Below are positions 1 through 64,000 of a stretch of DNA of 64,000 nucleotides, one piece after another. This DNA is from Leptospira biflexa. Lineage in GTDB: Bacteria > Spirochaetota > Leptospiria > Turneriellales > DYLW01. The stretch is taken from positions 924 to 64,923 of the forward strand of contig DYOA01000012.1 of assembly GCA_020720785.1 (NCBI GenBank), read 5' to 3'. The translations under genes were made by a program, and so were the position numbers. Under the pieces are notes generated by a model that made no database searches, was not told the DNA's origin, and saw nothing but the letters and a program-made list of their open reading frames with translations. How positions within the stretch are numbered: position 1 is the first letter of the stretch; each line of letters starts with the position of its first letter.

Positions 1-1
1 A

Positions 2-151
2 GATATGTCTCGCGAGCTTGTGAAAAAACTTTCGGGAGCAGAGCTGGTGGAATTCGAAGGAGTCACGCACATGGGGCCATTGCTGTTGAAGAAAGAGTCT
101 GAGCTGGTCTTTGGGCGGTACGTGGATTTTCTGAAGCAAGTGGATAAATGA
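2..151 (+). CDS. 3' end of a CDS entering from the left edge, probably an alpha/beta-hydrolase C-terminus
   Basis: Frame 2 reads DMSRELVKKLSGAELVEFEGVTHMGPLLLKKESELVFGRYVDFLKQVDK* (TGA 149-151). 'AELVEFEGVTHM' resembles the catalytic-His segment of alpha/beta hydrolases. Only a fragment is visible. Confidence 0.5.
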   Translation, partial: DMSRELVKKLSGAELVEFEGVTHMGPLLLKKESELVFGRYVDFLKQVDK

Positions 152-311
152 AGGCGTCTTTGATAGCGAGGGATGGAGAGTTATCCCGGAAACTATTGGA
201 GCGGAGGAGGGAAACCCGGGACGTTACTATTATTATGTCTCTTCTTTGGGTGGACAAATTTCTTCTATGTGACTAACATCATGGGAAACAAAAAAAGGTG
301 ACTAACCACAA

Positions 312-330
312 GGGATAATTTATTTATCCC
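312..330. promoter_or_regulatory. Perfect 7-bp inverted repeat upstream of recQ, possible operator
   Basis: GGGATAA-tttat-TTATCCC, 45 nt upstream of the likely recQ start. Function is inferred only. Confidence 0.3.
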
Positions 331-374
331 AATAAAGGAAAATTGTAAGAGAATATTATATGGAGGAATCAACG

Positions 375-2399
375 ATGACAAGACAGGAAGCGGAAAACCG
401 TCTCCGGGGGACATTCAATCTTCCGGTTTTTTATGATAATCAATGGGATGCAATTCAGAGAATATTAAATAAGGAGAGGGTGCTGTTGATTGAGAAAACT
501 GGTTTTGGCAAATCCCTGTGTTATCAGTTTCCAGCCACTGTTTTCAGTGGAACCACTGTGATTTTTTCTCCTTTGCTTTCTCTAATGAGAGATCAGGTAA
601 AAAAAATGACCGCATTGGGAATTTCTGCTGCCTGTATCAACAGCGAACAGTTACCGGAAGAAAATCAAAGAATAATGGCAGACGCTGTTTCAGGGAATGT
701 AAAGATATTGTATATTGCTCCGGAACGAATGGAAAACCATGATTGGATCAATATTTCCCGCCAGATCAGTATTTCTATGGTGGTTGTGGATGAAGCTCAT
801 TGCATTTCCGTATGGGGACATGATTTCCGGCCCGCATTCCGAAGAATCATTGATCTTATTAAATTCCTTCCCGCAGATGTTCCGGTGCTGGCCACAACAG
901 CCACCGCAACGAAAAGAGTGGAAAAAGATATTGCGAACCAGATTGGTGGAGGAATTCAGATAATTCGTGGACATTTGATGCGTGAGAATTTAAAGTTATT
1001 TGTTCTTAACGTTGAGAATGACGATGAGAAATTTATATGGCTGGGAAAGGTAATTCCCCGTTTGCCCGGTAATGGAATTATCTACACCGGAACCAGGGCG
1101 GATACAGAAATTTATTCCCATTGGCTGGAAGATTGTGGGATTTCTTCGGTACATTACAGCTCCAAACGAAATTCTGAATCCAGGGTCAGGATAGAAAACG
1201 GTTTTATGGAGAATAAATGGAAGTGTATTGTGGCAACAAACGCCTTGGGCATGGGAATTGACAAAAAGGATATCCGCTTTATAATTCACACACAGATTCC
1301 CCAATCTCCCATCCATTATTATCAGGAAATTGGGCGGGCTGGAAGAGACGGGGGAAACGCCTATATTATCCTTCTTTATCGTCCGGGGGATAAACGCCTG
1401 CCATTGAGTTTTATCCATACGGCCAAGCCATCCATAAAGGATTACCAGAAAGTAACAGATGCGATAAAGGATGGATTATTGGGAGAAAAAGAAATAACAA
1501 TGCAAAGCGATCTTAAAAAAACGACAATAAGAACTATTCTTGCAGATTTGATGGATGCAGGCATTATCCGCAAAATTCCTGTGGGTAGAAGTTCAAAATA
1601 TGAGTTTATTCCTGGTTCCAAGTCTCTTGATACATCACACTTTGCTGAACTTAAAAAAGTTAAATTAAAGGAATTGGATGACATGGTCAGCTATGTGAAA
1701 ACCACAGAGTCCAGAATGAAGTATTTAACGGATTATCTGGGGGATAGCCAGAATAAAAGTTTCGCCAACTGTGATAACACAGGAGAAAAAAAGATGAGAG
1801 TGGTCACCACACCGGAATGGAGACAAAAACTGGATAAATTCCAGGGGAGTAATTTCCCAATTCTGGAAGTGAAGGCACGGAGATCTCATCTGGTTTCTGG
1901 TATAGCCGGATCTTACTATGGGGTGACGGATGTGGGCAAGGTTATCCATAAATGTAAATACCAAAACGGAGGAGACTTCCCGGATTCTCTTGTAGCATTG
2001 ACAGTGAATGCATATCAGGAAAAACTAAAATCAGAAAATTTTGATCTTATCCTTTACGTACCATCGACAGTATCCGGGGATCTTGTGAAAAACTTCGCGG
2101 AGAAGGTCGCAGACCGCATTCATCTGCCCGTATCACACAAGCTTAAAAAGACAAGAAACACAAGCGAGCAGAAGATATTTATTACCAATTTTCTGAAATC
2201 AAATAATGTGAAAGACGCGTTTACAGTCAGTGACCCATCGGAAGTGGAAGGCAAAAGCATTTTACTGATTGACGATATATTTGACAGTGGAGCAACCATA
2301 AAGGAAATTGCTGCGATGCTCACAAAAATGGGAGCCACAAAGATTGCCCCTTTGGTTATCGCAAAAACGGTGGGAGGAGATCTGGCAGATGATACATGA
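375..2399 (+). CDS. recQ: RecQ-family ATP-dependent DNA helicase fused to a C-terminal ComF-like phosphoribosyltransferase domain
   Basis: Walker A KTGFGKSLCYQ, VVDEAHCISVWGHDFRP, ATNALGMGIDK and YYQEIGRAGRDG motifs. The C-terminal LLIDDIFDSGAT is a PRPP-binding loop. Start set at ATG 375 (GGAGG at 362-366); the ORF track opens at 360. Confidence 0.93.
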   Translation: MTRQEAENRLRGTFNLPVFYDNQWDAIQRILNKERVLLIEKTGFGKSLCYQFPATVFSGTTVIFSPLLSLMRDQVKKMTALGISAACINSEQLPEENQRIMADAVSGNVKILYIAPERMENHDWINISRQISISMVVVDEAHCISVWGHDFRPAFRRIIDLIKFLPADVPVLATTATATKRVEKDIANQIGGGIQIIRGHLMRENLKLFVLNVENDDEKFIWLGKVIPRLPGNGIIYTGTRADTEIYSHWLEDCGISSVHYSSKRNSESRVRIENGFMENKWKCIVATNALGMGIDKKDIRFIIHTQIPQSPIHYYQEIGRAGRDGGNAYIILLYRPGDKRLPLSFIHTAKPSIKDYQKVTDAIKDGLLGEKEITMQSDLKKTTIRTILADLMDAGIIRKIPVGRSSKYEFIPGSKSLDTSHFAELKKVKLKELDDMVSYVKTTESRMKYLTDYLGDSQNKSFANCDNTGEKKMRVVTTPEWRQKLDKFQGSNFPILEVKARRSHLVSGIAGSYYGVTDVGKVIHKCKYQNGGDFPDSLVALTVNAYQEKLKSENFDLILYVPSTVSGDLVKNFAEKVADRIHLPVSHKLKKTRNTSEQKIFITNFLKSNNVKDAFTVSDPSEVEGKSILLIDDIFDSGATIKEIAAMLTKMGATKIAPLVIAKTVGGDLADDT

Positions 2400-3336
2400 A
2401 GAAGCGGCATACTGGATCACCTTATCCCATATTCCCTCTTGGAAATATTCCAGGGTAAACAATGTCGTTACAAAGTTTCACCATCAAGCTGGAATTTCCA
2501 TTAAGGATTTTTTTCAATTGGCGGAAAGTGACTGGAGACTGGAGTATGATTTCTCGGAAAAAGAGATTGCGGATTTACAGGCAGCCAAAGGCCAATTGGC
2601 GGGGAATGCTTTCCTGGCTGAATCCCTTTTTAACCAGGGCATGGAAATAATACCAATAATAGATTCTTTGTATCCCAAAAGTCTCAAAGAAAACCTAAAA
2701 ATGTCCAGTGCCCCCCCGGTTTTGTATGCCAAAGCAAATCTGGAAATGCTGAAAGAAAAATCCATTGCCATAGTGGGTTCCCGGGAAGCGGACGCGATCT
2801 CCCTGGAATTTACGGATTCAGTCGCAAAAAAGGCAAGCAACGACTACAAGGTTGTTGTGAGTGGATTTGCGAAAGGGGTGGACCGGCGGGCGTTGGATGC
2901 CGCCATCAAAAACAATGGTCAGAGTATTATTGTGCTTCCGCAGGGAATCAACACGTTTGGTTCCGGATTCAAGAGTTATTACCGGCAGATACAGGATGGA
3001 ACTGTTCTGGTGGTGAGTACATTTCATCCTAATGTTCCGTGGAAAGTGGAGCTGGCCATGGCCAGGAATGCGATCATCTATGGGCTTGCGGATGAAATTT
3101 ATGTGGCCCAATCGTCCGAAAAAGGCGGTACCTTGTCCGGGGTGATCCAGGGATTGAAGGCAAACCGGAGAATATTTATCCGCAAACCGGATCCGGGTGA
3201 AATAAATGCCAATGAAATTCTCATACAGAAAGGAGGTGTTCCTGTGGACAGAAATGGGGTGGAGATAGCTGTGGAGAATCCAGAAAAAAAGGGACAAAAA
3301 ACATCCGGAGTGCAGCTGGAGCTTAACCTGGAGTGA
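2389..3336 (+). CDS. dprA: DprA/Smf (SLOG superfamily) DNA-processing protein
   Basis: YP..L...PPVLY, IAIVGSR, VVSGFAKGVD and AMARNAIIYGLA motifs. ATG 2389 follows GGAGG at 2373-2377 and overlaps the recQ stop (2397-2399). Confidence 0.88.
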   Translation: MIHEEAAYWITLSHIPSWKYSRVNNVVTKFHHQAGISIKDFFQLAESDWRLEYDFSEKEIADLQAAKGQLAGNAFLAESLFNQGMEIIPIIDSLYPKSLKENLKMSSAPPVLYAKANLEMLKEKSIAIVGSREADAISLEFTDSVAKKASNDYKVVVSGFAKGVDRRALDAAIKNNGQSIIVLPQGINTFGSGFKSYYRQIQDGTVLVVSTFHPNVPWKVELAMARNAIIYGLADEIYVAQSSEKGGTLSGVIQGLKANRRIFIRKPDPGEINANEILIQKGGVPVDRNGVEIAVENPEKKGQKTSGVQLELNLE

Positions 3337-3461
3337 TCCCGAATCCTTTTATGACCGTTTTCCTGATGCTATTCCGGGATGGAAAAAACTGACGGGAGTT
3401 TATTTTCTTACCGTGAAACGATAATGTCTTGACGGTCTCATCCGGAAAATAAATTTCATAT

Positions 3462-4253
3462 ATGGTAAAGACCGAATCCATGGAAGAAGCAATCCGGAAA
3501 AAGAAAAAAGAAAGGGGATATGCGTTTATCCCGTATCTGGCGATGGATGATCCGGATATGGATAAGACCCTGGAAATTGCGGATTTATATATTAAGCGGG
3601 GAGCGGCGTCCATTGAGCTGGGTCTTCCCTTTACGGATCCCGTGGCCGATGGCGTCATTTTGCAAAGAGCCTTCCGGAGGATTTTAAAAAAACCTTTCAA
3701 AATCTCCCGCGTATTGACCACGCTACGGAAGCTTTCTGCGGCCCATCCGGGTTTCCCCTTCATTGTCATGGGGTACGCAAATATATTTTACCAGTACGGG
3801 ATGGAGAAAATCTCCCTGGATATGGAACGTGCCGGGGTGCGGGCTCTGGTGGTTCCGGATCTTCCTTTTGAAGAAAAGTTGCGGAATCCTCAGATTGCAG
3901 ACTCATCCATTCCCTGGGTTAATTTTATCACATTATCCAGTTCGCCGGAAAGAATCCGTACCGTGGTGGAGAAAAGCCATGGATTTATTTATCTTGTTTC
4001 CGTGAAGGGGATTACCGGAACCACAGAGCCGGACTTCCGGGAAGTGGAGCCTCTGGCACGGCAGATTAAAGCGGTGAAAGACATTCCGGTGATTATTGGT
4101 TTTGGCATAAAGAGTAAAAAACAGATAGCGGAGATTCTCCGCTTTTCCGACGGATTCATCATCGGCTCCCGGTTTCATGAAATTATTGAAAAAATTCCGG
4201 ATAAGGATATTCTGCCGGCACTGTCCAGGGAGCTGGACCTCATTCTCTTATAA
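3462..4253 (+). CDS. trpA: Tryptophan synthase alpha subunit
   Basis: FIPYL, IELGLPFTDPVADGVILQ (catalytic Glu/Asp), GFIYLVSVKGITG, IGFGI and DGFIIGS motifs. Confidence 0.93.
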   Translation: MVKTESMEEAIRKKKKERGYAFIPYLAMDDPDMDKTLEIADLYIKRGAASIELGLPFTDPVADGVILQRAFRRILKKPFKISRVLTTLRKLSAAHPGFPFIVMGYANIFYQYGMEKISLDMERAGVRALVVPDLPFEEKLRNPQIADSSIPWVNFITLSSSPERIRTVVEKSHGFIYLVSVKGITGTTEPDFREVEPLARQIKAVKDIPVIIGFGIKSKKQIAEILRFSDGFIIGSRFHEIIEKIPDKDILPALSRELDLILL

Positions 4254-4263
4254 AGCAGGAGTT

Positions 4264-4575
4264 ATGGAAAATAAAGAAAAAGAAATATCACGCACAATTC
4301 TCGCAGCCACCCAGAAACCGGTGGTGGGGGAGGCGGGTTTGACCTCCGCCTGGAGGACAGAAAAACCGGTTATCAATCATGAAGCCTGCATTGTTGTCCG
4401 CAAAAATAAGGAAGTATGCCATTTCTGCTGGATGTACTGTCCGGAAGCCACCATAAAAAAAACCATACCCGTGGAAATTGATTATGATTACTGCAAGGGT
4501 TGCGGTATCTGTGCCTATGAGTGCCCCCATAATGCCATCCTCATGGTGGATGAGTCCAGGGAGATTTCCCCATGA
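4264..4575 (+). CDS. porD: 2-oxoacid:ferredoxin oxidoreductase delta subunit (2x[4Fe-4S])
   Basis: WRTEKPVI, C...CHFCWMYCP and IDYDYCKGCGICAYECP motifs. ATG 4264 follows GGAG. Overlaps porA by 4 nt (4572-4575). Confidence 0.88.
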   Translation: MENKEKEISRTILAATQKPVVGEAGLTSAWRTEKPVINHEACIVVRKNKEVCHFCWMYCPEATIKKTIPVEIDYDYCKGCGICAYECPHNAILMVDESREISP

Positions 4576-5825
4576 GCAAGCCGGAAAAACTGGTGATCAC
4601 CGGTAACCATGCCGCCGCTTATGCTGCGAAAAGTGCGGATGTGGATGTGGTGGCGGCGTATCCCATCACGCCGCAAAGTCCGGTGGTGGAGAAAATCTCT
4701 TTATTTGTGGAAAGCGGCCAGATGCCCCGCACCCGGTATATCACCGTGGAAAGCGAACAGTCTGCCATCGCGGCGGTGATTTCGGCCTCCGCCACGGGTT
4801 CCCGGGTATTTACCGCAACCAGTGCCAATGGCCTCGCGTACATGTTTGAGCAGTTGAACTGGGCGGCGGGAAACCGGCTTCCCATCGTCATCTGTGTGGC
4901 CACTCGTGCTCTGGGTGCTCCCTGGAGTGTGTGGTCGGATAACCAGGACGCGTTTTCCGTCCGGGATTCCGGTTTTATGCAGATGTATGCGGAGGACAAC
5001 CAGGAAATATATGACACGGTTCTCATGGCGTATAAAATCGCGGAGGATAAACGCGTGTATCTCCCCATTCTGGTGAACTATGATGGTTTCATTTTATCCC
5101 ATACCCTCATGCCGGTATCCATTGAGCCGGAGGAAAAAATCCGGCGTTTCCTTCCGGATTATGTGCCGCATATCCATCTGACCGATTTTGATCATCCACA
5201 GGGGGTATCCCCCGTGACCACTCCGGACCCGATAGCGAGGGCAGGGGAAAAAACGGCTCCGGGTTATTTTGAGTACCGTTATTCCATGCAGAAGGCTCTG
5301 GAAAATTCCCTGGATGTGATCCGGGAAACCGGGGAGACCTTCCGGGAAATTTTCCATCGGTCGTATGGAAACGGAATTTATAAGGAATACCGCACGCAGG
5401 ATGCCGAATTGTTTCTCTTTGCGGTGGGCAGTCTGGCCTCGGAGAGCCGCAATGTGGTGGATTCCCTTCGCGAACAAGGGATTCCGGCCGGGTTAATTTC
5501 TCTGAAGGTATTCCGTCCTTTTCCCGTGCAGGAAATGCGGGAAGCATTCCATAATGCCAAACTCATCGTGGTGTTTGATCGGAATATTGGTTATGGATAT
5601 GAAGGGATCCTCGCCTATGAATTGAAGGCCGCACTGTATGGAAAGGAAAATCCGCCTTTGATAAAGGGGTTCATCGCCGGGCTGGGCGGAAGGGATGTAA
5701 CGGAAAATATCATGACGGAGGGCGTGCTCAAGACCAGGGACGCTTTCCAGAGTGGGTCCACCGCCCAGATGGATTTACCCCGGACAGATTATCTGGGTCT
5801 TTTTCTGGACAAACTGGAGTTATAA
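4572..5825 (+). CDS. porA: Pyruvate/2-oxoacid:ferredoxin oxidoreductase alpha subunit
   Basis: GNHAAA, AAYPITPQS, VESEQSA, RVFTATSANGL and AGLGGRD motifs. Confidence 0.93.
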   Translation: MSKPEKLVITGNHAAAYAAKSADVDVVAAYPITPQSPVVEKISLFVESGQMPRTRYITVESEQSAIAAVISASATGSRVFTATSANGLAYMFEQLNWAAGNRLPIVICVATRALGAPWSVWSDNQDAFSVRDSGFMQMYAEDNQEIYDTVLMAYKIAEDKRVYLPILVNYDGFILSHTLMPVSIEPEEKIRRFLPDYVPHIHLTDFDHPQGVSPVTTPDPIARAGEKTAPGYFEYRYSMQKALENSLDVIRETGETFREIFHRSYGNGIYKEYRTQDAELFLFAVGSLASESRNVVDSLREQGIPAGLISLKVFRPFPVQEMREAFHNAKLIVVFDRNIGYGYEGILAYELKAALYGKENPPLIKGFIAGLGGRDVTENIMTEGVLKTRDAFQSGSTAQMDLPRTDYLGLFLDKLEL

Positions 5826-5827
5826 AA

Positions 5828-6757
5828 ATGGGTATTAAACTGAATGAAATTCCTTTAAAAGAATATGTCCTGCCGGGGACCCGGCTCTGTTCCGGTTGCG
5901 GGCTCCAGCTTGCGTACCGGATGGCTCTGAAAGCTCTGGGAGACCGTACCATCGTCACCATCCCGGCATCCTGTTCCACGGTGATGCATGGAATGCAGGG
6001 TTTCAGTGCGGTGAATATTTCTGTTCTGCATACCACGTTTGAGACCACGGCGGCGTCCGCCTCCGGCATCGCTGCTTCCCTGAAAGCACGGGGGATTGAG
6101 GATGTGAATGTGGTGGCCTGGGCGGGCGATGGCGGAACGGCGGACATCGGTATCCAGGGATTGAGCGGTGCGGCGGAGCGTCAGGACGATTTTATTTATG
6201 TATGTTATGATAATGAATCCTATATGAATACCGGGACGCAGAGATCCGGAGCCACTCCCAAAGGGGCCATGACCACCACCACGCCGGTCGCGGGAAAAAC
6301 CCAGTGGAAAAAGGATGTGGTAAAAATCATGGAAGCCCACCAATTATCCTATATTGCCACCGCCAACGCGTCGTATCCGCAGGATCTGATGGATAAAATC
6401 CAGAAGGCAAAAGAATTCCGTGGGCAGGGGGTTCGTTATATCCATATTTTCAGTCCCTGTCCTCCGGGTTGGGGCTATAAAACCGAAGAAACCATTGAGA
6501 TGGGCCGGCTGGCCAACCAGACGGGATTGTGGCCGCTCTTTGAAAAAATCCATGGAAAACTGAGTATCAGCCCCGCGTCCGCCCGGTATATGCAGAAGGA
6601 AAACCGGAGAGATCTGCGGGAATATCTGGGAAAACAGGAACGATTTTCCCAGATTAAAGAAGAACAAATTGTTGCATGGGAAAAGCACATTGATTATACC
6701 TGGAAAAAAATGGAGCTGGAATTGACGATGCAGGAAGAGTTGGGAAGCTATGTCTGA
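5828..6757 (+). CDS. porB: Pyruvate/2-oxoacid:ferredoxin oxidoreductase beta subunit (TPP-binding)
   Basis: LCSGCG, PASC, AGDGGTADIGIQGLSG...YDNESYMNTG (TPP motif) and SPCP motifs. Confidence 0.93.
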   Translation: MGIKLNEIPLKEYVLPGTRLCSGCGLQLAYRMALKALGDRTIVTIPASCSTVMHGMQGFSAVNISVLHTTFETTAASASGIAASLKARGIEDVNVVAWAGDGGTADIGIQGLSGAAERQDDFIYVCYDNESYMNTGTQRSGATPKGAMTTTTPVAGKTQWKKDVVKIMEAHQLSYIATANASYPQDLMDKIQKAKEFRGQGVRYIHIFSPCPPGWGYKTEETIEMGRLANQTGLWPLFEKIHGKLSISPASARYMQKENRRDLREYLGKQERFSQIKEEQIVAWEKHIDYTWKKMELELTMQEELGSYV

Positions 6758-8321
6758 ATTTTCTATGCCGGAAACCCGCTTGGTGGGGAAGAATATCCGG
6801 ACAGTCCGGGAACATAAAAAACTGGAGATATCCCAGGTTTCTGCCCGGTCTTCCATTCCGGAAGAGGAGTTAAACCAGATTGAAAATGGTCTCCGGGATC
6901 CGTCCATCTCCGAACTGTTAAAAATTGCCACTACTCTGGATACATCCATCGGCATTCTGGTAATGGGAAAAGAAGCGGAAAACCTGAAAAAAATGGTGGT
7001 ACGTTCCCAGGAGAGAATTCCGGTCACTTTTGGGAAAACCGGAAAGAAAACCCGCTATGAAAGTCTGTCAGCGGATGAGGGGAACCGCCACATGGAGCCT
7101 TTTTTGGTGGAAATTTTTCCGGAAAAAGATCCAGCCTGGAGTTCCTATCCGGGGGAGGAATTTCATTACGTGCTTTCCGGGGACATCATATTGCATCTGG
7201 ACAATGAGAAACTGGAGCTGAAAGCTGGGGACGCTGTTTATTTTGATTCCTCCGTTCCGCATCGAATGCAATCCAGAGAAAATACGGCAAAAATAATCTC
7301 CGTCGTGTATCGTGCTCCCCGGAAAAATTTTACCGCAAAGCCCATGTTCCGCAGCCGTAAAATGGATAATATCATACAAGCCGCCCGATTGATCAAGAAT
7401 ACCAGTATGGGGATGGTCTGTCCGGATGTTTCCTCCATGGTGGCCATAAACCGTGCCCTGGAGGAAGGGATTCTGGAAAAAGCCTATTTTATTGGCTGCC
7501 GGGATACCATCCACCGAATGGTGAAACGCACCATAAACAATGTAAATCGGGTGGAGATTGTGGATGATTATCCGGCGGAGAATCTGGAGATGGAACATAT
7601 AAACGCCGCGGATTATGGAGTGCGTCTGGTGAAAGAAGGGAAAATCCAGATGCTCATGAAAGGAAATATCAATACCGCCACCTTCAGCCGCCCGGTCACC
7701 CACCCCCGGTATGGGATTGGGAATGGAAGAAGGCTTTCTCTGGTGTGTACGTTTGATCTTCCCAATGTGGACCGCCTGATATTTCTCACGGATCCGGGGG
7801 TTAATCCATCCCTTCTGCGGCATGAGAAGCCGGAAAGTGCACGGGATATTATTGAAAATGCGGTGTTTGCCGCACGGGCAATGGGGGTCTCCTATCCCAA
7901 AGTGGCCATTCTGGACGCCAATGAAGTTCCCTCCACCAATGTTCCGTCCACGCTGATGGCCCGGAAAATTGCTGCCATGCCCATTGAAAATGCGGTGGTG
8001 GAAGGCCCGCTGTCCTATGATCTTTCTCTTTATGAAGATGCCGTACGCAAAAAGCGGCTGAAAAATTCCGCAGTGGCGGGAAAAGCGGATATCCTGGTGG
8101 TTCCCCGCATAGAAGGCGGCAATTTTATTTATAAATCCTGGGTGATGACCTCCGGGGCGGAAGTGGCTAATATTGTCATTGGTGCAAGGGTTCCCATTAT
8201 TCTGACCTCCCGGAGTGATAACCAATCCACAAAATTTCTGAATATCTGTGCGGGAGTCCTGAACGCCCAATTAATCCACAAAGAAAATATTTCTAACGAA
8301 AAATCCGGTAGCGGAGCATAA
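6750..8321 (+). CDS. Fusion: XRE-family HTH + cupin + phosphate butyryl/acetyltransferase (PTA_PTB)
   Basis: N-terminal HTH (IRTVRE...LNQIENGLRDPSISELLKIA), cupin (MEPF...GEEFHYVLSG...GDAVYFDSSVPH), then PTB motifs (LMKG, TDPGVN, VEGPLSYD, GKADILVVP, GN, PIILTSRSD). Overlaps porB by 8 nt. Confidence 0.88.
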   Translation: MSEFSMPETRLVGKNIRTVREHKKLEISQVSARSSIPEEELNQIENGLRDPSISELLKIATTLDTSIGILVMGKEAENLKKMVVRSQERIPVTFGKTGKKTRYESLSADEGNRHMEPFLVEIFPEKDPAWSSYPGEEFHYVLSGDIILHLDNEKLELKAGDAVYFDSSVPHRMQSRENTAKIISVVYRAPRKNFTAKPMFRSRKMDNIIQAARLIKNTSMGMVCPDVSSMVAINRALEEGILEKAYFIGCRDTIHRMVKRTINNVNRVEIVDDYPAENLEMEHINAADYGVRLVKEGKIQMLMKGNINTATFSRPVTHPRYGIGNGRRLSLVCTFDLPNVDRLIFLTDPGVNPSLLRHEKPESARDIIENAVFAARAMGVSYPKVAILDANEVPSTNVPSTLMARKIAAMPIENAVVEGPLSYDLSLYEDAVRKKRLKNSAVAGKADILVVPRIEGGNFIYKSWVMTSGAEVANIVIGARVPIILTSRSDNQSTKFLNICAGVLNAQLIHKENISNEKSGSGA

Positions 8322-9237
8322 AATCGTCCACTTTTTCCATGTATTCCCCCGGATTCATATCAATAGAAAGCACATGCCGGGCACCCATTCTCGTGATGTA
8401 TATTTCTTTTTTGTCATGACGAATCGCCCGGTATATGGCTTCCGAATGGCCGGCAGGGATGAGGGCATCGTCCACAGAGTGGGTTAGGAATACAGGAATT
8501 TTTATCTTCGCCGCTTCCTTTTCCGGTGAGACATCCGCAATCCGGAACGATGCCCGGATATTAGCTATATGTTCCGCTCCAAAGAAGAGAATGGTCATCC
8601 AGTTTCCATAGCGGTGGGTTGCCTCCTGGGTAAGAATGGAATACAGGTCTTTGTACGGAGAATCTGCCATCACAAACGCCAGCTCTTCCGGATATTCGGC
8701 TGCCGTCATCAGGACAATGGCTCCTCCCATGGAGCTGCCCATCAGCCCGATTTGGGAGGCGGGAAGGCCGGTTTTCACCCGGAGCCAGTCAATGATCTGG
8801 GCAAGGTCTTTCCGTTCATGGTATCCATACGTACAGAATTTTCCTTCGCTGTGTCCATGGTAGCGGGCATCCGGCATGAGAAGGTGACAGTCATATCGTC
8901 GGAAAATCGGCGCGTATTTGAGCATCCCAAAATTCCGGGAGGTGTGTCCATGCTGGAGGATCACGGCACATCGGTTGCTCCGGGAGGGGAAATACCAGGC
9001 GGATATTTTCAGCGTTTTTCCGTTATGATCCGTCACTGGAATGATATGCTGTTCCGGGTTCTTCAGACCAGCCTGTTCCGGGGATTTGATTTTCCGCAAC
9101 TCCAGTTCTTTTTCCATGGAATTAATCTCAAAGGAAATAATAATATTGGAAAAATACCAGGCTGCTCCCATATAAATAATGACGGCAATGGGAACCCCCA
9201 GGAGGATTTTATATGTGCGGGTATAACGGAAGTACAT
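8293..9237 (-). CDS. Membrane-anchored alpha/beta hydrolase (YqkD-like)
   Basis: N-terminal TM, HGH, DARYHGHSEG, nucleophile elbow GSSMGG, TH..DD and ARH motifs. Confidence 0.85.
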   Translation of the reverse strand: MYFRYTRTYKILLGVPIAVIIYMGAAWYFSNIIISFEINSMEKELELRKIKSPEQAGLKNPEQHIIPVTDHNGKTLKISAWYFPSRSNRCAVILQHGHTSRNFGMLKYAPIFRRYDCHLLMPDARYHGHSEGKFCTYGYHERKDLAQIIDWLRVKTGLPASQIGLMGSSMGGAIVLMTAAEYPEELAFVMADSPYKDLYSILTQEATHRYGNWMTILFFGAEHIANIRASFRIADVSPEKEAAKIKIPVFLTHSVDDALIPAGHSEAIYRAIRHDKKEIYITRMGARHVLSIDMNPGEYMEKVDDFMLRYRIFR

Positions 9238-9240
9238 GGC

Positions 9241-9780
9241 CTAATAGTGAATCAGGGAAAATGCTTTGGTATGGGAATGCTTTTCCAGCTTCTTCCTCCC
9301 CTGCAAAAAATCCAGTTCAATCAGAAAATGTACGGAGACAACCTCCGCACCGGATTTCTGAACCAGTCGGATGCTGGCATCGGCTGTGCCACCGGTGGCC
9401 AGAAGATCATCAATAATGGCCACTTTATCCCCGGCTTCGTACGCATCCTGGTGAATTTCCAGAGAATCCGTCCCATATTCCAGAGCATAATCTTCTCTGT
9501 ATGTTTTATAGGGGAGCTTTCCCTTTTTTCGTATGGGTGTGAATCCCAGATTCAATTCATGGGCCACCACCGTACCCAATATAAACCCACGGGATTCAAT
9601 CCCCGCGATTCCGGTGACGTTTTTATCAATTGTGGATACAAACCATTCCACCATTGTTTTCAGTAATTGGGGGTTCTGGAGTACCGGGGTGATATCCTTA
9701 AACTGGATGCCGGGTTTGGGAAAATCCGAAACATTCCGGATGGCTTTTTCAATGATTTCACTGTATTTCTTCTCTGGCAT
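9241..9780 (-). CDS. apt: Adenine phosphoribosyltransferase
   Basis: DFPKPGIQFKDITP, GIESRGF, RKKGKLP, YALEYG and IDDLLATGGT motifs. Confidence 0.97.
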   Translation of the reverse strand: MPEKKYSEIIEKAIRNVSDFPKPGIQFKDITPVLQNPQLLKTMVEWFVSTIDKNVTGIAGIESRGFILGTVVAHELNLGFTPIRKKGKLPYKTYREDYALEYGTDSLEIHQDAYEAGDKVAIIDDLLATGGTADASIRLVQKSGAEVVSVHFLIELDFLQGRKKLEKHSHTKAFSLIHY

Positions 9781-9809
9781 ATTTCCCTCTTAAATTTGAT
9801 ATTAAAATT

Positions 9810-10724
9810 TTAATTCTGCGGCAGTTCTCCCAGCATTTTTTTCCAGATGGGAAAAAAGCTTTCCTGTTCCACGGACAACTCTGTGTGGGTCAGATGAAAT
9901 TTAAACATGTAGTTTTTCACTTCCATAATGTGGCGATCTACTTCCCGGATAATCTGCTGGAATTCAGTTCCATAATAAAAAATCAGCCAGCAGTTTAATC
10001 CCAAGGCAAAAACATAGCCTTCATTCCGGATTTGGTTTTCAAAATTTTCCTTGATAATATCCAGGGCGTCTTCTGTATAAAAATCGCCAGAGGAATGGAT
10101 GAAAAGCTTGTAGTTTACAAATTTAAGCCCCACAACCTGGACGCGACCATTTTCTTTGATCTTTGTATTGACGGTGGTCCGTATATACTGGTCAATTTCT
10201 TCCGGATAAGAAGTAAATCTTTCATCCGGTAGAAAAATTTCCGGCAGATAATAATTTTTGAAAACCGTTTCCAACCGGTGCAGGATGCTTTCTTCTTTTT
10301 CACGGGCAATAAAGACCACCCCCAGAAGGTAGTGGTTATCCCGGAAACTGATCTTCTTTTTCCAAAATAGATGGGAATATGCCTTATGGGTTATTTCTGA
10401 ATTTTCTTCCAGTTCATTTTTATCTGTAAATTCCAATTCGTCATGGAGAATCCGGGCAACTTCCGGAAGCGGTTTGAACTGGAACATGGTTTTTTCTTCT
10501 TTCAGATCATAGATGAAAGCGTAGATAATTCCTTCATTCATGCTTTCAAATGTGATATAATAATCAAAATAGCGGACGGCTCTTTTTTTACGGAAATCCT
10601 GAAGTTTGGATTCCCAATGACGCAACAGATGGTACACCATCTCATTGTCAGCGGTATTATCCTGTACGCATTTCTTCAGATAGGCCAGGTTGATGGAATT
10701 AAAATCGCCGTAATTCTGTTTCAT
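9810..10724 (-). CDS. Hypothetical protein with a probable degenerate GGDEF-like C-terminal domain
   Basis: 304-aa ORF coupled to lipA (ATGA overlap). The C-terminal segment aligns by eye to the GGDEF pattern, with GLNCW at the signature position. Confidence 0.6.
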   Translation of the reverse strand: MKQNYGDFNSINLAYLKKCVQDNTADNEMVYHLLRHWESKLQDFRKKRAVRYFDYYITFESMNEGIIYAFIYDLKEEKTMFQFKPLPEVARILHDELEFTDKNELEENSEITHKAYSHLFWKKKISFRDNHYLLGVVFIAREKEESILHRLETVFKNYYLPEIFLPDERFTSYPEEIDQYIRTTVNTKIKENGRVQVVGLKFVNYKLFIHSSGDFYTEDALDIIKENFENQIRNEGYVFALGLNCWLIFYYGTEFQQIIREVDRHIMEVKNYMFKFHLTHTELSVEQESFFPIWKKMLGELPQN

Positions 10725-11593
10725 GGGGTGGATATTTTCCTTAAAGTGTTTTCCGCCATGTAGCTACTGCGCGTATACACGGATACCTCAACCCCGGAAA
10801 AATCAAGGGATTGGGCAAAAGCCCGTATTTCATCCAGCTCCGGGGTTTGGTAGTATTTTGCAACCGGTACATTCATGGTGTCAGGTTGAAAGTATTGTCC
10901 TATAGTCAGAATGTCCACCCCATTTTTTTTTAAAATCCGGATGGTCTCCCGGATTTCCTCCGGGGTTTCTCCCAGACCCAGAAGAAATCCGCTTTTTAAC
11001 AGAATTTTCTCAGCGGCTTTTTCCCGGAAATATCCGAGTACATCCAGACTACGCTGGAAATCTGCCTGCGGACGTATGACAGGGGAAAGACGTTCCACTG
11101 TTTCCACATTATGTGCCAGAACATGAGGATGGGCTTCCAAAATGACATCCAGATAATCCGGCCGGCCGTGGAAATCCGGGATCAGGACTTCCACACTTTT
11201 CCCCAGACCCCGGAGGTCCTGGATGATACGGGCGAAGTGTTCCGCCAGAAATATTTCGTCATCGTCCCGGGTCACAGAGGTGATCACTACATGCCGTAAC
11301 CCCAGAAGCAGAACGCTTCGGATGATTTCTTCCCGCTCCCTTTGGGATTCCCGGAATAGCGGCCTGCCTGTCCTGATGTTACAAAAGCGGCAGTTGCGGG
11401 TGCAAATATCTCCTCCTATTAAAAAGGTGGCTACCCCGTTTGCGGAGCATTCTCTCTGGTTGGGACATCGGGATTCTTCGCATACTGTGTGTAAATGGTT
11501 AAAATGAATATTGTGGACAATTCCTTTTCCGGAATTTTTTTCAGAAAGAAATGGAATTTTCTTTTTTATGGGAATATATTCAGGATTTCTCAT
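10721..11593 (-). CDS. lipA: Lipoyl synthase
   Basis: CEESRCPNQREC (CX4CX5C), CTRNCRFC (radical SAM), HNVETV, LTIGQY and RSSY motifs. Confidence 0.95.
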   Translation of the reverse strand: MRNPEYIPIKKKIPFLSEKNSGKGIVHNIHFNHLHTVCEESRCPNQRECSANGVATFLIGGDICTRNCRFCNIRTGRPLFRESQREREEIIRSVLLLGLRHVVITSVTRDDDEIFLAEHFARIIQDLRGLGKSVEVLIPDFHGRPDYLDVILEAHPHVLAHNVETVERLSPVIRPQADFQRSLDVLGYFREKAAEKILLKSGFLLGLGETPEEIRETIRILKKNGVDILTIGQYFQPDTMNVPVAKYYQTPELDEIRAFAQSLDFSGVEVSVYTRSSYMAENTLRKISTP

Positions 11594-12962
11594 TTTCCAG
11601 AGCTTTCTTCATGGAGGATTCCAGCAGCCGGTCGGTCAGCATGGATTCAAAATCTTCTCCGGAAACAATCAGGTTTTCCAAAGCGGATATTTTAGTCCGG
11701 ATCAGTGCCCGCCAGTTTGTGTAACCAGGAAAATACTGCGGTGCCCGCAACCGGACAACTTTGAACAAGGATGCATCTGCCTTGAGTCCTGTGAATCTCT
11801 TCAATTCCCTTTTCAGAATATCCTGTAATTCATCATCAGAGAATAAATCATGCTCTCCCAGAAGATAGGATTTAGTAAAAAAGGATTCCTTATGGTGATA
11901 TTGTGGAAATAAATTGGACATGAGGGTAACCCGGGACAGGGGGGATTTCTCTTTTCGCGGGATCAGAATATGACCTCCATCCAGACGGATTTGTTTGGCT
12001 GGATACACAGAACCGATGACGGAATAGGAATTGTATTTCATTTTTTTTAATTCACCGGAAAGCTCTTTATCCGCTTCTTTGATAATGGCAGAAAGATAAT
12101 CGGCGTCAATGTCCGTAAAAACCATATCAAACGGTCCGATCTTATTGTTCTTTGTATGCAATGTCCATGTTTTTGCTTTGGACGCAAGAGAGGAAATCTT
12201 TGCTGATGTAAATTTTGTTCCATGAATCTTCAGATAATCCCGCAGGCCTTTCATTAAACCGGGCATCCCTTCTTTCAGAACGATGGGATTATCGTAGTAG
12301 AAAGCTCTGGGTGTCAATCCATCGGCGGGAAGGGAATATGCCTGGGCAAGAGAAAGCCATTCATTATTTCTTTTCTCTATGGCAGATTCCACGGCTTTTT
12401 CCACTTTAAGATTTTGGTTGATATACTGATAGATATCCGGAAAGACCGCGGCAAATTCTGTGTTTTCTGCTTCTGAAAAAAGGAATCCACGGGTAAAGGC
12501 ACTGGTGAAATATTCGGAAAAGTTTTCCATGAAAAGCGTTTTTGTGGCTTCAAAGAAAGACATGGAATCCCAAAGAGAAAAAACCTTCTGGTAATTGGAA
12601 AGAGTCTTGATGCTTTCTGTTAAAAACAGGATGGAGTTAAACCGGAAGCCGGATTTGGATCGGGGAACTTTGGACGGAATAAGATCTTTGACAATATAAT
12701 TGGTTTGTGCATCTTTCCCAGCCTCCTGGGCATGGAGGGAAATCTCCGGTTCGCGGAGAATCAGTTCCAGAGCGGGATTCTTCTGGAATATCATATCATG
12801 GTGAAGATCTGCCTGGAATGGTCCCAGTTCGGTCAGATGTCCCGGATTTTGCGGGAGCGGGTTTTCAAAAAATTCAATGTGGGTTTGGGGATTTTTTTTC
12901 AGATAAAAATACGCAAAACTCAATCCGGAAATGCCGGACCCAATGATCGCAATTCTGCTCAT
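11580..12962 (-). CDS. hemY: Divergent FAD-dependent protoporphyrinogen/coproporphyrinogen oxidase-like protein
   Basis: MSRIAIIGSGISGLSFAY dinucleotide-binding motif, LKEGMPGL, 'GHILIPRKE' and 'PQY..G' resemble HemY. Start set at ATG 12962. Sequence is divergent. Confidence 0.6.
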   Translation of the reverse strand: MSRIAIIGSGISGLSFAYFYLKKNPQTHIEFFENPLPQNPGHLTELGPFQADLHHDMIFQKNPALELILREPEISLHAQEAGKDAQTNYIVKDLIPSKVPRSKSGFRFNSILFLTESIKTLSNYQKVFSLWDSMSFFEATKTLFMENFSEYFTSAFTRGFLFSEAENTEFAAVFPDIYQYINQNLKVEKAVESAIEKRNNEWLSLAQAYSLPADGLTPRAFYYDNPIVLKEGMPGLMKGLRDYLKIHGTKFTSAKISSLASKAKTWTLHTKNNKIGPFDMVFTDIDADYLSAIIKEADKELSGELKKMKYNSYSVIGSVYPAKQIRLDGGHILIPRKEKSPLSRVTLMSNLFPQYHHKESFFTKSYLLGEHDLFSDDELQDILKRELKRFTGLKADASLFKVVRLRAPQYFPGYTNWRALIRTKISALENLIVSGEDFESMLTDRLLESSMKKALENEKS

Positions 12963-13098
12963 GGGATAGGCAGAATATACAATACGGGGCGTAAAGATAT
13001 ATCCACGCATTTAATTCTTTACCCCGGATTCCGGAAAGGGTTTTTGTCAATGGACGGAATATTGCAATGGGAAAAACTGAAAAAGGAATGAAATCGAT

Positions 13099-13743
13099 AT
13101 GGAAATAATGGATACCCAGAAAAAGGGAAAAGAGGAAGATCATAAAAAATCCATCAAGGAAAGGATCAAAGAAAATTTTCTGGAGAAACGCCAGATTTTT
13201 TTATGGGGAGCCGTCACAGACTCCAGCAGCGAGGAGCTTGTGGAGAAACTGATGTTTCTGGAGAACCAGGATTCCACCAAACCCATCTTATTTTTCATCA
13301 ATTCCCCCGGGGGGGTAATTTCTTCCGGGATGGCTGTCTATGACGTAATGAAAATGATCCAGTCCCCGGTTTATACCATAACCATGGGATTGGCGGCTTC
13401 CATGGGAGCCATATTGTTCAGTGCCGGAGAAAAGGGGCACCGGTATATTTTTAACCATGGGAAAGTTATGATCCACCAGCCTTTAATCTCCGGGCAGATT
13501 ATTGCCCCTGCCATCGATATTAAAATCCACGCCGATGAAATCAAAAAAACCAGGATGGAGCTGAATCGCATCCTGGCAGAAAGGTGTGACAAAGAAATCA
13601 AAAAAATAGAAAAGGATACAGAAAGAGATTTTTACATGACCGGAGAAGAAGCCGTTCAATACGGGATTGCGGATAAAATCATTGCGTCCATCCAGGATAT
13701 TAAAATTCCGGAGCCCGCTGCCCCCCGTGGACGAACCCGCTGA
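13099..13743 (+). CDS. clpP: ATP-dependent Clp protease proteolytic subunit
   Basis: INSPGG, GLAASMG (Ser), MIHQP (His) and ERDFYM (Asp) motifs. Confidence 0.96.
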   Translation: MEIMDTQKKGKEEDHKKSIKERIKENFLEKRQIFLWGAVTDSSSEELVEKLMFLENQDSTKPILFFINSPGGVISSGMAVYDVMKMIQSPVYTITMGLAASMGAILFSAGEKGHRYIFNHGKVMIHQPLISGQIIAPAIDIKIHADEIKKTRMELNRILAERCDKEIKKIEKDTERDFYMTGEEAVQYGIADKIIASIQDIKIPEPAAPRGRTR

Positions 13744-13745
13744 AT

Positions 13746-14690
13746 TTATTTTCGTTCCAGAACCCTCAGAACCGCAGAGCGGGAGCGGGGGTTTTCCTCC
13801 ACTTCTGACGCTTCCGGGTATACCGGTTTCCGGGTGATCCGGATAAAGTCCCCGGGTATAAAGGCGGTTCGGGAAAGCGGATCATGGCTGGGGATGGTTT
13901 CCAGATTCAGAAAAGAATGCTTTACAATTCTGTCTTCCAGACTGTGAAAAGATATCACCATCAGCCTGCCTTTGGGGTTCAGCAGCAAGGGCAGGGAGGC
14001 CATCGCACTCTCCAGATGTTCCAATTCCTGATTTATATGGATGCGGAATGCCTGAAAGACTTTTACTTCCGGATGGGAAGACGTATGTTTTTTCCCCGGA
14101 TGGGGGGGGAGGGCTTTGCGGGTTATCTCCGCCAGTTCCCCCGTACGGAGGATGGGTTTAATCTTCCTATGTTCTGAAATCATCCTGGCCAGCTTTCTTG
14201 CCTGCGGAATTTCACCGTATTTCCAGAGCACATTACGGATGTCTTCTTCCTGTGTCCGTGCCAGCCACTCATGCAGGGGGATCCCCCTTTCCGTATCCAG
14301 GCGCATGTCCAGAACTTCATCGTAGCGGTAGCTAAATCCACGGGAAAAATAATCATAGTGCAGGGAAGAAATCCCCAGATCCAGAAAAATATAATCAAAC
14401 GTCCGTGCTCCCCAGATAGCATTGGAATAATTGCCCTGCTTCAGATGCACTCCGGATTCCGGAGGAAAATCCCGCTGCAAAAGGGAGATAATTTCCGGAT
14501 CTGTATCAGAGGCAAAAAATTCCCCCTGTGGGAATTTTTCTTTCAGGAAAGCCAGATGGCCTCCGTTTCCCGCAGTGGCGTCCCAGAAGGAAAATTTTCC
14601 CCGCCCATTTTCCTCCACAAAAGAGGCTATTTTTTCTTTCAGGATTGGGTTATGAAATCGTGATTTTTCCGCATCATGCTTAATGGACAT
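13746..14690 (-). CDS. rsmH: 16S rRNA m4C1402 methyltransferase
   Basis: DATAGNGGH, DLGISS, LDMR, FQAFRIHINQEL, VISFHSLEDRIVK and NPRSRSAVLR motifs. Start set at ATG 14690; the ORF track opens at 14717. Confidence 0.93.
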   Translation of the reverse strand: MSIKHDAEKSRFHNPILKEKIASFVEENGRGKFSFWDATAGNGGHLAFLKEKFPQGEFFASDTDPEIISLLQRDFPPESGVHLKQGNYSNAIWGARTFDYIFLDLGISSLHYDYFSRGFSYRYDEVLDMRLDTERGIPLHEWLARTQEEDIRNVLWKYGEIPQARKLARMISEHRKIKPILRTGELAEITRKALPPHPGKKHTSSHPEVKVFQAFRIHINQELEHLESAMASLPLLLNPKGRLMVISFHSLEDRIVKHSFLNLETIPSHDPLSRTAFIPGDFIRITRKPVYPEASEVEENPRSRSAVLRVLERK

Positions 14691-17223
14691 ATTCAAGCGT
14701 GGACTCCGAATCCTCATTTCCGGAATCCTTATCCTGCAGATCTTCCATGTCCAGATATTCTTTCTTCAGTTCCTCCAGTTTTTCCGGTTCCATCTGGAAA
14801 AAACGGAATGTGAGTTTATCATTTTTTACGCCCACATGTATTTCTGAGGGTGGTTTTATTTTTCCGGAAATATATAGCATGGCCAGATCATCTTCCACTT
14901 CTCTACGGATGATTCCTTTTAACGGACGGGCTCCGTTTGTCTGGGTAAATCCTTTTTTTACCAGATAATCCCTTGCCCTTGCGGATAACACAATGAACAG
15001 ATTATTGTGGAGGATATTCATATTAATTTCTTCAATGAATATATCGCATATCTCCGTGAGGTTCTCCTCCCGCAGATTCTGGAAAATCACTGTTTCATCA
15101 ATCCGGTTCAAAAATTCCGGATTGAAAAGCCGTTTCATTTCACTGACAATTTTGGATTCATTGTTTTCCAGAATGGATGTGTTAAAACCCAGACCTTTTC
15201 CTTTGGATATATCCCGAACCCCTGCGTTGCTGGTCATGATTATGATGGTCTCCCTGAAATCCACCTGGACACCCATACTGTCCGTCAATTCCCCCTCGTC
15301 CAGAATCTGGAGAAGAATATTCTGGATATCCGGATGGGCTTTTTCAATTTCATCGAATAAAACCACAGAAAACGGTTTTCTGCGAACAGCTTCTGTCAGA
15401 AGCCCACCATCGGTGTAGCCCACATAGCCCGGAGGACTTCCGATAAATTTGGAAACGGTGTGCATTTCCATAAATTCACTCATGTCAAAACGGATCAGGG
15501 ATTCCGGACTGCCAAAGAGATAATTCGCAAGCGTCTTGGCCAGTTCTGTTTTGCCCACTCCGGTGGGACCCAGAAAAATAAAACTTCCAATGGGACGGTT
15601 GGGGTCTTTGAATCCGGCACGGGAACGGCGGATGGCCCGGGAAATTTTTTCAATGGCTTCTTTCTGTCCCACCACCCGGGAGGATATTTCCGCTTCCATA
15701 TTCAGTAGTTTCCGGGATTCATTATCGGTGAGGCTTTCCACCGGAAGACCCGTCCATTCGGAAAGGACTTCCCGGATGTGGTCTTTGGTAATGGTGGTTT
15801 TCTGGCTTTTCTGGTTTTCCCGCCAGTCTGCGATTTCATTTTTGAGATTACTTTCTGAATGATGAATTTTATCGCGGAGGGATGCCGCCTTTTCAAAGTT
15901 CTGAGTGCGGACCATCTCATTCTTTTCTCTGGTGAGTTGTGAAATATCCTTTTCTGATTTTTTGAATTTATCCGGCAGACGGGATCTTTGCAGGCGGGCT
16001 CTGGCTCCGGCTTCATCCAGAATGTCGATGGCTTTATCCGGCAAAAACCGGTCCTGCATATAGCGGTGGGAAAGCAGAACGCAGGTTTCAATAGCTTCCT
16101 TTGTGTATTCCACATCGTGGTATTCTTCAAAGGTACTTTTTAATCCGGAAATGATCCGGATGGCATCTTTAACGGAAGGTTCATCCACGTACACTTCCTG
16201 GAAACGACGCTCCAGAGCGGAATCCTTTTCAATATATTTTCTGTATTCCTTGATGGTGGTCGCCCCAATGGTATGGATTTCTCCTCTGGCCAGTGCCGGC
16301 TTGAGAATATTGGCGGCGTCCACCCCTCCCTCCGCAGCTCCGGCTCCGATGATAGTATGGACTTCATCAATAAATAGAATGATATTGGGATTGGCCTGGG
16401 CAGCTTTGATGATCTTCTTGATTCTATCCTCAAATTCCCCCCTGTATTTGGTACCTGCTATGATGGCCGCAATGTCCAGGGAATAGATTTTCCGGTCAAA
16501 CAGCAGCTCTGGAATATCTTTTTTTATGATTCTCTGGGCCAGTCCTTCCACAATCGCAGTTTTCCCCACCCCGGCTTCTCCAATGAGAATGGGGTTATTT
16601 TTTGTTTTCCGGGAAAGAATCTGGATCACCCGTTCAATTTCCGATTCTCTTCCTATGATGGGGTCCAGTTTCTTATCCAGAGCCATCTGCGTCAGGTTTC
16701 TCGCGAAATCGTCCAGTACGGGAATCCGGGTCATATCCTTCCGCGGGGTCTCCGGACGAGGGGTGGCAGTGGAAGGAAAACCCAATGCCTGGTTGAGCTC
16801 ATTTTTTATGACAGCGTAATTGACGGAAAAAACGGCCAGGGCGGAGGAGGCGATGGAGGATGCATCCCTTAATATAGCCAGAAGCACATGTTCCGAACCC
16901 ACATAGTTATGCCTCATTTTCCTGGCCTCTTCCCGCGAGCGTTCCAGAAGTTTCTGGATGGCATCCTTTTCTGCTGGATCCAGAAGAAGAGTATTGGAAT
17001 CCACATCGCATCTTTTTTCAATTTCCTGGGACAAATCATAGAGATTGATATTTAACCCGGCCAGCATTTTGACGGCGATGGAGGATTCCGATCTCAGCAT
17101 ACCCAGCAGGATATGTTCCGGCCCCAGATAATCATGTCCCATTTTTTTTGCTTCCGCCGGTGCGTAATCATTGATGATTCGTTTCACTTTATTCGTAAAA
17201 TCCAGATCCATTGGTATAATCAT
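14680..17223 (-). CDS. clpC: ATP-dependent Clp protease ATP-binding subunit ClpC
   Basis: Two Clp-N repeats (GPEHILLG, GSEHVLLA), AAA1 GEAGVGKT, UVR coiled coil (QNFEKAASLRD) and AAA2 GPTGVGKT. Start uncertain (17211, 17223 or 17250). Confidence 0.95.
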   Translation of the reverse strand: MIIPMDLDFTNKVKRIINDYAPAEAKKMGHDYLGPEHILLGMLRSESSIAVKMLAGLNINLYDLSQEIEKRCDVDSNTLLLDPAEKDAIQKLLERSREEARKMRHNYVGSEHVLLAILRDASSIASSALAVFSVNYAVIKNELNQALGFPSTATPRPETPRKDMTRIPVLDDFARNLTQMALDKKLDPIIGRESEIERVIQILSRKTKNNPILIGEAGVGKTAIVEGLAQRIIKKDIPELLFDRKIYSLDIAAIIAGTKYRGEFEDRIKKIIKAAQANPNIILFIDEVHTIIGAGAAEGGVDAANILKPALARGEIHTIGATTIKEYRKYIEKDSALERRFQEVYVDEPSVKDAIRIISGLKSTFEEYHDVEYTKEAIETCVLLSHRYMQDRFLPDKAIDILDEAGARARLQRSRLPDKFKKSEKDISQLTREKNEMVRTQNFEKAASLRDKIHHSESNLKNEIADWRENQKSQKTTITKDHIREVLSEWTGLPVESLTDNESRKLLNMEAEISSRVVGQKEAIEKISRAIRRSRAGFKDPNRPIGSFIFLGPTGVGKTELAKTLANYLFGSPESLIRFDMSEFMEMHTVSKFIGSPPGYVGYTDGGLLTEAVRRKPFSVVLFDEIEKAHPDIQNILLQILDEGELTDSMGVQVDFRETIIIMTSNAGVRDISKGKGLGFNTSILENNESKIVSEMKRLFNPEFLNRIDETVIFQNLREENLTEICDIFIEEINMNILHNNLFIVLSARARDYLVKKGFTQTNGARPLKGIIRREVEDDLAMLYISGKIKPPSEIHVGVKNDKLTFRFFQMEPEKLEELKKEYLDMEDLQDKDSGNEDSESTLEYVH

Positions 17224-17292
17224 CGTTAGGAGTCGCCTTGTTGTCAACATTTTTTTCTTTCTGCGGGATGACGTTTTTTTTTTCTGGATTCA

Positions 17293-17802
17293 ATGAGTGC
17301 ATATACCGTCACCGGTTTCAAAAAAAAGAAAAAAAACAATATCCGTATTCTGGCCATTAAAGTGGTGGCCGGCCTTGTTTTCTCCATTCTGGTTTTTTTT
17401 CTGATCACCGGTTATTTTGTGGGGGTTATTTACCTGGAATCCCCGGTCATGGGTGACGGGATAAAAAAAAACCAGAAAGCCCTTCTTCTAAAAAAATTCT
17501 GGGAACCCCCCCGGAAAAAGGATATTATTCTGTGGCAGCCGGAATTCACTGCCCATTTGGCCCTTTGCCGGGTGAGCGGTGTTGCGGGAGATACCTTTGC
17601 ACTTCCCGGTGCCCTGGATGATAATCCAGCCAACAACCCGGGCACAGAAAAAATCGGACTTACCCGGTTGACCATCCCCCCCCGCCATTATTTTTGCGAA
17701 CATGACCAGAAGGTCTTTATGAATGATTCCCGCATGTGGGGTCTGGTGCACCATGACCAGATACAGGGAAAGATCATCTACATTTATTCCTCCGGGGATT
17801 AA
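17293..17802 (+). CDS. Signal peptidase I (S26)-like protein with altered catalytic Lys
   Basis: TM followed by ESPVM (SxSM box), KDIIL, CRVSGVAGD (normally KRVIGLPGD) and NDSRMWG (DSRxWG box). Confidence 0.75.
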   Translation: MSAYTVTGFKKKKKNNIRILAIKVVAGLVFSILVFFLITGYFVGVIYLESPVMGDGIKKNQKALLLKKFWEPPRKKDIILWQPEFTAHLALCRVSGVAGDTFALPGALDDNPANNPGTEKIGLTRLTIPPRHYFCEHDQKVFMNDSRMWGLVHHDQIQGKIIYIYSSGD

Positions 17803-17803
17803 T

Positions 17804-18682
17804 TTGTTTCTCAAAGAAAAAATCTCTCGGGATATCCAGGGTGCCCTCAAGCGATGTGGAGAAAATCCGGGTATTCGGAGACAGTTCGAATACGATCCGG
17901 AGGAAGAAAAAATTCAGGATGGTTTTACAGAAGATCCGGTGGGGGACGCAAGTGCTTCCATACCCGGCTTGCCCTGCCTCATAAGAAAATATCCGGATCG
18001 GTTGCTGGTGTACCTGCATGATGACTGCCCGGTTTCCTGTCGTTTTTGTTTCCGCCGTCATATTAACATTATTCCCGCTCGCCAATGTGCTTTTACGGAT
18101 ATCCGGGCATATCTGGATGCCAATCCGGAGATACGGGAGGTGATTTTTTCCGGAGGGGATCCCTTTTATTTACCACTGGCTGATTGGTCATCCCTGGCGG
18201 AAGAATATTACCGGCTGGAAAAATTGCAGACCATTCGCTTCCATACCCGGACACTGACTACCTTTACCCGGGCATATACGGAAGATCTGTATTCTCTTTT
18301 CCGGAAGTGGAATGCATACGGGAAAGAAACGGTGATGGTTTTCCATATTAACCACCCCTGCGAAATCCGGGAGCCAATGGCGGAAATCCTGCATCGGCTG
18401 CGGGAGTCCGGTATCCTTCTCAAACACCAAATGGTGTTGCTCCGTGGGGTTAACGATGATGTTAAAATTTTACAGAAATTATTCCGGAAGACAGAGGAGA
18501 TGGGCATCTCTCCCTATTATATCCACCATTTGGATGCCGTGAAAGGAGCCCACCATTTTCATGTGCCCACGGATGAGGGCATATCTCTCATCCAGGATTT
18601 TTTCCGGAGCTATCCTTTTCTCCTGGCCAAACCCAGATATGTTCAGGATTCTCCGTCCGGAAAGCACAATCTGCTATGGTGA
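17804..18682 (+). CDS. KamA/EpmB-family radical SAM protein (lysine 2,3-aminomutase-like)
   Basis: RKYPDRLL, CPVSCRFCFRR, SGGDP, RFHTR, HINHP, VLLRGVND and PYYIHHLD motifs. Start uncertain: in-frame TTG at 17804 just after the upstream stop; the ORF track gives 17723. Confidence 0.85.
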   Translation: MFLKEKISRDIQGALKRCGENPGIRRQFEYDPEEEKIQDGFTEDPVGDASASIPGLPCLIRKYPDRLLVYLHDDCPVSCRFCFRRHINIIPARQCAFTDIRAYLDANPEIREVIFSGGDPFYLPLADWSSLAEEYYRLEKLQTIRFHTRTLTTFTRAYTEDLYSLFRKWNAYGKETVMVFHINHPCEIREPMAEILHRLRESGILLKHQMVLLRGVNDDVKILQKLFRKTEEMGISPYYIHHLDAVKGAHHFHVPTDEGISLIQDFFRSYPFLLAKPRYVQDSPSGKHNLLW

Positions 18683-20278
18683 TTTTTGATTCGCCAGAAA
18701 CGTTTTATAACTGTCAAATTCCGGATTTTTTAAAAAGGTCTCTATCTTTGCCTTTTCGAATTCTTTATCCGGAGAAGCGTTTATCCTGGCCCGGATTATT
18801 TTTTCCAGATACGGAAAATCCCCCACTTTAGCTGCGGATAACGACGCCTTTTGGAAGGAAGGAAATCCCATGCTGTCCTGGTAGATTTCCATCACTTTCC
18901 GGTGGTTATCCAAGCGGAAGTGTATCTGGATCATATCATCCGGTTTCAGCACTTTTTCGGATCCCGGATAAGTTTGTGCAATTTTCAGAACCATATCGTA
19001 TTTTTTCTGACGGTAGAAGAAATTGATGGGAAACCGTAAATCCCATGCCAGCCATTCATTCAAAAAAACGGATAAGCCGGTGGACTGGGTTGCATCCGGA
19101 TTTTCCCCGAACAGGGATTTCTGATAGAGCAGAGACGCTTTTTTTTCATGGGTTTTTCTTACCTCTGCTTTCTGTTCCTTCAACATCTGATGGTGTGCCA
19201 TTTTTGCTTCCAGAAACTGGATGGCAATTATCTCCTCCGGTGGTAGATTTTCCTTTTGGGGCAGGGTTAATTGTTTGCAAAGCGGAGGTATTTCCAGTGG
19301 CTCCTTGGAGTGAAGAGCCTGGGACACCGCAGAAAGACAGTATGTGACCGTCGCAATACGCGTTTTTTCCTCCGAATTCACCCGGTATCCCTCCAGTTCC
19401 ATGGCAGCGTGAGCATGAATTTTAGCACTCTGGATATTTCCCATACCATAATAAACCTGTGATATATTCAGGTGGGAGTAATAACGCAGTTGTTTCTGAT
19501 CCTTGGGGACATTATTGATTACGTCCCGCAGATATTCCAGAGCCTGAGGATAGTGATTTCTCCGCTTTTCAATAATCCCCAGTTTGTAATTGGTTTTATA
19601 AGATTCCCCTTGCTGGTGAATTTTGAGATAAATCTTATACGCGGATTCCCAATCTTCCAGTTTCTCATATAAAAATGCAATTCGCCAGTAATACGGAAAA
19701 TAGGATGAATTCAACCGGATGGCACTCTGGTAATTCCGGATGATGTCCGCCACTTCGGGCTTGTATTTCTGGTAATCCACCCCATCGGTAGCGGATAAAC
19801 GTTCATCCTCTTCCTTTGCTTTTTTGAGATATTCTCTGGATTTCAGGGTTTCCGGGGTAATGGATGCATTGGCTGAATCAATGATGTTTCTGACCGTGGA
19901 GTTATTGATCCCGTTTTTCTGCATCAGATACGCATATTCCAGGGCTTTTTCTGCGTTGCCGGCGTTTTTATAATACAGGACAATTTTCCATAACGCGGCC
20001 ACTTTATAGTCTCTCTTCAGCGGGCGGGCAACGGCTCTTTCAAAATAGGGGATGGAGGCCGCATATTCCCGTTTGGCATCCTTTATGCTACCCATGAAAA
20101 ACCAGGGCTCACCCTGGGTTTCCCCTGCGTCAATAGCCTTCTGGAAGTAGGAGAATGCAATGTCGTAATTTCCATGGGAGAAAGCATCTTCCCCCATGTA
20201 AGTGTATTTATGTTTTCCGTAGATACAGCCCGTTGCCACCAAAAAAAAGATGACTATACCACGCATATAATAATTCAT
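18674..20278 (-). CDS. Tetratricopeptide-repeat protein, possible lipoprotein
   Basis: Signal-like N-terminus ending ..VATGC and repeated TPR-like helices (A..YFQKAI, A..YFERAV, ALEYLRDV). ATG 20278 forms an ATGA overlap with the tolC-family stop. Confidence 0.75.
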   Translation of the reverse strand: MNYYMRGIVIFFLVATGCIYGKHKYTYMGEDAFSHGNYDIAFSYFQKAIDAGETQGEPWFFMGSIKDAKREYAASIPYFERAVARPLKRDYKVAALWKIVLYYKNAGNAEKALEYAYLMQKNGINNSTVRNIIDSANASITPETLKSREYLKKAKEEDERLSATDGVDYQKYKPEVADIIRNYQSAIRLNSSYFPYYWRIAFLYEKLEDWESAYKIYLKIHQQGESYKTNYKLGIIEKRRNHYPQALEYLRDVINNVPKDQKQLRYYSHLNISQVYYGMGNIQSAKIHAHAAMELEGYRVNSEEKTRIATVTYCLSAVSQALHSKEPLEIPPLCKQLTLPQKENLPPEEIIAIQFLEAKMAHHQMLKEQKAEVRKTHEKKASLLYQKSLFGENPDATQSTGLSVFLNEWLAWDLRFPINFFYRQKKYDMVLKIAQTYPGSEKVLKPDDMIQIHFRLDNHRKVMEIYQDSMGFPSFQKASLSAAKVGDFPYLEKIIRARINASPDKEFEKAKIETFLKNPEFDSYKTFLANQKSP

Positions 20279-21648
20279 TCCATTTCCTTCCATTTTGAGA
20301 GTGAAACCCTGTCTCCAATCACCGCCATCAGCTCGGCAATGGCCAGCAGATACTGGTATTCGGATTCATAGATATTCTTTTCGGACAGATAGTATGCGGC
20401 CATAGCTTCCATGGTATCTTCCCCGGAACCCGTACCGGTGGAAAAGGCAGACCATTCTGCCACAAACCATTTCCCCGCTTCCTTGTATTTATTTTGTTCA
20501 TTCTTCCATTTGTGGTAGGAATAATCCACATTGTTGTATGCCATCAGTATTTTCAGCGGAATTCCTGTGTCCGCTTCCCGTTTCTGGCTCTGGGCTTTCA
20601 GGTAAAGGGAATGGGCTTTCTTTTGCTCAGACTGTTGTTTCCCCCAGTCAAATTCCCACCGGGCACCCAGCACTACGGCCCCGGTCAATTCATTATATGG
20701 ATCTCGTGCATAAATGCTCTGCTGGTCTTCCCGGGCTTTTGTATGAGAATAGGAGCCCATCCCGCCAATGAATAAAACAGGGAGGGATTTTTTCTTCTCC
20801 AGCTCCAGGGAGTGTTTATAGGCTACTACTCCGGAAATGGCTGCCCGGTACTGGGGATTTGAGCCAAAACGGGAAAGCCAGCTTTCCAGATTTTCCAGCT
20901 CCATTTCCACATCCGGGAATTCCAGGTCAGCCACGTCATAACTGCGTCTTTCCCCCAGATAATGTCCAATGGCCCAGAGTGCGTTTGTCTTCTGGATGGA
21001 GACCTGGTAGGCCATGGTATCCAATTCATGGGAATACATCATTATCTTTGCCAGATCCTTTTTCTTTACATTTGTATCTCCGGCTTGGTAGCGTTCATTG
21101 GCGGAAGCAACGGCTTCTTCCATTTTCTTCCGGGCATCCGCCAGCAGGATTTCCAGTTTTTTCAGCAGGATCACGGAGAGATAGAGTTTTTTATACTCGT
21201 AGATATTTTCATTGATTGTTCCTTCTGTAAGACTCTTGCCTGCTTCCAGGCCGTGTTCGGCGGCATACCGGGCTTCCGTGGTGGCCCCAAAGGAGAACAC
21301 CGGCATGACCACAGTGATTTGTCCATAATACGCCGGACCCCAGCGGGAATAATCATTGCTGGAGGAAAGTGCATTGCCTTCCGTTTCATAAGTTGGTGCG
21401 ACAAAGGTGGTAATTCCCACACTGGGAACCCAGAGATTTTTTACTCTGTCCATATTGGCCTCAAAGCTGATGAGGGAAGCCTTTTCCCGGGCGATGGCGG
21501 CATTTGAGGAAAGGAGCTTTTTTAATCCTTCCTCAAAGGTGATAACCGTGGCGGGCTGGCCTTCCAGGAAACCCCCCGATAATAACAGTATGCAGATCGT
21601 GAGGATAAAATTACTTTTTCTTTTTAATCGTGCCATTTTCCAGATCAT
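20275..21648 (-). CDS. TolC-family outer-membrane efflux protein
   Basis: Signal peptide, two OEP-like repeats (WVPSVGI / SLPVLFIG beta segments followed by long helices), C-terminal 'YQYLLAIAELMAVIG'. Confidence 0.8.
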   Translation of the reverse strand: MIWKMARLKRKSNFILTICILLLSGGFLEGQPATVITFEEGLKKLLSSNAAIAREKASLISFEANMDRVKNLWVPSVGITTFVAPTYETEGNALSSSNDYSRWGPAYYGQITVVMPVFSFGATTEARYAAEHGLEAGKSLTEGTINENIYEYKKLYLSVILLKKLEILLADARKKMEEAVASANERYQAGDTNVKKKDLAKIMMYSHELDTMAYQVSIQKTNALWAIGHYLGERRSYDVADLEFPDVEMELENLESWLSRFGSNPQYRAAISGVVAYKHSLELEKKKSLPVLFIGGMGSYSHTKAREDQQSIYARDPYNELTGAVVLGARWEFDWGKQQSEQKKAHSLYLKAQSQKREADTGIPLKILMAYNNVDYSYHKWKNEQNKYKEAGKWFVAEWSAFSTGTGSGEDTMEAMAAYYLSEKNIYESEYQYLLAIAELMAVIGDRVSLSKWKEME

Positions 21649-22279
21649 TCACTTTCTCTGTTAATTTTTGGATAAGATAGTCCATCCCTTTTTTGGGATT
21701 GGAAATGGTTTGGTAAAAATAATTCCGGTAATCCAGGAGAGTGGATGCCCCATCAATCCGGACGTCATACAGATAAAACCGGTCATTCTTTGGGTAGAAA
21801 TAAAGATCCACTTTGTATTCGATTTTTTTGGAGATCATGCTTCCATGAACGATGGTGGCATCGATATTAAAGATTTTGTCTTTTCCATTGGATTCACGGT
21901 GGAGTTTTAACGGGTTTTTTTTCTCCAGGGTTGTCTTTTCCGGCAAATTGATTTTCAGGATGCTTTCTGTCATCAGCCGGCGATATAAATCACGAAAGCG
22001 TTCCATCTGCTTTTTGCTTTGCGGGGTTTTCTCGCTGTAATATTTCCCCAGAGCCATCCTGGAAATAACATCAAATTCCAGCATGTCCATCACGGAATTT
22101 CTTGCTTTCTCCATAACGACTTTTTTATTTTCTTCCGATGGATCTTCCGCCAGGGATTTCCGGTATTCTTCCAGTTCCGTTATTTTTCCCTGGGCAAATT
22201 CCAGCACTCCGGATTTTTCCTGGGAGTATATATTCAACGCAATTAGCACAGGCAGAAGCAGCAGAAATAATTTTTTCAT
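21611..22279 (-). CDS. mlaC: MlaC/Ttg2D-family periplasmic lipid-binding protein
   Basis: Signal peptide, 'FDVISRMALGKYY', 'RFRDLY' and 'YDVRIDGASTLLDYRNYF..I...GMDYLIQKL' match the MlaC pattern. Confidence 0.8.
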   Translation of the reverse strand: MKKLFLLLLPVLIALNIYSQEKSGVLEFAQGKITELEEYRKSLAEDPSEENKKVVMEKARNSVMDMLEFDVISRMALGKYYSEKTPQSKKQMERFRDLYRRLMTESILKINLPEKTTLEKKNPLKLHRESNGKDKIFNIDATIVHGSMISKKIEYKVDLYFYPKNDRFYLYDVRIDGASTLLDYRNYFYQTISNPKKGMDYLIQKLTEKVNDLENGTIKKKK

Positions 22280-22307
22280 AATGGGACAGTCCGGAGACGC
22301 TGTACAA

Positions 22308-23462
22308 TTACGGGTGAGGATGTAAAGGTTTTACACAGCGGAATCCTGCCCGGAAATCCCTGCTCAACGTGGGATATCCGCCGGGAATCCGGTTATAGGA
22401 ACGTGCCATATCCGCCGGAAGCAGAAAGGAGCCGCCTTTGAGTACTTTGTATTTTTTCCCAAAGTATGGGGATTTTGTTGTGTTCCCCTTATATGGCATA
22501 AGCCAACTGGACGTCCATTCCAGGGCGTTTCCGCAGGTTCCGGCCAGCCCATAGGGGCTGAAATCCTTCAATTCGGAAACGGGAAGGGGGGAGGATAATC
22601 CTTTTTCTGATGTGACACAGACGTCCGGAGAAAAACCGTTCCCCACAGGATAGGTTAGGGGATTCGGTACCAGGACTTTTTCTTCTTTTTCTGTCCAGTA
22701 TATTTCCAGACCGCTTCCTCTGGCAGCTTTTTCCCATTCCAATTCCGTGGGAAGACGTTTCCCCGCCCAATCGCAGTATGCCTCCGCCAGAGGATAGGAA
22801 ACCGCATATACCGGAATATCTTCTCTCAGGGATTCTTCTGACGCCTCATAGGAAGTTCCGCTTCTCCGGATAAAATCCCGGAATTGACCCATGGTGATTT
22901 CATATTTATCAATGTAAAATCCGGAAAGCTGGACATAAACCGGCGGTTTTTTCCCCATGCGACGGTATAGGTCTGCATTCAGATTCCGAACCGGCGGCAG
23001 ATAATGGAGACTTCCTTTGGTCTGGTCCCCCAGAATAAACGGGCCTTCCGGAATGAAAACCATCCGGGATGAATCCTTTGAATGGATAATTTCATCCGGA
23101 TATACCAGCTTGATTTCCCGTTTGTCCGGCAAATGGGATGTTTCCCGGGCAGGCTCCGGTACTGCTACGTCCAGACCTGCATAGATCCGTTTTTTCTGGC
23201 TCTGGATACGGGTACGGATGGTATACTGGTTTCTGTGAAAGCTTTTCTGGATAATGGACAATCCGGCAATGGACTTTTTCTCCGGATTCAGGATGTGCAG
23301 ATCCCCTTTATTGTCCTCGTATTTTTCCGGAAAATCAATCCGCACCACAACTTCCTGGGTAATCTGATTAACCTGGGTGACTTTCCCCACGATGATCCAT
23401 CCGGCCTCCAGGGATTGCCATTGGAAGAAACCCAAAACCGCCAGAATAAGGAAACGTCGCAT
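22308..23462 (-). CDS. Secreted FGE-sulfatase (SUMF1/EgtB/PvdO) domain protein
   Basis: Signal peptide, MVFIPEGPFILG, FYIDKYEIT, YCDWAGKRLPTELEWEKAARG, GNALEWT and GFRC motifs. Confidence 0.85.
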   Translation of the reverse strand: MRRFLILAVLGFFQWQSLEAGWIIVGKVTQVNQITQEVVVRIDFPEKYEDNKGDLHILNPEKKSIAGLSIIQKSFHRNQYTIRTRIQSQKKRIYAGLDVAVPEPARETSHLPDKREIKLVYPDEIIHSKDSSRMVFIPEGPFILGDQTKGSLHYLPPVRNLNADLYRRMGKKPPVYVQLSGFYIDKYEITMGQFRDFIRRSGTSYEASEESLREDIPVYAVSYPLAEAYCDWAGKRLPTELEWEKAARGSGLEIYWTEKEEKVLVPNPLTYPVGNGFSPDVCVTSEKGLSSPLPVSELKDFSPYGLAGTCGNALEWTSSWLMPYKGNTTKSPYFGKKYKVLKGGSFLLPADMARSYNRIPGGYPTLSRDFRAGFRCVKPLHPHP

Positions 23463-23470
23463 TGGTTTTA

Positions 23471-23689
23471 TTATCGGTATTTTATTAAAATATTCAACTT
23501 ATCCTGAAGAGTCAGATACCTCATATTTATGAAATGATAGATATCCTTTTTCTGGTGAAGGGAGTGTTCAGATAGTTTTGCACTCCATTTTTCCATATCC
23601 GGACGATGGATTTTTCCGGAAAAATAAAGATATCCCACGACACCGGACAGTGACATCAGGAAAACAGCCAGAATTATACCTTTTTTCAC
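23471..23689 (-). CDS. Small hypothetical protein with an N-terminal TM
   Basis: 72-aa ORF fills the gap in a co-directional run (1 nt from the upstream stop) and has a hydrophobic N-terminus. Confidence 0.55.
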   Translation of the reverse strand: MKKGIILAVFLMSLSGVVGYLYFSGKIHRPDMEKWSAKLSEHSLHQKKDIYHFINMRYLTLQDKLNILIKYR

Positions 23690-23690
23690 G

Positions 23691-24368
23691 TTAAAAACGG
23701 AACGTGTAGCCCAGCCTCACCATCCGGTTCTGGGCCACCATCTGCATATGGTATTTGGTCAGAAAGGCCAGCCGGTAGGTACCCATCAGGGTAGCCGTGG
23801 CAATGGCACCTTCCCCAAAAGGATCAAACTTGTGGGTGAAAAATGTGCCGGAACCAAACCAGAACAATAGGGCATCCACCCCAAAATGCACAATTGGAAT
23901 GAGCCATATATTTTCCCGGGCAAACGGGGATTTGGAATTGGCATATATATATCCCAACCCGGGAGATATCAATGTGGTAGCGTCCCCCAGTAAAAGGGAT
24001 TTCTCCCCATATTTGTGGGGATAATTGGTTATTTTTTCCTGTTGCTCAATCACATCGGCCAGTGCGAAACTCATCCGGTTGGGGGCGTCCACGCGGACCA
24101 CGGTATTTTTCTGGTCATAGCTGGAGATATAAATATCATAGGTGTATACGTTAAAAAAGGTGTTTGTCAGATAATAATCAAATCCTTCTGTGTCTTCCTT
24201 ATATTTAAAGGACGAGCCCAGTTTTTTTAACGAGCCCTCCACAATGGCCTTTGCCGCTTCCGGATTTTTATCTTTCAATTCAATGCTGGCCCCCATGGGA
24301 AAAATCCAGGAAGCCTGCAACATGATGGATAAAATGGCGGTAAAACGAGCACCTGCTTTAAAATACAT
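23691..24368 (-). CDS. Hypothetical exported/membrane protein
   Basis: 225-aa ORF with a signal-like N-terminus and C-terminal hydrophobic segments. First gene of the minus-strand run. Confidence 0.7.
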   Translation of the reverse strand: MYFKAGARFTAILSIMLQASWIFPMGASIELKDKNPEAAKAIVEGSLKKLGSSFKYKEDTEGFDYYLTNTFFNVYTYDIYISSYDQKNTVVRVDAPNRMSFALADVIEQQEKITNYPHKYGEKSLLLGDATTLISPGLGYIYANSKSPFARENIWLIPIVHFGVDALLFWFGSGTFFTHKFDPFGEGAIATATLMGTYRLAFLTKYHMQMVAQNRMVRLGYTFRF

Positions 24369-24610
24369 ACCGCCAGTATTTTATTTTATTCCGGGACAGC
24401 AAGGATTAAATGGAAAGGGATCATACCAGAAAATCAAAATCGCTATCCCGTGCTTTTTTTGGGGGGCGGGGATCGTGGCCGATATGAAATGTTTGACAAA
24501 GGAGAATATCTTGCTTTTTTATCTTTGATGCTAAGTATGGATAAAGAAGGGGATTTGGATATGAATAATTTTGGTAAAACTGAGTTTTTCAGAAAGAAGA
24601 AGGGGGGGGA

Positions 24611-27184
24611 ATGACCGTTAAAAAGAGAACAATTCAAATTGGATTTCTTGCCTTTTTCCTTTTGTCTGCCGGTCTGCTGACTCTTTTGAATTGTCATGTT
24701 TTCTCTCAAAAAAGAGATGCCTATTATTTTTTGTTGAAGGCTGAGATAAACACAGCGTACGGCGTGATTACCTCCTTTCATGCAGAAACTGCCCAGACTG
24801 TCTTTGACACATACATAAACAAGCCGGAGATTCTGGATCTGTACCAACATGCAAATTCAAAGGATGATGGTATCCGCAACGCCGTCCGCAAAACGTTGCT
24901 GGCAAAACTGGGCCCGCTCTATGAACGTCTGAAATTGCGGAACGTGCGGAGGCTCCAATTTCACCTTCCCAATAGCGAGAGTTTTCTTCGGTTTCACCGG
25001 CCGGACAAATACGGCGACAGTCTGAAAGGCGTACGCTATTCCGTGGAAAAAGCCAGTGCGGAGCGGATTGTGATCTCCGGCTTTGAAGAGGGACGGGTAT
25101 TCAGCGGCTTCAGAAATATCTTTCCCCTCATCCGTAAGGGCGAATTTCTGGGCAGTGTGGAAATCAGCATGGAATCTAAAGACATGGGCAGGCGGATGGA
25201 ACAACAGTTTCACAGACGATACGCCTTTGTGATTCGGCGGCAGCTTGTGGAAAAAAAGGTTTTTCCCGATGAGCAAAGCAACTACCGCCCCAGCGACCTT
25301 TCCGATGATTATCTGTACGAAAAAGATTATACCGCAAGCGATACGCTAAAAGCCATCAACACAGCCATAAAACCCAAAGTACAGGAGAAGCTCAAGGCCG
25401 GCGAAGGCTTTGTGGTCGAGGCGGGAGGATCTGACGTTGCTCATCTGGTGGTTTTTTATCCCGTTAAAAATGTTCAGGGCTCATTGTCGGCGTATATCGT
25501 CTCCTACAACGAAGACGCCACTATCCGTGGTTATTATGTGCAATGTATGCTCACGCTGGTGGTGTCCATCGCCGGTATGCTTATCATAACCGTTCTATTA
25601 TATCTTCTGGTAGTGGATATCTCTGACCGCAAGCGGGCTCAGGAAACACTGAAGGAAAAAGAACATTTCCTGCAAACCATATTTGATGGAATCCAAGACC
25701 CAATGCACGTGATTGACCGGGATTTTAAGGTGATGCTGACCAATAAAAAACTTCTGGAAATGAAAAATGTCAATCAGGAAGATATTCGTGGCCAATACTG
25801 CTACAAAGTCTACCAGGGACGAACTGAATTGTGTGAACAATGCGGAGCAAAAGAAGTCTTTCAAGCGGGAAAACCCGTGTCTCTGGTAAAAACTTTACCC
25901 TTGCCGGACGGAACTAATCGTTATTTTGAAGTTTATTCATTCCCTCTTTCTGGAGAAAACGGCGAGGTGGTCCAGGTCATCGAAATAACCCGTGACATTA
26001 CCCATCGGAAAAATGTGGAGCAGGATTTAATCCTTGCTTTAGAGAACGCAGAGGAAAGCAACCGCTTAAAAACGGCCTTCCTGAACAACATGAGCCATGA
26101 AATCCGCACTCCCATGAACGGGATACTGGGATTTACAGAACTTTTAAAAGAAGCCGACATCACCGGGGAAGAAATGCAGGAATATATTGAGATTATTGAA
26201 AAAAGTGGCCACAGGTTGCTCTCCACTATTAACGATATCATCGACATTTCCAGAATTGAAGCCGGCGAAGTAAAAATCACCAAAAAAGAAGTACACTTGA
26301 TTCAGATTCTTGAAGAACAATACCAATTCTTTCATCTTGAAGCGAAGGCAAAAGGAATTGAGCTGGTTTTAATTCCCGGCCTTCCAGATGAGGAAGCATG
26401 CTTGATCACTGACCAGCGTAAACTGGAGGGAATCCTGATAAATCTAATAAAAAATGCGATAAAATTTACTCATGAGGGCAGTATAACATTTGGCTATACA
26501 AAAAAGATGAAAAATGACGCTTCCGTAATGGAGTTTTTTATAAAAGATACGGGAATCGGGATACCGCAGAACAAGCTGCAGGCTGTTTTCCGCCGCTTTG
26601 AACAGGTCGATATTGGAGCAACTAAAAAATATGAGGGTTCCGGACTTGGGCTTGCCATTACCCAATCCTATGTGGAAATGTTAGGGGGAAGCATTGATGT
26701 AACCTCGGAAGAAGGGGTGGGTTCCACATTCACGTTTAGTCTCCCACTCTGCGACCGTCTGGAGGAAGGAGGAAATCCATCGGAAGGCATAGCGGAAAAA
26801 CCGCTGGTATCTTTCCAATATTTAAATGTAATTGTGGCGGAAGACGATGACGTCAGCCGGAGGCTTTTTAGAACTATCTTTCACGATGCATTCCGGAATA
26901 TTATCTGTACCAAAACCGGAAAAGAGGTGGTGGATCAACTCAGGGAAAACCCGGATACCGATGTCATCCTCATGGACATTCGAATGCCGGAAATGAGCGG
27001 ATATGATGCCACCCGTGAAATCCGGAAATTTAATGGGGATGTGATCATTATTGCCCAAACGGCCTTTGCATTATCAGAGAACCGCAAAGAGGCAATGGAC
27101 GCCGGATGCAACGATTTTATCACAAAGCCCATCAACAAAGATTTGTTATTCAGGAAGATAGAGCAGCATGTTTTCAAAAAATAG
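24611..27184 (+). CDS. Hybrid sensor histidine kinase (periplasmic Cache-type domain, PAS, HisKA, HATPase, receiver)
   Basis: TM-Cache-like-TM ('FLRFHRPDKYGDSL', 'GFEEGR'), PAS with CY...CE.C, H-box FLNNMSHEIRTPMNGI, N/G boxes (NAIKFT, DTGIGI, GSGLGL) and REC (AEDD, LMDIRMP, FITKP). Confidence 0.93.
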   Translation: MTVKKRTIQIGFLAFFLLSAGLLTLLNCHVFSQKRDAYYFLLKAEINTAYGVITSFHAETAQTVFDTYINKPEILDLYQHANSKDDGIRNAVRKTLLAKLGPLYERLKLRNVRRLQFHLPNSESFLRFHRPDKYGDSLKGVRYSVEKASAERIVISGFEEGRVFSGFRNIFPLIRKGEFLGSVEISMESKDMGRRMEQQFHRRYAFVIRRQLVEKKVFPDEQSNYRPSDLSDDYLYEKDYTASDTLKAINTAIKPKVQEKLKAGEGFVVEAGGSDVAHLVVFYPVKNVQGSLSAYIVSYNEDATIRGYYVQCMLTLVVSIAGMLIITVLLYLLVVDISDRKRAQETLKEKEHFLQTIFDGIQDPMHVIDRDFKVMLTNKKLLEMKNVNQEDIRGQYCYKVYQGRTELCEQCGAKEVFQAGKPVSLVKTLPLPDGTNRYFEVYSFPLSGENGEVVQVIEITRDITHRKNVEQDLILALENAEESNRLKTAFLNNMSHEIRTPMNGILGFTELLKEADITGEEMQEYIEIIEKSGHRLLSTINDIIDISRIEAGEVKITKKEVHLIQILEEQYQFFHLEAKAKGIELVLIPGLPDEEACLITDQRKLEGILINLIKNAIKFTHEGSITFGYTKKMKNDASVMEFFIKDTGIGIPQNKLQAVFRRFEQVDIGATKKYEGSGLGLAITQSYVEMLGGSIDVTSEEGVGSTFTFSLPLCDRLEEGGNPSEGIAEKPLVSFQYLNVIVAEDDDVSRRLFRTIFHDAFRNIICTKTGKEVVDQLRENPDTDVILMDIRMPEMSGYDATREIRKFNGDVIIIAQTAFALSENRKEAMDAGCNDFITKPINKDLLFRKIEQHVFKK

Positions 27185-27255
27185 GAAGGGGGGGAGCTCA
27201 TCGTAGCTGCTGCCCGGCATTCCCATTTCACCCGGTGGGTCGCCTCATCCGCTAT

Positions 27256-27527
27256 ATGAGCATTAATATTCTGGAAGCTACATCGGAAACGGGAAAACTG
27301 ATGGAAAGCATCATCCCCAACGTACAGAAAACTACGGAATATCTGGATACAATTGTCCGGGAATCATAGGAACAATCCGGGGAAATTGCCATTATTGCTT
27401 CTTCGGTGGAGCACCGTACAAGGTAACAGAGCAGAATGCCACCACTTCCGAAGAGCTGGCATCCGTTTCTGATGAATTTAAATCAGCAGCCCAGAATGTG
27501 AAGCAACGAATTCCTATTACAAGGTGA
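27256..27527 (+). pseudogene. Remnant of a methyl-accepting chemotaxis protein C-terminal signalling/methylation helix
   Basis: ..ETGKLMESIIPNVQKTTEYLDTIVRES*EQSGEI.. has an in-frame TAG at 27367-27369. After a frameshift near 27420 it reads KVTEQNATTSEELASVSDEF.., matching the MCP 'S.EQ...I......QVTQQNAA.SEEL' pattern. Confidence 0.75.
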
Positions 27528-27562
27528 ATAAAAATGAATAATTTTCTTATTCATTTTTATTC
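27526..27562. repeat. Perfect 16-bp AT-rich inverted repeat (terminator-, operator- or cruciform-like)
   Basis: GAATAAAAATGAATAA-ttttc-TTATTCATTTTTATTC, arms at 27526-27541 and 27547-27562. Confidence 0.8.
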
Positions 27563-27655
27563 TGTGGCTATTATTGGCCGATTTATTGTCGTATTTTTTT
27601 AAAAAAATACTGGACGACACAAATAATTACTGCTACATGGAATAAATATTATTCA

Positions 27656-27676
27656 GATAGATACGGGGTATCTATC
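27656..27676. repeat. Perfect 9-bp hairpin just upstream of the glycosyltransferase RBS
   Basis: GATAGATAC-ggg-GTATCTATC. Confidence 0.6.
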
Positions 27677-27693
27677 CAGTTCAAGGGGGGGAT

Positions 27694-28851
27694 ATGGGCA
27701 AAATATTTTATTCTTTAGCAGGAGAGGGAAGAGGCCACGCCACCAGAGTCCAGACCATTGTGGATAGCCTCAGCAAAAAGCATTCCATTACCATCTTTGC
27801 ACCCAATCATGCTTATGATCTGTTAAAACCGCTCTATAAAAACGCAAAAAGCCGGCTTCGGGGCATTCGTTTGGTTCGGATTCCGGGCTTGTCTTTTCAT
27901 TATAATTCCAGAAAAGAACTGGACTATATCAAAACGGCCTATTATGGGTTGCGGTATTATCTGGCTCTTCCACGGCTGATTCATTGGATAAAAAAGAAGA
28001 TCGCTAAAGAAAAACCGGATTTGATCATCAGTGATTTTGATCCGGCTCTGCCTCGTGCAGCCAGAAAAATGAATCTGTCTTTCATCAGCCTGGATCACCA
28101 GCATTTTTTATCCACCTATGATCTTTCCTCTCTGCCCTGGCATCTGAAGCTTAAAACAGCCATGATGGCCATTGTTGTGAATATTATGTATGCCGGACAA
28201 AAGGAAACCATAGTTTCTTCGTTTTACTTCCCACCCTTAAGAAAGGGAATAAAAAACACCCGGCAGATTGGGGTGTTAATCCGGAATACGGTCAGGGACG
28301 CCCAGGTTGCAGAAGGAGATTATCTCTTGGCCTATCTGCGACGGTTTGCCGGGCAGAATATTCTGGACTCTCTCCGGAAATCCGGAAAACCGGTGAAAAT
28401 ATACGGCCTTGGAGCCAAGCCGGCGGAAGGCAATCTGGAATTCAAAAAAGTGGATAATCATGGTTTTGTTCAGGATCTGGCCGGTTGCAGGGCTTTGATC
28501 ACCACTGCCGGAAACCAGGTGATTGGTGAGGCTCTGTATCTGAAAAAACCGGTTCTGGCCATGCCGGAATCTAAAAATTTTGAGCAGGAGATCAATGGCC
28601 ATTTCATACGGGAATCCGGAACCGGACTGACGGTGGGATTTGATGAATTGAGTCCGGAAATTATGCACACCTTTCTGGATAATCTGGATGAATACAAAAA
28701 CAATATATCCAGCTATCCGGTATATGGGAATAACGAAGCTGTGGCCACCATAGAAAATCATTTATACAGGGCAAAGGAAGAAAGCAGAAAAAAAGCCAGG
28801 GAAATCCGGAGAGTCAAGAGTTTTTATGAAAAAGTTTTTTCCCCTTATTAA
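27694..28851 (+). CDS. GT-B glycosyltransferase (MJ1255/VC2487-like, Glyco_trans_1_3)
   Basis: MGKIFYSLAGEGRGHATR, PDLIISDFDP, SLDHQH, ITTAGNQVIGEALYLKKPVL and FEQEING motifs. Confidence 0.87.
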   Translation: MGKIFYSLAGEGRGHATRVQTIVDSLSKKHSITIFAPNHAYDLLKPLYKNAKSRLRGIRLVRIPGLSFHYNSRKELDYIKTAYYGLRYYLALPRLIHWIKKKIAKEKPDLIISDFDPALPRAARKMNLSFISLDHQHFLSTYDLSSLPWHLKLKTAMMAIVVNIMYAGQKETIVSSFYFPPLRKGIKNTRQIGVLIRNTVRDAQVAEGDYLLAYLRRFAGQNILDSLRKSGKPVKIYGLGAKPAEGNLEFKKVDNHGFVQDLAGCRALITTAGNQVIGEALYLKKPVLAMPESKNFEQEINGHFIRESGTGLTVGFDELSPEIMHTFLDNLDEYKNNISSYPVYGNNEAVATIENHLYRAKEESRKKAREIRRVKSFYEKVFSPY

Positions 28852-29893
28852 CACCATTATCCGTAACCGGATGGGAAAGGAAAGCCTCCCCCGTTTTCTG
28901 ACCTATATTGTGACATTCCGTTGCAATGCCCGCTGTATCATGTGTGATTCCTGGAAGAAGAACGGAAAGGAGGATTTATCTCTGGATGAAATAAAATCGA
29001 TTTTCCAGACCCTTCCCCGGATGGACATGGTCCGTCTGAGCGGAGGGGAGCCATTCATCCGGGATGACTTTGCGGAGATCATCGGGTTGACCCAGGAAAT
29101 TCTGCAACCGGAGGTTCTGCATATAACCTCCAATGGTTTTCTGACAGAAAAAATAGCATCCATACTGGAAAAACGGGATAAATCCATCCCCTTGTATTTT
29201 CTCCTTTCTCTGGATGGTTTGGAGCCGGTGCATAACCATGTCAGGGGGATCAAAACTGCCTGGAAAATGGCAACCCGCACGCTGGAAATCCTGGCTCCCC
29301 GCCAGAAAGAACTGAACATACGGTTGGGGGTGAATCAGACCATTGTGGATGAAAACGGTTTTGAGGAATATTTCCGGCTCAAGGAATTTCTGGCACGATA
29401 TGAAATCATGAATCACTTTGTGCTGGCTTATGACATCAGTGCAACCTATAACACGGAGAGTGAAATTAATCTGGCTCCTTCCAAGCTGGGGGAGTATTCC
29501 AGTTTTGCCGAATTTGATGCTTCCCGGTTGGAGTGGTTTTTATCCGAAATCCGGAAAGATATGAAGTATTATTCCTTTTCGGAAAAAATTGCCAAAAAAT
29601 ATTACCTTAAAGGGATAGAAAACCGGGTTCTCAACAAGAAAGCCATCCCCAATCCATCCTGTGTGGCTTTATCTTCACATTTGCGAATCCTGCCCGATGG
29701 AAAAATTCCCACCTGCCAGTTCAATACCCGGACAGCGGGAAACCTGCGTGAGTCATCGTTTGATGATATCTGGAATTCCTCGTTGCGGAAAAAACAGCGG
29801 GAATGGGTGAAAAATTGCCCCGGATGCTGGGCGGAGTGCGAAGCCCTCCCCAATGCTCTTTATACCGGAGATATTCTGCGGGCATTCTTTTAA
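28826..29893 (+). CDS. Radical SAM protein with a C-terminal SPASM/twitch domain
   Basis: CNARCIMC, LSGGEPF, ITSNG, SLDG, CVAL...PDGKIPTC...GNL...IWNS and CPGCWAEC motifs. Overlaps the GT 3' end by 26 nt. Confidence 0.9.
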   Translation: MKKFFPLINTIIRNRMGKESLPRFLTYIVTFRCNARCIMCDSWKKNGKEDLSLDEIKSIFQTLPRMDMVRLSGGEPFIRDDFAEIIGLTQEILQPEVLHITSNGFLTEKIASILEKRDKSIPLYFLLSLDGLEPVHNHVRGIKTAWKMATRTLEILAPRQKELNIRLGVNQTIVDENGFEEYFRLKEFLARYEIMNHFVLAYDISATYNTESEINLAPSKLGEYSSFAEFDASRLEWFLSEIRKDMKYYSFSEKIAKKYYLKGIENRVLNKKAIPNPSCVALSSHLRILPDGKIPTCQFNTRTAGNLRESSFDDIWNSSLRKKQREWVKNCPGCWAECEALPNALYTGDILRAFF

Positions 29894-32010
29894 GGGAAGC
29901 TGTCAATAGAAAAAAACAGACGTATTTCTTCCCATTTCACTTCTTTCAGCGTGAGATTCAAAGCTACCCCCGGATAAACGGATTTCTGAAAGCGGGGCAG
30001 GAAGGCTGAATATTCGGTGGTCATTTTCAGTTCCCCGGAATTGGACACCTCGGACACGGGAATCATTCCTTCAATCTGGTATTGATCCAGAAGCACAATA
30101 ATTCCCAAGGTATGAAAACCGGTGACAATTCCCCGAAATGGCTGGTTTTTCTGTTTTCTGATGAAGCGGATTGCGTTCAGCCTCTGGAGGGCTCTTTCTG
30201 CTTCCATGGCCAGCCTCTCCAGCCGGGATGTTTCCTTTGCTATAAACGTCAGATCTCCGGGGTTATAGGTCAGGGCTATTCTGTCCAGCCACGCATGGAT
30301 CTGGCGGTGAACCACTAAATCCGCATATCTGCGGATGGGGGAAGTAAAGTGTGTATAATTATCCATTTTGAGAGCCCAATGTCCGTGATTTTCCGCTGAA
30401 TAAACTGCCGGGGAAAACTGGCGGAGGAGAAGGTGTTGGAATATCACTTCCGCCGGATGGTTTTTTAACACATCCAGCATTTTCTGGATCTCACCGGAGG
30501 AGAAATCTTTCATGGAGCTTTCAATCCCCAGTCCGCTTATTATTTTATTGAGGGTGGACTGGTTTTCCTTTCCCGGCACGGGATGATTTCTATAAAGAAA
30601 AGGAAATTCATTCTGGGCTCCAAAATCGGCCGCACAGAAATTTGCACTGAGCATGAATTCTTCAATGAGGCGATTGGATTTGAGAATTTTCCCCGCAATA
30701 ATATCCTTGATGCTTCCGTTCTTGTCATAAACCATGACCGGCTGCGATATATTCAGATCTATTCTTCCGGCATTGTCTCTCTGACGGATCAGTTTTACGG
30801 CCAGCTCCCAGGAGTCTGTAAGAATGCTCCGGGTTTTCCGTATCTCGTTTTCTGCTTCATCATAGGTAAATCTTTTGTCTATGAAAATGATGGATTTATA
30901 AAAATAATATAATTCCAGACGGGCATCCTTATCAAAGTGCATTTCCACAGTGAATGCCAGTCGTTTAGTTTTTGGCTTGAGGCTGCAGAATTCTTCAGAC
31001 AGAATGGGGGGCAGCATGGGTATGACCACATTACCCAGATAATAGGAATTGCCTCTTTTTATCGCTTCCTTGTTCAGATCGCTGTCTGCGGAAACAAAAA
31101 ATGATACATCCGCAATATGGACATAAGCCACATAACCGTTTTCTTTTTTTACCAAAGAGATGGCGTCATCAAAGTCTTTGGCGTCTTTACCGTCTATGGT
31201 ATAAGTAAAAATTTGGGTGAGATTGACTCTCTTTTGGTTATTATACTCTTTTTCTACTATATTTTTTAATTCTTTTTTATTTAAGCCAAATGTTTCCTGG
31301 TATTGTCCCGGAAGATTATATTTTAAAATAACCCGGTTGATATCTGTCTGGACAGAATCCTTTGCATATTTTTCATGAAGCCGGTAGACTGGCATCTGCC
31401 GGAATGCGAGGTTTGCCCCATGCCTTTCCGGAATGGCCACCCGAACGGACTGGGACATCTCCTCTACCACAATATAGTCATTTATTTCCAGCCGGTCTTT
31501 GGATACCAATGCACCCCATGGATGATCCGGCAAGTCCATCAGTTCGATGATATAGGAGTCATGAGTTTTCTGGGTCACCCGTGCACTGAAGAAATCGGTG
31601 AATGACTGGATAATTTCCAGCACCTTTCCCTCAAATTTTTCCCGTGATTTTCCCGTGATTTCCACAAGTACCCGGTCACGGTGCTTTGCCTGTTTCCGGC
31701 TGGAAGGGGGGATGAAAATATCGTTGGGAAATCCCCCTTCCGCAAAAGCCACCCCCGTTCTTGTTGTGGAAAGCGTAGCTTCCACACAAAAAGGATGCAC
31801 GGGAATAATTTTATTTTTTTCCTGAGAAATCAATCCATAAGCTTCCAGTTCATCCAGGACTGTTCTGGACAGGTTTTCCACTTCTGCAGGAGTTTTTTTC
31901 TTTTTTTTCTGATTATATTTATGGTTCCAATGCCGGATTTCTTCATAAACCACCGGCTCGCCCCGTTTGTTTTTAAACTTTGTGAGATATTTTTCTATCA
32001 GATCTTTCAT
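29890..32010 (-). CDS. rnr: Ribonuclease R (RNB family)
   Basis: CSD ('DIFIPP...AKHRDRV'), TIDGKDAKDFDDAIS, IEEFMLSAN, YTHFTSPIRRYADLVVHR and a C-terminal S1 domain. Confidence 0.92.
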   Translation of the reverse strand: MKDLIEKYLTKFKNKRGEPVVYEEIRHWNHKYNQKKKKKTPAEVENLSRTVLDELEAYGLISQEKNKIIPVHPFCVEATLSTTRTGVAFAEGGFPNDIFIPPSSRKQAKHRDRVLVEITGKSREKFEGKVLEIIQSFTDFFSARVTQKTHDSYIIELMDLPDHPWGALVSKDRLEINDYIVVEEMSQSVRVAIPERHGANLAFRQMPVYRLHEKYAKDSVQTDINRVILKYNLPGQYQETFGLNKKELKNIVEKEYNNQKRVNLTQIFTYTIDGKDAKDFDDAISLVKKENGYVAYVHIADVSFFVSADSDLNKEAIKRGNSYYLGNVVIPMLPPILSEEFCSLKPKTKRLAFTVEMHFDKDARLELYYFYKSIIFIDKRFTYDEAENEIRKTRSILTDSWELAVKLIRQRDNAGRIDLNISQPVMVYDKNGSIKDIIAGKILKSNRLIEEFMLSANFCAADFGAQNEFPFLYRNHPVPGKENQSTLNKIISGLGIESSMKDFSSGEIQKMLDVLKNHPAEVIFQHLLLRQFSPAVYSAENHGHWALKMDNYTHFTSPIRRYADLVVHRQIHAWLDRIALTYNPGDLTFIAKETSRLERLAMEAERALQRLNAIRFIRKQKNQPFRGIVTGFHTLGIIVLLDQYQIEGMIPVSEVSNSGELKMTTEYSAFLPRFQKSVYPGVALNLTLKEVKWEEIRLFFSIDSFP

Positions 32011-32720
32011 TTCATAAATGCCAGAGTATGCCCATAAAACGGGGCAAAATTATCTTCCTGAAATACATTCTCCGGAAGATTCCGGATATAACTGGCTGCA
32101 TCGTTGAAGCTGAATCTGGCCATCGTAATTCCCGGAAAAGGGGGTTCCCCACTGTTAATCTTACTACTTGGCTCCTCCCAGACGTAATTGTGCCAGAGAT
32201 TTTCTTCCGGATAAACATGGGAATAAAATTCTCTTGCTTTCTCCATTAATGGATATGGAACCCCGGCGAAAAGATATTTTTCTCCTGAGTTCTGTGCAGA
32301 CAGTTTTTCTTCATTCAGAAATATCCGCCAGCTCTGGGGGAGGGACGCATAATATAAATTCCGGTTGGTGCGGAAGAAAAATGGTTTATCCGGGTCAATG
32401 GAAAATCCGGCTCTTTGAAAATCCAGAGAAGAAAATATCCCTCTGGGGAATCCGTAATAATCGCTTACGATCTGCATAAATAGAAAGGAAACACGCAGGG
32501 AAGTAAAGGATCCCGGTCCGCGTCCCAGCAGAATGCTTACCTCTTCGTTTTCTCTGGAGAAATATTTTTCCAGATTCTTGAAAGCATCCCGCATCCACGC
32601 ATCGTTTCCCTGCGGAATGGGAGTGTTTTCTGTATGGATTAATCTATGAACGCCATTCTCTGATTCCAGAACCATGGATAGAATCCAGGGTGTGGATGTG
32701 TCCAGGACAATAATTTTCAT
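32007..32720 (-). CDS. tsaB: tRNA threonylcarbamoyladenosine biosynthesis protein TsaB (divergent)
   Basis: MKIIVLDTST and GRGPGSFTSLRV motifs. Lies between tsaE and rnr with 4-nt overlaps. Confidence 0.75.
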   Translation of the reverse strand: MKIIVLDTSTPWILSMVLESENGVHRLIHTENTPIPQGNDAWMRDAFKNLEKYFSRENEEVSILLGRGPGSFTSLRVSFLFMQIVSDYYGFPRGIFSSLDFQRAGFSIDPDKPFFFRTNRNLYYASLPQSWRIFLNEEKLSAQNSGEKYLFAGVPYPLMEKAREFYSHVYPEENLWHNYVWEEPSSKINSGEPPFPGITMARFSFNDAASYIRNLPENVFQEDNFAPFYGHTLAFMK

Positions 32721-33202
32721 TTAATTTTCCTTAATGTTATTGTTCGGCAGTTGCTGGCAGTGATGTCAGGAAATTCCCGGCTTTCTTCCATTCCGGGGCA
32801 GAATGCCAATGCCACCTCATACACACTTACTCCCAGCATTTCCCAGTGAACCTGCGGCTTTTGTGGCCATTCCACCAGGGCAAAGAATGGATGGGTTTCC
32901 CATTCCGTAAAATCAATATCGCCAATGAAATCCACGGATGTCAACCGGTATAAATCCAGATGGTGAAGAATTACTCTTATCCCTTTATACCAGCCCTCAT
33001 ACTGGTGGTGGAGATTGAATGTGGGAGACTGAACTGTTTCCTGAATCTGAAGACAACGGGCAAATTCCCGGGTGAAGCTGGTTTTTCCGGTACCCATATC
33101 CCCGGACAGCAGCAGTATCACGGGAGGCTCCAGAAAATCCAGAATTTTCCAGGACATATCCGGAAGGCTTTCCCTTTCATAACTATCCTGTAGAAGAATC
33201 AT
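32717..33202 (-). CDS. tsaE: tRNA threonylcarbamoyladenosine biosynthesis ATPase TsaE
   Basis: LSGDMGTGKT, VQSPTF, HLDLYRL and LVEWP motifs. ATG 33202 forms an ATGA overlap with the upstream gene. Confidence 0.93.
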   Translation of the reverse strand: MILLQDSYERESLPDMSWKILDFLEPPVILLLSGDMGTGKTSFTREFARCLQIQETVQSPTFNLHHQYEGWYKGIRVILHHLDLYRLTSVDFIGDIDFTEWETHPFFALVEWPQKPQVHWEMLGVSVYEVALAFCPGMEESREFPDITASNCRTITLRKIK

Positions 33203-33996
33203 CGGGTAAATTCCCGCACCATGCATTCCGGATTATTTCCGCATTTGTATTCCAGGATTCCTTCCCAATGGATGGAGGGGGTCCGGCAGAAAATGATGTC
33301 AGCACCGGAAATCAGGGATCTTCCCTGCAGACGGGGAGGGGGAGACCCATCCAGAGCATTTTTTCCCACCGAACCCACGGAACAGCTTTTGAAGAGGATT
33401 GCTCCGGATCTTTTTGATCCATTCTGGAATATATCTGTATCTCTTTTTTCCTGCTCCTCCCGGGTGTCGTTTTCCCGGAAAGGGGATGAGGTGGGAATGG
33501 CAATGAAATCCGCCTTTTTATAACGGGAAAAAACATCCGGGATGAAAACGTCTGCACATATTAAAACCCCCCAGGTGGACTGGTCCTGGGGATGAACGAA
33601 AAATCCATCTTGGTCCCCTTCTGACAGAATTCCGGTTTCCTTCCCATAAAGACGGCGCTTCTCATAGCGTAGCAGGAGGTTTCCGTTGTGATAAACATGA
33701 GAAGAATTTTTATAATTGCCATTGATGTCCTGATCGATAATGGAACCACCAATAATCACCGTTTTGGGAAACCTCTGGGATAATTCTCGGAGCCATTGGA
33801 CGGCTTTATGCGATTCCCGGAAAAAATCTTCTCTGGACGATAGTTTATTGTGAAAAGCAAAATACTCCGGAAAAATAAATGTACCAGAGGAAGGGATATT
33901 CTTTGATAGAAAATCCCATTCCTGGTTTTCCCCCGGAGAAGTACTTATATCCGGCAATGGATATTCAATATTTCTTTGGAATAACTGAATATTCAT
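33199..33996 (-). CDS. Carbon-nitrogen hydrolase (nitrilase superfamily)
   Basis: Glu-Lys-Cys triad motifs FPEY, YEKRRL and LICAD. Confidence 0.87.
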   Translation of the reverse strand: MNIQLFQRNIEYPLPDISTSPGENQEWDFLSKNIPSSGTFIFPEYFAFHNKLSSREDFFRESHKAVQWLRELSQRFPKTVIIGGSIIDQDINGNYKNSSHVYHNGNLLLRYEKRRLYGKETGILSEGDQDGFFVHPQDQSTWGVLICADVFIPDVFSRYKKADFIAIPTSSPFRENDTREEQEKRDTDIFQNGSKRSGAILFKSCSVGSVGKNALDGSPPPRLQGRSLISGADIIFCRTPSIHWEGILEYKCGNNPECMVREFTR

Positions 33997-34076
33997 TCCT
34001 CTAAAAATGTTTCTTAATCACTCTGTCCATGATAAAATACTTTTCAGAACATCCTTTGATCCCAATCTGATCCCCT

Positions 34077-34901
34077 ATGGAAAAACAAGAGACGGTTAAA
34101 TACGATACCCCCTGGCGGAGAATGGCAACAGCCATTTACCAGTCGGCCCGCGATGGAAGGACTTATGGTACTTATGAAATGGATGTGACCAGTCTTTTGG
34201 GTTATATCCAGAAACAGAAAAAAAAGGGGATACATCTAACCGTAACCCAGATTATGGCATCCGCTCTGGGGAGAGCTCTGAGTGTGGATGTCCCCGAATT
34301 GAATGCATACGTTAAGAGAGGCAGGGTTGTGGGAAGAGAATCCGTGGATATTTTTATTGCGATATCCATTCCTGGCTCCAGGGATATGACAGGATTAGCG
34401 TTCCGCAACATTGACCGGAAAAGCCTTGCGGACATTTCAGAAGAGATGACCGTCCGGGTGGAAAAATCCCGGAAAAAACAGGAAGAAGGAGTGGCAAAGA
34501 ATAAAAACGTCCTGGCATCCATTCCCTGGCCATTCCGGAACTGGGTTTTTAATCTGATCCGCTTTATCAGCGTGGATTTATCCATTCCCATTGGGTTTAT
34601 GAAAATAAACGCCGGTTCTTTTGGGAGTGCCATGATCACCAACATCGGGGTGTTTGGCCTTCAGTTTGGTTTTGCAGCTTTGTTGCCTGCTTCCAATCTG
34701 CCCATTGTACTGGCGATGGGTAAGGCCGAGAAAAAACCTGTTGTAAGAAATAATAAAATTGTGATTCGGGATATCATTCCTCTGGGAGGGGTTTTTGATC
34801 ATCGCATTGTGGATGGAGCACAGGGAGGAAAACTGGCCTCTGCTCTCCAGAAATATGTGGAGAATCCTGCCTTATTGGAAATCCCCATAACCGACAATTA
34901 A
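34077..34901 (+). CDS. Stand-alone 2-oxoacid dehydrogenase E2-like acyltransferase catalytic domain
   Basis: WRRMATA, PELNAYV, GSAMITNIG and FDHRIVDG (catalytic His). No lipoyl or E3-binding domain. Confidence 0.87.
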   Translation: MEKQETVKYDTPWRRMATAIYQSARDGRTYGTYEMDVTSLLGYIQKQKKKGIHLTVTQIMASALGRALSVDVPELNAYVKRGRVVGRESVDIFIAISIPGSRDMTGLAFRNIDRKSLADISEEMTVRVEKSRKKQEEGVAKNKNVLASIPWPFRNWVFNLIRFISVDLSIPIGFMKINAGSFGSAMITNIGVFGLQFGFAALLPASNLPIVLAMGKAEKKPVVRNNKIVIRDIIPLGGVFDHRIVDGAQGGKLASALQKYVENPALLEIPITDN

Positions 34902-34924
34902 TTATATCTGCGTAAGGAGGAGTT

Positions 34925-35142
34925 ATGGAAAACCGGCCATGGATTAAGTTTTATGAAAAAGTCCCGGCTACTCTGAACTATCCGGACGTATCTATGGGTT
35001 GTTTATTGGTGTACCGGATGACTACTGAATGAACAAGCTCAAAGCGTTTGTGGTTCCATTAGAGAAAGGATTGGATACGGAAAGGCTGAGACAGCAACTA
35101 TTGGAAAATCAAGAAAAGGAAAAAGAAAAAAATAATAAATAA
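34925..35142 (+). pseudogene. Internally deleted long-chain acyl-CoA ligase (AMP-binding) remnant
   Basis: AAGGAGG RBS, then MENRPWIKFYEKVPATLNYPDVSM (ligase N-terminus). Immediately after, another frame reads IGVPDDY*MNKLKAFVVP (AMP-binding C-terminal domain motif). Confidence 0.7.
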
Positions 35143-37616
35143 TGGTAAAAGAGCTCTTTGAAAGGCTTTTCTTCGCACTGGGAAAAAAGGTCTACTCCCA
35201 TCCGCTGGCTTTTCTCTCGATAACCGTGCTTCTGACCATTGTTGCCATCCCCGGTCTTATGAAGCTGAAGCTGGATTCCAACATGGCGGCTCTTCTCCCC
35301 GACGAAAACCCGGTGGTAAAAAATCTGGAATATGTATCCGATGTATATGGAGGGCTGGGCAATCTGGTTCTTGTTGTGCGCGGAAAAGATCCGGAGAAAA
35401 TTATTTCTTTCCTGGAGAAAACATCAGAAAGAATGAAAAACCATAAGGAAGTAAGCTATGTTGAGTTCAAAAAGCCCACCTCCTTTTTTGAAAACCATTT
35501 TCTTCTGTTCATGGAAACAGATGACCTGCAAAAAATATTTTACCGAATCCATCATAAGTTCGAATATGAGAGAAAGAAAAACAATCCCCTGCTTCTGGAT
35601 ATGATGGAAGAAAATGATCCTGGACTTTATTTCCAGGATATTATTAAAAAATATGAAAATAAATATGCTAACGGGAGATCCTTGATACAGAAGAAAAAAG
35701 ATGATCAATTTTTTAATTATTATTACAAAAAAGAAGGGGAAACATATACCTTTGCTGCATTTATCAAGCCAGCAAACTCAGCGTTGAGCGTTAAATATTC
35801 CCGATTTTTTCTCAATGAAATGGAAAATATCAGCCAGAGTTGCCGAAAGAACCTGCTCACCAATGAAATGGTGGAGTTTACCGGAAGATATAAAAAAAGT
35901 CCGGACGATTTTGCTTTATTGGGGAAAGATTTCACCCGGGTAACTATTGTATCACTGGGGGGGATCCTTGCCATTTTACTATTCTATTTCCGGCGAATAC
36001 GATCTTTGGTTCTCCTTATAATTCCTTTGCTGATGGGCATTGTCTGGACTCTGGGTTTTGTGGGATATATTTTTGGAACCTTAAATCTGATCACCACCTT
36101 TCTGTCCTCGATTCTGATGGGATTGGGTATCGATTATGGTATCCATCTGATTCTGCGGTATCGTGAGGAAAGGATCAAACATGAGCATAATAAAGAGCCT
36201 TTTCTGATTATGTTTTCCCAGACCGGGTCCGCGTCCTTTTCTTCAGCCACGACGACTGCTTTTGGTTTCCTGGCCATTTCTTTTACAGAGCTGAAGGCGT
36301 TCCGGGAATTCGGGATTATTGCTTCTGCCGGGATTATCTTAATATTAATTGCCATGATGTTTTTTATATCTTCTGCTCTGGTTATCTTTGAGCGGAAAAA
36401 TATCCAGCTAAGCTTCAACAAAAGAAGGTTACCGGAATTCCTGTGGAAATATCCCAGGGTGTTGCTGGGGGTTTTTGCTTTTTTTACTGTACTTCTGTTT
36501 TTTCCCTTACAAAATATCTGGTTTGATTATGATTTTTCCAAAATCCAGGGAAAACACCTGCGATCCCATAAAGTGGAAAAAGAGATTAATGCCATGGTGG
36601 GACGGACCCAGAATCCCACGGTGATCATTCCCGCCAGCATGGAAGAAGAAAAGATCATATTGAAAAAACTCAATGAATTGATAAAAAACAACAAAGACAA
36701 TAAAAAATTTCAAATACATCAGGCTGTGGGTATATCCACTTTTATTCCCGGAGATCAGGAGAAAAAAATATACTGGATTCGCGGGATACACAATCTGCTT
36801 TTGAAAAACGGTAAATATAAGAAAACATTGAGTCAGAAAAATGCCCGGATGTGGGATAAACTGTATCAAAATACATCCATATCCAGTATCAGCGAAGAAA
36901 ATCTTCCGCAATCCATTTCCAGAGCGTTTCGAGGGGTTGGTGACCAAAAAGAAAAGAAAGTAATTCTGGTTTTTCCCAAATCCACCATGGTATTAGGCCT
37001 GGATTGGATTGACTATGCAGATGCGATCCATTCCATAAAAGTGAAAGAAAAACCAATACTTGCCGCATCCGATGAAATGCTCTTTGCGGAAATCCTGAAA
37101 ATGATCCAAAGTGAGGGACCATTTATTCTGACAATAGCATTTCTGTCTGTAGTGGTGGTGGTTTTTTTGGGATTTATGAATATTCCGCAGGCATTACTTG
37201 TATTGAGTCCTCTGGTCGTTTCCTTTTACTGGCTTCTGGGATTCCTGGGATTCATTGATATGCCTGTGGATTTTTTTAATGTGATCATGTTTCCCATCAT
37301 TGTGGGGATTGGAATAGACAGTTCGATTCATATATACCATCGTTATAAGGAGGAAGGAGACGTGCTTAAAGCAGTTTCCAATACGGGGGTGGCTGTCATT
37401 CTGTCCACCTTTACATCCATGATGGGCTTTGGGGCATTAATGGCTGCCAGTAATGCGGCCATTTTCAGTATGGGTAGTGTTGCTCTTTGGGGTCTCTTCT
37501 TTTCTCTTGTGACCTCACTCCTGGGTCTGCCTGCACTGTTATTAATTGTTCACACAAAGAAAAAAACGGGAAAAAGACATGATAAAAGTGTTTTCAGCCA
37601 AAGCGATAGCCAATAA
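35142..37616 (+). CDS. MMPL-family (RND superfamily, HpnN-like) lipid transporter
   Basis: Two repeats of TM + periplasmic domain + 5 TM, with MGLGIDYGIH and GIGIDSSIH motifs. Confidence 0.9.
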   Translation: MVKELFERLFFALGKKVYSHPLAFLSITVLLTIVAIPGLMKLKLDSNMAALLPDENPVVKNLEYVSDVYGGLGNLVLVVRGKDPEKIISFLEKTSERMKNHKEVSYVEFKKPTSFFENHFLLFMETDDLQKIFYRIHHKFEYERKKNNPLLLDMMEENDPGLYFQDIIKKYENKYANGRSLIQKKKDDQFFNYYYKKEGETYTFAAFIKPANSALSVKYSRFFLNEMENISQSCRKNLLTNEMVEFTGRYKKSPDDFALLGKDFTRVTIVSLGGILAILLFYFRRIRSLVLLIIPLLMGIVWTLGFVGYIFGTLNLITTFLSSILMGLGIDYGIHLILRYREERIKHEHNKEPFLIMFSQTGSASFSSATTTAFGFLAISFTELKAFREFGIIASAGIILILIAMMFFISSALVIFERKNIQLSFNKRRLPEFLWKYPRVLLGVFAFFTVLLFFPLQNIWFDYDFSKIQGKHLRSHKVEKEINAMVGRTQNPTVIIPASMEEEKIILKKLNELIKNNKDNKKFQIHQAVGISTFIPGDQEKKIYWIRGIHNLLLKNGKYKKTLSQKNARMWDKLYQNTSISSISEENLPQSISRAFRGVGDQKEKKVILVFPKSTMVLGLDWIDYADAIHSIKVKEKPILAASDEMLFAEILKMIQSEGPFILTIAFLSVVVVVFLGFMNIPQALLVLSPLVVSFYWLLGFLGFIDMPVDFFNVIMFPIIVGIGIDSSIHIYHRYKEEGDVLKAVSNTGVAVILSTFTSMMGFGALMAASNAAIFSMGSVALWGLFFSLVTSLLGLPALLLIVHTKKKTGKRHDKSVFSQSDSQ

Positions 37617-37633
37617 TTGACTACGGGGGAAAA

Positions 37634-40600
37634 ATGACGAGAATCATAGAATTTTTCATCAAACGTAGCCTGTTTGGAAATTTTATTACCGTGACCGTGC
37701 TGATTGGGGGAATGTGGATTGCCTTTGGCATGCAGAGGGAAGCCCTGCCCATCGTTGATTTTGATATTGTTCTCATCAATACGGCGTATCCGGGAGCATC
37801 CCCAAAAGAAGTGGAAAAAATAATCACCACCCCCATTGAGCGGGAATTGAAAAGCGTGGACCAGATCAAGGACATGATATCCACTTCCCTGTATGCCCGG
37901 AGCACCGTAGTGCTGAAACTGGAGCCGGATATTGAAGAAAAACTCAAGATCATCCAGGACATCAAAGATGCGGTGGATATTGCCAAAATTGATTTTCCGG
38001 AGGATGTCATTGACCCTGTGGTCGGTGAAATCACCACCAAAAAAACTCCTGTTATCCAGATTCTGCTGAGTAAAAAAAGCTACACCGGAGATGCGGACAA
38101 AGACCCGCGCCAAAGAGAGTTGCGGCAGTATGCGGACAGACTGAAAGACAGCCTGGAATTAATTCCGGAAGTTGCATCCATCGCCACCCGGGGTTACAGG
38201 GACAGGGAATTCCAGGTGGAGGTCTCTCCCGATAAGATGCTGGCATATAATATTTCCGTGGATGATATCATTTCCGCCCTTCAGTCAAGAAATCTGAATT
38301 TACCTGGTGGTACCATAATTGAGGGAGAAAAGGAATATTCCATCCGAACCGTGAAGGAATTTGAAAATTTCCAGGAGATGGAAAACTTATTTATCCGGGC
38401 AAATGACCTGGGTAATTTTATAAAATTAAAAGATATTGCTACTGTTACAGATACTTATGAAAAAGAGTCCATTATTGAAAAAAACAAGGGGAAGGATGCC
38501 ATTGTCCTGACTGTTTTGAAAAAAGAAAAAGCGGACGCTATCCGCCTTGTGGACAGTATTAATAAGAATATTGAGCAGTTTAAAACCAGCACTCCGTCGG
38601 ACATGGACATTGAAACAGCCAATGATTTATCATACTACATAAAAAGACGCCTGAATGTTCTCCAGGGCAATATTCTCTTGGGTATTGTGCTCATCATTAT
38701 TTCCCTGTATTTCTTTCTGGGTTGGCGGATTTCCCTGATGGTGGCCATTGGTTTACCATTTTCGTTTGCATTAAGTTTTTTCTTCCTGTCCTATTTTGAT
38801 ATTACTATCAATATGATTAGTATGTTTGGATTGATTGTGGTATCCGGTATGCTGGTGGATGATGCTATTGTTATAAGCGAAAATATATACCGGCATCTGG
38901 AACAGGGGGAGACTCCCAGGAATGCCGCTATTAAAGGAACCAAAGAAATGGTTTTACCGGTTTTTGGTTCCGTATCCACCACCATGGTGGCCTTTGCCCC
39001 GCTTTTGTTTATGGGTGGAATTTTTGGCAAATTTGTCTGGGCCATTCCGGCGGTGGTGATTATCTCCCTCCTCAGTTCCCTCTTCGAAAGCTTTTTTATC
39101 CTCCCCTCGCATATCGCTGACATCACGGCCAACGCGAAGAAAAAGCAACTTTTAAAAAATGAAAAATCACTGGAATTCCGTTTTTTTCGCTGGATGCAGG
39201 GGATATACAAGCCATCCCTTGAATGGGCATTGAAAAGAAGATATCTGATGATGTTTATTGTTTTCTTTTTGTTTTTTATATCCATTGTTCTTGTGGGAAG
39301 AACCGGGTTTATTCTGTTTCCCAAAGAAGGAGTGGAAATTCTGGCTATGAAGTTTGAAGGACCCAAAGGAATTTCCCTGGAAGAAATGGAATCCAGAATG
39401 CGTCCCGCCCAGGATTTGATTGGAAAAATGTCATCCAAAGAGCTGGAAAATTTCCAATCCCGTATTGGTATTCACCAGGAGAATGAGGCGGATCCCTTCA
39501 TGAAACGGGGGGAAAATTATGGCCAGATTGTATTGTACCTGACGCCGGAAGAAGACAGGGAAAGGGTGGTGGAGGAAATCATATCGTATTTCCAGGCCTA
39601 TATCAACCCCAATATGCAGGCTGCCAACATGGATGGTATTCCCGGAGCCGAATATGACCTCTATAAAATTTTAGCTCGGAATCATATCCAGATTTTGTCT
39701 CCGTTGCGTGGTACAGTGGAGACCATTTCCTTGAAAACGGATTATCTGATTGGTGGTGGATTCATTTCCAATAAAACCATGCTTCTCTATGATGCATCCA
39801 ATCACGCGTATCTGTATGATTTTCCACAAAAGCGAATTATCCAACAGAAAAAAATCAAAATCCAGAAATATGATTTTATGAAAAAGGTGATCCCCATCTC
39901 CGGTCATCAGTATTCATTTCTGATCACGGAGAAAAACAGGATCTATAAAATCCATAACCAGAATCTGGAAATGAATCTTCTGCATGTGATGGATAATGAA
40001 ATCACCCAGGCAGAGTATTTTGCGGAAAGAAAGTCTTTGTATCTGACCACTTCCAGAGGGGCATTCCATGTTTTCAGCGTCAGCGAGGACGGAGAGCTGG
40101 AGCAGAAGAAGATGTTGGAAAAAGGACCATCCAAAAAGCTGGTGGATGAGCGGGTGACTTTCGATTACAGCCCCACAAAATCCGCAATGCTTCCCCGCTT
40201 GGAGGGAGGTTTTTTTACCAAGGACAAGCAGAATTTTCTGCTGGCTGGATTCGATGGTGTGGTGTACCAGTATTCATGTAAAAAGGAATCCCTGGAGAAG
40301 GCCTTTTTTATCCAGTCTGTTCCGCTTTATTGGGCAATGGAAGATCCGCAAAACCAGGATTTTCTGTGGATTTCTGCCATGGACCACCTTTTTTATTACA
40401 ATAAGAATACACAGTCCATAGTCAAAGACTATCCTGTATGGGGTTATGTACAGAAAATGGTTAATCTGAACGGCAAAATGATATTCTATGGAACCAATAA
40501 CCTGAAGGTGGAGGCCGGGAGCGGAGGGTTTGCCCGGGTGATTCAGGCAGAAAAAAGGGTATTTGAAAAAATAGAATTTAAAAAAACCGGACAAGGTGGA

Positions 40601-41761
40601 CCTCCTGTGGGTTCTCCGGTACAGATCGAAGTTTCCGGAGAGGAATTTGATACCTTGATTGAAATTTCAGCAATGATCCAAAAAAACCTGAATACCCTGG
40701 AAGGTGTTTATGATGTCCGGGATAACTGGGAGGAAGGTAAAGAGGAGTTCCGCCTGGAAGTAAATGAGGAAAGGGCGGCTATGGCTGGCGTCTCTGTTTT
40801 TCAGATTGCATCCACCCTCCAGACGGCTTTTGAGGGTAGAATTGCCACAACAGTAAAAAAGACAAAAGAAGAAATTGACATCCGCGTCCTTTTTCCGGAA
40901 AACCTGAGAAAGCGTCTTTCCTCGCTGAATAAAGTGACCGTAAGAAATAAAATTGGCAATCTGGTTCCCATAACAGAGCTGGCCACTTTTAAAAAGTACC
41001 CCGGGGTCTCCATGATATCCCATGTGGATGGAAAGAGAACCTTTTATATTCAGGCCAATATTGACGAGCTGAAAACCAGTTCCCTCAAAGCAAATAACCA
41101 GATTATGTCCATCATCAAACCCATTATGCAGAAAAAATACCCGGATTACCAGATCAAAGCATCCGGGGAGCTTGCTGATACCCAGGAATCCATGGAAGAC
41201 TTGGGCTTTGCCGGAGCGGTGGCTGTGGGCGGAATCCTTGCCATATTAATCCTCCTCTTTGGAAACCTGCGGCATCCCCGGGTGATCATGATGGCCATTC
41301 CCCTTGGATTTATTGGCGTTTCCGTTGCTTTTTATCTGCATAAAATAACCTATTATCCCAATCTAGTGTTCAGTTTTCTGGCATCTATGGGGATTGTGGG
41401 TCTGGCCGGGGTGGTTGTGAACGATTCCATTGTTCTGGTGGATTTTATCAACCAGCTCCGGAAATCCGGGGTTCCCAAGAATGAGGCCATTATTACGTCC
41501 GGGATTTACCGTCTACGGGCAGTGATGCTGACCACCATCACGACCGTTTTTGGTCTAATCCCCACTGCGTATGGAATTGGAGGAAGCGATCCCATGCTCA
41601 AGCCCATGGCCCTGGCCATGGCATGGGGGTTAGCATTTGCTACATTGATTACGTTGATATTTATTCCGGTTTACTACGCTATCTGGGAAGACCGGGGATT
41701 TGTTTTCCATCACGAGATATCCAGATCTCTGAAAAAACTGGAGGACAAAGACGATGAATAA
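37634..41761 (+). CDS. AcrB-like RND permease with a ~320-aa insertion in the periplasmic porter domain
   Basis: YPGASPKEVE, NLPGG, GMLVDDAIVISEN, GGPPVG, VVNDSIVLVD and RLRAVMLTT motifs. 1375 aa versus about 1050 for typical members. Confidence 0.92.
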   Translation: MTRIIEFFIKRSLFGNFITVTVLIGGMWIAFGMQREALPIVDFDIVLINTAYPGASPKEVEKIITTPIERELKSVDQIKDMISTSLYARSTVVLKLEPDIEEKLKIIQDIKDAVDIAKIDFPEDVIDPVVGEITTKKTPVIQILLSKKSYTGDADKDPRQRELRQYADRLKDSLELIPEVASIATRGYRDREFQVEVSPDKMLAYNISVDDIISALQSRNLNLPGGTIIEGEKEYSIRTVKEFENFQEMENLFIRANDLGNFIKLKDIATVTDTYEKESIIEKNKGKDAIVLTVLKKEKADAIRLVDSINKNIEQFKTSTPSDMDIETANDLSYYIKRRLNVLQGNILLGIVLIIISLYFFLGWRISLMVAIGLPFSFALSFFFLSYFDITINMISMFGLIVVSGMLVDDAIVISENIYRHLEQGETPRNAAIKGTKEMVLPVFGSVSTTMVAFAPLLFMGGIFGKFVWAIPAVVIISLLSSLFESFFILPSHIADITANAKKKQLLKNEKSLEFRFFRWMQGIYKPSLEWALKRRYLMMFIVFFLFFISIVLVGRTGFILFPKEGVEILAMKFEGPKGISLEEMESRMRPAQDLIGKMSSKELENFQSRIGIHQENEADPFMKRGENYGQIVLYLTPEEDRERVVEEIISYFQAYINPNMQAANMDGIPGAEYDLYKILARNHIQILSPLRGTVETISLKTDYLIGGGFISNKTMLLYDASNHAYLYDFPQKRIIQQKKIKIQKYDFMKKVIPISGHQYSFLITEKNRIYKIHNQNLEMNLLHVMDNEITQAEYFAERKSLYLTTSRGAFHVFSVSEDGELEQKKMLEKGPSKKLVDERVTFDYSPTKSAMLPRLEGGFFTKDKQNFLLAGFDGVVYQYSCKKESLEKAFFIQSVPLYWAMEDPQNQDFLWISAMDHLFYYNKNTQSIVKDYPVWGYVQKMVNLNGKMIFYGTNNLKVEAGSGGFARVIQAEKRVFEKIEFKKTGQGGPPVGSPVQIEVSGEEFDTLIEISAMIQKNLNTLEGVYDVRDNWEEGKEEFRLEVNEERAAMAGVSVFQIASTLQTAFEGRIATTVKKTKEEIDIRVLFPENLRKRLSSLNKVTVRNKIGNLVPITELATFKKYPGVSMISHVDGKRTFYIQANIDELKTSSLKANNQIMSIIKPIMQKKYPDYQIKASGELADTQESMEDLGFAGAVAVGGILAILILLFGNLRHPRVIMMAIPLGFIGVSVAFYLHKITYYPNLVFSFLASMGIVGLAGVVVNDSIVLVDFINQLRKSGVPKNEAIITSGIYRLRAVMLTTITTVFGLIPTAYGIGGSDPMLKPMALAMAWGLAFATLITLIFIPVYYAIWEDRGFVFHHEISRSLKKLEDKDDE

Positions 41762-42521
41762 GAAAAAAGAGAAATTGATTCCGCCGGCTGTGAATTCCTC
41801 TCAGACAACAGAGCAATCCGGAGAGATTGACTTTGATGAGTTGGTGGCAAAAGGAGTGGACCTGGGGCGATTGCTGGATAAGGAACACCTGGCATCCTAT
41901 AATTACGATGAACTAAAGGAGATTGTCCAGTATGTGGATCCCATTGATAATCCAAAGATCTACCAGCTTGCCATCGAAACAATTCGGGAACGGGTTCCCC
42001 GCCGTATTCGCATCGCAACCATCGGCCATAGAATCTGGAGTTTTTATTATGAGCGGTATCTGGCCCGCATCTTTTATGTGGGATGGTTTCTGGTATCCTA
42101 CCTGATTTTGAAACCTTCCCTGCCCGGGGTTTGGATTCTGGGGAATAAGGAATATGACAAGTGGTTTATGGTATTCCTGGGAGGATTGTTCTTGCTCTTT
42201 AATCTGTGGCATGTCCTCATGGCATTTCTGGAAAGCAATAGAAATATATTTTTCCACAAAACAACATACTTCCGCCGGAATCTGGGGATTTATGTGGTGG
42301 ACAGGAATGGGAAGCGGATTGGAATAATCAAAAGCATACTCCGCAGTATTTTCAAAACCATATTAATAGGACCCATCATGATTCTTTCCATGGAATATGA
42401 TACAAAAGGACGCGGGATTCATGATAAACTTCTGGGAACTTATGTCCTGCGAATTACATCCAGGGACGATATTGATTCCATGAGCGGTGAGATTGCCGCG
42501 TTTATCTCGGAAAATTATTAA
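41754..42521 (+). CDS. RDD-family membrane protein
   Basis: 'RIATIGHRIWSF', two TMs, 'LGIYVVDRNGKRIG...ILR' and 'RGIHDKLLGTYV'. Overlaps the RND gene by 8 nt. Confidence 0.8.
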   Translation: MNKKKEKLIPPAVNSSQTTEQSGEIDFDELVAKGVDLGRLLDKEHLASYNYDELKEIVQYVDPIDNPKIYQLAIETIRERVPRRIRIATIGHRIWSFYYERYLARIFYVGWFLVSYLILKPSLPGVWILGNKEYDKWFMVFLGGLFLLFNLWHVLMAFLESNRNIFFHKTTYFRRNLGIYVVDRNGKRIGIIKSILRSIFKTILIGPIMILSMEYDTKGRGIHDKLLGTYVLRITSRDDIDSMSGEIAAFISENY

Positions 42522-42539
42522 TCTTATTAAGGACTTAAA

Positions 42540-43838
42540 ATGTTGGATAAAAAAATAGAAACCATTGAAATAGACGAATTACGACAAATGCAGTTGCAAC
42601 GGTTGCGTGCGACGGCAAGCCGGGCTTATGAAACAGTTCCCTTCTATAAGAAAAGCTTTGACCAGCATGGGGTGCATCCGGATATGTTGCACAGTCTGGA
42701 TGATCTTAGGAAATTTCCGTTCCTGCTAAAAAATGACATGCGGGAGGCGTATCCCTTTGGTCTATTCTCTGAGCCCATGGAAAACATTGTGCGTCTGCAT
42801 GCTTCATCCGGCACCACCGGTCATCCCACTGTGGTGGGATATACCAAAAACGATATTGATATTTGGGCGGAAGTCATGGCCAGAACCCTCAGTGCGGAAG
42901 GTGGCAATGAAAAAGATATTATTCAGGTGGCGTATGGTTATGGTCTTTTTACGGGAGGATTGGGTGCCCATTATGGGGCTGAACGTGCCGGAATGACCGT
43001 TGTTCCCACCAGCTCCGGAAATACAAAAAGGCAGTTAATGCTCATAAAAGATTTCAACGTGACTCTGCTGGCCTGTACCCCTTCCTATGCTTTGAATATG
43101 GTGGAGATCGCGGAGGAAATGGGGATCAACCTAAAAGAGCTGCCGCTGAGGGCGGGCTTTTTTGGTGCGGAACCCTGGTCGGATTCCATCCGGAAGGACA
43201 TTGAGGAAAGAATGGGCATTCTGGCTCTGGATATCTACGGCCTTTCCGAAATAATCGGGCCCGGTGTCAGTTTTGAATGTCCATCCAAAAACGGAATGCA
43301 CATCAATGAGGATCATTTTTATCCGGAAATTATTAACCCTGAGACCGGGGAAGTACTGCCGGACGGAGAGACCGGAGAACTGGTGCTTACCACCATTACC
43401 AAGGAAGCCTTTCCTGCATTCCGCTACCGCACCCGTGACATCACTCGCCTGAACAGGGAAAAATGCTCCTGTGGCAGAACTCTGGTTCGGATGGATAAAG
43501 TCACCGGCAGAACGGATGATATGCTCATCATACGGGGCGTTAATGTATTCCCCAGCCAGATTGAATCCGTGATTATGGAAATGGAAGAGGTGGAACCGCA
43601 CTACCAGATTTTAGTGGACAGAGACGGGGCTCTGGATATTCTGGAAGTCCAGGTGGAGGTGAGCCAGAAATTCTTTTCCGATGAAATCCGCAAACTGGAT
43701 GCCATTAAAGCAAAAATCGGCAAGGCAATTCTGGAGAATCTTTCCGTTTCCGCAAAAATCACCCTGGTGGAGCCCCGTACCATTGAAAGATCCATGGGGA
43801 AAGCCGTGCGGGTCATCGATAAAAGAACAAAAGCATAG
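42540..43838 (+). CDS. paaK: Phenylacetate-CoA ligase
   Basis: [32 protein letters not shown] and [20 protein letters not shown] motifs. Confidence 0.95.
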
Positions 43839-43846
43839 AGGCCAAC

Positions 43847-44281
43847 ATGATAATAAAACAGGTTTCCATTTTTATTGAAAATAAGGCAGGCCGACTCTCC
43901 GAAGTCAGCCGTATACTGGGTGATGCCGGGGTGAATATCCGCACATTATCTCTGGCGGATTCCTCTGATTATGGGGTTTTGCGGCTTATTGTGGATGATC
44001 CTCAGAAAGCGGTGGATGTCCTGAACGCCAGGGGAATTACTTCCAGCATGACCGATATGATTGCCCTGGAAGTGATGGACCAGCCGGGCGGACTGGCGGA
44101 TATTCTGGACAGGATAGCCTCTCTGGGATTGAATGTGGCCTATATGTACGCCTTTGTGGAAAAAGTGGACGGTAAGGCCGTGGTGGTTTTCCGCTTTGAG
44201 GATATGGAGAAAGCCAGCCAAAAAATATCCCAGGACAGTAAACTGACTTTCCTGATTGGGGAAAAAATACAAATACCATAA
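43847..44281 (+). CDS. Double ACT-domain protein (paaK/ior-associated)
   Basis: QVSIFIENKAGRL...GVNIRTLSLAD...GVLRLIV and D.PGGLA..L...NV.YMYAF motifs. Confidence 0.92.
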   Translation: MIIKQVSIFIENKAGRLSEVSRILGDAGVNIRTLSLADSSDYGVLRLIVDDPQKAVDVLNARGITSSMTDMIALEVMDQPGGLADILDRIASLGLNVAYMYAFVEKVDGKAVVVFRFEDMEKASQKISQDSKLTFLIGEKIQIP

Positions 44282-44291
44282 CGGAGCATTC

Positions 44292-45848
44292 ATGTCGCAT
44301 AAAGAAAAAGCACTCTTAACAGGAAATGAAGCAATCGCTCGGGGGGCATGGGAGGGCGGTTGCCAGGCGGCCACTGCGTATCCAGGGACTCCATCCACGG
44401 AAATTCTGGAAAACATATTGAAGTATCCGGATATCCACGCCCAATGGTCTGTGAATGAAAAAGTAGCTCTGGAAGTGGCGGCGGGAACTTCCTACAGCGG
44501 AGTCCGTACCTTGGTTTCTATGAAGCATGTGGGCGTCAATGTGGCTGCCGATCCGCTTTTTACCCTGGCCTATACGGGAGTGAAAGGTGGGCTGGTGCTC
44601 ATCAGTGCGGATGATCCGGGGATGCATTCCTCCCAGAATGAGCAGGATAACCGGCATTATGCCCGGTCAGCAAAAATTCCGATGCTGGAGCCATCGGACA
44701 GCCGGGAAGCCTTGGAATTCACCAAAATGGGATTTGGTATATCGGAAGAATTTGATATACCGGTACTGCTTCGTACCACCACCCGGATCAACCACACCCA
44801 GACGGTGGTGGAGCTGTCCCATCGGGAATCCAATCCCCATACAATAGAATTCGATAAAAACGATCCCAAATATGTGATGCTTCCTGCCTTTGCCATCGCC
44901 CGGAGGGTGTCCTTGGAAGAACGCCTGGGCAAATTGAAAGAATTTTCGGAAAACTTTGCCTATAATTTTGAAGAGATCCAGGAAACGGATATTGGAATCA
45001 TCACCTCCGGAATTTCCTATATGTATGCAATAGAAATTTTTCCGCAGAAATCCATTCTCAAGCTTTCCATGACTTGGCCATTGCCGGAAAAAAAAATCCG
45101 CTCTTTTGCACAGAAAGTGAAACGCCTCCTGGTTTTGGAAGAACTGGATCCCTTTCTGGAAAAAGAGATCCTTTCCATGGGGATTTCCGTGGAAGGGAAA
45201 AGCATTTTCCCGTCGATGGGTGAATTCACTGCAGAAATCATACGGAAATCCTTTTTCCCAACAGAAAAGAGTAAAAGTCCGGAGAAAGTGGTCTCCCGTC
45301 CTCCGGCATTCTGCCCCGGCTGTCCACATGAGCCTGTTTTCATTGTTCTGAGCGAAATGGGACTTCTCGTTATGGGGGACATTGGCTGCTATACCATGGG
45401 GGCTCTGGCTCCGTATAATGCCCTGAACGCCTGCCTGGATATGGGGGCTTCTGTGGGAATGGCCCAGGGGGTTTCCATTGCCCATCAAATTGCCGGGAAA
45501 AAAGAGCCGGTGGTTGCGGTGATTGGGGACAGCACCTTTATCCACTCCGGGATTACCGGACTCATCGATATGGTTTATAATAAACAGAATGCCCTTGTGA
45601 TCATTCTGGATAACCGGACCACAGCTATGACCGGAGCCCAGGAAAATCCCGGAACGGGCAAAATGGCAAATGGCGAGGAAACCTTCCGGGTGGATTTTGA
45701 GCAATTGGCCAGAGCCTGCGGTGTGGAAAGGGTTCATACAGTGAATCCATACAAGAAGGAAATACTGCGGGAAATTATATCCCGGGAAACGCAAACGGAT
45801 GGGGTTTCCGTGATTATCACGGATAAAAAATGCGTTTTAATAAAATAA
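44292..45848 (+). CDS. iorA: Indolepyruvate:ferredoxin oxidoreductase alpha subunit, lacking the C-terminal ferredoxin domain
   Basis: LTGNEAIARG, AYPGTPSTE, SMKHVG, DDPGMHSSQNEQD, RPPAFCPGCPH, GDIGCY and IGDSTF.HSG motifs. Ends ..CVLIK*. Confidence 0.92.
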   Translation: MSHKEKALLTGNEAIARGAWEGGCQAATAYPGTPSTEILENILKYPDIHAQWSVNEKVALEVAAGTSYSGVRTLVSMKHVGVNVAADPLFTLAYTGVKGGLVLISADDPGMHSSQNEQDNRHYARSAKIPMLEPSDSREALEFTKMGFGISEEFDIPVLLRTTTRINHTQTVVELSHRESNPHTIEFDKNDPKYVMLPAFAIARRVSLEERLGKLKEFSENFAYNFEEIQETDIGIITSGISYMYAIEIFPQKSILKLSMTWPLPEKKIRSFAQKVKRLLVLEELDPFLEKEILSMGISVEGKSIFPSMGEFTAEIIRKSFFPTEKSKSPEKVVSRPPAFCPGCPHEPVFIVLSEMGLLVMGDIGCYTMGALAPYNALNACLDMGASVGMAQGVSIAHQIAGKKEPVVAVIGDSTFIHSGITGLIDMVYNKQNALVIILDNRTTAMTGAQENPGTGKMANGEETFRVDFEQLARACGVERVHTVNPYKKEILREIISRETQTDGVSVIITDKKCVLIK

Positions 45849-45858
45849 AAGGTAGATT

Positions 45859-46443
45859 ATGCAGGCAATGAATTTTTTAATGGCAGGGGTGGGGGGTCAG
45901 GGTGTGATCCGCTTTTCCCAGATTCTGGGCGATGTGCTTTTCCATCTGGATTATGATGTAAAAAAAGCGGAAGTGCATGGGATGAGCCAGAGAGGAGGTG
46001 CTGTTAACTCACATCTCAAAGCGGCACCCCGGGTTTATTCCCCCATCATTGAAAATGGTACGGCAGATTTTCTCATTTCCATGGAGCTGCTGGAAACCTA
46101 CCGGAACCGGGATATCATATCGGAAAAAGGGATGGTGATTTCGTCCACGTATACTCTGGAAACAGCCCGGATGGCTGCAGGACTGGATGACTATCCATCG
46201 GATCTAACGGAAAAATTAAAAGAAATATTCCAGGACAGGATTATTCTGATTCCCACTCTGGAGATAGCCAAAGAGCTGGGAAATCTGCGCCTGCATAATA
46301 CCATTTTACTGGGAAAACTTGCCGCAAACATGGCTATTCCCAAGGATAAATGGCTGGCTTCCATAAAGAATATTTTTCCGGAAAAAGTGCATGAGTTAAA
46401 TGAAAAAGCATTTTCTGCCGGTTATCAATACCAGCCGGAATAA
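45859..46443 (+). CDS. iorB: Indolepyruvate:ferredoxin oxidoreductase beta subunit
   Basis: GVGGQG, AEVHGMSQRGGAV, N.ILLG and NEKAF motifs. Confidence 0.93.
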   Translation: MQAMNFLMAGVGGQGVIRFSQILGDVLFHLDYDVKKAEVHGMSQRGGAVNSHLKAAPRVYSPIIENGTADFLISMELLETYRNRDIISEKGMVISSTYTLETARMAAGLDDYPSDLTEKLKEIFQDRIILIPTLEIAKELGNLRLHNTILLGKLAANMAIPKDKWLASIKNIFPEKVHELNEKAFSAGYQYQPE

Positions 46444-46504
46444 AATGCTTGCCGGATTGAGTGGGATAGAATACATATCAAAAACCAAAAGGAGAGGTTC
46501 CATA

Positions 46505-46969
46505 ATGAATAAAATTCGCTTAGCGTTAAGTATGATGTTGTTTCTTTTAGTAGTGTCCGGTATATCTGCCTATAAAAATTCTGATGAAGCCAGAAATGCC
46601 CTGAAAAGTGCGGATGATGCAGAAGTCATCAAAGCCTGTGCATATCTGGGTGAGGAAGAAGAAAAAAAAGCAGTGGATGACCTGCTGAATGTAATAAAAA
46701 ACCATAAAAATCCCAAAGTGAGAATAGCTGCCATTTCTGCTCTTTCCCTGACTGAAGAGAAAGGGAAACCCACCACTGAGCTGAAAAATCTCATCGTTTC
46801 TGAAAAGGACAATACGATTGTTTATGCGGCCATCATTGGGGTTTTCAATCTTCAGGATTTTGAAAACAAGGCGACCAAGGAAGCTCTGGATTACTGTGAT
46901 CAGAATAAAAAAGATGATCCGTACATCACGGATATCGTTGCCAGAATCAAAAAAGCCTTGAAAAAGTAA
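46505..46969 (+). CDS. Exported HEAT-repeat protein
   Basis: ATG 46505 after GGAGAGG, signal peptide, 'KAVDDLLNVI..HKNPKVRIAAISAL' HEAT-like repeats. Confidence 0.75.
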   Translation: MNKIRLALSMMLFLLVVSGISAYKNSDEARNALKSADDAEVIKACAYLGEEEEKKAVDDLLNVIKNHKNPKVRIAAISALSLTEEKGKPTTELKNLIVSEKDNTIVYAAIIGVFNLQDFENKATKEALDYCDQNKKDDPYITDIVARIKKALKK

Positions 46970-46979
46970 TTTTCCGGTT

Positions 46980-47741
46980 TTGGAAGAACAATTCCTGAAT
47001 CTGTTTGAAACCGAAAAATATGCCCGACAACTGCCCCTAATCAAAAAAGAGGGGCAGATTCGTTTAAAAACCGAAAAAATTACTGTGATTGGAGCGGGAG
47101 GGCTGGGGCAGCCACTTTTATTGTATCTTGTAGCGTCCGGCTTTGAAAATATTCAGTTCTTTGAACCGGATATTGTGGAAACCAGTAATCTGAACCGCCA
47201 GTTTTTTTTTCATAAGGAGCACATTGGCCAGAGGAAAGGGGAAATTGTCCGGAAGGCACTTATGGACATAAATCCATCGGCAACCATACTCTGGCAGAAT
47301 GATCGGCTGCATGCACAAAATCTGGAGGAGGCATTGCAGGACTCCGGCTTAGTTCTGGAAACCACGGACAATCCGGAGCTAAAATTTGCGGTGAATGATT
47401 TTTTGCTTCGCAGTCAGATTCCTGGTTTCATTGGTGGGGTGGGCATGGAAAGTGGACATATTGTCCCCATCTATCCGGGCAAGGCCTGCTACCGCTGCAT
47501 ATTCAGGGAACATCTCCGGAATCCGTTTCTATCCCTGCTTCCCCCCATCGCCGGGATTATGGGCAGTATGATGGCGTATCTGTCCATCGCATTCCTTATG
47601 GGGAATCATCGGATTTTTGATAATGCATATTTTCTGCAGAATGGCCGATGGTTTGTGTCCGCTAAAGAATTCAGCGGTTTATGTCCTCATCATTCCGGAA
47701 GGAGTGGTTCACCAGATCCACCAGACGAAAGTCTTCAATAA
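46980..47741 (+). CDS. ThiF/MoeB/HesA-family adenylyltransferase
   Basis: YARQ, IGAGGLG, DIVETSNLNRQ, TTDN and CYRC motifs. TTG start. Confidence 0.85.
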   Translation: MEEQFLNLFETEKYARQLPLIKKEGQIRLKTEKITVIGAGGLGQPLLLYLVASGFENIQFFEPDIVETSNLNRQFFFHKEHIGQRKGEIVRKALMDINPSATILWQNDRLHAQNLEEALQDSGLVLETTDNPELKFAVNDFLLRSQIPGFIGGVGMESGHIVPIYPGKACYRCIFREHLRNPFLSLLPPIAGIMGSMMAYLSIAFLMGNHRIFDNAYFLQNGRWFVSAKEFSGLCPHHSGRSGSPDPPDESLQ

Positions 47742-48528
47742 TGCTCATCGCAGAAAAAATAATTTGTTCCAGAATTTCCGGGATATTTTTACCATTCCAG
47801 CGGTCATAAGCAGCCGGAAACCTCTGGTAGGAAACCTGTAAAATCTGATCCCCACGGTTTCCGGACAAACCGGACACTTCCGATTCCATGGTTTTTGTCA
47901 AACGGTACAGATTCAAACCTCCGGTCTGGAGAATTTTTCTTTCAATGCTGTCCATATCTGATTCCGGCAGGGAGGAAAAATTCTGTAGATAATGGTGGAG
48001 GAAAATGCCCGGTTTCCCCCGGGTATAAAAGCGATCCAGTTCGGAAAGGGTGACAGTCACTTTGGTCCATAGAGATGTTCCCCGGAATAGAATTTCCACA
48101 ATTTCCCGGTACTCATCCAGAAATGCGGTGATGGCTCCGGAAAAATGGCGGATTTCCTGGGGTACAGGGTAAGGGAAAACGCTCTCCGGATATTTCCGGA
48201 TCTTTTCCGAATTGGATTTCATGATTTCTTCAATTTTTTCATGAATTTTACGTCGGTTTTCTTTGTCCAGACGTTCGGCTTCCGCTTTCTGGATAAGCTG
48301 CATGAAAAAGTCCACTTCATGCTTGAAAAACTCCCCCAGGTTGCCTTTTGTCTGCATGACATGGGTGATTCTTTGTTCCAGATCCAGTATGGGAAAATAC
48401 CGGTTTCCGTATTTTGCTGTGGCCTTTTTATAGGAATTCCGGAGTTCCTCCAGATTTTTCAACTGTTCCTGGTATAATTTATCCTTCTTTGCCTGGATGT
48501 TTTCCCTTTGTTTGAACAATTTAATCAT
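47671..48528 (-). CDS. Hypothetical protein (helical/coiled-coil)
   Basis: 285-aa ORF coupled to the upstream M50 gene (8-nt overlap). No motif recognised. Confidence 0.7.
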   Translation of the reverse strand: MIKLFKQRENIQAKKDKLYQEQLKNLEELRNSYKKATAKYGNRYFPILDLEQRITHVMQTKGNLGEFFKHEVDFFMQLIQKAEAERLDKENRRKIHEKIEEIMKSNSEKIRKYPESVFPYPVPQEIRHFSGAITAFLDEYREIVEILFRGTSLWTKVTVTLSELDRFYTRGKPGIFLHHYLQNFSSLPESDMDSIERKILQTGGLNLYRLTKTMESEVSGLSGNRGDQILQVSYQRFPAAYDRWNGKNIPEILEQIIFSAMSIIEDFRLVDLVNHSFRNDEDINR

Positions 48529-49306
48529 GATTTTTTCTTTTTAACTCATAATTTTTTTCCAGATATTCAATAATTTCGGAATTAGGGGAAGGGGGAGAAC
48601 CGGATCCTTCGTACGGAGGGTCATCCTGTGAGAGAGAGCTGCGTAGAATCCGGATGAAAATATAAAGAGACAAGGCAGAGATGAGGACAGCCAGAAGATA
48701 TGCAGTAACATTCCGGAGCAATGGATTCTGGAAGTAGTGGCTGGCCAGAATACCGGCGTCCGTTTCCATGATTCGTCCGGAAAAAAAATCATTCAGATCA
48801 AAAACACCATATAAGGATGTGAGGGAACCAAAAAAGAAAAGAATTCCCCGGTTCAGTCTGTAACTCCAAAAAGAAGAGAATAGCAGGATTCCGCCCAGGA
48901 TAATTCCCAGAATAAACGGAAGAAGGGAGGGCATGCCGGAGAAGTGGATTAAGGGGTAAATGGAAAAGAAAAAAAGAAGGCTGGCAATGAAAACGGACAT
49001 AATCTGGTGGGCTTTGCCGGTGAGTCCGGAATACAGCATTAAGGATCCCCAGAAAATACTGCCAATATAACCGGCAATGGCGATGAGAAAAAAATTTCCC
49101 CCTTTTGCCTGGACATAGCCGCTTTCATTCAGAAAAATCTGAATATTTTCCAGTTTCCCTCCGGTGAGCATCACAGCCATCGCATGTGAGATTTCATGCA
49201 GATACACCACAAAAAGCTTCAGGGGAAACAAAAACGGCGAATTCCAGAAAATGATCAGAAGAACAGAAATGAATATCAATGCTCCGAATTTCAGTTTAGA
49301 AATCAT
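48521..49306 (-). CDS. M50B-like membrane zinc metallopeptidase
   Basis: HEISH (HExxH) + 'LTGG', 'IAGYIGS', 'DL...TDA' and multiple TMs. Confidence 0.87.
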   Translation of the reverse strand: MISKLKFGALIFISVLLIIFWNSPFLFPLKLFVVYLHEISHAMAVMLTGGKLENIQIFLNESGYVQAKGGNFFLIAIAGYIGSIFWGSLMLYSGLTGKAHQIMSVFIASLLFFFSIYPLIHFSGMPSLLPFILGIILGGILLFSSFWSYRLNRGILFFFGSLTSLYGVFDLNDFFSGRIMETDAGILASHYFQNPLLRNVTAYLLAVLISALSLYIFIRILRSSLSQDDPPYEGSGSPPSPNSEIIEYLEKNYELKRKNHD

Positions 49307-49976
49307 TAAATTTATATCCTGCTCCCATACTTATCGACTGTATTGTGGAAATATATTCATAAATATACCGGAGGACTTCCCGCCCTGGTGTTAAATTCAA
49401 GGAAAAGGTGTAGGATATATCCAGAAAAGCATGCCGGGAAACCGGAATGGAGTACGCTGCCTGGAGTCTGGCATAGATATCCACATAGGATGAATATGGC
49501 TCTGCATTGTCTTCATAAACCTGGGGACTCGCATATAAGAGCAGGGGACCAATGCCCAGAGAAAAATTCTCTATGGGGTAATACAGGTACAGAAGGGAGG
49601 TGGTCGCAAAATACTGTTTCCGTTTATCCATCTCAATGGGGATATTATTGACAGAGTAAGAATGCAGAAAATCCATCCCCACATCGGTCTGGAAAAATCC
49701 CACCCCGTTCCAGAGGATGACCGCCGGGATGCGGAATCCGTATAACAACGCGTTCGATTTGGTCTCCATGGGTACAATATTCTCATGCAGAAAGGACAGG
49801 GATGGACGTATGGATACAGATTTCATCTGGAAGGTTTTTGCGGATTTGGCTGTGGTTACCGCCTTGCTTTCTGCCACACTGCTTACCTCGAATGAAGTCA
49901 AAAGAAGCAGGAGCATACAGAAAAGGGTGCTTTTAATGAAGTTTATGGTCATTATCATCCATTTTACCGGAAGCAT
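49296..49976 (-). CDS. Hypothetical outer-membrane beta-barrel-like protein
   Basis: Signal-like segment, alternating amphipathic strands, C-terminal 'GAGYKFNDF'. True start probably downstream of 49976. Confidence 0.55.
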   Translation of the reverse strand: MLPVKWMIMTINFIKSTLFCMLLLLLTSFEVSSVAESKAVTTAKSAKTFQMKSVSIRPSLSFLHENIVPMETKSNALLYGFRIPAVILWNGVGFFQTDVGMDFLHSYSVNNIPIEMDKRKQYFATTSLLYLYYPIENFSLGIGPLLLYASPQVYEDNAEPYSSYVDIYARLQAAYSIPVSRHAFLDISYTFSLNLTPGREVLRYIYEYISTIQSISMGAGYKFNDF

Positions 49977-50796
49977 TTTTTAGAAAGGTTTTTTCCTCTT
50001 TGGAGAGACTGTTCATTCCGTAGCGGTTTATTTTATCCAGAAGGTAATCCACCTTCTCTTCTGTGTACATTTCATTCATGACGGTTTTCTGGCTTTTTTG
50101 CCAGCGTTTCCTCTGCCGGTACATTTTCCAGCGTTTCCATAGATCCCAACCCGGAGAGCCAGTCGTCCGGTAATGATCCGTTTTTTTTATCTTATAGATC
50201 AGGTACAGATAGCCGGCAATCAAACCGCCCAGATGACCAATATGGGAAATACCCGCCCCCTGTTCCATCTGGAGAGTACCCAGCAGAGATACCAGCCCGA
50301 TGATCAGTACCAGGTATTTTATCTTGAGGGGGAAAATCCCAAAAACCAGAACACTGCGGTCCGGCCAATAGATGGCATAGGCCAGAAGAACCCCAAAGAC
50401 AGCTCCGGATGCACCCAGGGTAACGGAATTTGTTTGGGAGGTGATGACCGGCAGGAGGAAAATAAAAAAACCTGCCCCTGTACCGGAAATAAGATAGTAT
50501 TTGATAAAGTTTTTCTTCCCCCAATAAAGCTCCAGTTCGGAACCAAACATCCAGAGGGCAAACATATTAAAAAGAATATGGAAAAAACCGCCATGCAGAA
50601 ACTGGTAGGTGAAAATCTGCCAAACCCAGCCATACTCCAGGACATAGAGAGGCCGCAAGGCAAAGATTGCGGTAAGCGGGTCCATCCGCATCGTGATCTG
50701 AAAAAAGAACTGGAGTAGAAACACCACAACATTGATGATGATGAGAATTTTCACTCCGGGAGTGATGGAAGGCCCCATGGAATATCCGCCGTACAT
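49933..50796 (-). CDS. Rhomboid intramembrane serine protease with a DUF6576-like C-terminal tail
   Basis: WQIFTYQFLH, HILFNM, GASG (Ser), HLGG (His) and the tail 'VDYLLDKI...GMNSLSKEEK.FL'. Confidence 0.93.
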   Translation of the reverse strand: MYGGYSMGPSITPGVKILIIINVVVFLLQFFFQITMRMDPLTAIFALRPLYVLEYGWVWQIFTYQFLHGGFFHILFNMFALWMFGSELELYWGKKNFIKYYLISGTGAGFFIFLLPVITSQTNSVTLGASGAVFGVLLAYAIYWPDRSVLVFGIFPLKIKYLVLIIGLVSLLGTLQMEQGAGISHIGHLGGLIAGYLYLIYKIKKTDHYRTTGSPGWDLWKRWKMYRQRKRWQKSQKTVMNEMYTEEKVDYLLDKINRYGMNSLSKEEKTFLKNASGKMDDNDHKLH

Positions 50797-50825
50797 ATCC
50801 TAATAAAAACCCAAAATTCCCGGCG

Positions 50826-52028
50826 TCAAGGTTTTATTGCCCGGATATACGGATATATTTTTTCAAGAGACATCCGGGGGGAATCCGTTACAAAGGAGAA
50901 TACCATATCCGGTGGCAGGGGATTCCGGGTGGAAATAAACCGGAGGTATTCCATTTTTCCAGAAACGGTATTGTAAAAGGGGCAGACCACCATGGGGATG
51001 ATCACTTTTTCCTGCGGTTGTGGATTGCCCGGTTCCGGAGTGAGGGGAAGTTCCACTCGTGAACATGCGGTTACCAGGGGTGGCCAGAGAATTTTTTTTT
51101 GCCGATGAAGATATCCGTTGATATGGGCCAAAAGCCCATCGGGAGGAATGATGCTGGAAAATACAATCGCTTCCAGGCGGGAGTCTTCTCCCAATGCGTT
51201 TTTTATGAGGTATTCCGGAGTAAACGGCAGGATATGGGCAATGGATTGGTCATGATATTGTACCGTGGATAAATAATTGTAGGCTTCCAATTTCCAGTAC
51301 GCCGGCACTTCTCTCCGGTTGGAATTCTGCTTAAGGTAATTTCCATCATGGACAATGCCGGGCACAGAGGAATGGAATATGCTTTTATCCATGAGGGCTT
51401 TTGCGGAAAGATTGAAAATATGGATATAGATAAACGATAAGACAATTCCAGAAATGAGTATAAGGACTCCCGGTTGGAAACGGAAAAAACCAACCAGAAA
51501 AAATGCGGCCAAATAAAAGACCAATAATACAGAGATAAATATCCGAACATGCGGATAATAAAACAATAAAGCCAACCCCAGAATTAAATGGATTCCGGGA
51601 AGGAACCAGCTCGCCCGATTTGTTTCATTAAAAGATTCCGTAGTGACTGTATAAAAAACCGTAGCATGGATAAAGGAAAAAAGAAAGCAAAGCCATAGAA
51701 AAGAAAACCCCAGCATCCAGAAAGTGATTGCCATATCCGCCAGAAAAATAGCCATCAAAATTCGTCCGGCCAGGAAAAGCCTGGAATCCAGCCATGCGTA
51801 CAACAACCGCTGGAAACCTCTGGAGGAAAAGGGCAGAAAACGGAACAGAAGGCGGTTGCCGTTTTCCGTGGACGCAAATACAAAAAAAGGGGGGATTATC
51901 CTGAACTTTTGTATTCTGTTTCTTGGGTAATCCTCCTTTGCGTTTATATCAGAAAGGAGGAATCCATTAAAAGAGAAGATAGTTTTTTTCCCGTTATTGC
52001 TTCCAGCGTGGAAAACGGGAATTTTCAT
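50826..52028 (-). CDS. Hypothetical multi-pass membrane protein
   Basis: 400-aa ORF with about 5 central hydrophobic segments, 1 nt downstream of serA. Confidence 0.65.
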   Translation of the reverse strand: MKIPVFHAGSNNGKKTIFSFNGFLLSDINAKEDYPRNRIQKFRIIPPFFVFASTENGNRLLFRFLPFSSRGFQRLLYAWLDSRLFLAGRILMAIFLADMAITFWMLGFSFLWLCFLFSFIHATVFYTVTTESFNETNRASWFLPGIHLILGLALLFYYPHVRIFISVLLVFYLAAFFLVGFFRFQPGVLILISGIVLSFIYIHIFNLSAKALMDKSIFHSSVPGIVHDGNYLKQNSNRREVPAYWKLEAYNYLSTVQYHDQSIAHILPFTPEYLIKNALGEDSRLEAIVFSSIIPPDGLLAHINGYLHRQKKILWPPLVTACSRVELPLTPEPGNPQPQEKVIIPMVVCPFYNTVSGKMEYLRFISTRNPLPPDMVFSFVTDSPRMSLEKIYPYIRAIKP

Positions 52029-52029
52029 G

Positions 52030-53613
52030 TCAGAGCTTGATAATCCGGGCGTTCAGGATAAAATCTCTGGCTGAAATCTCCGTAATCATTTCTTCCGTCA
52101 CCGGTTCGTCTGTGGAGATGAAGGTCATGGCCGTTCCTCCTTTTTCATCCCGTAAAAGCCGCAGCTCGGCGATGTTGATTCCAGCATTGCCCAACATATT
52201 TCCCAATTCTCCCACAACCCTGGGTACATCTTTGTTTTGGATAAACAGAAAATTCCCCTCGGGACGGAACTGCACCGGTCTTTGGTTGATCTCAATCACC
52301 AGAGGATCGGAAAGATTCACCGTGGCTTTTATCTGGAGAGGCTGGTTGCCTTCAATATCCAATTTCATGGTGGATTCAGTGGCGGATGATTTTTTTGTTA
52401 TAATATTCAGAACCAATCCTCTTTCCTGGGCATAGCCGGGAGCATTGACCAGATTCACTTCATCTCCCAGAATTGCCTGGAAATATCCCTTCAGAAATGC
52501 ATATTCCAGTGGTTTTAACGATCTTTGGACGATGGGTCCTTCCATCTCCAGGGTAACGGATTTGGGAGTGGAATCCAGAATCTGGGAACTTAATGCTCCC
52601 ATTTTTTCTGAAAGTTCAAACCAGGGGGTCAGGATACTCATATCCGCAGGATCAATGGTGGGGAAATTCAGGGAATTCCGGGCAATGCCTTCTTTGAAAA
52701 ACTGAACCATGGATTGGGCACTTTCTTTGGCCACTTCTGTCTGGGCTTCGTCGGTGGATGCCCCCAGATGCGGGGTGAGGATCACATTGGCATAATTCCG
52801 GAGCTTGGAGCCTTCCACCAGAGGTTCCTTGGAGAAAACATCCAGAGCCGCACCGGCAATAATTCCTTTTTCTATACCGTCCACTATGGCGTCTTCTTCA
52901 TAAATGCCCCCGCGTGCGGCATTGATCAGAAATACCCCTTTCTTCAGATTTTTTATATTCTTCTTGGATACAATTCCTTTGGTCTGATCGGTTAATGGAG
53001 TGTGCACAGTGATAATATCCGCATTTTTCAATATATCATTTTTAGAAACAATGTCAATCTGCAGATGTTCCAGATGTTCTTTGCCAATATAGGGATCATA
53101 ACCCAGAACGTTCATCTGGAGCCCCAGGGCTCTTTTTACCACTTCTTTCCCAATGCGCCCCAGGCCAATGACCCCGATGGTTTTTCCGGTGAGCTGGTTA
53201 CCGTTGAAAAGATTTTTTTCCCACTGTCCGCTTTTCATGGATTGGTCTGCTGCCGGTATTTTACGAACAAGAGAAAAGAGAAGGGCAATGGCATGCTCTG
53301 CTGTGGATATGGAGTTGCCCGCCGGAGCGTTCATGACCACGATTCCTTTCTGGCTGCATGCCGGGATATTGATATTGTCCACACCCACGCCCGCCCGGAT
53401 AATTACTTTCAGTTTTTTGGCTTTGTCGATTAATTCTTCATCGGCCTTGGTGGCGGAGCGGATAATCAGACCATCGTAATCGCCAATGATGCTCAGAATT
53501 TCTTCCCGGGGAGTTTTTTTCCGGATGTCCACTTCAAAAAGTCCGGATTCTTCCAGGATAAGTTTTCCTTCCTCGGATAAATTATCCGATATGAGTATTT
53601 TTTTCTTTGCCAT
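52030..53613 (-). CDS. serA: D-3-phosphoglycerate dehydrogenase
   Basis: RAGVGVDN, GLGRIG, INAARGG, PHLGAST motifs and a C-terminal ACT domain. Confidence 0.96.
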   Translation of the reverse strand: MAKKKILISDNLSEEGKLILEESGLFEVDIRKKTPREEILSIIGDYDGLIIRSATKADEELIDKAKKLKVIIRAGVGVDNINIPACSQKGIVVMNAPAGNSISTAEHAIALLFSLVRKIPAADQSMKSGQWEKNLFNGNQLTGKTIGVIGLGRIGKEVVKRALGLQMNVLGYDPYIGKEHLEHLQIDIVSKNDILKNADIITVHTPLTDQTKGIVSKKNIKNLKKGVFLINAARGGIYEEDAIVDGIEKGIIAGAALDVFSKEPLVEGSKLRNYANVILTPHLGASTDEAQTEVAKESAQSMVQFFKEGIARNSLNFPTIDPADMSILTPWFELSEKMGALSSQILDSTPKSVTLEMEGPIVQRSLKPLEYAFLKGYFQAILGDEVNLVNAPGYAQERGLVLNIITKKSSATESTMKLDIEGNQPLQIKATVNLSDPLVIEINQRPVQFRPEGNFLFIQNKDVPRVVGELGNMLGNAGINIAELRLLRDEKGGTAMTFISTDEPVTEEMITEISARDFILNARIIKL

Positions 53614-53634
53614 AATTTTTTCCTTCCCGGTTTT

Positions 53635-54492
53635 TCAGTGGGTTAATAGCCAGTCTTTTAAATCCCTGAGCACTATTTCTTTCAATTCTGGAAGCTCATT
53701 CATAGTTTCGTGGTACATTCCGTCATAGATATTCAGCTTTTTATCTTTGGACGATATTTTTACATAAAAATCCCTGGAACCCTGGGGATCTGTGAGTGCA
53801 TCTTCTGCCCCATGGAAAACATAGGTGGGAATTTCCACAATGGAAGCCAGACGCAGTACCGCCGGTCCCACTTTGAACATCTGGGTGGCCAATTGGAGGG
53901 ACACCATGGGGTGAACCATGGGATCTTTCAGATAATCATCCACCACTTGTTTATCATGGGAGATTTTTGTGGCGTCCAGTCCGGAGGGGAGGGTCAGAGC
54001 CGGAAGCAGGATGGACAAAAATTCCCCGGCTGTTTTTTTCACTTCCATTTCCAGAGTGGTGGGTATGGTCAGAGCGGCTGCACTGGAGATAAGGGTCTTG
54101 ATTTTCTTCTGTAAAGTGGGCTCCACGGCAAATTTATCTGCGATGAGTCCACCCATGGAATGACCCATCAGATGAATACCGATGCCGGGATTTTCTTTCT
54201 GGGCAATGTCCACCAATTGGGACAGATCATCAATAAAATACTGGAACTGGTCCACATGGCCACGGCGTCCGGGGGTTCTGCCATGTCCTCTCGCGTCCAG
54301 AGCGTAAATGGCTGTCTGGCTGTTTTCCAGGATATTGATGGCATTCATATAGCGGTTGGAGTGTTCTCCAATTCCATGCTGTATCACAAGAATTCGTTTT
54401 ACTGTGCCATTGGGTATCCATTTCTGATAAAATATTTTCTGGCGGTCTTTAACGGATACAAATTCTGTCTGGGTATTCTGGTAGCTACTCAT
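53635..54492 (-). CDS. Lysophospholipase/monoacylglycerol lipase (Hydrolase_4)
   Basis: HGIGEHSNRY, DARGHG, GHSMGG, HGAED and HETMNE motifs. Confidence 0.92.
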   Translation of the reverse strand: MSSYQNTQTEFVSVKDRQKIFYQKWIPNGTVKRILVIQHGIGEHSNRYMNAINILENSQTAIYALDARGHGRTPGRRGHVDQFQYFIDDLSQLVDIAQKENPGIGIHLMGHSMGGLIADKFAVEPTLQKKIKTLISSAAALTIPTTLEMEVKKTAGEFLSILLPALTLPSGLDATKISHDKQVVDDYLKDPMVHPMVSLQLATQMFKVGPAVLRLASIVEIPTYVFHGAEDALTDPQGSRDFYVKISSKDKKLNIYDGMYHETMNELPELKEIVLRDLKDWLLTH

Positions 54493-54610
54493 AATTTCTC
54501 CTTTCCTTTCTAAACCTAAAAAGAGAGTTTACACTATGCGTCATTCAAAATTTTTTCTCCCCGGGAATATCGATGGTTTGACGCTTTGTCTCTGAACTCC
54601 TCTCTGACCC

Positions 54611-57328
54611 ATGAAAGAATTGCCTCCGGTGTATAATCCTCACGGACTGGAAGAAAAATGGTATCCTGTCTGGGAGAACAGTAAATATTTTTCCTGGAAG
54701 AAAAAATTTTCGGATCATGAAGACTGGGATGCGGAAAAAATCCGGCAACTGAAAAATGAAGGTAAGGTGTATTCTATTGTCATTCCCCCGCCCAATGTGA
54801 CCGGATCCCTGCATCTGGGGCATGCTTTAAACCATACCATACAGGATTTGCTCATCCGCTATCACCGTATGAAGGGTAAAATTACACTCTGGGTACCGGG
54901 GACTGACCATGCCGGCATTGCCACCCAGAATGTAGTGGAAAAGCTACTCGCAAAAGAAGGGAAAAAGCGATGGGAAATGTCCCGTGAAGATTTTGAAAAA
55001 AGAGTATGGGAATGGAAAGCCCAGAGCGGAGGACGCATCACGCACCAACAGCGGCAATTGGGTGAGAGTGTGGACTGGGATTATGAGAGGTTCACGCTGG
55101 ATGAAGGGCTATCGTCCATTGTAAAAAAAGTATTTGTTTCCCTGTATAATGAAAAACTTATTTATCGGGGGGAGAGGATCATCAACTGGTGCCCCCATGA
55201 TAAAACTGCCCTTTCCAATATTGAGGTGGAATATAAAGACCAGAAAGGTCACCTTTATTATATTCGTTATGCATTGATCAATCCGGGCCCCGGAGATCCG
55301 GAGTACCTGACCATCGCTACCACCCGGCCGGAAACCATGCTGGGAGATGAAGCACTGGCGGTACATCCGGACGATGAAAGATACCAGGGCTTGGCTGGAA
55401 AGAATGTCCGGATTCCGCTGATAGAAAAAAGTATTCCCGTTATCCAGGATTCCTATGTGGATGCATCATTTGGTTCCGGGGTTGTCAAAATCACCCCCGC
55501 CCATGATCCCAATGACTTTGAGATTGGAAAAAGGCACAACCTTCCCGTAACCCGGATCATGGACGATGAGGCAAAAATCAATGAAAAAGGTTTCCAGTAT
55601 GCTGGCTTGAGTCGGGAAGATGCCCGGAAAAAAATTCTGGAAGATCTGGAGAAATCCGGTCTTTTGGAAAAAACAGAAGAAATAAAACATGGAGTGGGGC
55701 ATTGCTACCGTTGTGATACGGTAGTGGAACCCATTGTATCCCTGCAGTGGTTTGTGGATATCAAGCCTTTGGCGAGAAAAGCCATCGACGCTGTCCGGCA
55801 GGGGGATATTAAATTTATTCCCTCCCGGTGGGAAAATACGTACTTTGAATGGATGGAGAATATCCAGGATTGGTGCATTTCCCGGCAACTCTGGTGGGGG
55901 CATCGGATTCCGGCTTTCCACTGCAATGACTGCGGTCATGTTATGGTTACGGAGGAAGAAAATCCATTGGCTTGCGAAAAATGCGGATCCAAAAATATCC
56001 GCAGAGATGAGGATGTTCTGGATACCTGGTTTTCTTCCGGGTTATGGCCATTTTCCACGTTAATCCAGGATAACACCGGTGAAAACTGGGAAGATAATAA
56101 TCCGGATCTGGGTTTGTTTTATCCCACCTCTGTTCTTGTTACCGGATTCGATATCATATTCTTTTGGGTGGCCAGAATGATTATGTTTGGTTTGCACTTC
56201 CAGAAAGAAATCCCCTTCAAAGATGTTTTTATCCATGGACTGGTCCGGGATGCAGAACGTAAAAAGATGAGCAAATCCAGGGGCAACGTGGTGGATCCTC
56301 TGGAAAAAATGCAGGAATATGGGACAGACGCTTTCCGGTTTTTTATGATGAGCATTATGCCGGAGGGAAAAGACATAGTCTATGATGAAAGCCGCCTCAA
56401 GGGTTATTCCGCGTTTGCCAACAAAATATGGAACACCGCCCGTTTCATCCGAATGAACCAATCGGACGATTATAAAATCCAGGAAAAAAAATATTCTTTC
56501 AATGAAATGGATTTATGGATTCTGGGTCATTTTAATGCAATGCTGGAAAACGTCCAGGAAGCCATTGGACAGTACCGTTTTGGGGATTATTCCAGGGAAA
56601 TCTATGACTTCACCTGGAAATATTTCTGTGATCACTATATTGAGCTGGCAAAAATCTCCCTGGCAGAGGAAAAAGAAAAAAATATCCCGGAGGAGGATAG
56701 TCCCACCCTCCATATTCTGAACCTCATATTTCTTTCCATATTGAAGGTTTTACATCCGGTGATGCCCTTTATAACGGAGGAACTCCATTCCTACTGGAAT
56801 CCGGATGAATCCATTATGAACACATCCTGGCCGGAGAAACAATACATGGATATGGATTTTACATCGGCCGCCCATGTGGATCTGCTTCTGGATATAATAC
56901 ACCGAACCCGGAATATGAAAGGTGAGCTGGGAATTCCTCCCAAAGAAAAAATCACTCTATATGTGTATATAGTGGAGGAAGAACAGATTTTTCTGGAGAA
57001 ATTCCAGAATTCTCTTATAAAACTTTCCGGAGCGGAAAAAATTATATGGAGCAGGGAAGCTATACAGAAAACGGGTTATAAAATCACCCTGAAGAATGGT
57101 TTTGTCGTGGCGGACATTGCCCATCTGGTGGACCTGGAAAAAATAAAAGCAAAGCTGGAAAAAGAATACCAGAATAAAAAATCCTATCTGGACAAAATTA
57201 ACACAAAGCTGAACAATCCGGATTTTGCTTCCCATGCTCCGGAAGAACTCAGGAATGCAGAAATTCAGAAAGCGTCCCAGACAGAAAAAGAAATTCTGGA
57301 AATCCGGAACGTTTTGGAATCCCTGTAA
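54611..57328 (+). CDS. valS: Valine-tRNA ligase
   Basis: PPPNVTGSLHLGHA (HIGH), WCISRQLWWGH, DVLDTWFSS, KMSKS and a C-terminal coiled-coil arm. Confidence 0.98.
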   Translation: MKELPPVYNPHGLEEKWYPVWENSKYFSWKKKFSDHEDWDAEKIRQLKNEGKVYSIVIPPPNVTGSLHLGHALNHTIQDLLIRYHRMKGKITLWVPGTDHAGIATQNVVEKLLAKEGKKRWEMSREDFEKRVWEWKAQSGGRITHQQRQLGESVDWDYERFTLDEGLSSIVKKVFVSLYNEKLIYRGERIINWCPHDKTALSNIEVEYKDQKGHLYYIRYALINPGPGDPEYLTIATTRPETMLGDEALAVHPDDERYQGLAGKNVRIPLIEKSIPVIQDSYVDASFGSGVVKITPAHDPNDFEIGKRHNLPVTRIMDDEAKINEKGFQYAGLSREDARKKILEDLEKSGLLEKTEEIKHGVGHCYRCDTVVEPIVSLQWFVDIKPLARKAIDAVRQGDIKFIPSRWENTYFEWMENIQDWCISRQLWWGHRIPAFHCNDCGHVMVTEEENPLACEKCGSKNIRRDEDVLDTWFSSGLWPFSTLIQDNTGENWEDNNPDLGLFYPTSVLVTGFDIIFFWVARMIMFGLHFQKEIPFKDVFIHGLVRDAERKKMSKSRGNVVDPLEKMQEYGTDAFRFFMMSIMPEGKDIVYDESRLKGYSAFANKIWNTARFIRMNQSDDYKIQEKKYSFNEMDLWILGHFNAMLENVQEAIGQYRFGDYSREIYDFTWKYFCDHYIELAKISLAEEKEKNIPEEDSPTLHILNLIFLSILKVLHPVMPFITEELHSYWNPDESIMNTSWPEKQYMDMDFTSAAHVDLLLDIIHRTRNMKGELGIPPKEKITLYVYIVEEEQIFLEKFQNSLIKLSGAEKIIWSREAIQKTGYKITLKNGFVVADIAHLVDLEKIKAKLEKEYQNKKSYLDKINTKLNNPDFASHAPEELRNAEIQKASQTEKEILEIRNVLESL

Positions 57329-57331
57329 TTT

Positions 57332-59902
57332 CTACCTTTTTCTTCGTGTACTTTTTCTTGCTGAGCCACCGCCGGCGGTCTTCTGTGCGGCCACAGAGGA
57401 TCCGGCGGGATTACCTGGTTTCTGGAACCGCTCGTTGTTGATGGTCACGGGCGATGTCAGAGGCTGGATTTGCCTCACTCCATAACTTTCCTGTTGCACA
57501 TGCTTCGCTTCTCCCTGGATATGGAATTCTTCCGGTATTTCCTCTTCCAGTTCCCCGCGAATCTGAGCCCGGAAAATAAATTCCAGTGTCTCTTCTTTGA
57601 TAATGGCCACCATTTCCTCAAAAAGGGAAAAACTCTGGATGCGGTACTCCACAAGCGGTTCTTTCTGGGCATAACCCATCGTCCAGATGCCTTCTTTGAG
57701 ATGGTCCATCTCATAAAGATGGTCTTTCCATTTCTGATCCAAAACCTGCAGGAGAACCATTCTTTCCAGGATGGAGAATGTCCCACGGGGAACGCTTGCT
57801 TCCTTGGCTTTATATGCATCCATACCATGGTTGACAAAAAAATCCATGGTTTCCTGGGGATTCATGGAATGGAGAGTATCTTCTGATATGGACAGGTTTT
57901 TCTGGAAAACCTCCGCAAACCAGAGAGATAGCCCTTCCAGATCCCAGTTTGTCGCGTTCTTGCCGGGAATAAACAGGTTTATTTTTTCAGGAATAATATC
58001 CCGGATAAAATCCTGGATCATTTCATGGATGGTCTCCTGGGTTAATATCCGGCTACGGATGCCGTAAATAAAAACCCGCTGCTTGTTCATGACATCATCA
58101 TATTCCAGAAGGTGTTTTCTGATCTCAAAGTTATGGCTTTCCACTCTTTTCTGGGCTCTTTCAATGGCTTTGGAAACCATCCGGTGTTCAATGGCTTCCC
58201 CTTCCTGCATACCCAGTCTCTGCATAATGGGACCAATCCGGTCAGAACCAAAAATCCGCATCAGATCATCTTCCAGAGAAAGGTAAAATGTGGAAGCCCC
58301 CGGATCCCCCTGTCTTCCGGAGCGGCCTCTTAACTGGTTATCAATACGCCGGCTTTCATGTCGTTCTGATCCAATGACATAGAGTCCTCCGGCATCCGTA
58401 ACTCCCTCACCCAGCACAATATCCGTACCCCGCCCAGCCATATTAGTAGCGATGGTAACCTTGTGCTTCTGTCCGGCATCCTTGATGATTTCTGCTTCTT
58501 TTTCATGATATTTTGCATTGAGAATGGCGTGCGGAATTCCCCGCTGGGTCAGGAGTTTGGCAAGTTTTTCCGAATTCTCAATGGAAACGGTACCCAGAAG
58601 CACAGGCTGCCCTTTCAGATAGCATTCTTTTACATGATCCGCAATAGCGTTGAATTTTTCCCTTTCCGTCCGGTAAACTTTATCAGCATTATCCAAACGT
58701 ACCATGGGATTGTGGGTGGGAAGAACCTTGACATCCAAATTATAGATTTTTTTGAATTCCACCGCTTCTGTATCCGCTGTTCCCGTCATTCCGGAAAGCT
58801 TCTCATACATACGGAAATAGTTCTGGAAAGTGATGGTGGCCAGGGTCTGATTTTCCTGTTTAATGGCCACTCTTTCTTTTGCCTCCAGAGCCTGGTGTAG
58901 TCCATCAGAATAGCGGCGTCCTTCCATAAGACGTCCGGTAAATTCATCCACGATGATCACTTCATTATTCTGGACAACATAATCCTTATCCCTTGCGAAA
59001 AGATAATGTGCTTTGAGTGCCTGGTGGATATGGTGCACTTTATCCACATTCTTGGGATCATACAGGTTTTCCAGTCCCAGAAGTTTTTCGGCTTTGGAAA
59101 CCCCCATTTCTGTCATGAGAATATTTCTTGCTTTTTCATCTATTTCAAAGTCCACTTTATCTTCCAGACGAGGGATGATTTTATTCACCGTCAGGTAGAT
59201 ATCCGTGTTTTCCTCAGAGGGACCGCTGATGATGAGGGGAGTTCTGGCTTCATCAATTAAAATTGAGTCCACCTCATCCACAATAGCGAAATAATGTCCC
59301 CTCTGCACCATCTGCGAACGATGCTCCACCATATTATCCCGCAGGTAATCAAAACCGAATTCGTTATTGGTTCCATAGGTTATATCTTTGGAATAGGAAC
59401 TCTGCCGTTCTCTGTGATTCATATTGGAGACAATGGATCCCACGGTAAGCCCCAGAGAAGAATAAATGGGGGACATCCACTGGGCATCCCGTTTTGCCAG
59501 GTAATCGTTGACTGTGACCACATGCACACCCTTTCCGGTGACAGCATTCAGATAAATGGCCAGAGTGGATGTGAGGGTTTTCCCTTCTCCGGTTTTCATT
59601 TCCGCGATGGAGCCGGAGTGCAGAACAATCCCACCCATAATCTGGACATCGTAATGCCTCAGCTTGAGTGTCCGGATTGATGTTTCCCGGACGACAGCAA
59701 ATGCTTCCGGAAGGAGGGAATCCAGGGTCTCACCTTTCCCGTATCTTTCCCTGAATTCCGATGTTTTGCCAAAAAGAGCGGAATCGTCCAGTTTTTTTAT
59801 GGCCTCTTCATGGGAGCGAACCCGCTCCACAATCGGCTTCATCTTTTTTATATCTCTTTCATATTTTGAGCCAAAAACAAGTTTCAGTGCACCCTGTACC
59901 AT
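57332..59902 (-). CDS. secA: Preprotein translocase ATPase SecA
   Basis: [44 protein letters not shown] and [18 protein letters not shown] motifs. Confidence 0.98.
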
Positions 59903-59920
59903 TGATAATCTCCGTTATTT

Positions 59921-60802
59921 TTAAAATTTTTTTCTGTATATACCATATTCGCCCTCTCTCTGGGAAATGAAATAAACCCAGCGGTTTTTTTCATCCACAA
60001 AGGGGTAAAAATCATTCGCAAAAGATTTGGTGACTTTGATTTCCTCTCCGGAAAACGGAATCAGGAATATATCATAATTCCCATTGTAATGATTATTCAC
60101 AGCAAAATAAAAGGAATTCTGGAAATCCCGGGAAGGTTGGAACGTGAATCCCGGAAGCTTGTTTATTTTTTTTCTTTCTCTGGTATTCCGGTTCAGAGAA
60201 AAAACGGAAAATACTCCTTCTGCATTGCTGTAATAGAGAATGGATTTTCCATCGGAACCGTAACGGCTTCCAAAATGGAAAAAATTATCATCGGTTAAGC
60301 GTGTCTCCGTATTCGTGGTCAAATCCATTTCATAGAGATGATATGTTTCATTCCTTTTGGAGTAATACACAAGCTTTTTTCCATCATGGGAAACATCCGG
60401 AAATTCGCACCAGTACTGATCCGGTGAAATCCTGGTGACCATATAGGGTTTCTCCAGGGTAATCCGGAATATCCCGCCAATTTTATCTCTTTTGGAAAAA
60501 TAATAAATGTGTTTTTCATCCGGAGCAAAAACAGGTTGGGAGTCAATCGCGGGATGATAGGTCAGGTATTCCCCTGTACGTGTATCAAGATTATACAGAA
60601 TAATGTCTCCTTTCCCGTCCCGGATGTTTGAACTGTATGCAATCAGTTTCCCCGAATTTGATACGGCCAGCGTGGTAATGACCCCGTTTTTGCTGATTAT
60701 TTTTTCCGCCGGGGAAAAATTAATATTCGCAGGGGTTCCATCCTTGGTTGTTGCCATCCAGGCTGCGAATAGAATTAGAATGATGATAACTCCGGATTTC
60801 AT
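59921..60802 (-). CDS. TolB-like beta-propeller (PD40 repeat) protein
   Basis: N-terminal anchor and repeats 'P.FAPDEKHIYYFS', 'PDVSHDGKKLVYYS', 'GSDGKSILYYS'. Confidence 0.85.
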   Translation of the reverse strand: MKSGVIIILILFAAWMATTKDGTPANINFSPAEKIISKNGVITTLAVSNSGKLIAYSSNIRDGKGDIILYNLDTRTGEYLTYHPAIDSQPVFAPDEKHIYYFSKRDKIGGIFRITLEKPYMVTRISPDQYWCEFPDVSHDGKKLVYYSKRNETYHLYEMDLTTNTETRLTDDNFFHFGSRYGSDGKSILYYSNAEGVFSVFSLNRNTRERKKINKLPGFTFQPSRDFQNSFYFAVNNHYNGNYDIFLIPFSGEEIKVTKSFANDFYPFVDEKNRWVYFISQREGEYGIYRKKF

Positions 60803-60853
60803 TTTTGGACTGTAGCAGGATAGGATAGTTTTTCAGGTTGAAAACCCTTTTTT

Positions 60854-62230
60854 CTAAGGAGCAAAAGATTCCGGGATTTTTTTAAAACCGGTTCCGCTCC
60901 GGGAAGAAAGCCATTCGTCATCCGAAGTATAATGCAGGAAACGTAAATACAGATTCTGAAAAATCGTGGAATGAACCGCTTTCTTGAAATTTTCCCTTCC
61001 AAAAGGGAATAAAAATCTGCCCACAAAAATATTGTCCCCAAAACCAAGAGAAATGAACACCGTACCCACCGGTTTTTCTTGGGTACCCCCGTCGGGTCCG
61101 GCAATGCCTGTCACGGACACCCGGAAATCCACCCCGAATACATTTTTTAATCCCCGGTTCATGTAAAAGGCGGTTTCTTCACTGACTGCTCCGAATTTTT
61201 CCAGAATTTCCGCGGGAACATCCAGCAGCTTTTCCTTGGAAAGGTTATGGTACACCACCAGAGATCCTGGAAATATCCGGGAAGCACCGGGAATACCGGT
61301 TATTTCATTGGCAATATATCCACCGGTACAGCTTTCTGCGGTGCAAATGGTACGATGATTGCGCATTAAATAGTCTATGAATTCCAGAAAAGGGTTATGG
61401 GTAACCAATCCGGGGAAAGTGCTCTTTAATTGTTTCTCCAAATCGGCTATGGTTTGATTATCCTTTATACCGGAATATTTGCCATTCTGTTCGTGGACTT
61501 CCGGATGATCCGCAATGGGTTTTTCTGACCTCAGAAATAGCCGGGTTCCATAATGCAGGGCATGAACCCCATGGATAAATCCTTCCGGCATGGTTATTTT
61601 ATCATACAGCTCACTTTCCGGAATTCCCCAGACGGGAAAGGTATGGGTTTCATACCGGGGAATGTCCAGATTCCCAATGATTTTCTCCACCTCATCCCAC
61701 ATTCCGTCAATTTCCTTGGGAAAGCCGGGCAGGGCGATGAGGGGAATTTTCTTAATCCATAAACCGGGAGCGAACCCCTTTGGGTTGCGGATAATCTGTG
61801 CGTTTTTCAGAGTGCGGGCCTGCCTCAGAATGCGTTCCTGAAACCGGTCCGATTGTTTTTCCGGATCGTTGGGGTATCTGGACTGGAGATAATGCCGGAT
61901 GCGGGAAACTGTGGGATCATGAAAAATAATTTCATCCCCGGTGAACTCCGCTGCCAGATCCACGGTCAGATCATCATCCGTGGGTCCCAGCCCTCCGGAG
62001 TTGATGATCAGGGTTTTTCTATCCGATGAAAATTCCCGCCAGCAGTGAAGCACATCGGCACGTTCATCCCGAATTTTGCGTATTTCCGAAACACGGTACC
62101 CAATCTGGTACAGACGGGATGCAAAAAATCTGGAGTTGGTATCCAGGACAAAACCATTGATGACCTCGGTACCAACTATGCAGATTTTTATTTGTTCAAT
62201 TTCTTTTTCCTGTATGGGAGAAGTCCTCAA
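60854..62230 (-). CDS. cinA: Competence/damage-inducible protein CinA (MoCF-like + NMN deamidase PncC)
   Basis: VGTEVING..LDTN, GGLGPTDDDLT, LPG.P.E, AESCTGG, GAVSEE and TGIAGPDGG..EKPVGTV motifs. Confidence 0.92.
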   Translation of the reverse strand: MRTSPIQEKEIEQIKICIVGTEVINGFVLDTNSRFFASRLYQIGYRVSEIRKIRDERADVLHCWREFSSDRKTLIINSGGLGPTDDDLTVDLAAEFTGDEIIFHDPTVSRIRHYLQSRYPNDPEKQSDRFQERILRQARTLKNAQIIRNPKGFAPGLWIKKIPLIALPGFPKEIDGMWDEVEKIIGNLDIPRYETHTFPVWGIPESELYDKITMPEGFIHGVHALHYGTRLFLRSEKPIADHPEVHEQNGKYSGIKDNQTIADLEKQLKSTFPGLVTHNPFLEFIDYLMRNHRTICTAESCTGGYIANEITGIPGASRIFPGSLVVYHNLSKEKLLDVPAEILEKFGAVSEETAFYMNRGLKNVFGVDFRVSVTGIAGPDGGTQEKPVGTVFISLGFGDNIFVGRFLFPFGRENFKKAVHSTIFQNLYLRFLHYTSDDEWLSSRSGTGFKKIPESFAP

Positions 62231-62856
62231 AGCGTTTCAAACAACTCCAGGAGCTTTTTTTCACTCTGTTTCTGGATCACATCATGCAGGCTTTCTCCAT
62301 GGGAATCCATGGTAACAACCGTCTCAAAGTCCTCCACCTCAATAATCCAGAACGCCTCCGGGGTACCAAAATCTTTTTTAATAACCCCTTTTACTTTTTT
62401 TACATTCTGGGCAATCAAAGTGGCTGCACCACCAATGGCATGCAGATAAACCCCGCCCAGATCCATACAGGCCTTGAGGGTTTTGGGACCCATTCCACCT
62501 TTTCCTATTACTCCCCGCAATCCCAGGAGCTTCATCACGTCATACTCATAGGGTTCCTCGCGGATGGAGGTGGTGGGGCCGGCTGCCAGAAATTTATACT
62601 CCCCGTTGTCTTCTGCCACCACGGGGCCACAGTGGTAGATAATCCCGCCCTGGGTGTACTGTTTCAAATCCTCCAAAACCGGAATTTCCGATTCTGTGGG
62701 TTTGTCTTTGGATATGAAATGATCCTCCAGATATTTATGAGCAACATCCCTGCCGGTGATGATGGTTCCGGTTATGGAAACAATATCTCCTTTTTTCAAG
62801 CTGCGGATAGTTGCTTCTGAAATATTGGGCGGATTAAGTTTTATTACCTGTGCCAT
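62227..62856 (-). CDS. Fe-S hydro-lyase (class I fumarate hydratase/tartrate dehydratase) beta subunit
   Basis: TGRDVAH, IYHCGP, AGPTTSIR, IGKGG and MDSHG motifs. Confidence 0.92.
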   Translation of the reverse strand: MAQVIKLNPPNISEATIRSLKKGDIVSITGTIITGRDVAHKYLEDHFISKDKPTESEIPVLEDLKQYTQGGIIYHCGPVVAEDNGEYKFLAAGPTTSIREEPYEYDVMKLLGLRGVIGKGGMGPKTLKACMDLGGVYLHAIGGAATLIAQNVKKVKGVIKKDFGTPEAFWIIEVEDFETVVTMDSHGESLHDVIQKQSEKKLLELFETL

Positions 62857-62865
62857 AGTATCCTC

Positions 62866-63774
62866 CTATTGAATGGTATAATGATTATCCTTGATAATCA
62901 TTGTTTTTTTCCGGGCTGCCCAGCACATATAAACAACGCTCACAAAAAAGGATGCTGGCAGACGGTGCAATTTGGCGATTTTGACTCCCAGAAGAGACGT
63001 TTCTCCTCCAAACCCCATGGGACCCACTCCTAACTGGTTGGCCTTTTCATACATTTCCTTTTCCAGCTCCGCCAGTACCGGGTCAGGATTCACATCATCC
63101 AGTTCGCGGAATACCTGTTCTTTTGCGGCCAGGGCTCCGGATACCCGGTCCCCGCCAATGCCCACACAAAGAACCCCGGGTGCACAGCCTTGCCCCTGGG
63201 CTTTGACTACGGAATCCAGAATAACTTTTTTAATACCTTTCAAGTCCCGCCCTGCACCCAACCGGGTATCCGGCAGGGAATACTGGATACCGGTGTTTTC
63301 TGATCCACCGCCTTTCAGCATGGTTTTCACTTCCACATAATCTTTTTCCCATTCATGGAAATAAAAGGATGGAAGACCCAGGCCGGTATTGTCCCCGGAA
63401 TTTTTTCCGGTTATGGAATCCACTGCATTGGGACGCAGATATCCTTTCCGGGTAGCTTCCCGCACCGCTTCTGTTATGTCATTTTTGAATTTTAATGTAG
63501 AAAATCCCAGTGGATAGTGTACGTGAAAAATTACCGTTCCCGTATCCTGGCAGATGGGGGTTTCCTTGACATAGGCCATGTCAATATTTTTAATGATGAT
63601 ATCCAGGGCTTTTTTTGCTTGTGAACCATCCTGTTCTTTTTGCTTCTGGATTTCTAATTTATCTGTAATGTCTTTGGGGAGATTCGTGGACGCTTCCCGA
63701 ATTAAAGTCACATATAATTCTTTCATATCGTCCGGGACTTTCCCGCTCAGAACATCAAATCTGTTTTTTCCCAT
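62866..63774 (-). CDS. Fe-S hydro-lyase (class I fumarate hydratase/tartrate dehydratase) alpha subunit
   Basis: PICQDTG, YLRPN, KGGGSEN, GCAPG and VVYMCWAAR motifs. Confidence 0.93.
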   Translation of the reverse strand: MGKNRFDVLSGKVPDDMKELYVTLIREASTNLPKDITDKLEIQKQKEQDGSQAKKALDIIIKNIDMAYVKETPICQDTGTVIFHVHYPLGFSTLKFKNDITEAVREATRKGYLRPNAVDSITGKNSGDNTGLGLPSFYFHEWEKDYVEVKTMLKGGGSENTGIQYSLPDTRLGAGRDLKGIKKVILDSVVKAQGQGCAPGVLCVGIGGDRVSGALAAKEQVFRELDDVNPDPVLAELEKEMYEKANQLGVGPMGFGGETSLLGVKIAKLHRLPASFFVSVVYMCWAARKKTMIIKDNHYTIQ

Positions 63775-64000
63775 AGTATAACTCCTCTAACGCAAGTCTC
63801 AAAATGCCACCTTGTCCGGCAAGTATAATTCCATTCGGATTTATGCAACCCGGAGCCTATCATCAATCTTGAAGTGCAACACTTATACTATAAAAAACCT
63901 CTATTAGTCATTTTATAATAATTTTAATGTTGACTGTCACTTGGGAAAAATGGGATTATGCCATCGGAATAGTAAATCCCGGAGAGGATTCTTTCCCCAA

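Follow-up and report, generated by a model that had tools for sequence, protein, structure and literature searches.

A probable PsyrTA (RqlHI)-type toxin–antitoxin module carried as an accessory cassette by a Leptospirales-like spirochaete

A two-gene locus at one end of the window (the whole 64,000-nt stretch of DNA analysed) is, as judged from profiles, motifs and gene order, a divergent copy of PsyrTA (RqlHI), an already catalogued toxin–antitoxin and anti-phage system. It probably represents a toxin–antitoxin or abortive-infection module of this type, forming an accessory cassette in an uncultured Leptospirales-like spirochaete. The cassette is accessory, being present in this species and absent at the same site in a sister genome. 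The system itself is not new, since PsyrTA/RqlHI has already been published; psyrTA of Pseudomonas syringae was reportedly described by Sberro in 2013. The main value of the finding is in annotation: a pair labelled 'RecQ family helicase' and 'DprA' by pipelines is recognizable as a defence or toxin–antitoxin cassette, in this case from a spirochaete lineage that has received little study.

Architecture of the gene pair

The features of the cassette are as follows.

174..178, no strand: left copy of a TGGAG microhomology, at the left edge of the segment missing from the sister genome L003
179..374, + strand: cassette leader, part of the indel and absent from L003
375..2399, + strand: psyrT (rqlH-like), predicted toxin of 674 aa, RecQ-like SF2 helicase with ComF-like PRTase (PADLOC, Pfam, motifs, AF2)
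375..1394, + strand: helicase core, residues 1-340 (motif I GFGKS, motif II DEAH, motif III TAT, motif VI QEIGRAGR)
1395..1811, + strand: RqlH-type linker (residues ~354-411, predicted to be winged-helix-like) and degenerate RecQ zinc module (425-468)
1812..2399, + strand: ComF-like PRTase domain, residues ~480-674 (Pfam Pribosyltran, TIGR00201 comF)
2372-2379, + strand: GGGAGGAG, Shine-Dalgarno-like signal for psyrA, inside the 3' end of psyrT
2389..3336, + strand: psyrA (rqlI-like), predicted antitoxin of 315 aa (PADLOC PsyrA, Pfam, homologue alignment, AF2/Foldseek)
3317..3321, no strand: right TGGAG copy, at the right edge of the indel

The first gene occupies an open reading frame at 360-2399 on the forward strand, within which an internal ATG at 375 gives a protein of 674 aa; this start is preferred over the upstream ATG at 360 because the resulting N-terminus (MTRQEAE...) fits the homologue consensus. 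The second, DprA-like frame runs on the same strand from ATG 2389 to a stop at 3334-3336 (315 aa). With the psyrT stop at 2397-2399, the two genes overlap by 11 nt (2389-2399), and the position of the psyrA start 11 nt ahead of the psyrT end suggests translational coupling. A GGAGG at 362-366 lies 8 nt ahead of ATG 375, and the signal inside psyrT lies 9-11 nt ahead of ATG 2389. The first-pass annotation, which had described a RecQ–PRTase gene overlapping a DprA-like gene by 11 nt, each with its own GGAGG, is thus borne out by both frames (375-2399 and 2389-3336) and both upstream signals.

PADLOC, proposed at first pass as a check, names the pair PsyrT (E 2.8e-253) and PsyrA (E 9e-72). The PsyrT profile (PDLC03928) matches residues 2-669 over its full length (profile positions 2-688/689), continuing through the degenerate zinc region. 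Pfam recognizes DEAD (8e-25), Helicase_C (4e-20), RecQ_Zn_bind (1.7e-5, barely past the cut-off) and Pribosyltran (3e-8, residues 574-661) in the first gene, with no HRDC domain among the matches. The helicase motifs required of PsyrTA/RqlHI (GFGKS, DEAH, TAT and QEIGRAGR) are all intact, the motif I lysine K46 being encoded at nt 510-512 and DEAH at nt 789-800. The PRPP loop, ILLIDDIFDSGAT at nt 2259-2297, aligns with LLVDDIVDSG of a homologue on an E. coli plasmid and has an intact core (DDIFDSGAT; loop aspartates D633, D634 and D637). The zinc-ligand positions read S446, F463, C466 and T469, so that one of four cysteines is kept, where the E. coli plasmid homologue has C...CGKCENC; PsyrT therefore lacks the tetracysteine zinc module as defined for Mycobacterium smegmatis RqlH. 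The same degeneracy is found in the 119 closest homologues, and is hence a clade-level variation (Bacteroidota-type clade). The AF2 model of PsyrT has a mean pLDDT of 80, and its best PDB match by Foldseek is the E. coli RecQ core (470 columns, 3.8 Å).

PsyrA comprises an N-terminal helical SAM-like domain (residues 3-80) followed by a DprA/SLOG Rossmann domain (83-290), with the Pfam family DNA_processg_A matching residues 83-282 at 6e-40. Its PADLOC match covers only profile positions 36-311 of 398, with ShosA behind it at 6e-34, and the top Foldseek matches of its model are ShosA (8zva) and DprA (3uqz). The statement made at first pass that the DprA-like protein has no C-terminal winged helix is upheld, as Pfam finds no DprA_WH in the second gene and a C-terminal module is absent relative to homologues. 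Most homologues carry a module of ~70 residues at this end, and PsyrA here is without ~87 C-terminal profile positions, among them this module and the Q-x-T-L-F tail that close homologues conserve; no remnant of the module occurs anywhere in the 64,000-nt window, and residues 297-315 are disordered in the AF2 model. The module of close homologues is not recognized by Pfam as DprA_WH, and that of the E. coli plasmid homologue gives only a weak, sub-threshold DprA_WH match, its HTH nature thus being putative. Because of the truncation, regulation or triggering of the system may differ or be lost.

Comparison with known systems

PsyrTA/RqlHI shares with the pair its two-gene order and overlapping junction, an HRDC-less toxin in which a RecQ-like helicase is followed by a ComF-like PRTase whose PRPP loop reads DD-x-x-D-S-G, and a DprA-like antitoxin with N-terminal helical and Rossmann domains. 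The copy described here is nevertheless divergent: PsyrT aligns end to end with the E. coli plasmid RecQ-PRTase at only 33% identity and PsyrA with its partner at 36%, as compared with 64% to the closest relatives. Further differences are the absence of the C-terminal putative HTH module from the 315-aa PsyrA, the replacement of three zinc-ligand cysteines out of four, and the Leptospirales-like spirochaete host.

The 'DprA + PRTase pair from prophage hotspots' mentioned at first pass exists as ShosTA, found in a P2 prophage hotspot (Rousset 2022; PMC9122126; structures 8zva and 9vzo). It resembles the present pair in combining a PRTase toxin with a DprA-like antitoxin; ShosA and ShosT profiles match the corresponding domains, and ShosA is the best structural match of the PsyrA model. 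However, in place of the RecQ helicase of PsyrT, ShosT has a pyrophosphatase-like hydrolase domain at its N-terminus, and the binding of antitoxin to toxin known for RqlI and RqlH does not occur between ShosA and ShosT. Identity with ShosTA was rejected, given that the ShosT profile reaches no further than residues 548-666 (profile positions 84-212 of 237) and that a RecQ helicase makes up the first 340 residues. The helicase-bearing version, taken at first pass for an added elaboration, had already been published as PsyrTA/RqlHI.

M. smegmatis RqlH is built alike, from an ATPase core, a specific linker, a zinc-type module and a PRTase-like C-domain, likewise without HRDC. It differs in two respects: the tetracysteine, lost here, is retained, and there is no RqlI partner, whereas the present cassette encodes one. 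A construct of the mycobacterial protein without the zinc-type domain was insoluble (PMC3378886). Canonical RecQ and DprA are more distant. The first protein exceeds the broader RecQ profile TIGR00614 (313 bits, cut-off 220) and PsyrA shares the DprA Rossmann fold, but the pair differs in the missing HRDC, the extra PRTase and the missing DprA winged helix, and both equivalog assignments were rejected (TIGR01389, 355 vs 640 bits; TIGR00732, 108 vs 191 bits). These scores and the PADLOC names agree with the first-pass view of a conflict or anti-phage system rather than housekeeping RecQ plus competence DprA. DpdF, of the Dpd 7-deazaguanine DNA modification system, was also rejected (NCBIfam, 178 vs 550 bits), its PADLOC profiles matching only the helicase core, e.g. 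residues 3-370.

Homologues, genomic context and accessory status

The nearest PsyrT homologues (64% identical) come from Bacteroidota and Smithella, and there are no spirochaetes among the named sources of the best 120 matches. In Smithella, Terrimonas, Kapabacteria, IMG/VR contigs and an IncF plasmid of E. coli, too, psyrT is followed by psyrA, the two genes overlapping or lying no more than 3 nt apart; a DprA-like gene thus lies directly downstream on the same strand both here and in five other loci. Defence-island co-localization, suggested at first pass as a test, was found for homologous pairs, which lie between hsdS and hsdR or beside AbiJ-like, WYL and type I R-M genes; homologues also occur on a conjugative plasmid. 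The phage collection contained no full-length RecQ-PRTase. The pair is surrounded by housekeeping or metabolic genes in this genome, as it is in Smithella and Kapabacteria, and among the 10 neighbouring proteins scanned here no PADLOC model was matched beyond generic HTH matches.

The sister genome L003 (91.5% nucleotide identity) has an empty site exactly at the position of a 3.1-kb segment, its alignment covering window positions 1-178 and picking up again at the right junction. The last four codons and stop of psyrA (3322-3336) are sequence common with this empty site. Since the sister genome lacks the pair at this locus, it does not serve the lineage as a core function. No integrase or transposase was found among the called neighbour genes, and no tRNA or Rfam matches or terminal inverted repeats around the pair; the comparison of occupied and empty sites shows the cassette behaving as a 3.1-kb accessory unit without integrase or transposase. 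As to the polarity of the indel, a GTDB scan yielded a single close genome only, and a metagenome scan with the TrpA-like neighbour yielded nothing closer than 35% identity. The uncultured host was placed by SecA among Leptospirales-like spirochaetes, and the same sequence is present, with very few changes, in at least three independent assemblies.

Foreign origin had been proposed at first pass from a local lack of CCGG. Recounting gave the same numbers (0 sites in 1441-1740 and 9 in 5101-5400), but the conclusion drawn from them does not hold. The contrast is uninformative because zero-CCGG windows make up 40 of 637 sliding 300-nt windows, CCGG is over-represented 4.4-fold across the window, and the observed/expected ratios of the pair equal those of its neighbours: after base-composition normalization, psyrT (3.6) and psyrA (4.0) match porA (3.5) and porB (3.3) in an approximately 4-fold excess. 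CCGG depletion as a sign of foreign origin was accordingly rejected; homologous pairs in other hosts have ratios of 0-1.5. Accessory status is shown instead by the empty site.

Proposed mode of action and alternative explanations

The related systems provide the basis for a mechanism. Within this family, PRTase-borne toxicity and its neutralization by a bound partner are documented for the rqlHI pair of E. coli F11 only: toxicity of RqlH requires the PRTase and is restrained by helicase activity, while RqlI binds and neutralizes RqlH, residues 1-320 sufficing and RqlI without the HTH being a fully active antitoxin (Russell and Mulvey 2015; PMC4670107). A psyrA deletion could not be transformed, and PsyrTA is counted among systems involved in phage resistance (Millman 2022 preprint). 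ShosT toxicity requires PRPP binding; ShosA binds ssDNA and RecA and is made unstable by its C-terminus (PMC11961720, PMC12961424). By analogy, the PRTase domain of PsyrT would be the toxic part, dependent on PRPP binding and leading to DNA damage, SOS induction and filamentation, while PsyrA, as a DprA-like ssDNA binder, would bind PsyrT and hold it harmless, with the helicase ATPase activity also limiting toxicity. Phage infection could tip this balance; the antitoxin might be lost on host shut-off, for instance, or phage ssDNA or DNA damage might intervene. The freed PRTase activity would then stop replication of cell and phage alike. The pair is expected to work as a toxin–antitoxin pair, as the short PsyrA corresponds to RqlI 1-320, which still neutralizes RqlH. 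The division of labour envisaged at first pass, with a helicase that senses and a PRTase/SLOG part that processes nucleotides, conflicts with the published roles of PRTase toxin, DprA-like antitoxin and toxicity-restraining helicase. Counting against the PsyrTA-type reading are the truncated PsyrA, the three replaced zinc cysteines, the lack of defence matches among the 10 scanned neighbours and a null result for E. coli PsyrTA in its native host.

That null result, from one study in which no protection by an E. coli PsyrTA could be detected with the phages used, also fits a selfish addiction module or decaying remnant, in which loss of the antitoxin is lethal, phage protection is absent and normal control has been lost through the truncated PsyrA. 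The missing module and conserved tail, the last codons taken from flanking sequence, the scanned neighbours without defence genes, and a sister species that does without the pair with no visible consequence point the same way. However, both reading frames are intact with every catalytic motif kept, the sequence recurs nearly unchanged in independent assemblies, a CCGG signature resembling the host's points to long residence without decay, and HTH-less RqlI is fully active; the explanation is considered unlikely. A role in DNA repair or recombination, with the RecQ-like helicase and a DprA-like RecA loader acting on host DNA and possibly replacing a missing canonical RecQ, is less likely again and is best described as improbable. 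ShosA promotes recombination, in addition to binding RecA, and the surroundings here, in Smithella and in Kapabacteria are housekeeping or metabolic. Such a view has been proposed for mycobacterial RqlH, a genuine 3'-5' helicase in an organism without RecQ (PMC3378886; compare the cooperative model of Russell and Mulvey, PMC4670107). Against it stand the absence of the pair from the same locus in the sister genome, the nearest relatives in other phyla, the location of homologues on a conjugative plasmid and within Abi and type I R-M islands, and the unimpaired fitness of an rqlHI double mutant, both in vitro and in mouse infection models.

Both ComF and DprA have roles in transformation, and the comF (TIGR00201) and dprA profiles do match, so that the pair might be read as natural-competence machinery for DNA uptake. 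This is extremely improbable: both matches fall far under the family cut-offs (39 vs 233 bits and 108 vs 191 bits), the PsyrT and PsyrA profiles fit far better, no com genes lie near the pair, and the PRTase is fused to a RecQ helicase, unlike ComF proteins.

Within the PsyrTA-type reading, the locus could conceivably be a natural separation-of-function allele, a proposal that is itself distinctly doubtful. The indel junction would have removed the PsyrA C-terminal module and Q-x-T-L-F tail, leaving an antitoxin that still neutralizes but is differently triggered or untriggerable, beside a zinc-less RecQ-PRTase. By comparison with the ShosA C-terminus, the lost parts might govern antitoxin instability or autoregulation. 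If the proposal is true, comparison with full-length homologues would reveal how PsyrTA switches on, and could help show whether the helicase-tethered PRTase acts directly on DNA. The shortened antitoxin and zinc-less helicase module are small but usable leads.

Sequence signals in the cassette

The leader contains a weak sigma70-like site (251-279) and a direct repeat, GTGACTAAC, with copies at 269-277 and 298-306. A perfect sigma70 consensus lies within psyrT at 1258-1285; it was rejected as a promoter and is regarded as a by-product of the codons, because homologues do not share it at the DNA level.

Identity of the gene pair

The pair at 375-3336 belongs to the already catalogued PsyrTA (RqlHI) toxin-antitoxin and anti-phage system rather than to a new helicase-bearing variant of ShosTA, and it adds to that system a divergent copy whose antitoxin is shortened and whose host is unusual. 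PADLOC profiles name gene 1 PsyrT (E 2.8e-253; residues 2-669 cover positions 2-688 of the 689-position profile) and gene 2 PsyrA (E 9e-72; next ShosA, 6e-34). The first-pass annotation, working from raw sequence, had thus recognized the right kind of system, but the helicase that it regarded as an addition to a DprA and phosphoribosyltransferase (PRTase) pair is part of the catalogued type. The prophage-hotspot pair that it mentioned is real, namely ShosTA, a helicase-less relative from a P2 prophage hotspot (PMC9122126). The reading frames are as follows:

360-2399, +, gene 1 open reading frame from ORF calling
375-2399, +, psyrT from ATG 375, 674 aa, preceded by GGAGG at 362-366
2389-3336, +, psyrA from ATG 2389, 315 aa, preceded by GGGAGGAG at 2372-2379

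The psyrT N-terminus from ATG 375 (MTRQEAE...) agrees with the homologue consensus. Since the psyrT stop (2397-2399) falls past the psyrA start, the genes overlap by 11 nt; the ORFs confirm this overlap and the GGAGG before each gene, both previously described. Pfam detects DEAD, Helicase_C, marginal RecQ_Zn_bind and C-terminal Pribosyltran domains in PsyrT, and DNA_processg_A (DprA) plus sub-threshold SLOG in PsyrA, with no DprA winged helix, as had been noted. By NCBIfam, PsyrT lies within the RecQ family, but its 355 bits are far short of the 640 set for a RecQ equivalog, and PsyrA is under the cut-off for DprA (108 vs 191). ComF and DpdF identities were rejected, the NCBIfam matches being partial and sub-threshold.

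The catalytic motifs of PsyrT are intact (Walker A GFGKS with K46, DEAH at 139-142, TAT and QEIGRAGR), as is the PRPP loop ILLIDDIFDSGAT of its PRTase (residues 629-641). PsyrT aligns end to end with the RecQ-PRTase of an E. coli IncF plasmid (33% identity; PRPP loops LLIDDIFDSG and LLVDDIVDSG respectively), and PsyrA shares 36% identity with the downstream partner on that plasmid across the DprA domain.

The psyrT leader carries a direct repeat, GTGACTAAC, at 269-277 and 298-306 (copies 29 nt apart), which could be an operator, beside a weak promoter-like site (251-279). Within psyrT, a perfect sigma70 consensus (TTGACA-16-TATAAT, 12/12; 1258-1285, +) coincides with codons for IDKKDIRFII; the match probably just reflects codon choice, because DNA-level conservation was sought in homologues and not found.

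Peculiarities and predicted structures

Most close PsyrA homologues (379-390 aa) have a linker, then about 60 residues forming a module that in RqlI is described as a putative HTH (PMC4670107), and a conserved Q-x-T-L-F end. A naturally short minority (315-336 aa) drops the module and keeps the tail. In the homologue alignment the window's PsyrA has neither, and no remnant of the module was found elsewhere in the window. Of the RecQ-type zinc tetracysteine, PsyrT keeps a single cysteine (S446, F463, C466, T469), a state common to the 119 closest homologues but not shared by the E. coli IncF plasmid protein.

AlphaFold models of both proteins have a mean pLDDT of about 80. That of PsyrT has a RecQ-like core (top PDB match E. 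coli RecQ 1oyw; 470 columns, 3.8 Å), followed by a predicted winged-helix-like linker and a predicted PRTase fold. PsyrA is modelled as an N-terminal helical domain and a Rossmann domain, with residues 297-315 disordered; in structure it most closely resembles ShosA (8zva) and S. pneumoniae DprA (3uqz), then LOG and MoCo-carrier SLOG folds.

Host, ancestry and empty site

The window matches NCBI contig CDCNAG010000057.1 at 99.9% identity, and also one JGI contig; these two contigs break off 1.3-1.5 kb upstream of the pair. Judged by SecA (63-72% identity to Spirochaetia, Leptospirales and Turneriella MAGs; 52-55% to Leptospira), the host sits among uncultured Leptospirales-like spirochaetes. 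Genes near the pair encode an alpha/beta hydrolase, a TrpA-like protein, a 2-oxoacid:ferredoxin oxidoreductase, an HTH-cupin-phosphotransacylase fusion and a second alpha/beta hydrolase, along with a PRTase/radical-SAM operon. PADLOC models gave no match beyond generic HTH among 10 neighbouring proteins.

On either side of the pair, a sister genome (DYLW01000001.1; 91.5% nt identity) runs colinear with the window, but it lacks window positions 179-3321. Its junction carries a single TGGAG, where the window has one copy at 174-178 and another at 3317-3321, and the last four codons and stop of psyrA fall in sequence common to the empty site. Either an insertion here clipped psyrA, or the sister lineage lost the segment by microhomology-mediated deletion, and the evidence favours neither history for this indel; GTDB and metagenome scans yielded only this one close genome for polarizing it.

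Even the closest relatives of PsyrT share just 64% identity with it; those with named sources come from Bacteroidota, Smithella and Kapabacteria, and no spirochaetes occur among the named sources of the top 120 matches. On these grounds and by the empty sister site, the pair is accessory and has a foreign ancestry. Foreign origin had earlier been proposed from a CCGG-poor part of recQ. The hand counts of 0 and 9 sites were exact on recount, but the argument fails once base composition is taken into account, the pair's CCGG observed/expected ratio (O/E; 3.6-4.0) being no different from the per-gene values of its neighbours (3.1-6.7). CCGG is in about 4.4-fold excess across the window (727 sites vs 167 expected from base composition). 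Because the pair's ratio matches its neighbours and the sister genome (4.15), while homologous pairs in other hosts have 0-1.5, the pair has probably not arrived recently. Unlike this copy, psyrTA of Smithella (locus L063, 10001-13164) looks like a recent acquisition, with zero CCGG in 3.2 kb and a GC of 0.36 in a locus of O/E 2.7 and GC 0.41 overall.

Upstream of window position 1, contig-end regions of three independent assemblies were compared (L001 1-310, L003 1-260, L169 1-200). All stop 1.1-1.5 kb upstream of the pair, and similarity between the two species breaks off some 120 nt ahead of the hydrolase gene, which suggests a repeat or second variable region there.

Published function and homologous pairs

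RqlH of M. smegmatis defined RecQ-like helicases with a ComF/PRTase C-domain and without HRDC (PMC3378886). In E. coli F11, RqlH alone causes SOS induction, filamentation and mutagenesis, effects that need the PRTase together with the residues of its PRPP pocket; mutants without helicase activity do more harm, and RqlI binds and neutralizes RqlH, retaining full activity as residues 1-320 without the C-terminal HTH (PMC4670107). The rqlI gene is always downstream of rqlH, with frequent overlap (PMC4670107). Millman et al. placed PsyrTA among two-gene toxin-antitoxin systems with a role in phage resistance, and their psyrA deletion could not be transformed. In one native-host study, an E. coli PsyrTA gave no protection against the phage set used. 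ShosT toxicity requires PRPP binding and perturbs purine metabolism, and ShosA binds ssDNA and RecA and is made unstable by its C-terminus (PMC11961720, PMC12961424); ShosTA is triggered through host shut-off by T7 Gp0.7. In the published mechanism, a helicase-tethered PRTase toxin would be checked by a DprA-like antitoxin and freed upon infection. By analogy this most likely applies to the window's pair, for which everything past architecture is drawn from homologues.

Homologous RecQ-PRTase/DprA-like pairs occur in these settings:

Terrimonas (L066 3792-16472), in a type I R-M locus with hsdS on one side and hsdR on the other
E. coli conjugative IncF plasmid (L068 2694-12773), likewise separating hsdS from hsdR in a type I R-M locus
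IMG/VR contig (L089 377-13723), flanked by AbiJ-like, ADP-ribosylglycohydrolase, WYL and type I R-M genes
Smithella and Kapabacteria, solitary amid housekeeping genes

The association with type I R-M recurs across phyla. Full-length RecQ-PRTase genes lie on six plasmid records (two being one haloarchaeal plasmid), and none was found in INPHARED phage genomes. The RqlH-specific C-terminal half recruited 343 clusters, each built at 50% identity, with E<=1e-10.

Other clusters in the window

Four proteins are encoded by an operon at 9241-13010 (-). A PRTase standing on its own (179 aa), a family-less 304-aa protein and a radical SAM protein (290 aa) have no PADLOC match; the fourth, of 476 aa, gave only weak FAD/NAD-binding matches in Pfam. 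The region 3462-8321 contains the TrpA-like gene, porD/porA/porB (2-oxoacid:ferredoxin oxidoreductase) and the HTH-cupin-phosphotransacylase fusion. Among GTDB species representatives, the nearest PorA relatives are the sister genome (97%), then Promethearchaeota (Asgard) archaea (55-64%) and, beyond these, Planctomycetota (about 50%), a pattern that may reflect inter-domain transfer.

Follow-up and report, generated by a model that had tools for sequence, protein, structure and literature searches.

Trigger enzymes such as PutA, BirA and NadR carry a pathway enzyme and an HTH-type domain on one polypeptide. Stand-alone XRE-cupin proteins are local repressors of adjoining metabolic genes (PMC7901475). 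For the C. acetobutylicum phosphate acyltransferase PTB (CaPTB), residue roles have been described, including those of S279 and R280 and of D282, which is put forward as catalytic (PMC9706017). The PTA domain of MaeB is devoid of catalytic residues and acts as an acetyl-CoA sensor (PMC7902834). Here, we describe a gene from 64 kb of DNA (the whole stretch analysed, called the window below) that encodes an XRE-type HTH, a cupin and a PTB-type phosphate acyltransferase in one protein. It combines a pathway enzyme with an HTH-type domain as PutA, BirA and NadR do; the likeness is one of domain architecture only, and the domain types and the pathway differ.

The fusion ORF starts with ATG, encodes 523 aa and has zero internal stops. 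The gene and its parts are the following.

6750..8321, + strand: fusion gene (XRE-type HTH, cupin and PTB-type phosphate acyltransferase), from the ORF, domain models and full-length relatives
6783..6965, + strand: XRE-type five-helix HTH, residues 12-72 (HTH_3, E 3.9e-9; AF2)
7095..7313, + strand: cupin beta-barrel, residues 116-188 (Cupin_2, E 4.8e-13)
7146..7148, + strand: Tyr133 codon of the cupin, covered by the X2 and X3 metagenome contigs
7356..8270, + strand: complete PTB-type phosphate acyltransferase domain, residues 203-507 (NCBIfam PTB models, positions 3-299 of 302)
8205..8219, + strand: TSRSD motif, T486-D490 (alignment to CaPTB; invariant in 29 of 29 sequences)

Three Pfam models match above their cutoffs, namely HTH_3 (residues 16-68), Cupin_2 (residues 120-184) and PTA_PTB (PF01515; residues 285-495, E 1.7e-24, 87 bits against a cutoff of 24). 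A preliminary description of this DNA had seen an XRE/cupin module joined to a complete PTA/PTB domain in one 523-aa ORF that overlaps porB by 8 nt, and the matches bear it out. The motifs that it named lie at residues 302-305 (LMKG), 419-424 (GPLSYD) and 486-490 (TSRSD). The ATG at 6750 lies ahead of the porB stop (6755-6757), so that the two genes share 8 nt (ATGTCTGA). Its author knew of no characterised protein with the HTH-cupin-PTB architecture, and we found none in about 8.3 million full texts, among which no paper combined cupin with PTB terms. The Geobacter papers that we found discuss a ptb gene (Gmet_2098) and do not mention an HTH-cupin fusion.

The cupin-PTB junction (about 7314-7356) is crossed by independent metagenome contigs of three runs, covering 6784-8097 (X2), 7147-8400 (X1) and 7147-8084 (X3), and these show no indel or joint at the junction. 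Two separate genes joined by an assembly or gene-calling error would be in line with the break of the X1 and X3 contigs at 7131-7147, but this break falls on a C/T polymorphism inside the cupin, away from the junction, and the uninterrupted architecture recurs across five phyla, in at least 120 clusters of proteins and in the genomes of 67 species. On the junction-spanning contigs and the conserved architecture, we rejected such an error as practically inconceivable. The fusion is a genuine and widely conserved architecture, and its family is large, not rare.

The PTB part of the fusion appears to be catalytic, as judged from its alignment to CaPTB. The solved PTBs are its nearest matches, and the CaPTB structure (PDB 7vg9) matches it at E 5.9e-43 with a Foldseek target-normalised TM-score of 0.85-0.87. 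Taken with L. monocytogenes 3U9E and E. faecalis 1YCO, the Ptb structures share its two-domain PTA_PTB fold at TM-scores of 0.81-0.87 (target-normalised) and 28-35% identity, and the conserved Ser-Arg-x-Asp, Asn/Lys and Asp/Lys residues of Ptb are present. CaPTB D217, K228, N250, K254, S279, R280 and D282 correspond to D424, K435, N458, K462, S487, R488 and D490, and all seven are invariant in 29 of 29 diverse fused members. Unlike in Ptb, the equivalent of CaPTB K186 is an Asn (N397), at a position that varies within the fused family. The C-terminal half of the PTB is the best conserved part of the fusion and the HTH the least (mean pairwise identity of 69% and 35%, respectively, with 51% for the cupin).

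The fusion further differs from Ptb by about 200 extra N-terminal residues (HTH and cupin) and by scoring about half of the curated equivalog cutoffs. TIGR02706 gives 206 bits (cutoff 410), NF005837 191 bits (cutoff 409) and TIGR02709 118 bits (cutoff 475); since all are missed, the fusion is no equivalog of characterised Ptb but belongs to a distinct subfamily, whose substrate could differ. PRK08190 (bifunctional enoyl-CoA hydratase/phosphate acetyltransferase) and E. coli Pta, the N-terminal region of which is regulatory, likewise have a C-terminal PTB-like catalytic domain behind an N-terminal module, but the N-terminal partner in the fusion is XRE-cupin, not MaoC or DRTGG. The PRK08190 model scores 201.7 bits over residues 190-508, below its cutoff of 282. 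We also considered an internal start at Met205, which would yield a free PTB. All 72 loci compared have the Met205 ATG, but such a start is unlikely, as the SD-like AAGGGG is confined to loci in which Lys-Gly codons impose it and is lacking before Met205 in the window's gene (CGCAGCCGTAAAATG). Since the PTB models begin at 201-204, the role of Met205 is probably structural.

The fusion gene lies behind genes of a 2-oxoacid:ferredoxin oxidoreductase, with these neighbours.

3462..4253, + strand: trpA, tryptophan synthase alpha (Pfam Trp_syntA, E 4.9e-62; TIGR00262 above cutoff)
4264..4575, + strand: porD-like delta subunit, 103 aa, with ferredoxin-type 4Fe-4S motifs (TIGR02179, 84.8 bits against a cutoff of 60)
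4572..5825, + strand: porA/vorA-like alpha subunit, 417 aa (POR_N, E 3e-65; PFOR_II, E 1.6e-25)
5828..6757, + strand: porB/vorB-like beta subunit, 309 aa, TPP-binding (TPP_enzyme_C, E 1.2e-19)
8293..9237, - strand: convergent alpha/beta-hydrolase gene (ORF and domain match)

By its domain match, porD belongs to an oxidoreductase of the por/vor type. The NCBIfam PorA and VorA models both match the alpha subunit below their cutoffs, and the beta subunit reaches 390 bits with NF008818 and 354 bits with NF008819 (cutoff 405 each). A longer ORF from 4177 was rejected as porD, the gene starting at 4264 behind the ribosome-binding site AGGAG (4257-4261), 10 nt past the trpA stop. The trpA gene may be co-transcribed with porD; the trpA-por adjacency is common to a 94%-identical relative (L006) and absent in another relative (L002). 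At the other end, the hydrolase gene overlaps the fusion by 29 nt, 3' end to 3' end, and so delimits the + strand transcription unit. The sole PF01558 ORF in the window, as a candidate for a POR gamma subunit, is iorB (45859-46443), part of a separate ior cluster. The preliminary description had noted no butyrate or acetate kinase next to the fusion, and none was found in the whole 64 kb by tblastn or by an HMM of 43 Buk sequences (best E 4.1).

Looking at the family, we found the fused architecture in Spirochaetota, Desulfurellales, Deferribacterota, Desulfobacterota and Acidobacteriota; Geomonas, Calditerrivibrio, Deferribacter and Desulfoluna are cultured carriers. Of 62 species loci, 40 have a butyrate-kinase-like gene immediately before the fusion gene and on its strand, mostly at a distance of 2-34 nt from the aligned N-terminal region of the fusion, and a search of about 8 kb around these 40 loci revealed no second PTB. 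In these relatives, the pairing with a butyrate-kinase-like gene is a further likeness to Ptb; in the window, however, the fusion is linked to porDAB, not to buk. The order is porA-porB-buk-fusion in four Desulfurellales loci (Hippea, Desulfurellaceae) and porDAB-fusion in the Leptospira-like clade. A neighbour-joining tree and the identities are compatible with one fusion origin that includes the Leptospira-like clade; they fit a single origin without proving it. Across the family, then, the architecture is conserved, the catalytic motifs are intact and the operon partnerships recur.

These observations bear on a proposal of the preliminary description, that the PTB domain has been repurposed as a sensor. 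The protein would then be a one-component transcription factor, its PTB being a non-catalytic sensor of acyl-CoA/CoA with the PTA domain of MaeB as an analogue and precedent (PMC7902834). MaeB too has a PTA_PTB-fold domain fused to another module, and MaeB PTA domains are among the structural matches (E about 1e-13). The operon of one locus (L076) has its own 298-aa PTB and Buk beside the fusion, and 21 spirochaete loci have the fusion gene alone, with no kinase or oxidoreductase nearby. However, the MaeB domain is PTA-type, C-terminal to an enzyme and without catalytic residues, whereas that of the fusion is PTB-type and C-terminal to a regulator-like module, and its Ser-Arg-x-Asp and other conserved PTB residues are invariant. 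The fusion is also the sole PTB partner of the adjoining buk-like gene in the 40 loci, and its HTH is the least conserved part and mostly acidic, the opposite of what is expected of a dedicated transcription factor. We therefore regard a sensor-only PTB as improbable.

XRE-cupin proteins are normally stand-alone, as had been supposed, and the 150 proteins that best match the N-terminal module mostly have a length of 180-215 aa, against 523 aa for the enzyme-joined fusion. The longer matches are PTB fusions or tandem XRE-cupin duplications, and no other enzyme partner of the module was found among them. In order (HTH_3, then Cupin_2) and size, the module resembles stand-alone XRE-cupin repressors, namely E. 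coli PuuR, the Pseudomonas family and V. cholerae 1Y9Q. With the PuuR repressor model it gives E 4.6e-11, and 1y9q, the HTH_3 regulator of V. cholerae, aligns over fusion residues 13-184.

The cupin signature of the fused family is S131-x-H133-x3-E137-x6-G144 ... G160-D161 ... Y164-F-D-S167 ... H171, and the closest stand-alone XRE-cupin relatives have the same one (HxGEE(F)...G...GD..YFDS...H). Its His-x3-Glu...His (H133, E137, H171) is the arrangement of a cupin 2-His-1-Glu metal site. This pocket is common to the fused family and to the stand-alone XRE-cupin proteins encoded at the front of similar oxidoreductase operons, those with the same signature being found in Hippea and Syntrophales. 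Position 133 is His in 119 of 120 fused and 109 of 112 stand-alone relatives, as well as in the 94% relative L006, but it is Tyr in the window's protein. With this Tyr in place of a near-universal His, ligand or metal binding may be altered in the window's protein.

Could the HTH-cupin module itself be catalytic? The top structural matches to residues 1-200 include HppE, HEPD and MPnS (E 5e-15 to 1e-10), which are enzymes of HTH-like and cupin parts, so the fold also occurs outside transcription factors. On this reading, the protein would fuse two enzymes, the first being either a metal-dependent cupin enzyme like HppE and HEPD or an acyl kinase like EutQ. Besides these matches, the His-x3-Glu...His kept by the family, weak matches to Cupin_3 (EutQ-like) and the missing adjoining kinase in the Leptospira-like clade and many spirochaetes speak for it. 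Yet the closest stand-alone XRE-cupin relatives have the same signature, the PuuR model matches, and the 1y9q regulator matches equally well. HppE shows just about 21% identity at an rmsd of about 7 Å, and HppE, HEPD and MPnS act on phosphonates; Tyr133 replaces the first His in the window's protein, and most relatives already possess their own Buk. The EutQ-like kinase was rejected, Cupin_3 scoring 20 bits, below its gathering score of 23.5, and we hold a catalytic HTH-cupin to be highly improbable.

We also compared the HTHs of fused and stand-alone proteins. AF2 places the helices of the window's HTH at residues 8-22, 27-34, 38-45, 53-62 and 67-72 (pLDDT about 90), and the HTH fold is kept in all 120 fused cluster representatives examined. 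The net charge, however, averages -2.75 in these 120 against +2.25 in 112 stand-alone relatives (Mann-Whitney p = 7e-22). Residues conserved in the stand-alone relatives, R/K33, S/T37 and S42, are lost from the fused HTHs, and E45 and G47 partly so. That the HTH is the least conserved part and mostly acidic speaks against a conserved role of the family in DNA binding. The window's HTH still looks canonical, with a charge of -1, in the stand-alone range, and with R33, Q43, E45-N46-G47, P51 and S52 kept. Its recognition-helix region is IPEEELNQIENG, with helix 3 beginning EEE.

The state of this HTH, along with its HTH_3 match, raises the possibility of an active phosphotransacylase that is also a DNA-binding autorepressor of the trpA/por operon, released from DNA by a cupin ligand or a PTB substrate. 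Stand-alone relatives adjoin the metabolic genes that they would control, including those that head related oxidoreductase operons, and local repression by XRE-cupin proteins has precedent (PMC7901475). Monocistronic spirochaete copies of the fusion have conserved, group-specific inverted repeats just past the -10 box, between it and the ribosome-binding site (for example, with 12-bp arms in the L056 and L059 loci), a position that would suit autoregulation. These repeats could equally be 5′-UTR hairpins or sites of another factor. Nor did we identify an operator of the kind expected of a stand-alone repressor. In the window, no inverted repeat lies upstream of trpA (3300-3500) or porD (4150-4300), and the corresponding regions of L006 have none either; the one palindrome of L002, before porD, is weak and 71% complementary. 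No palindrome is shared across the trpA/porD upstream regions, L002, L006 and the upstream regions of the stand-alone relatives. The promoter and terminator scan stayed at chance level. Footprinting upstream of buk in 13 Geobacteraceae showed nothing but AACCAYTGACCG in tandem copies that stem from the 3′ end of the preceding gene, and it is uninformative because the upstream context differs among the species.

Further points weigh against repression by the fusion. The recognition helix opens with three Glu (PEEELNQ), recognition helices vary even inside the Leptospira-like clade (EEE, DKN, KKE), and the strongly acidic HTH of most fused relatives indicates that DNA binding is not the conserved function. 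Overall, an enzyme that represses its own operon is possible, though we lean against it. We give somewhat less credence still to a version confined to the Leptospira-like protein, which we think rather unlikely. There, the PTB would use acyl-CoA from the gamma-less PorDAB, and the HTH would repress trpA-por until a metabolite bound at the cupin or in the PTB cleft released it. Such a protein would represent the state from which the family started, before DNA binding was lost and the module was retained as an allosteric domain.

Our preferred reading, held tentatively and at a little under even confidence, is an active PTB-type phosphotransacylase with a regulator-derived sensory module that tunes the enzyme, DNA binding having been lost in most members. 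For this protein, we infer the enzymatic activity, the acyl substrate, the cupin ligand and the action of the N-terminal module on the enzyme. The PorDAB-type 2-oxoacid:ferredoxin oxidoreductase, encoded just upstream, would supply acyl-CoA, which the PTB would convert to acyl phosphate with regeneration of CoA, and a kinase encoded elsewhere would make ATP from the acyl phosphate. The N-terminal 200 residues would derive from a local XRE-cupin regulator like those heading related oxidoreductase operons. In the fusion, the HTH-cupin module would act chiefly in assembly and in the sensing of a ligand or metal, tuning the enzyme through the conserved cupin pocket, and DNA binding would be an ancestral trait, apparently lost by most family members. 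The AF2 model of the protein has a pTM of 0.73, a hint that its parts are held in a fixed position.

Phosphotransacylases set the balance of acyl-CoA, free CoA and acyl phosphate, and acyl phosphates are precursors of ATP as well as global signalling and acylating agents. The fused family points to an undescribed layer of control for the fermentation or assimilation of short- and branched-chain acyl-CoA in anaerobes, including Geobacteraceae, Deferribacteres, Desulfurellales and spirochaetes. If the fusion does repress its operon, transcription would directly reflect the flux of acyl-CoA/CoA or acyl phosphate, and persisting DNA binding would make it a new class of trigger enzyme. The family also offers a natural series for the domestication of a transcription factor into an enzyme domain, beginning with stand-alone regulators at operon heads, passing through fusions with a canonical HTH, as in the window, and ending with fusions whose HTH is acidic and probably does not bind DNA.

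The fusion gene reads without interruption from an ATG inside the end of porB to a 523-aa product. The gene order and the domains (Pfam, each over the gathering score) are as follows.

4264 (re-set start): porD, AGGAG site before the start, trpA stop 10 nt earlier
4572-5825: porA
5828-6757: porB
6750-8321, + strand: fusion gene, 523 aa
residues 16-68: HTH_3
residues 120-184: Cupin_2
residues 285-495: PTA_PTB

Translation bears out the three-domain ORF of the preliminary description, its LMKG, GPL.D and TSRSD motifs (read as LMKG, GPLSYD and TSRSD) and its 8-nt overlap with porB, from the ATG at 6750 to the porB stop. We regard the acyltransferase domain as complete, because NCBIfam phosphate butyryltransferase models align to residues 203-507 over nearly their whole length. 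The reported absence of an adjacent butyrate or acetate kinase extends to the whole 64 kb, as searched by tblastn and an HMM from 43 butyrate kinase-like (Buk) sequences.

The gamma subunit is normally required for CoA binding in four-subunit por/vor enzymes. We found no gamma (PF01558) gene beside porDAB (4264-6757) in the window, nor in the 94%- and 68%-identical relatives L006 and L002. The sole PF01558 ORF of the window is iorB (45859-46443), 38 kb off in a separate paaK-ACT-iorA-iorB cluster. This second 2-oxoacid oxidoreductase cluster, which we take to be a typical arylpyruvate/indolepyruvate module, and a further gene pair are listed here.

42540-46443, + strand: phenylacetate-CoA-ligase-like AMP-binding enzyme (432 aa), ACT-pair protein (144 aa), iorA-like (530 aa), iorB (194 aa)
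360-2399, + strand: RecQ/DEAD-type helicase, 679 aa, C-terminal phosphoribosyltransferase-like domain at residues 579-666
2308-3336, + strand: dprA, immediately after the helicase gene

The helicase-phosphoribosyltransferase protein looks like a fused ComFA/ComFC-like competence pair beside DprA.

There is practically no chance that the architecture is an assembly or gene-calling artefact. In independent metagenomes from biofilm and soil, Logan contigs run through the cupin-PTB junction with no indels or joints (6784-8097 in a single contig of run X2, 7147-8400 in X1, 7147-8084 in X3), so that the proposed coverage check finds the fusion real. Contig breaks fall only at a C/T polymorphism at 7131, within the cupin. 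Stronger still is the conservation: in the homology search the top 120 protein clusters are all 490-523 aa long with Cupin_2 and PTA_PTB, and a scan of species-representative genomes gave 67 loci with the same fusion. The fusion occurs in Desulfurellales (Hippea among them), Deferribacterales (Calditerrivibrio, Deferribacter), Acidobacteriota, Geobacteraceae (Geomonas, Citrifermentans), Desulfobacterales (Desulfoluna) and many Spirochaetaceae. The closest relative (94% identity) is a sulfidic-cave MAG labelled Leptospira biflexa.

The PTB half is apparently a functional enzyme. Its best solved relatives are the C. acetobutylicum PTB (CaPTB; 7vg9, E 5.9e-43), the L. monocytogenes PTB-like enzyme and the E. 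faecalis branched-chain phosphotransacylase, on which the AF2 model of the fusion (mean pLDDT 80, pTM 0.73) superposes with target-normalised TM-scores of 0.81-0.87. No solved structure matched the whole chain in Foldseek; the best query-normalised TM-score, 0.51, covers the PTB half alone. CaPTB has the conserved residues K186, D217, K228, N250, K254, S279, R280, S283 and E285 and the proposed catalytic residue D282 (PMC9706017). By alignment, D217, K228, N250, K254, S279, R280 and D282 correspond to D424, K435, N458, K462, S487, R488 and D490 of the fusion, all invariant among 29 diverse members; of the mapped residues only the K186 equivalent (N397 in the fusion) varies in the family. In contrast, the PTA-like domain of MaeB is without catalytic residues and acts as an acetyl-CoA sensor (PMC7902834). 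Although it would work like a PTB, the fusion misses all curated PTB equivalog cutoffs (about 207 bits vs about 400) and therefore belongs to a distinct PTB subfamily.

Across the family, a Buk-like gene (about 355 aa, Pfam Acetate_kinase) lies immediately upstream on the same strand in 40 of the 62 loci with sufficient upstream sequence, its end usually 2-34 nt ahead of the fusion's aligned N-terminal region. By tblastn, no second PTB was found in the roughly 8-kb flanks of those loci, and in the buk-linked genomes the fusion appears as the obvious PTB partner of Buk. The order is porA-porB-buk-fusion in four Desulfurellales loci (Hippea, Desulfurellaceae) and porD-porA-porB-fusion throughout the Leptospira-like clade (window, L006, L002); the gene stands alone in 21 spirochaete loci. 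The recurring theme would be a module leading from 2-oxoacid to acyl-CoA, acyl phosphate, and acid plus ATP, and the earlier logic of POR-made acyl-CoA converted by PTB to acyl phosphate fits these neighbourhoods. The preliminary description had also offered a PTB domain repurposed as a sensor. Such a sensor-only transcription factor is improbable, given that the catalytic residues are invariant and that relatives pair with Buk.

Two side observations concern individual loci. A metagenomic locus (L076, 3812-9560) reads iorA-iorB-ptb(298 aa)-buk-fusion(519 aa), with an AsnC/Lrp regulator in divergent orientation; a stand-alone PTB beside the fusion bears on whether the latter is redundant, differently specific or regulatory. 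In the Desulfoluna and Desulfobacteraceae loci L062, L063, L066 and L070, tblastn matches to the N-terminal module begin only at query residue 41-70, and buk is followed by a gap of 200-700 nt; these fusions apparently have a very divergent or remodelled HTH part.

Residues 1-200 gave 822 matches at E <= 1e-10 among 1.8 billion cluster representatives. Most of the best 150 of these are unfused XRE-cupin proteins of 180-215 aa, as expected from the earlier statement that such proteins normally stand alone; the fusion carries a look-alike module but is not stand-alone. Those longer matches that were checked proved to be either PTB fusions or tandem duplications of XRE-cupin, and no other enzyme partner was found among them. 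Stand-alone relatives that share the cupin signature stand first in NAD(P)-linked oxidoreductase operons of Hippea (L010, 2092-9485) and Syntrophales (L079, 1915-6328; overlapping porG). These operons comprise porG, a Pyr_redox_2/Fer4_20 (NAD(P)/FAD iron-sulfur) subunit, porA and porB; that of Hippea follows this order, with a 199-aa XRE-cupin gene in front and buk and the fusion at the end. Another stand-alone relative lies ahead of an acyl-CoA synthetase and glutamate mutase/methylaspartase cluster. This placement agrees with published work, in which XRE-cupin proteins act locally to repress the metabolic genes beside them (PMC7901475).

At every position of the cupin signature (H133, G135, E136, E137, F138, G144, G160, D161, Y164, D166, S167, H171), the consensus residue is found in 95% or more of the 120 fused proteins and, among the 112 stand-alone relatives, in 73-100%; therefore the pocket is ancestral and under constraint. 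We take it to be a His-x3-Glu...His arrangement with Ser replacing the first motif-1 His of the cupin consensus. Only in the fusion of the window does Tyr replace the nearly universal motif-1 His at position 133 (codon 7146-7148); the residue is His in 119 of the 120 fused proteins, in 109 of the 112 relatives and in L006. Strain heterogeneity near this codon is suggested by the polymorphism at 7131 and by the contigs of two runs, which break at 7131-7147. An HTH plus a cupin is in itself no proof of a transcription factor, because HppE, HEPD and MPnS, enzymes that combine an HTH-like domain with a cupin, match the N-terminal model (pLDDT 81) in Foldseek as well as the V. cholerae HTH_3 regulator 1y9q does. 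A catalytic cupin of HppE or EutQ type is a long shot.

Does the HTH still bind DNA? It is the least conserved part of the family (mean pairwise identity 35%; cupin 51%, C-terminal half of the PTB 69%). Between residues 12 and 72, net charge averages -2.75 among the 120 fused proteins (62% at -2 or below, only 10% at +1 or above) and +2.25 among the 112 stand-alone relatives closest to them (Mann-Whitney p = 7e-22). R/K33, S/T37, S42, E45 and G47, almost fixed in stand-alone proteins, are swapped in most fusions, and spirochaete fusions carry extreme HTHs such as PQFIEQIEEHEYEAP, with charges as low as -10. Because fused HTHs are acidic, poorly conserved and replaced at key positions, we have evidence that DNA binding is probably not the conserved role of the module. 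The HTH fold is nonetheless retained in all 120 fused cluster representatives examined, so the module does something. The window protein is an exception in degree: its HTH (HTH_3 E 3.9e-9, charge -1) retains R33, Q43 and E45-N46-G47-x3-P51-S52, although its helix 3 starts Glu-Glu-Glu. For this protein, a true trigger enzyme that also autoregulates its operon is possible and a close second. By identities and a neighbour-joining tree the Leptospira-like clade groups with the other fusions, which is compatible with, but no proof of, a single fusion event.

Upstream of trpA or porD we found no inverted repeats in the window or L006, and a promoter scan stayed at chance level; L002 has a weak, 71%-complementary palindrome upstream of porD. 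In monocistronic fusion genes of spirochaetes, the stretch from a good TATAAT-like -10 box to the ribosome-binding site contains inverted repeats that are group-specific, at these sites.

L056, about 7935-7970: inverted repeat
L059, about 3640-3675: inverted repeat
L021, L026, L039, L043: inverted repeats in upstream regions

For example, repeats read ATAACTGATCAC-N9-GTGATCAGTTAT and CTAATT-N4-AATTAG, of which the second shows compensating changes. Ahead of the -35 box, the block TTCACGATATCAAATATAGTTTAATTTAC is conserved. The repeats could be operators, 5′-UTR hairpins or sites for another factor. Separately, Geomonas loci L027, L038 and L068 have 1-5 tandem copies of AACCAYTGACCG about 60-120 nt upstream of buk, which prolong the 3′ end (stop codon included) of the preceding gene.

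Our leading, still tentative reading is an active phosphotransacylase that would serve the adjacent PorDAB, with the N-terminal module as a domain of regulator origin for ligand or metal sensing and assembly, which may tune the enzyme. The family is already visible in databases and uncharacterised: relatives are named only 'phosphate acyltransferase', 'phosphate butyryltransferase', 'cupin domain-containing protein' or 'HTH cro/C1-type domain-containing protein', and full-text searching found no literature that pairs cupin and PTB terms. Biochemically the logic is unremarkable; the interest lies in a regulator domesticated into an enzyme and in the trigger-enzyme question.

Follow-up and report, generated by a model that had tools for sequence, protein, structure and literature searches.

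To our knowledge, no characterised RND efflux system of Gram-negative bacteria works without a separate adaptor in the periplasm, which contacts the porter subdomains PC1 and PN2, switches the pump on and links it to the outer-membrane channel. In the mycobacterial HAE2 transporters MmpL4 and MmpL5, a coiled-coil stalk is inserted into a porter subdomain, and a small membrane accessory, MmpS4 or MmpS5, is encoded alongside. The helices of the porter subdomains have been described as external and PC1 as peripheral, and PC1 is normally one continuous fold, insertions being confined to PN2 and PC2 (PMC8277102). PC1 was shown to bind the MP domain of AcrA protomer I, and the PAP1 sites are located mostly on the PC1 surface (PMC5404916, PMC6975555). 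BesABC of Borrelia burgdorferi is a spirochaetal RND system in which the adaptor BesA has no alpha-hairpin (PMC8277102).

In the stretch of DNA analysed here (64,000 nucleotides assigned to Leptospira biflexa, referred to as the window), a gene was identified which codes for an RND transporter with a predicted beta-propeller in PC1 (Table 1). The protein resembles the canonical HAE1 pumps AcrB, MexB, MexK, MdtB/C and TriC, to which it has its closest matches in sequence and fold, in the 12 TM helices, the two large periplasmic loops with PN1/PN2/DN and PC1/PC2/DC, and the invariant Asp-Asp of TM4 and Arg of TM11; TetR and OEP genes are likewise found in the operons of most of its propeller-containing relatives. 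It differs from these pumps by the propeller of about 321 aa within PC1, which is continuous in the described pumps (PMC8277102), and its clade has no adjacent adaptor gene, but a dedicated RDD partner. BesABC originates from the same phylum and also departs from the canonical bridge between adaptor hairpin and outer channel (PMC8277102). However, BesABC retains the adaptor BesA and an RND protein without an inserted domain, whereas here no adaptor gene is present at the loci, and it is the pump that bears an additional domain, on the subdomain to which adaptors bind.

SecDF, another member of the RND superfamily, contains an extra substrate-handling domain, the P1 head, within a periplasmic loop, but fold and insertion site are different, and SecDF is a monomeric accessory of protein export and not a trimeric efflux pump. 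MmpL4 and MmpL5 share with the present transporter the extra periplasmic module in a porter subdomain and the dedicated small membrane accessory, whereas they belong to another RND family, contain a coiled coil instead of a propeller, are accompanied by MmpS and not by an RDD protein, and act in the mycobacterial envelope. TolB and BamB are periplasmic propellers that serve as docking platforms in trans-envelope machines; in contrast to the seven-bladed, WD40-like and covalently inserted propeller described here, they are separate proteins with six or eight blades of the PD40 or PQQ-like type. For the RDD partner, AcrZ and YajC are comparable by analogy only, as small membrane proteins on the TM domain of an RND pump, while the RDD family (PF06271) is unrelated to them and its members are larger.

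The propeller and its insertion site

The protein encoded by the gene is a proton-driven inner-membrane RND transporter of the AcrB/MexK/MdtB kind. In a Pfam search with the 1375-aa protein, ACR_tran (PF00873) was matched with 630.7 bits (cut-off 28; E 5e-189) in two stretches that jointly cover the profile, with a break at profile position 644-653; the first stretch comprises residues 4-657. The closest relatives in the PDB are MexK, MdtB and TriC, and the PDB matches to RND proteins resume at query residue 987, which corresponds to MexK residue 663. The Asp-Asp pair of TM4 (D409/D410) and R1293/R1295 of TM11 showed no variation across 28 aligned relatives, which fits an active pump; from the motif positions (VDDAIV and RLR), we take these residues to be the counterparts of AcrB D407/D408/R971. 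By its sequence, the protein is related to the HAE1 subfamilies, while membership by the curated NCBIfam thresholds is excluded, with scores for NF033617, NF000282 and TIGR00915 of 529 vs 1250, 390 vs 1250 and 330 vs 940.

Table 1. Features of the propeller-containing RND locus. Positions refer to the window, residues (aa) to the RND protein; strand positions and residues marked "model" follow the numbering of the insert model.
Feature	Position	Strand	Basis and remarks
2-oxoacid-dehydrogenase-type (CAT-like) acyltransferase	34077..34901	+	PF00198 1.5e-30
HpnN/BstA-like MMPL (HAE3-type) RND gene	35142..37616	+	PF03176 5e-31; TIGR03480 HpnN 8.5e-83, below cut-off
RND transporter gene, 1375 aa, with inserted propeller	37634..41761	+	single unbroken ORF; ACR_tran match
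N-terminal RND part, aa 1-657: TM1-TM7, PN1/PN2/DN, PC1 beta1-alpha1-beta2-beta3-alpha2	37634..39604	+	ACR_tran profile positions 1-644
Predicted inserted seven-bladed WD40-type beta-propeller, aa 658-978 (about 321 in-frame residues)	39605..40567	+	AF2, Foldseek, family profile
Blade 1, aa 665-699	39626..39730	+	DSSP strands 8-11, 19-22, 27-32, 36-42
Blade 2, aa 705-740, conserved D-[YF]-L-x-G-G-G motif	39746..39853	+	strands 48-53, 58-63, 67-72, 77-83; model G50 invariant; strand A conservation 2.66
Blade 3, aa 749-785	39878..39988	+	strands 92-97, 103-108, 112-117, 123-128
Blade 4, aa 790-828	40001..40117	+	strands 133-139, 144-149, 154-159, 165-171; model G152 invariant
Extra beta-hairpin at the junction of blades 4 and 5, aa 833-844	40130..40165	+	strands 176-180, 183-187; F843 (model F186) kept in at least 90% of sequences
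Blade 5, aa 856-892, WD-like F-D-G-x-[IV]-x-x-Y-[DS] motif	40199..40309	+	strands 199-204, 210-215, 219-224, 229-235; model G218 invariant
Blade 6, aa 898-934, conserved P-[ILV]-x-W and L-W-x-S motifs	40325..40435	+	strands 241-246, 253-258, 261-266, 271-277; model W243 is the position of highest conservation
Blade 7, aa 939-971	40448..40546	+	strands 282-288, 291-296, 301-304, 310-314
C-terminal RND part: last PC1 strand, GGPPVG loop, PC2, DC, TM8-TM12	40568..41761	+	model and alignment to AcrB 661-682
RDD-family membrane protein gene, 255 aa	41754..42521	+	PF06271 2.5e-05, 25.0 bits vs cut-off 24.1
Sole OEP gene of the window	20275..21648	-	non-orthologous to the operon OEPs of relatives

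The initial annotation had described an in-frame insert of about 320 aa in the porter domain, containing short hairpin repeats like those of a beta-propeller. Both parts of this description hold: the ACR_tran match breaks off at residue 657 and the model places the insert in PC1, while the AF2 and Foldseek analyses proposed at that time have now been carried out and predict a folded seven-bladed propeller of the WD40 type. The limits of 39605-40560 given there equal aa 658-976; by structure the insert comprises aa 658-978 (39605-40567), with the propeller strands spanning aa 665-971 in the predicted model. Its removal leaves about 1055 aa as calculated before, and the five hairpin motifs quoted are all present in the translation, where they form strands B and C of blades 2-6.

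The AF2 model of the insert (pLDDT 90.7, pTM 0.87) is all-beta and consists of 30 strands, with 28 core strands forming seven four-stranded blades, plus one extra hairpin. A Foldseek search against the PDB resulted in 1949 matches at E<=1e-3, of which the best 50 are all propellers; among those listed are WDR5, WDR61, G-beta and a 7-bladed designer protein. The TM-scores were 0.6-0.68 when normalised to the query and at most 0.72 when normalised to the target, to seven-bladed WD40 proteins. On the sequence level, a profile of the clade inserts matched PWP2 (3e-11) and WDR5 (3e-5) in the PDB, and also LST8 and Apaf-1. Propeller families of the WD40 type in Pfam were matched by 15 of 19 clade members with E-values down to 2e-9, while for P0122 and P0126 (full-length, cut-offs shown) most of these matches lie under the Pfam gathering scores. 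The insert is thus predicted with high confidence to be a complete seven-bladed WD40-type propeller, which would add a bacterial, periplasmic and domain-inserted use of this fold.

Invariant residues of the insert are few and mostly structural glycines, and blades 1 and 7 show the lowest conservation. With strand labels derived from the WD-like motifs, the loop conservation amounts to 1.86 for B-C and 1.29 for D-A, which form the conventional top face, vs 0.67 for A-B and 0.33 for C-D. The conservation of the B-C loops is in part structural.

According to the model of the C-terminal half (pLDDT 89.6, pTM 0.75), in which PC1 has the order b-a-b-b-a-[propeller]-b, the propeller is predicted to be inserted between helix alpha2 and strand beta4 of PC1. 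The helix of aa 646-657, which corresponds approximately to the AcrB PC1 helix ~642-657, directly precedes the insert, and the last PC1 strand EKIEFKK (aa 979-985, model strand 450-456) follows it, before the first PC2 strand. In the alignment, the flanks of the insert match AcrB residues ~642-657 and 661-668; in AcrB, the latter strand lines the lower cleft. The end of the insert is located about ten residues ahead of the GGPPVG loop, the equivalent of the F-loop, which in AcrB forms part of the wall of the PC1/PC2 entry cleft. In the same model, pLDDT values of 80-90 were obtained for the junction blocks, which suggests that the predicted attachment of the propeller is fixed rather than floppy. 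The N- and C-termini of a propeller are normally adjacent, in the closing blade, and for this reason it can occupy a loop without upsetting the host fold. In insert-free relatives, 28-31 residues were found between the equivalent flanks. The position would show that the alpha2-beta4 loop of PC1 accepts large insertions, which would be useful for the engineering of tagged or nanobody-fused pumps.

Distribution and maintenance of the insert

About 25 proteins from NCBI, ENA, Logan and JGI assemblies show the same architecture, with overall identities as low as 44%. The insert-bearing proteins and one RDD-fused relative without a propeller form a small clade in the Spirochaetota with a bootstrap support of 100/100 (outgroup root, 999 columns). 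The insert keeps its length and position among proteins with 51-62% identity in the core, its own sequence identity being only 17-27%. The dN/dS of the insert is 0.10, and its GC content (0.43) is the same as in the 5' part of the gene.

Mis-assembly, which had been named as a possible refutation of the architecture, or a foreign insertion is ruled out by the number of proteins from independent assemblies, the intact reading frame, the GC content, the dN/dS, the fold and the clade support. On the same grounds, it is very improbable that the insert is an artefact or junk of any kind, whether a chimeric assembly, a recently acquired mobile element or other foreign DNA, or a functionless sequence in neutral decay: it occurs at an identical site in proteins of independent origin, assembled with different programs, and has a confidently predicted fold. 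In favour of this explanation, the window's own copy is without a match to any Pfam family, and a word-index search with the insert only was empty; yet a copy with 88% identity exists, and the empty search represents a limit of candidate selection and not uniqueness. A match of the window's insert to a YcsE-related phosphatase (4e-4, 19.8 bits vs a cut-off of 220) is attributed to chance, and neither Pfam nor NCBIfam gave a meaningful match to this insert alone. The initial annotation had also pointed to a low number of CCGG sites: the count of one site in 39661-40500 is correct, but with four sites in 39605-40560 (4.2/kb vs 8.2/kb in the gene and 11.4/kb in the window) it was judged to be uninformative.

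A close free-standing relative of the propeller was not found in an exhaustive HMMER search of 1.84 billion proteins. The search of a genome collection with the window's insert identified one close relative, labelled as a Leptospira biflexa MAG. In a metagenome scan, the insert was present in none of 80 RND loci, and the long match spans of L055 and L085 proved to be fragmented or tandem genes and not inserts. In the PDB comparison, no solved RND protein exceeds about 1070 aa and none contains an insertion at the equivalent site, and in the literature on RND transporters no description of a propeller inserted into PC1 was found. These results support the view, already expressed in the initial annotation, that the architecture has not been described previously, as far as could be checked.

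Gene neighbourhood of the transporter

Immediately downstream of the RND gene, a gene for an RDD-family membrane protein was identified, a conserved partner which had been overlooked before. In the window, this gene begins within the last 8 nt of the RND gene, which include the stop codon. Orthologs are located immediately 3' of the RND gene in all ten distinct loci, and the stop codon is overlapped in eight of them; those of the other loci reach 17-24 bits to PF06271, but are clearly homologous by BLASTP (1e-16 to 1e-96). A search for further RDD homologs extended to close relatives only. The RND and RDD genes are predicted to be cotranscribed and are probably translationally coupled. In P0022, the RDD protein is fused to the C-terminus of the RND protein, right after TM12. 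The RDD partners consist of 233-274 aa with 2-3 TM helices, short loops and an N-terminal part of about 85 aa, which would be cytoplasmic since the fusion in P0022 follows TM12, which ends in the cytoplasm. The RDD protein was also considered as the missing adaptor; this was ruled out by the 2-3 TM helices and short loops, with no sizeable periplasmic domain.

Directly upstream of the RND gene, an OEP gene (PF02321, 1e-17 to 1e-27) was identified in six of ten distinct propeller loci with a spacing of -4 to +48 nt, often accompanied by a TetR gene; the L010 and L012 operons combine OEP, RND and RDD genes. One of the operon OEPs gave no match to PDB sequences at 1e-3, the OEP assignment being based on Pfam. 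In the sub-clade of the window, the conserved block upstream of the RND gene starts with the acyltransferase, followed by the HpnN-like MMPL gene, in place of (TetR)-OEP. The MMPL gene, which is a conserved neighbour only in this sub-clade, ends 17 nt upstream of the RND gene and is found at the same position in L001, L008 and L094, where the acyltransferase is also kept. The window operon contains no OEP gene, and the sole OEP gene of the window is 16 kb distant. MlaC, TolC and TPR proteins had been proposed as docking partners of the propeller; the MlaC-OEP-TPR cluster of the window lies at this distance on the other strand, and its OEP does not correspond to the operon OEP of the relatives.

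A gene for an HlyD/MFP adaptor was found in none of the ten distinct propeller loci, nor among the window ORFs of at least 220 aa. The adaptor search covered the loci, and the context sample comprised ten propeller loci and three propeller-less controls. An adaptor gene next to the RND gene, noted earlier as missing, is likewise lacking in the three propeller-less relatives sampled, so that its absence does not by itself account for the propeller and the loss of adaptor linkage may predate it. Adaptors may also be encoded at other sites of these genomes. An adjacent OEP gene was found in none of the three propeller-less relatives.

Possible roles of the propeller

The clade departs from the adaptor-dependent pattern by a 35-kDa domain on the adaptor-binding subdomain, by operons that mostly contain a channel without an adaptor, and by the conserved RDD partner. 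The OEP gene directly upstream and the absence of an adaptor gene from the related loci favour docking or adaptor replacement. As a tentative first choice, the propeller may be a docking platform encoded in cis, which replaces the pump-proximal role of the adaptor on PC1. Because both helices of a porter subdomain point outwards, it would project from PC1 on the external, peripheral side, next to the PC1/PC2 entry cleft; three propellers would surround the RND trimer. With its better conserved top face, the propeller would keep another part of the envelope system in contact with the pump, which in most relatives would be the TolC-like OEP encoded directly upstream. In the sub-clade of the window, this part may be the HpnN-like MMPL lipid exporter cotranscribed with the pump, or an OEP from another locus. 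As a membrane-embedded accessory subunit, the RDD protein would sit on the C-terminal TM bundle. The orientation of the propeller and its contacts with OEP, MMPL and RDD are inferred. A typical WD40 propeller is about 45 Å across and cannot stand in for the tube of adaptor alpha-hairpins, so that direct docking of pump and channel or another bridging factor would be needed. Against docking, the window locus has no adjacent OEP gene, the propeller evolves fast with few invariant residues, and the sample is small.

In a wider reading, which is doubtful at present, the clade would represent an adaptor-free trans-envelope RND machine in which propeller and RDD protein replace the adaptor and couple the pump directly to a TolC-like channel or, in the sub-clade of the window, to the lipid-exporting MMPL protein. 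If true, this would be a hitherto unrecognised mode of RND efflux assembly. The clade would also provide a concrete functional context for the RDD family, a family of unknown function. It offers a natural experiment on the role of the pump-proximal adaptor domain, and on the question if a connection of RND pumps to an outer channel is feasible in an adaptor-free system.

Substrate capture or gating is a close rival of the docking platform, though by itself still rather unlikely: at the mouth of the PC1/PC2 cleft (entry channel 2), the top face or the central pore of the propeller might bind the substrate, or a loaded periplasmic carrier of a lipid, lipopeptide or lipoprotein, and feed or filter entry to the access pocket. 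The location of the insert just before the F-loop equivalent and ahead of the strand matching AcrB 661-668 fits such a role, as does the better conservation of the top-face loops. The block of acyltransferase, (AMP-ligase) and HpnN-like MMPL in the sub-clade resembles a lipid-export module, whereas the TetR-OEP operons resemble ordinary xenobiotic efflux, for which a capture domain would be superfluous. The P1 head of SecDF and the membrane-proximal domain of CusB, which presents substrate, can be regarded as analogues. The MP domains of adaptors act in 'substrate selection and presentation' (PMC8277102). However, neither a ligand-binding motif nor conserved pocket residues were found in the insert, its invariant residues being mostly glycines, and its low identity among relatives better fits a coevolving protein interface or a loosely constrained scaffold.

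The propeller may also stand outside the transport path and anchor the pump to peptidoglycan, another envelope landmark or neighbouring pumps, or brace the trimer through contact with the next protomer. TolB on Pal and BamB on BamA are free-standing periplasmic docking scaffolds, the junctions are predicted to be rigid, and the varied upstream partners (OEP, MMPL, OMP-like) could mean a common envelope target. This role is improbable, as it leaves the OEP adjacency and the absence of adaptor genes unexplained; in addition, a Pfam scan of 19 members revealed no peptidoglycan-binding or TolB/PD40-type signature in the insert, with a weak TolB_like match in just two. Even less probable is an allosteric regulator or sensor, in which a ligand or protein on the propeller would shift PC1 and the PN2/PC1 module and thereby switch the transport cycle. 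PC1 moves within this module in the L-T-O cycle (PMC5404916, PMC8277102), and a rigidly attached domain of 35 kDa would couple mechanically to the movement, but the TetR regulators of the operons already provide transcriptional control.

Inserted domain of the RND protein

The RND gene is a single, uninterrupted ORF, to which Pfam ACR_tran was matched (5e-189) in two stretches, the first stopping at residue 657 (profile position 644). RND proteins in the PDB, for example MexK, rejoin it at query residue 987 (MexK residue 663), and about 320 in-frame residues lie between the two RND-matching parts. In insert-free relatives, the same flanks are 28-31 residues apart. The coordinates of the insert and the five hairpin motifs quoted in the initial annotation were all correct, as was a size of about 1055 aa after its removal; the CCGG count was numerically right but uninformative. 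The protein belongs to the RND/ACR_tran family and scores under the curated HAE1 subfamily cut-offs. It is apparently an active RND, judging from the TM4 Asp-Asp pair and the TM11 Arg, which are invariant among the aligned relatives. In the source databases, insert-bearing proteins carry no annotation beyond 'efflux RND transporter permease subunit'.

The window's insert alone matched no Pfam family. Nineteen insert sequences were aligned (A2) for profile, Pfam and structure tests. Compared with PDB sequences, the A2 profile matched WD40 propellers (PWP2, 3e-11; LST8; Apaf-1; WDR5, 3e-5), and WD40-type propeller families were matched by 15 of the 19 members searched individually, the window's copy falling below threshold. 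AlphaFold2 on A2 gave a confident all-beta model with 30 strands (pLDDT 90.7, pTM 0.87), which can be read as seven four-stranded blades, with an additional hairpin separating blade 4 from blade 5. Foldseek with this model yielded 1949 PDB matches at E<=1e-3; among the matches listed, 50 of 50 were beta-propellers, including the seven-bladed WD40 proteins WDR5, WDR61, G-beta and a seven-bladed designer protein, with TM values up to 0.72. Since the profile, Pfam, the AlphaFold2 model and Foldseek agree, the earlier description as beta-propeller-like is correct, and the AlphaFold and Foldseek check proposed there predicts a folded seven-bladed propeller. Of the 'WD40/YVTN-like' blades, the WD40 part holds and the YVTN part does not: the fold is WD40-type, not YVTN, PD40 or PQQ. 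The window also encodes a separate PD40 (TolB-type) propeller repeat protein, of a sequence type unrelated to the WD40-like insert.

Insertion site in PC1

To locate the site, AcrB 556-869 (PDB-checked) was aligned with the second periplasmic loop of the window protein and with insert-free relatives. Because the AcrB helix ended up behind the gap in the MAFFT alignment, the helix correspondence was set by inspection, with the insert-free relatives as bridge. The helix before the insert (RERVVEEIISYFQAYI) corresponds to the second helix of the porter subdomain PC1 (AcrB about 642-657), and the strand after the insert (EKIEFKK) to the last PC1 strand (AcrB 661-668); the GGPPVG that follows matches the F-loop region. 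A second AlphaFold2 model, built from 104 sequences for the C-terminal half of the protein (aa 530-1375; pLDDT 89.6, pTM 0.75), has PC1 as beta-alpha-beta-beta-alpha-[propeller]-beta. The blocks joining propeller and PC1 have a pLDDT of 80-90, which predicts a fixed attachment and not a tether. No hydrophobic segment was found within residues 555-1190, and therefore the whole second loop is periplasmic.

In the porter subdomains of RND proteins, the two helices face outwards; PC1 lies at the periphery and has a continuous fold, insertions being present only in the funnel subdomains PN2 and PC2, between beta2 and beta3 (PMC8277102). Against this background, the position after PC1 alpha2 is a new one for an insertion, and the insert should project outwards. 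In AcrAB-TolC, the PC1 surface is bound by the membrane-proximal (MP) domain of adaptor protomer I (PMC5404916; PMC6975555). As the initial annotation had supposed, no RND of this architecture appears to have been characterised: no description was found in the literature probed, and the solved RNDs matched are all at most 1069 aa, with nothing at this site.

In an alignment of 104 related RNDs (A3), 42 have 59-83 residues between the flanks at the site of window aa 657/979, owing to a short K/E-rich mini-insert (P0023, P0030, P0039 and 39 others, many from Leptospira); those without it have about 25-30 residues. These mini-inserts make the PC1 alpha2-beta4 loop a hot spot for insertions in this subfamily of spirochaetal RNDs.

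Relatives and gene neighbourhoods

A full-length search returned about 21 insert-bearing proteins of 1360-1513 aa, with a query coverage of 60-100% (at least 97% in 17); they come from MAGs of Spirochaetia, Leptospiraceae and Leptospirales. Ranked below them were hundreds of proteins of 1040-1130 aa that lack the insert, with Leptospira a frequent source. Identity to the window protein is 51-62% in the cores and only 17-27% in the inserts; both the position and the length of the insert are kept, the latter at 328-348 aa in 18 relatives. Three clade members (P0017, P0018, P0020) have 392-485 aa between the flanks, and the extra stretch of P0020 holds two strongly hydrophobic TM-like segments (residues 877-895 and 908-926; KD 2.5 and 2.9) inside the expected periplasmic propeller.

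When the insert profile was compared with 1.84 billion representatives, eleven clear members were identified (E 1e-106 to 3.3e-30, with E<=1e-30 for ten of them). Full-length proteins account for seven (1352-1507 aa, insert match at about 650-1060); the other four are shorter and fragment-like (229-748 aa), the two scanned (P0121, P0124) being RND fragments. Beyond these came generic multi-repeat WD40 proteins, and no close free-standing relative of the insert was found among these representatives. A word-indexed search with the 338-aa insert gave no match, though an 88%-identical copy sits inside P0001, so that this negative does not mean absence. None of the 80 RND loci returned by a metagenome scan carried the insert.

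In a tree built from 999 columns of the core, the proteins with the insert form a clade (100/100 bootstrap) together with P0022, a propeller-less RND that carries a C-terminally fused RDD domain (residues 1075-1219). P0022 is either sister to them or nested among them. Compared with a 92% ortholog, dN/dS is 0.10 for the insert and 0.05-0.07 for the core, and the insert has the GC content of the gene's 5' part. The propeller is one old gain, rare and under purifying selection; an artefact is excluded. Among species-representative genomes, a close copy was present only in L008 (DYLW01000001.1), a MAG titled 'Leptospira biflexa' and derived from a sulfidic-cave sample. This label is probably too specific, since the window has a GC content of about 45%, compared with nearer 39% for cultured L. 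biflexa.

Features of the window and of related loci
Feature	Location	Strand	Remarks
RND gene	window 37634..41761	+	1375 aa
Propeller insert	window 39605-40560	+	aa 658-976
Type B block	window 34077-37616	+	CAT-like (2-oxoacid_dh-type) acyltransferase, then HpnN/BstA-like MMPL
RDD gene	window 41754..42521	+	PF06271
Aromatic-acid metabolism block	window 42540-46443	+	directly 3' of RDD
MlaC-OEP-TPR cluster	window 18674-22279	-	MlaC-like 21611..22279; OEP/TolC-like 20275..21648; TPR 18674..20293
PD40 protein	window 59921-60802	-	293 aa; PF07676, 1.7e-21
Type B block of L094	1969-6982		AMP-binding (acyl-adenylating) gene between acyltransferase and MMPL
Protein upstream of RND in L005	6921-7955		344 aa; no Pfam match; takes position of OEP in other loci

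An RDD-family gene (233-274 aa) lies directly 3' of the RND gene in all ten distinct propeller loci. In eight of them it overlaps the RND stop codon, by 1-14 nt, and in two it lies no more than 43 nt away. RDD is an obligatory neighbour, and the family gains a concrete functional context as RND partner. Upstream, three arrangements occur. In type A (six of ten loci), (TetR)-OEP precedes the RND, the TolC-like OEP gene being -4 to +48 nt from its start. Type B (the window, L001/L008 and L094) has the CAT-like acyltransferase, an AMP-ligase in L094 only, and the MMPL protein, a block resembling a lipid synthesis and export module. In type C (L005), the upstream protein looks from its sequence like an outer-membrane beta-barrel: its N-terminus is hydrophobic and resembles a signal peptide, its composition is rich in glycine and aromatic residues, and it ends in ...SVTF. 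No HlyD-family adaptor was found in the ten loci or among window ORFs of at least 220 aa. The RND genes of the three relatives sampled that lack the propeller are orphans: apart from the RDD fusion in P0022, no adaptor, OEP or RDD gene adjoins them.

The MlaC-OEP-TPR cluster of the window may be an envelope lipid-trafficking set; its OEP and those encoded in operons of the propeller clade are not orthologs. The aromatic-acid metabolism block is common to the window and L001 and absent from other propeller loci. With domains taken from L001, it encodes a phenylacetate-CoA-ligase-like AMP-binding enzyme, an ACT-domain protein and a two-subunit indolepyruvate/2-oxoacid:ferredoxin oxidoreductase.

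Possible role of the propeller

The propeller is rigidly attached in the PC1 alpha2-beta4 loop and under selection, in loci with frequent OEP adjacency and no adaptor gene. It would jut outwards from PC1, on the external face and next to the PC1/PC2 cleft, and would cover or replace the usual seat of the adaptor MP domain. Its top-face loops may form the functional surface, since they are better conserved (B-C 1.86, D-A 1.29) than those of the bottom face (A-B 0.67, C-D 0.33); the strand labels rest on WD-like motifs, and the B-C conservation is partly structural. Our tentative preference, held at somewhat under even odds, is for a cis-encoded docking platform that takes over the adaptor's pump-proximal role and holds the second envelope component of the operon, RDD being a membrane accessory subunit. 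This reading has its weaknesses: the hairpin tube of an adaptor cannot be replaced by a propeller, adjacent adaptors are also absent from insert-free relatives, and the window's own operon has no OEP. The main rival, capture of a substrate or carrier at the PC1/PC2 cleft, draws some support from the lipid-export-like type B context and is somewhat less likely, while envelope anchoring or trimer bracing is improbable and allosteric control more improbable still.

Because no adaptor gene lies beside it, the propeller RND is not a canonical tripartite system. The nearest analogies are BesABC, a spirochaetal pump with an adaptor without hairpin, and MmpL4/5-MmpS4/5, which combines a periplasmic module inserted in the transporter with a small accessory protein. 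The P1 head of SecDF and the free-standing periplasmic propellers TolB and BamB are also among the nearest analogies.
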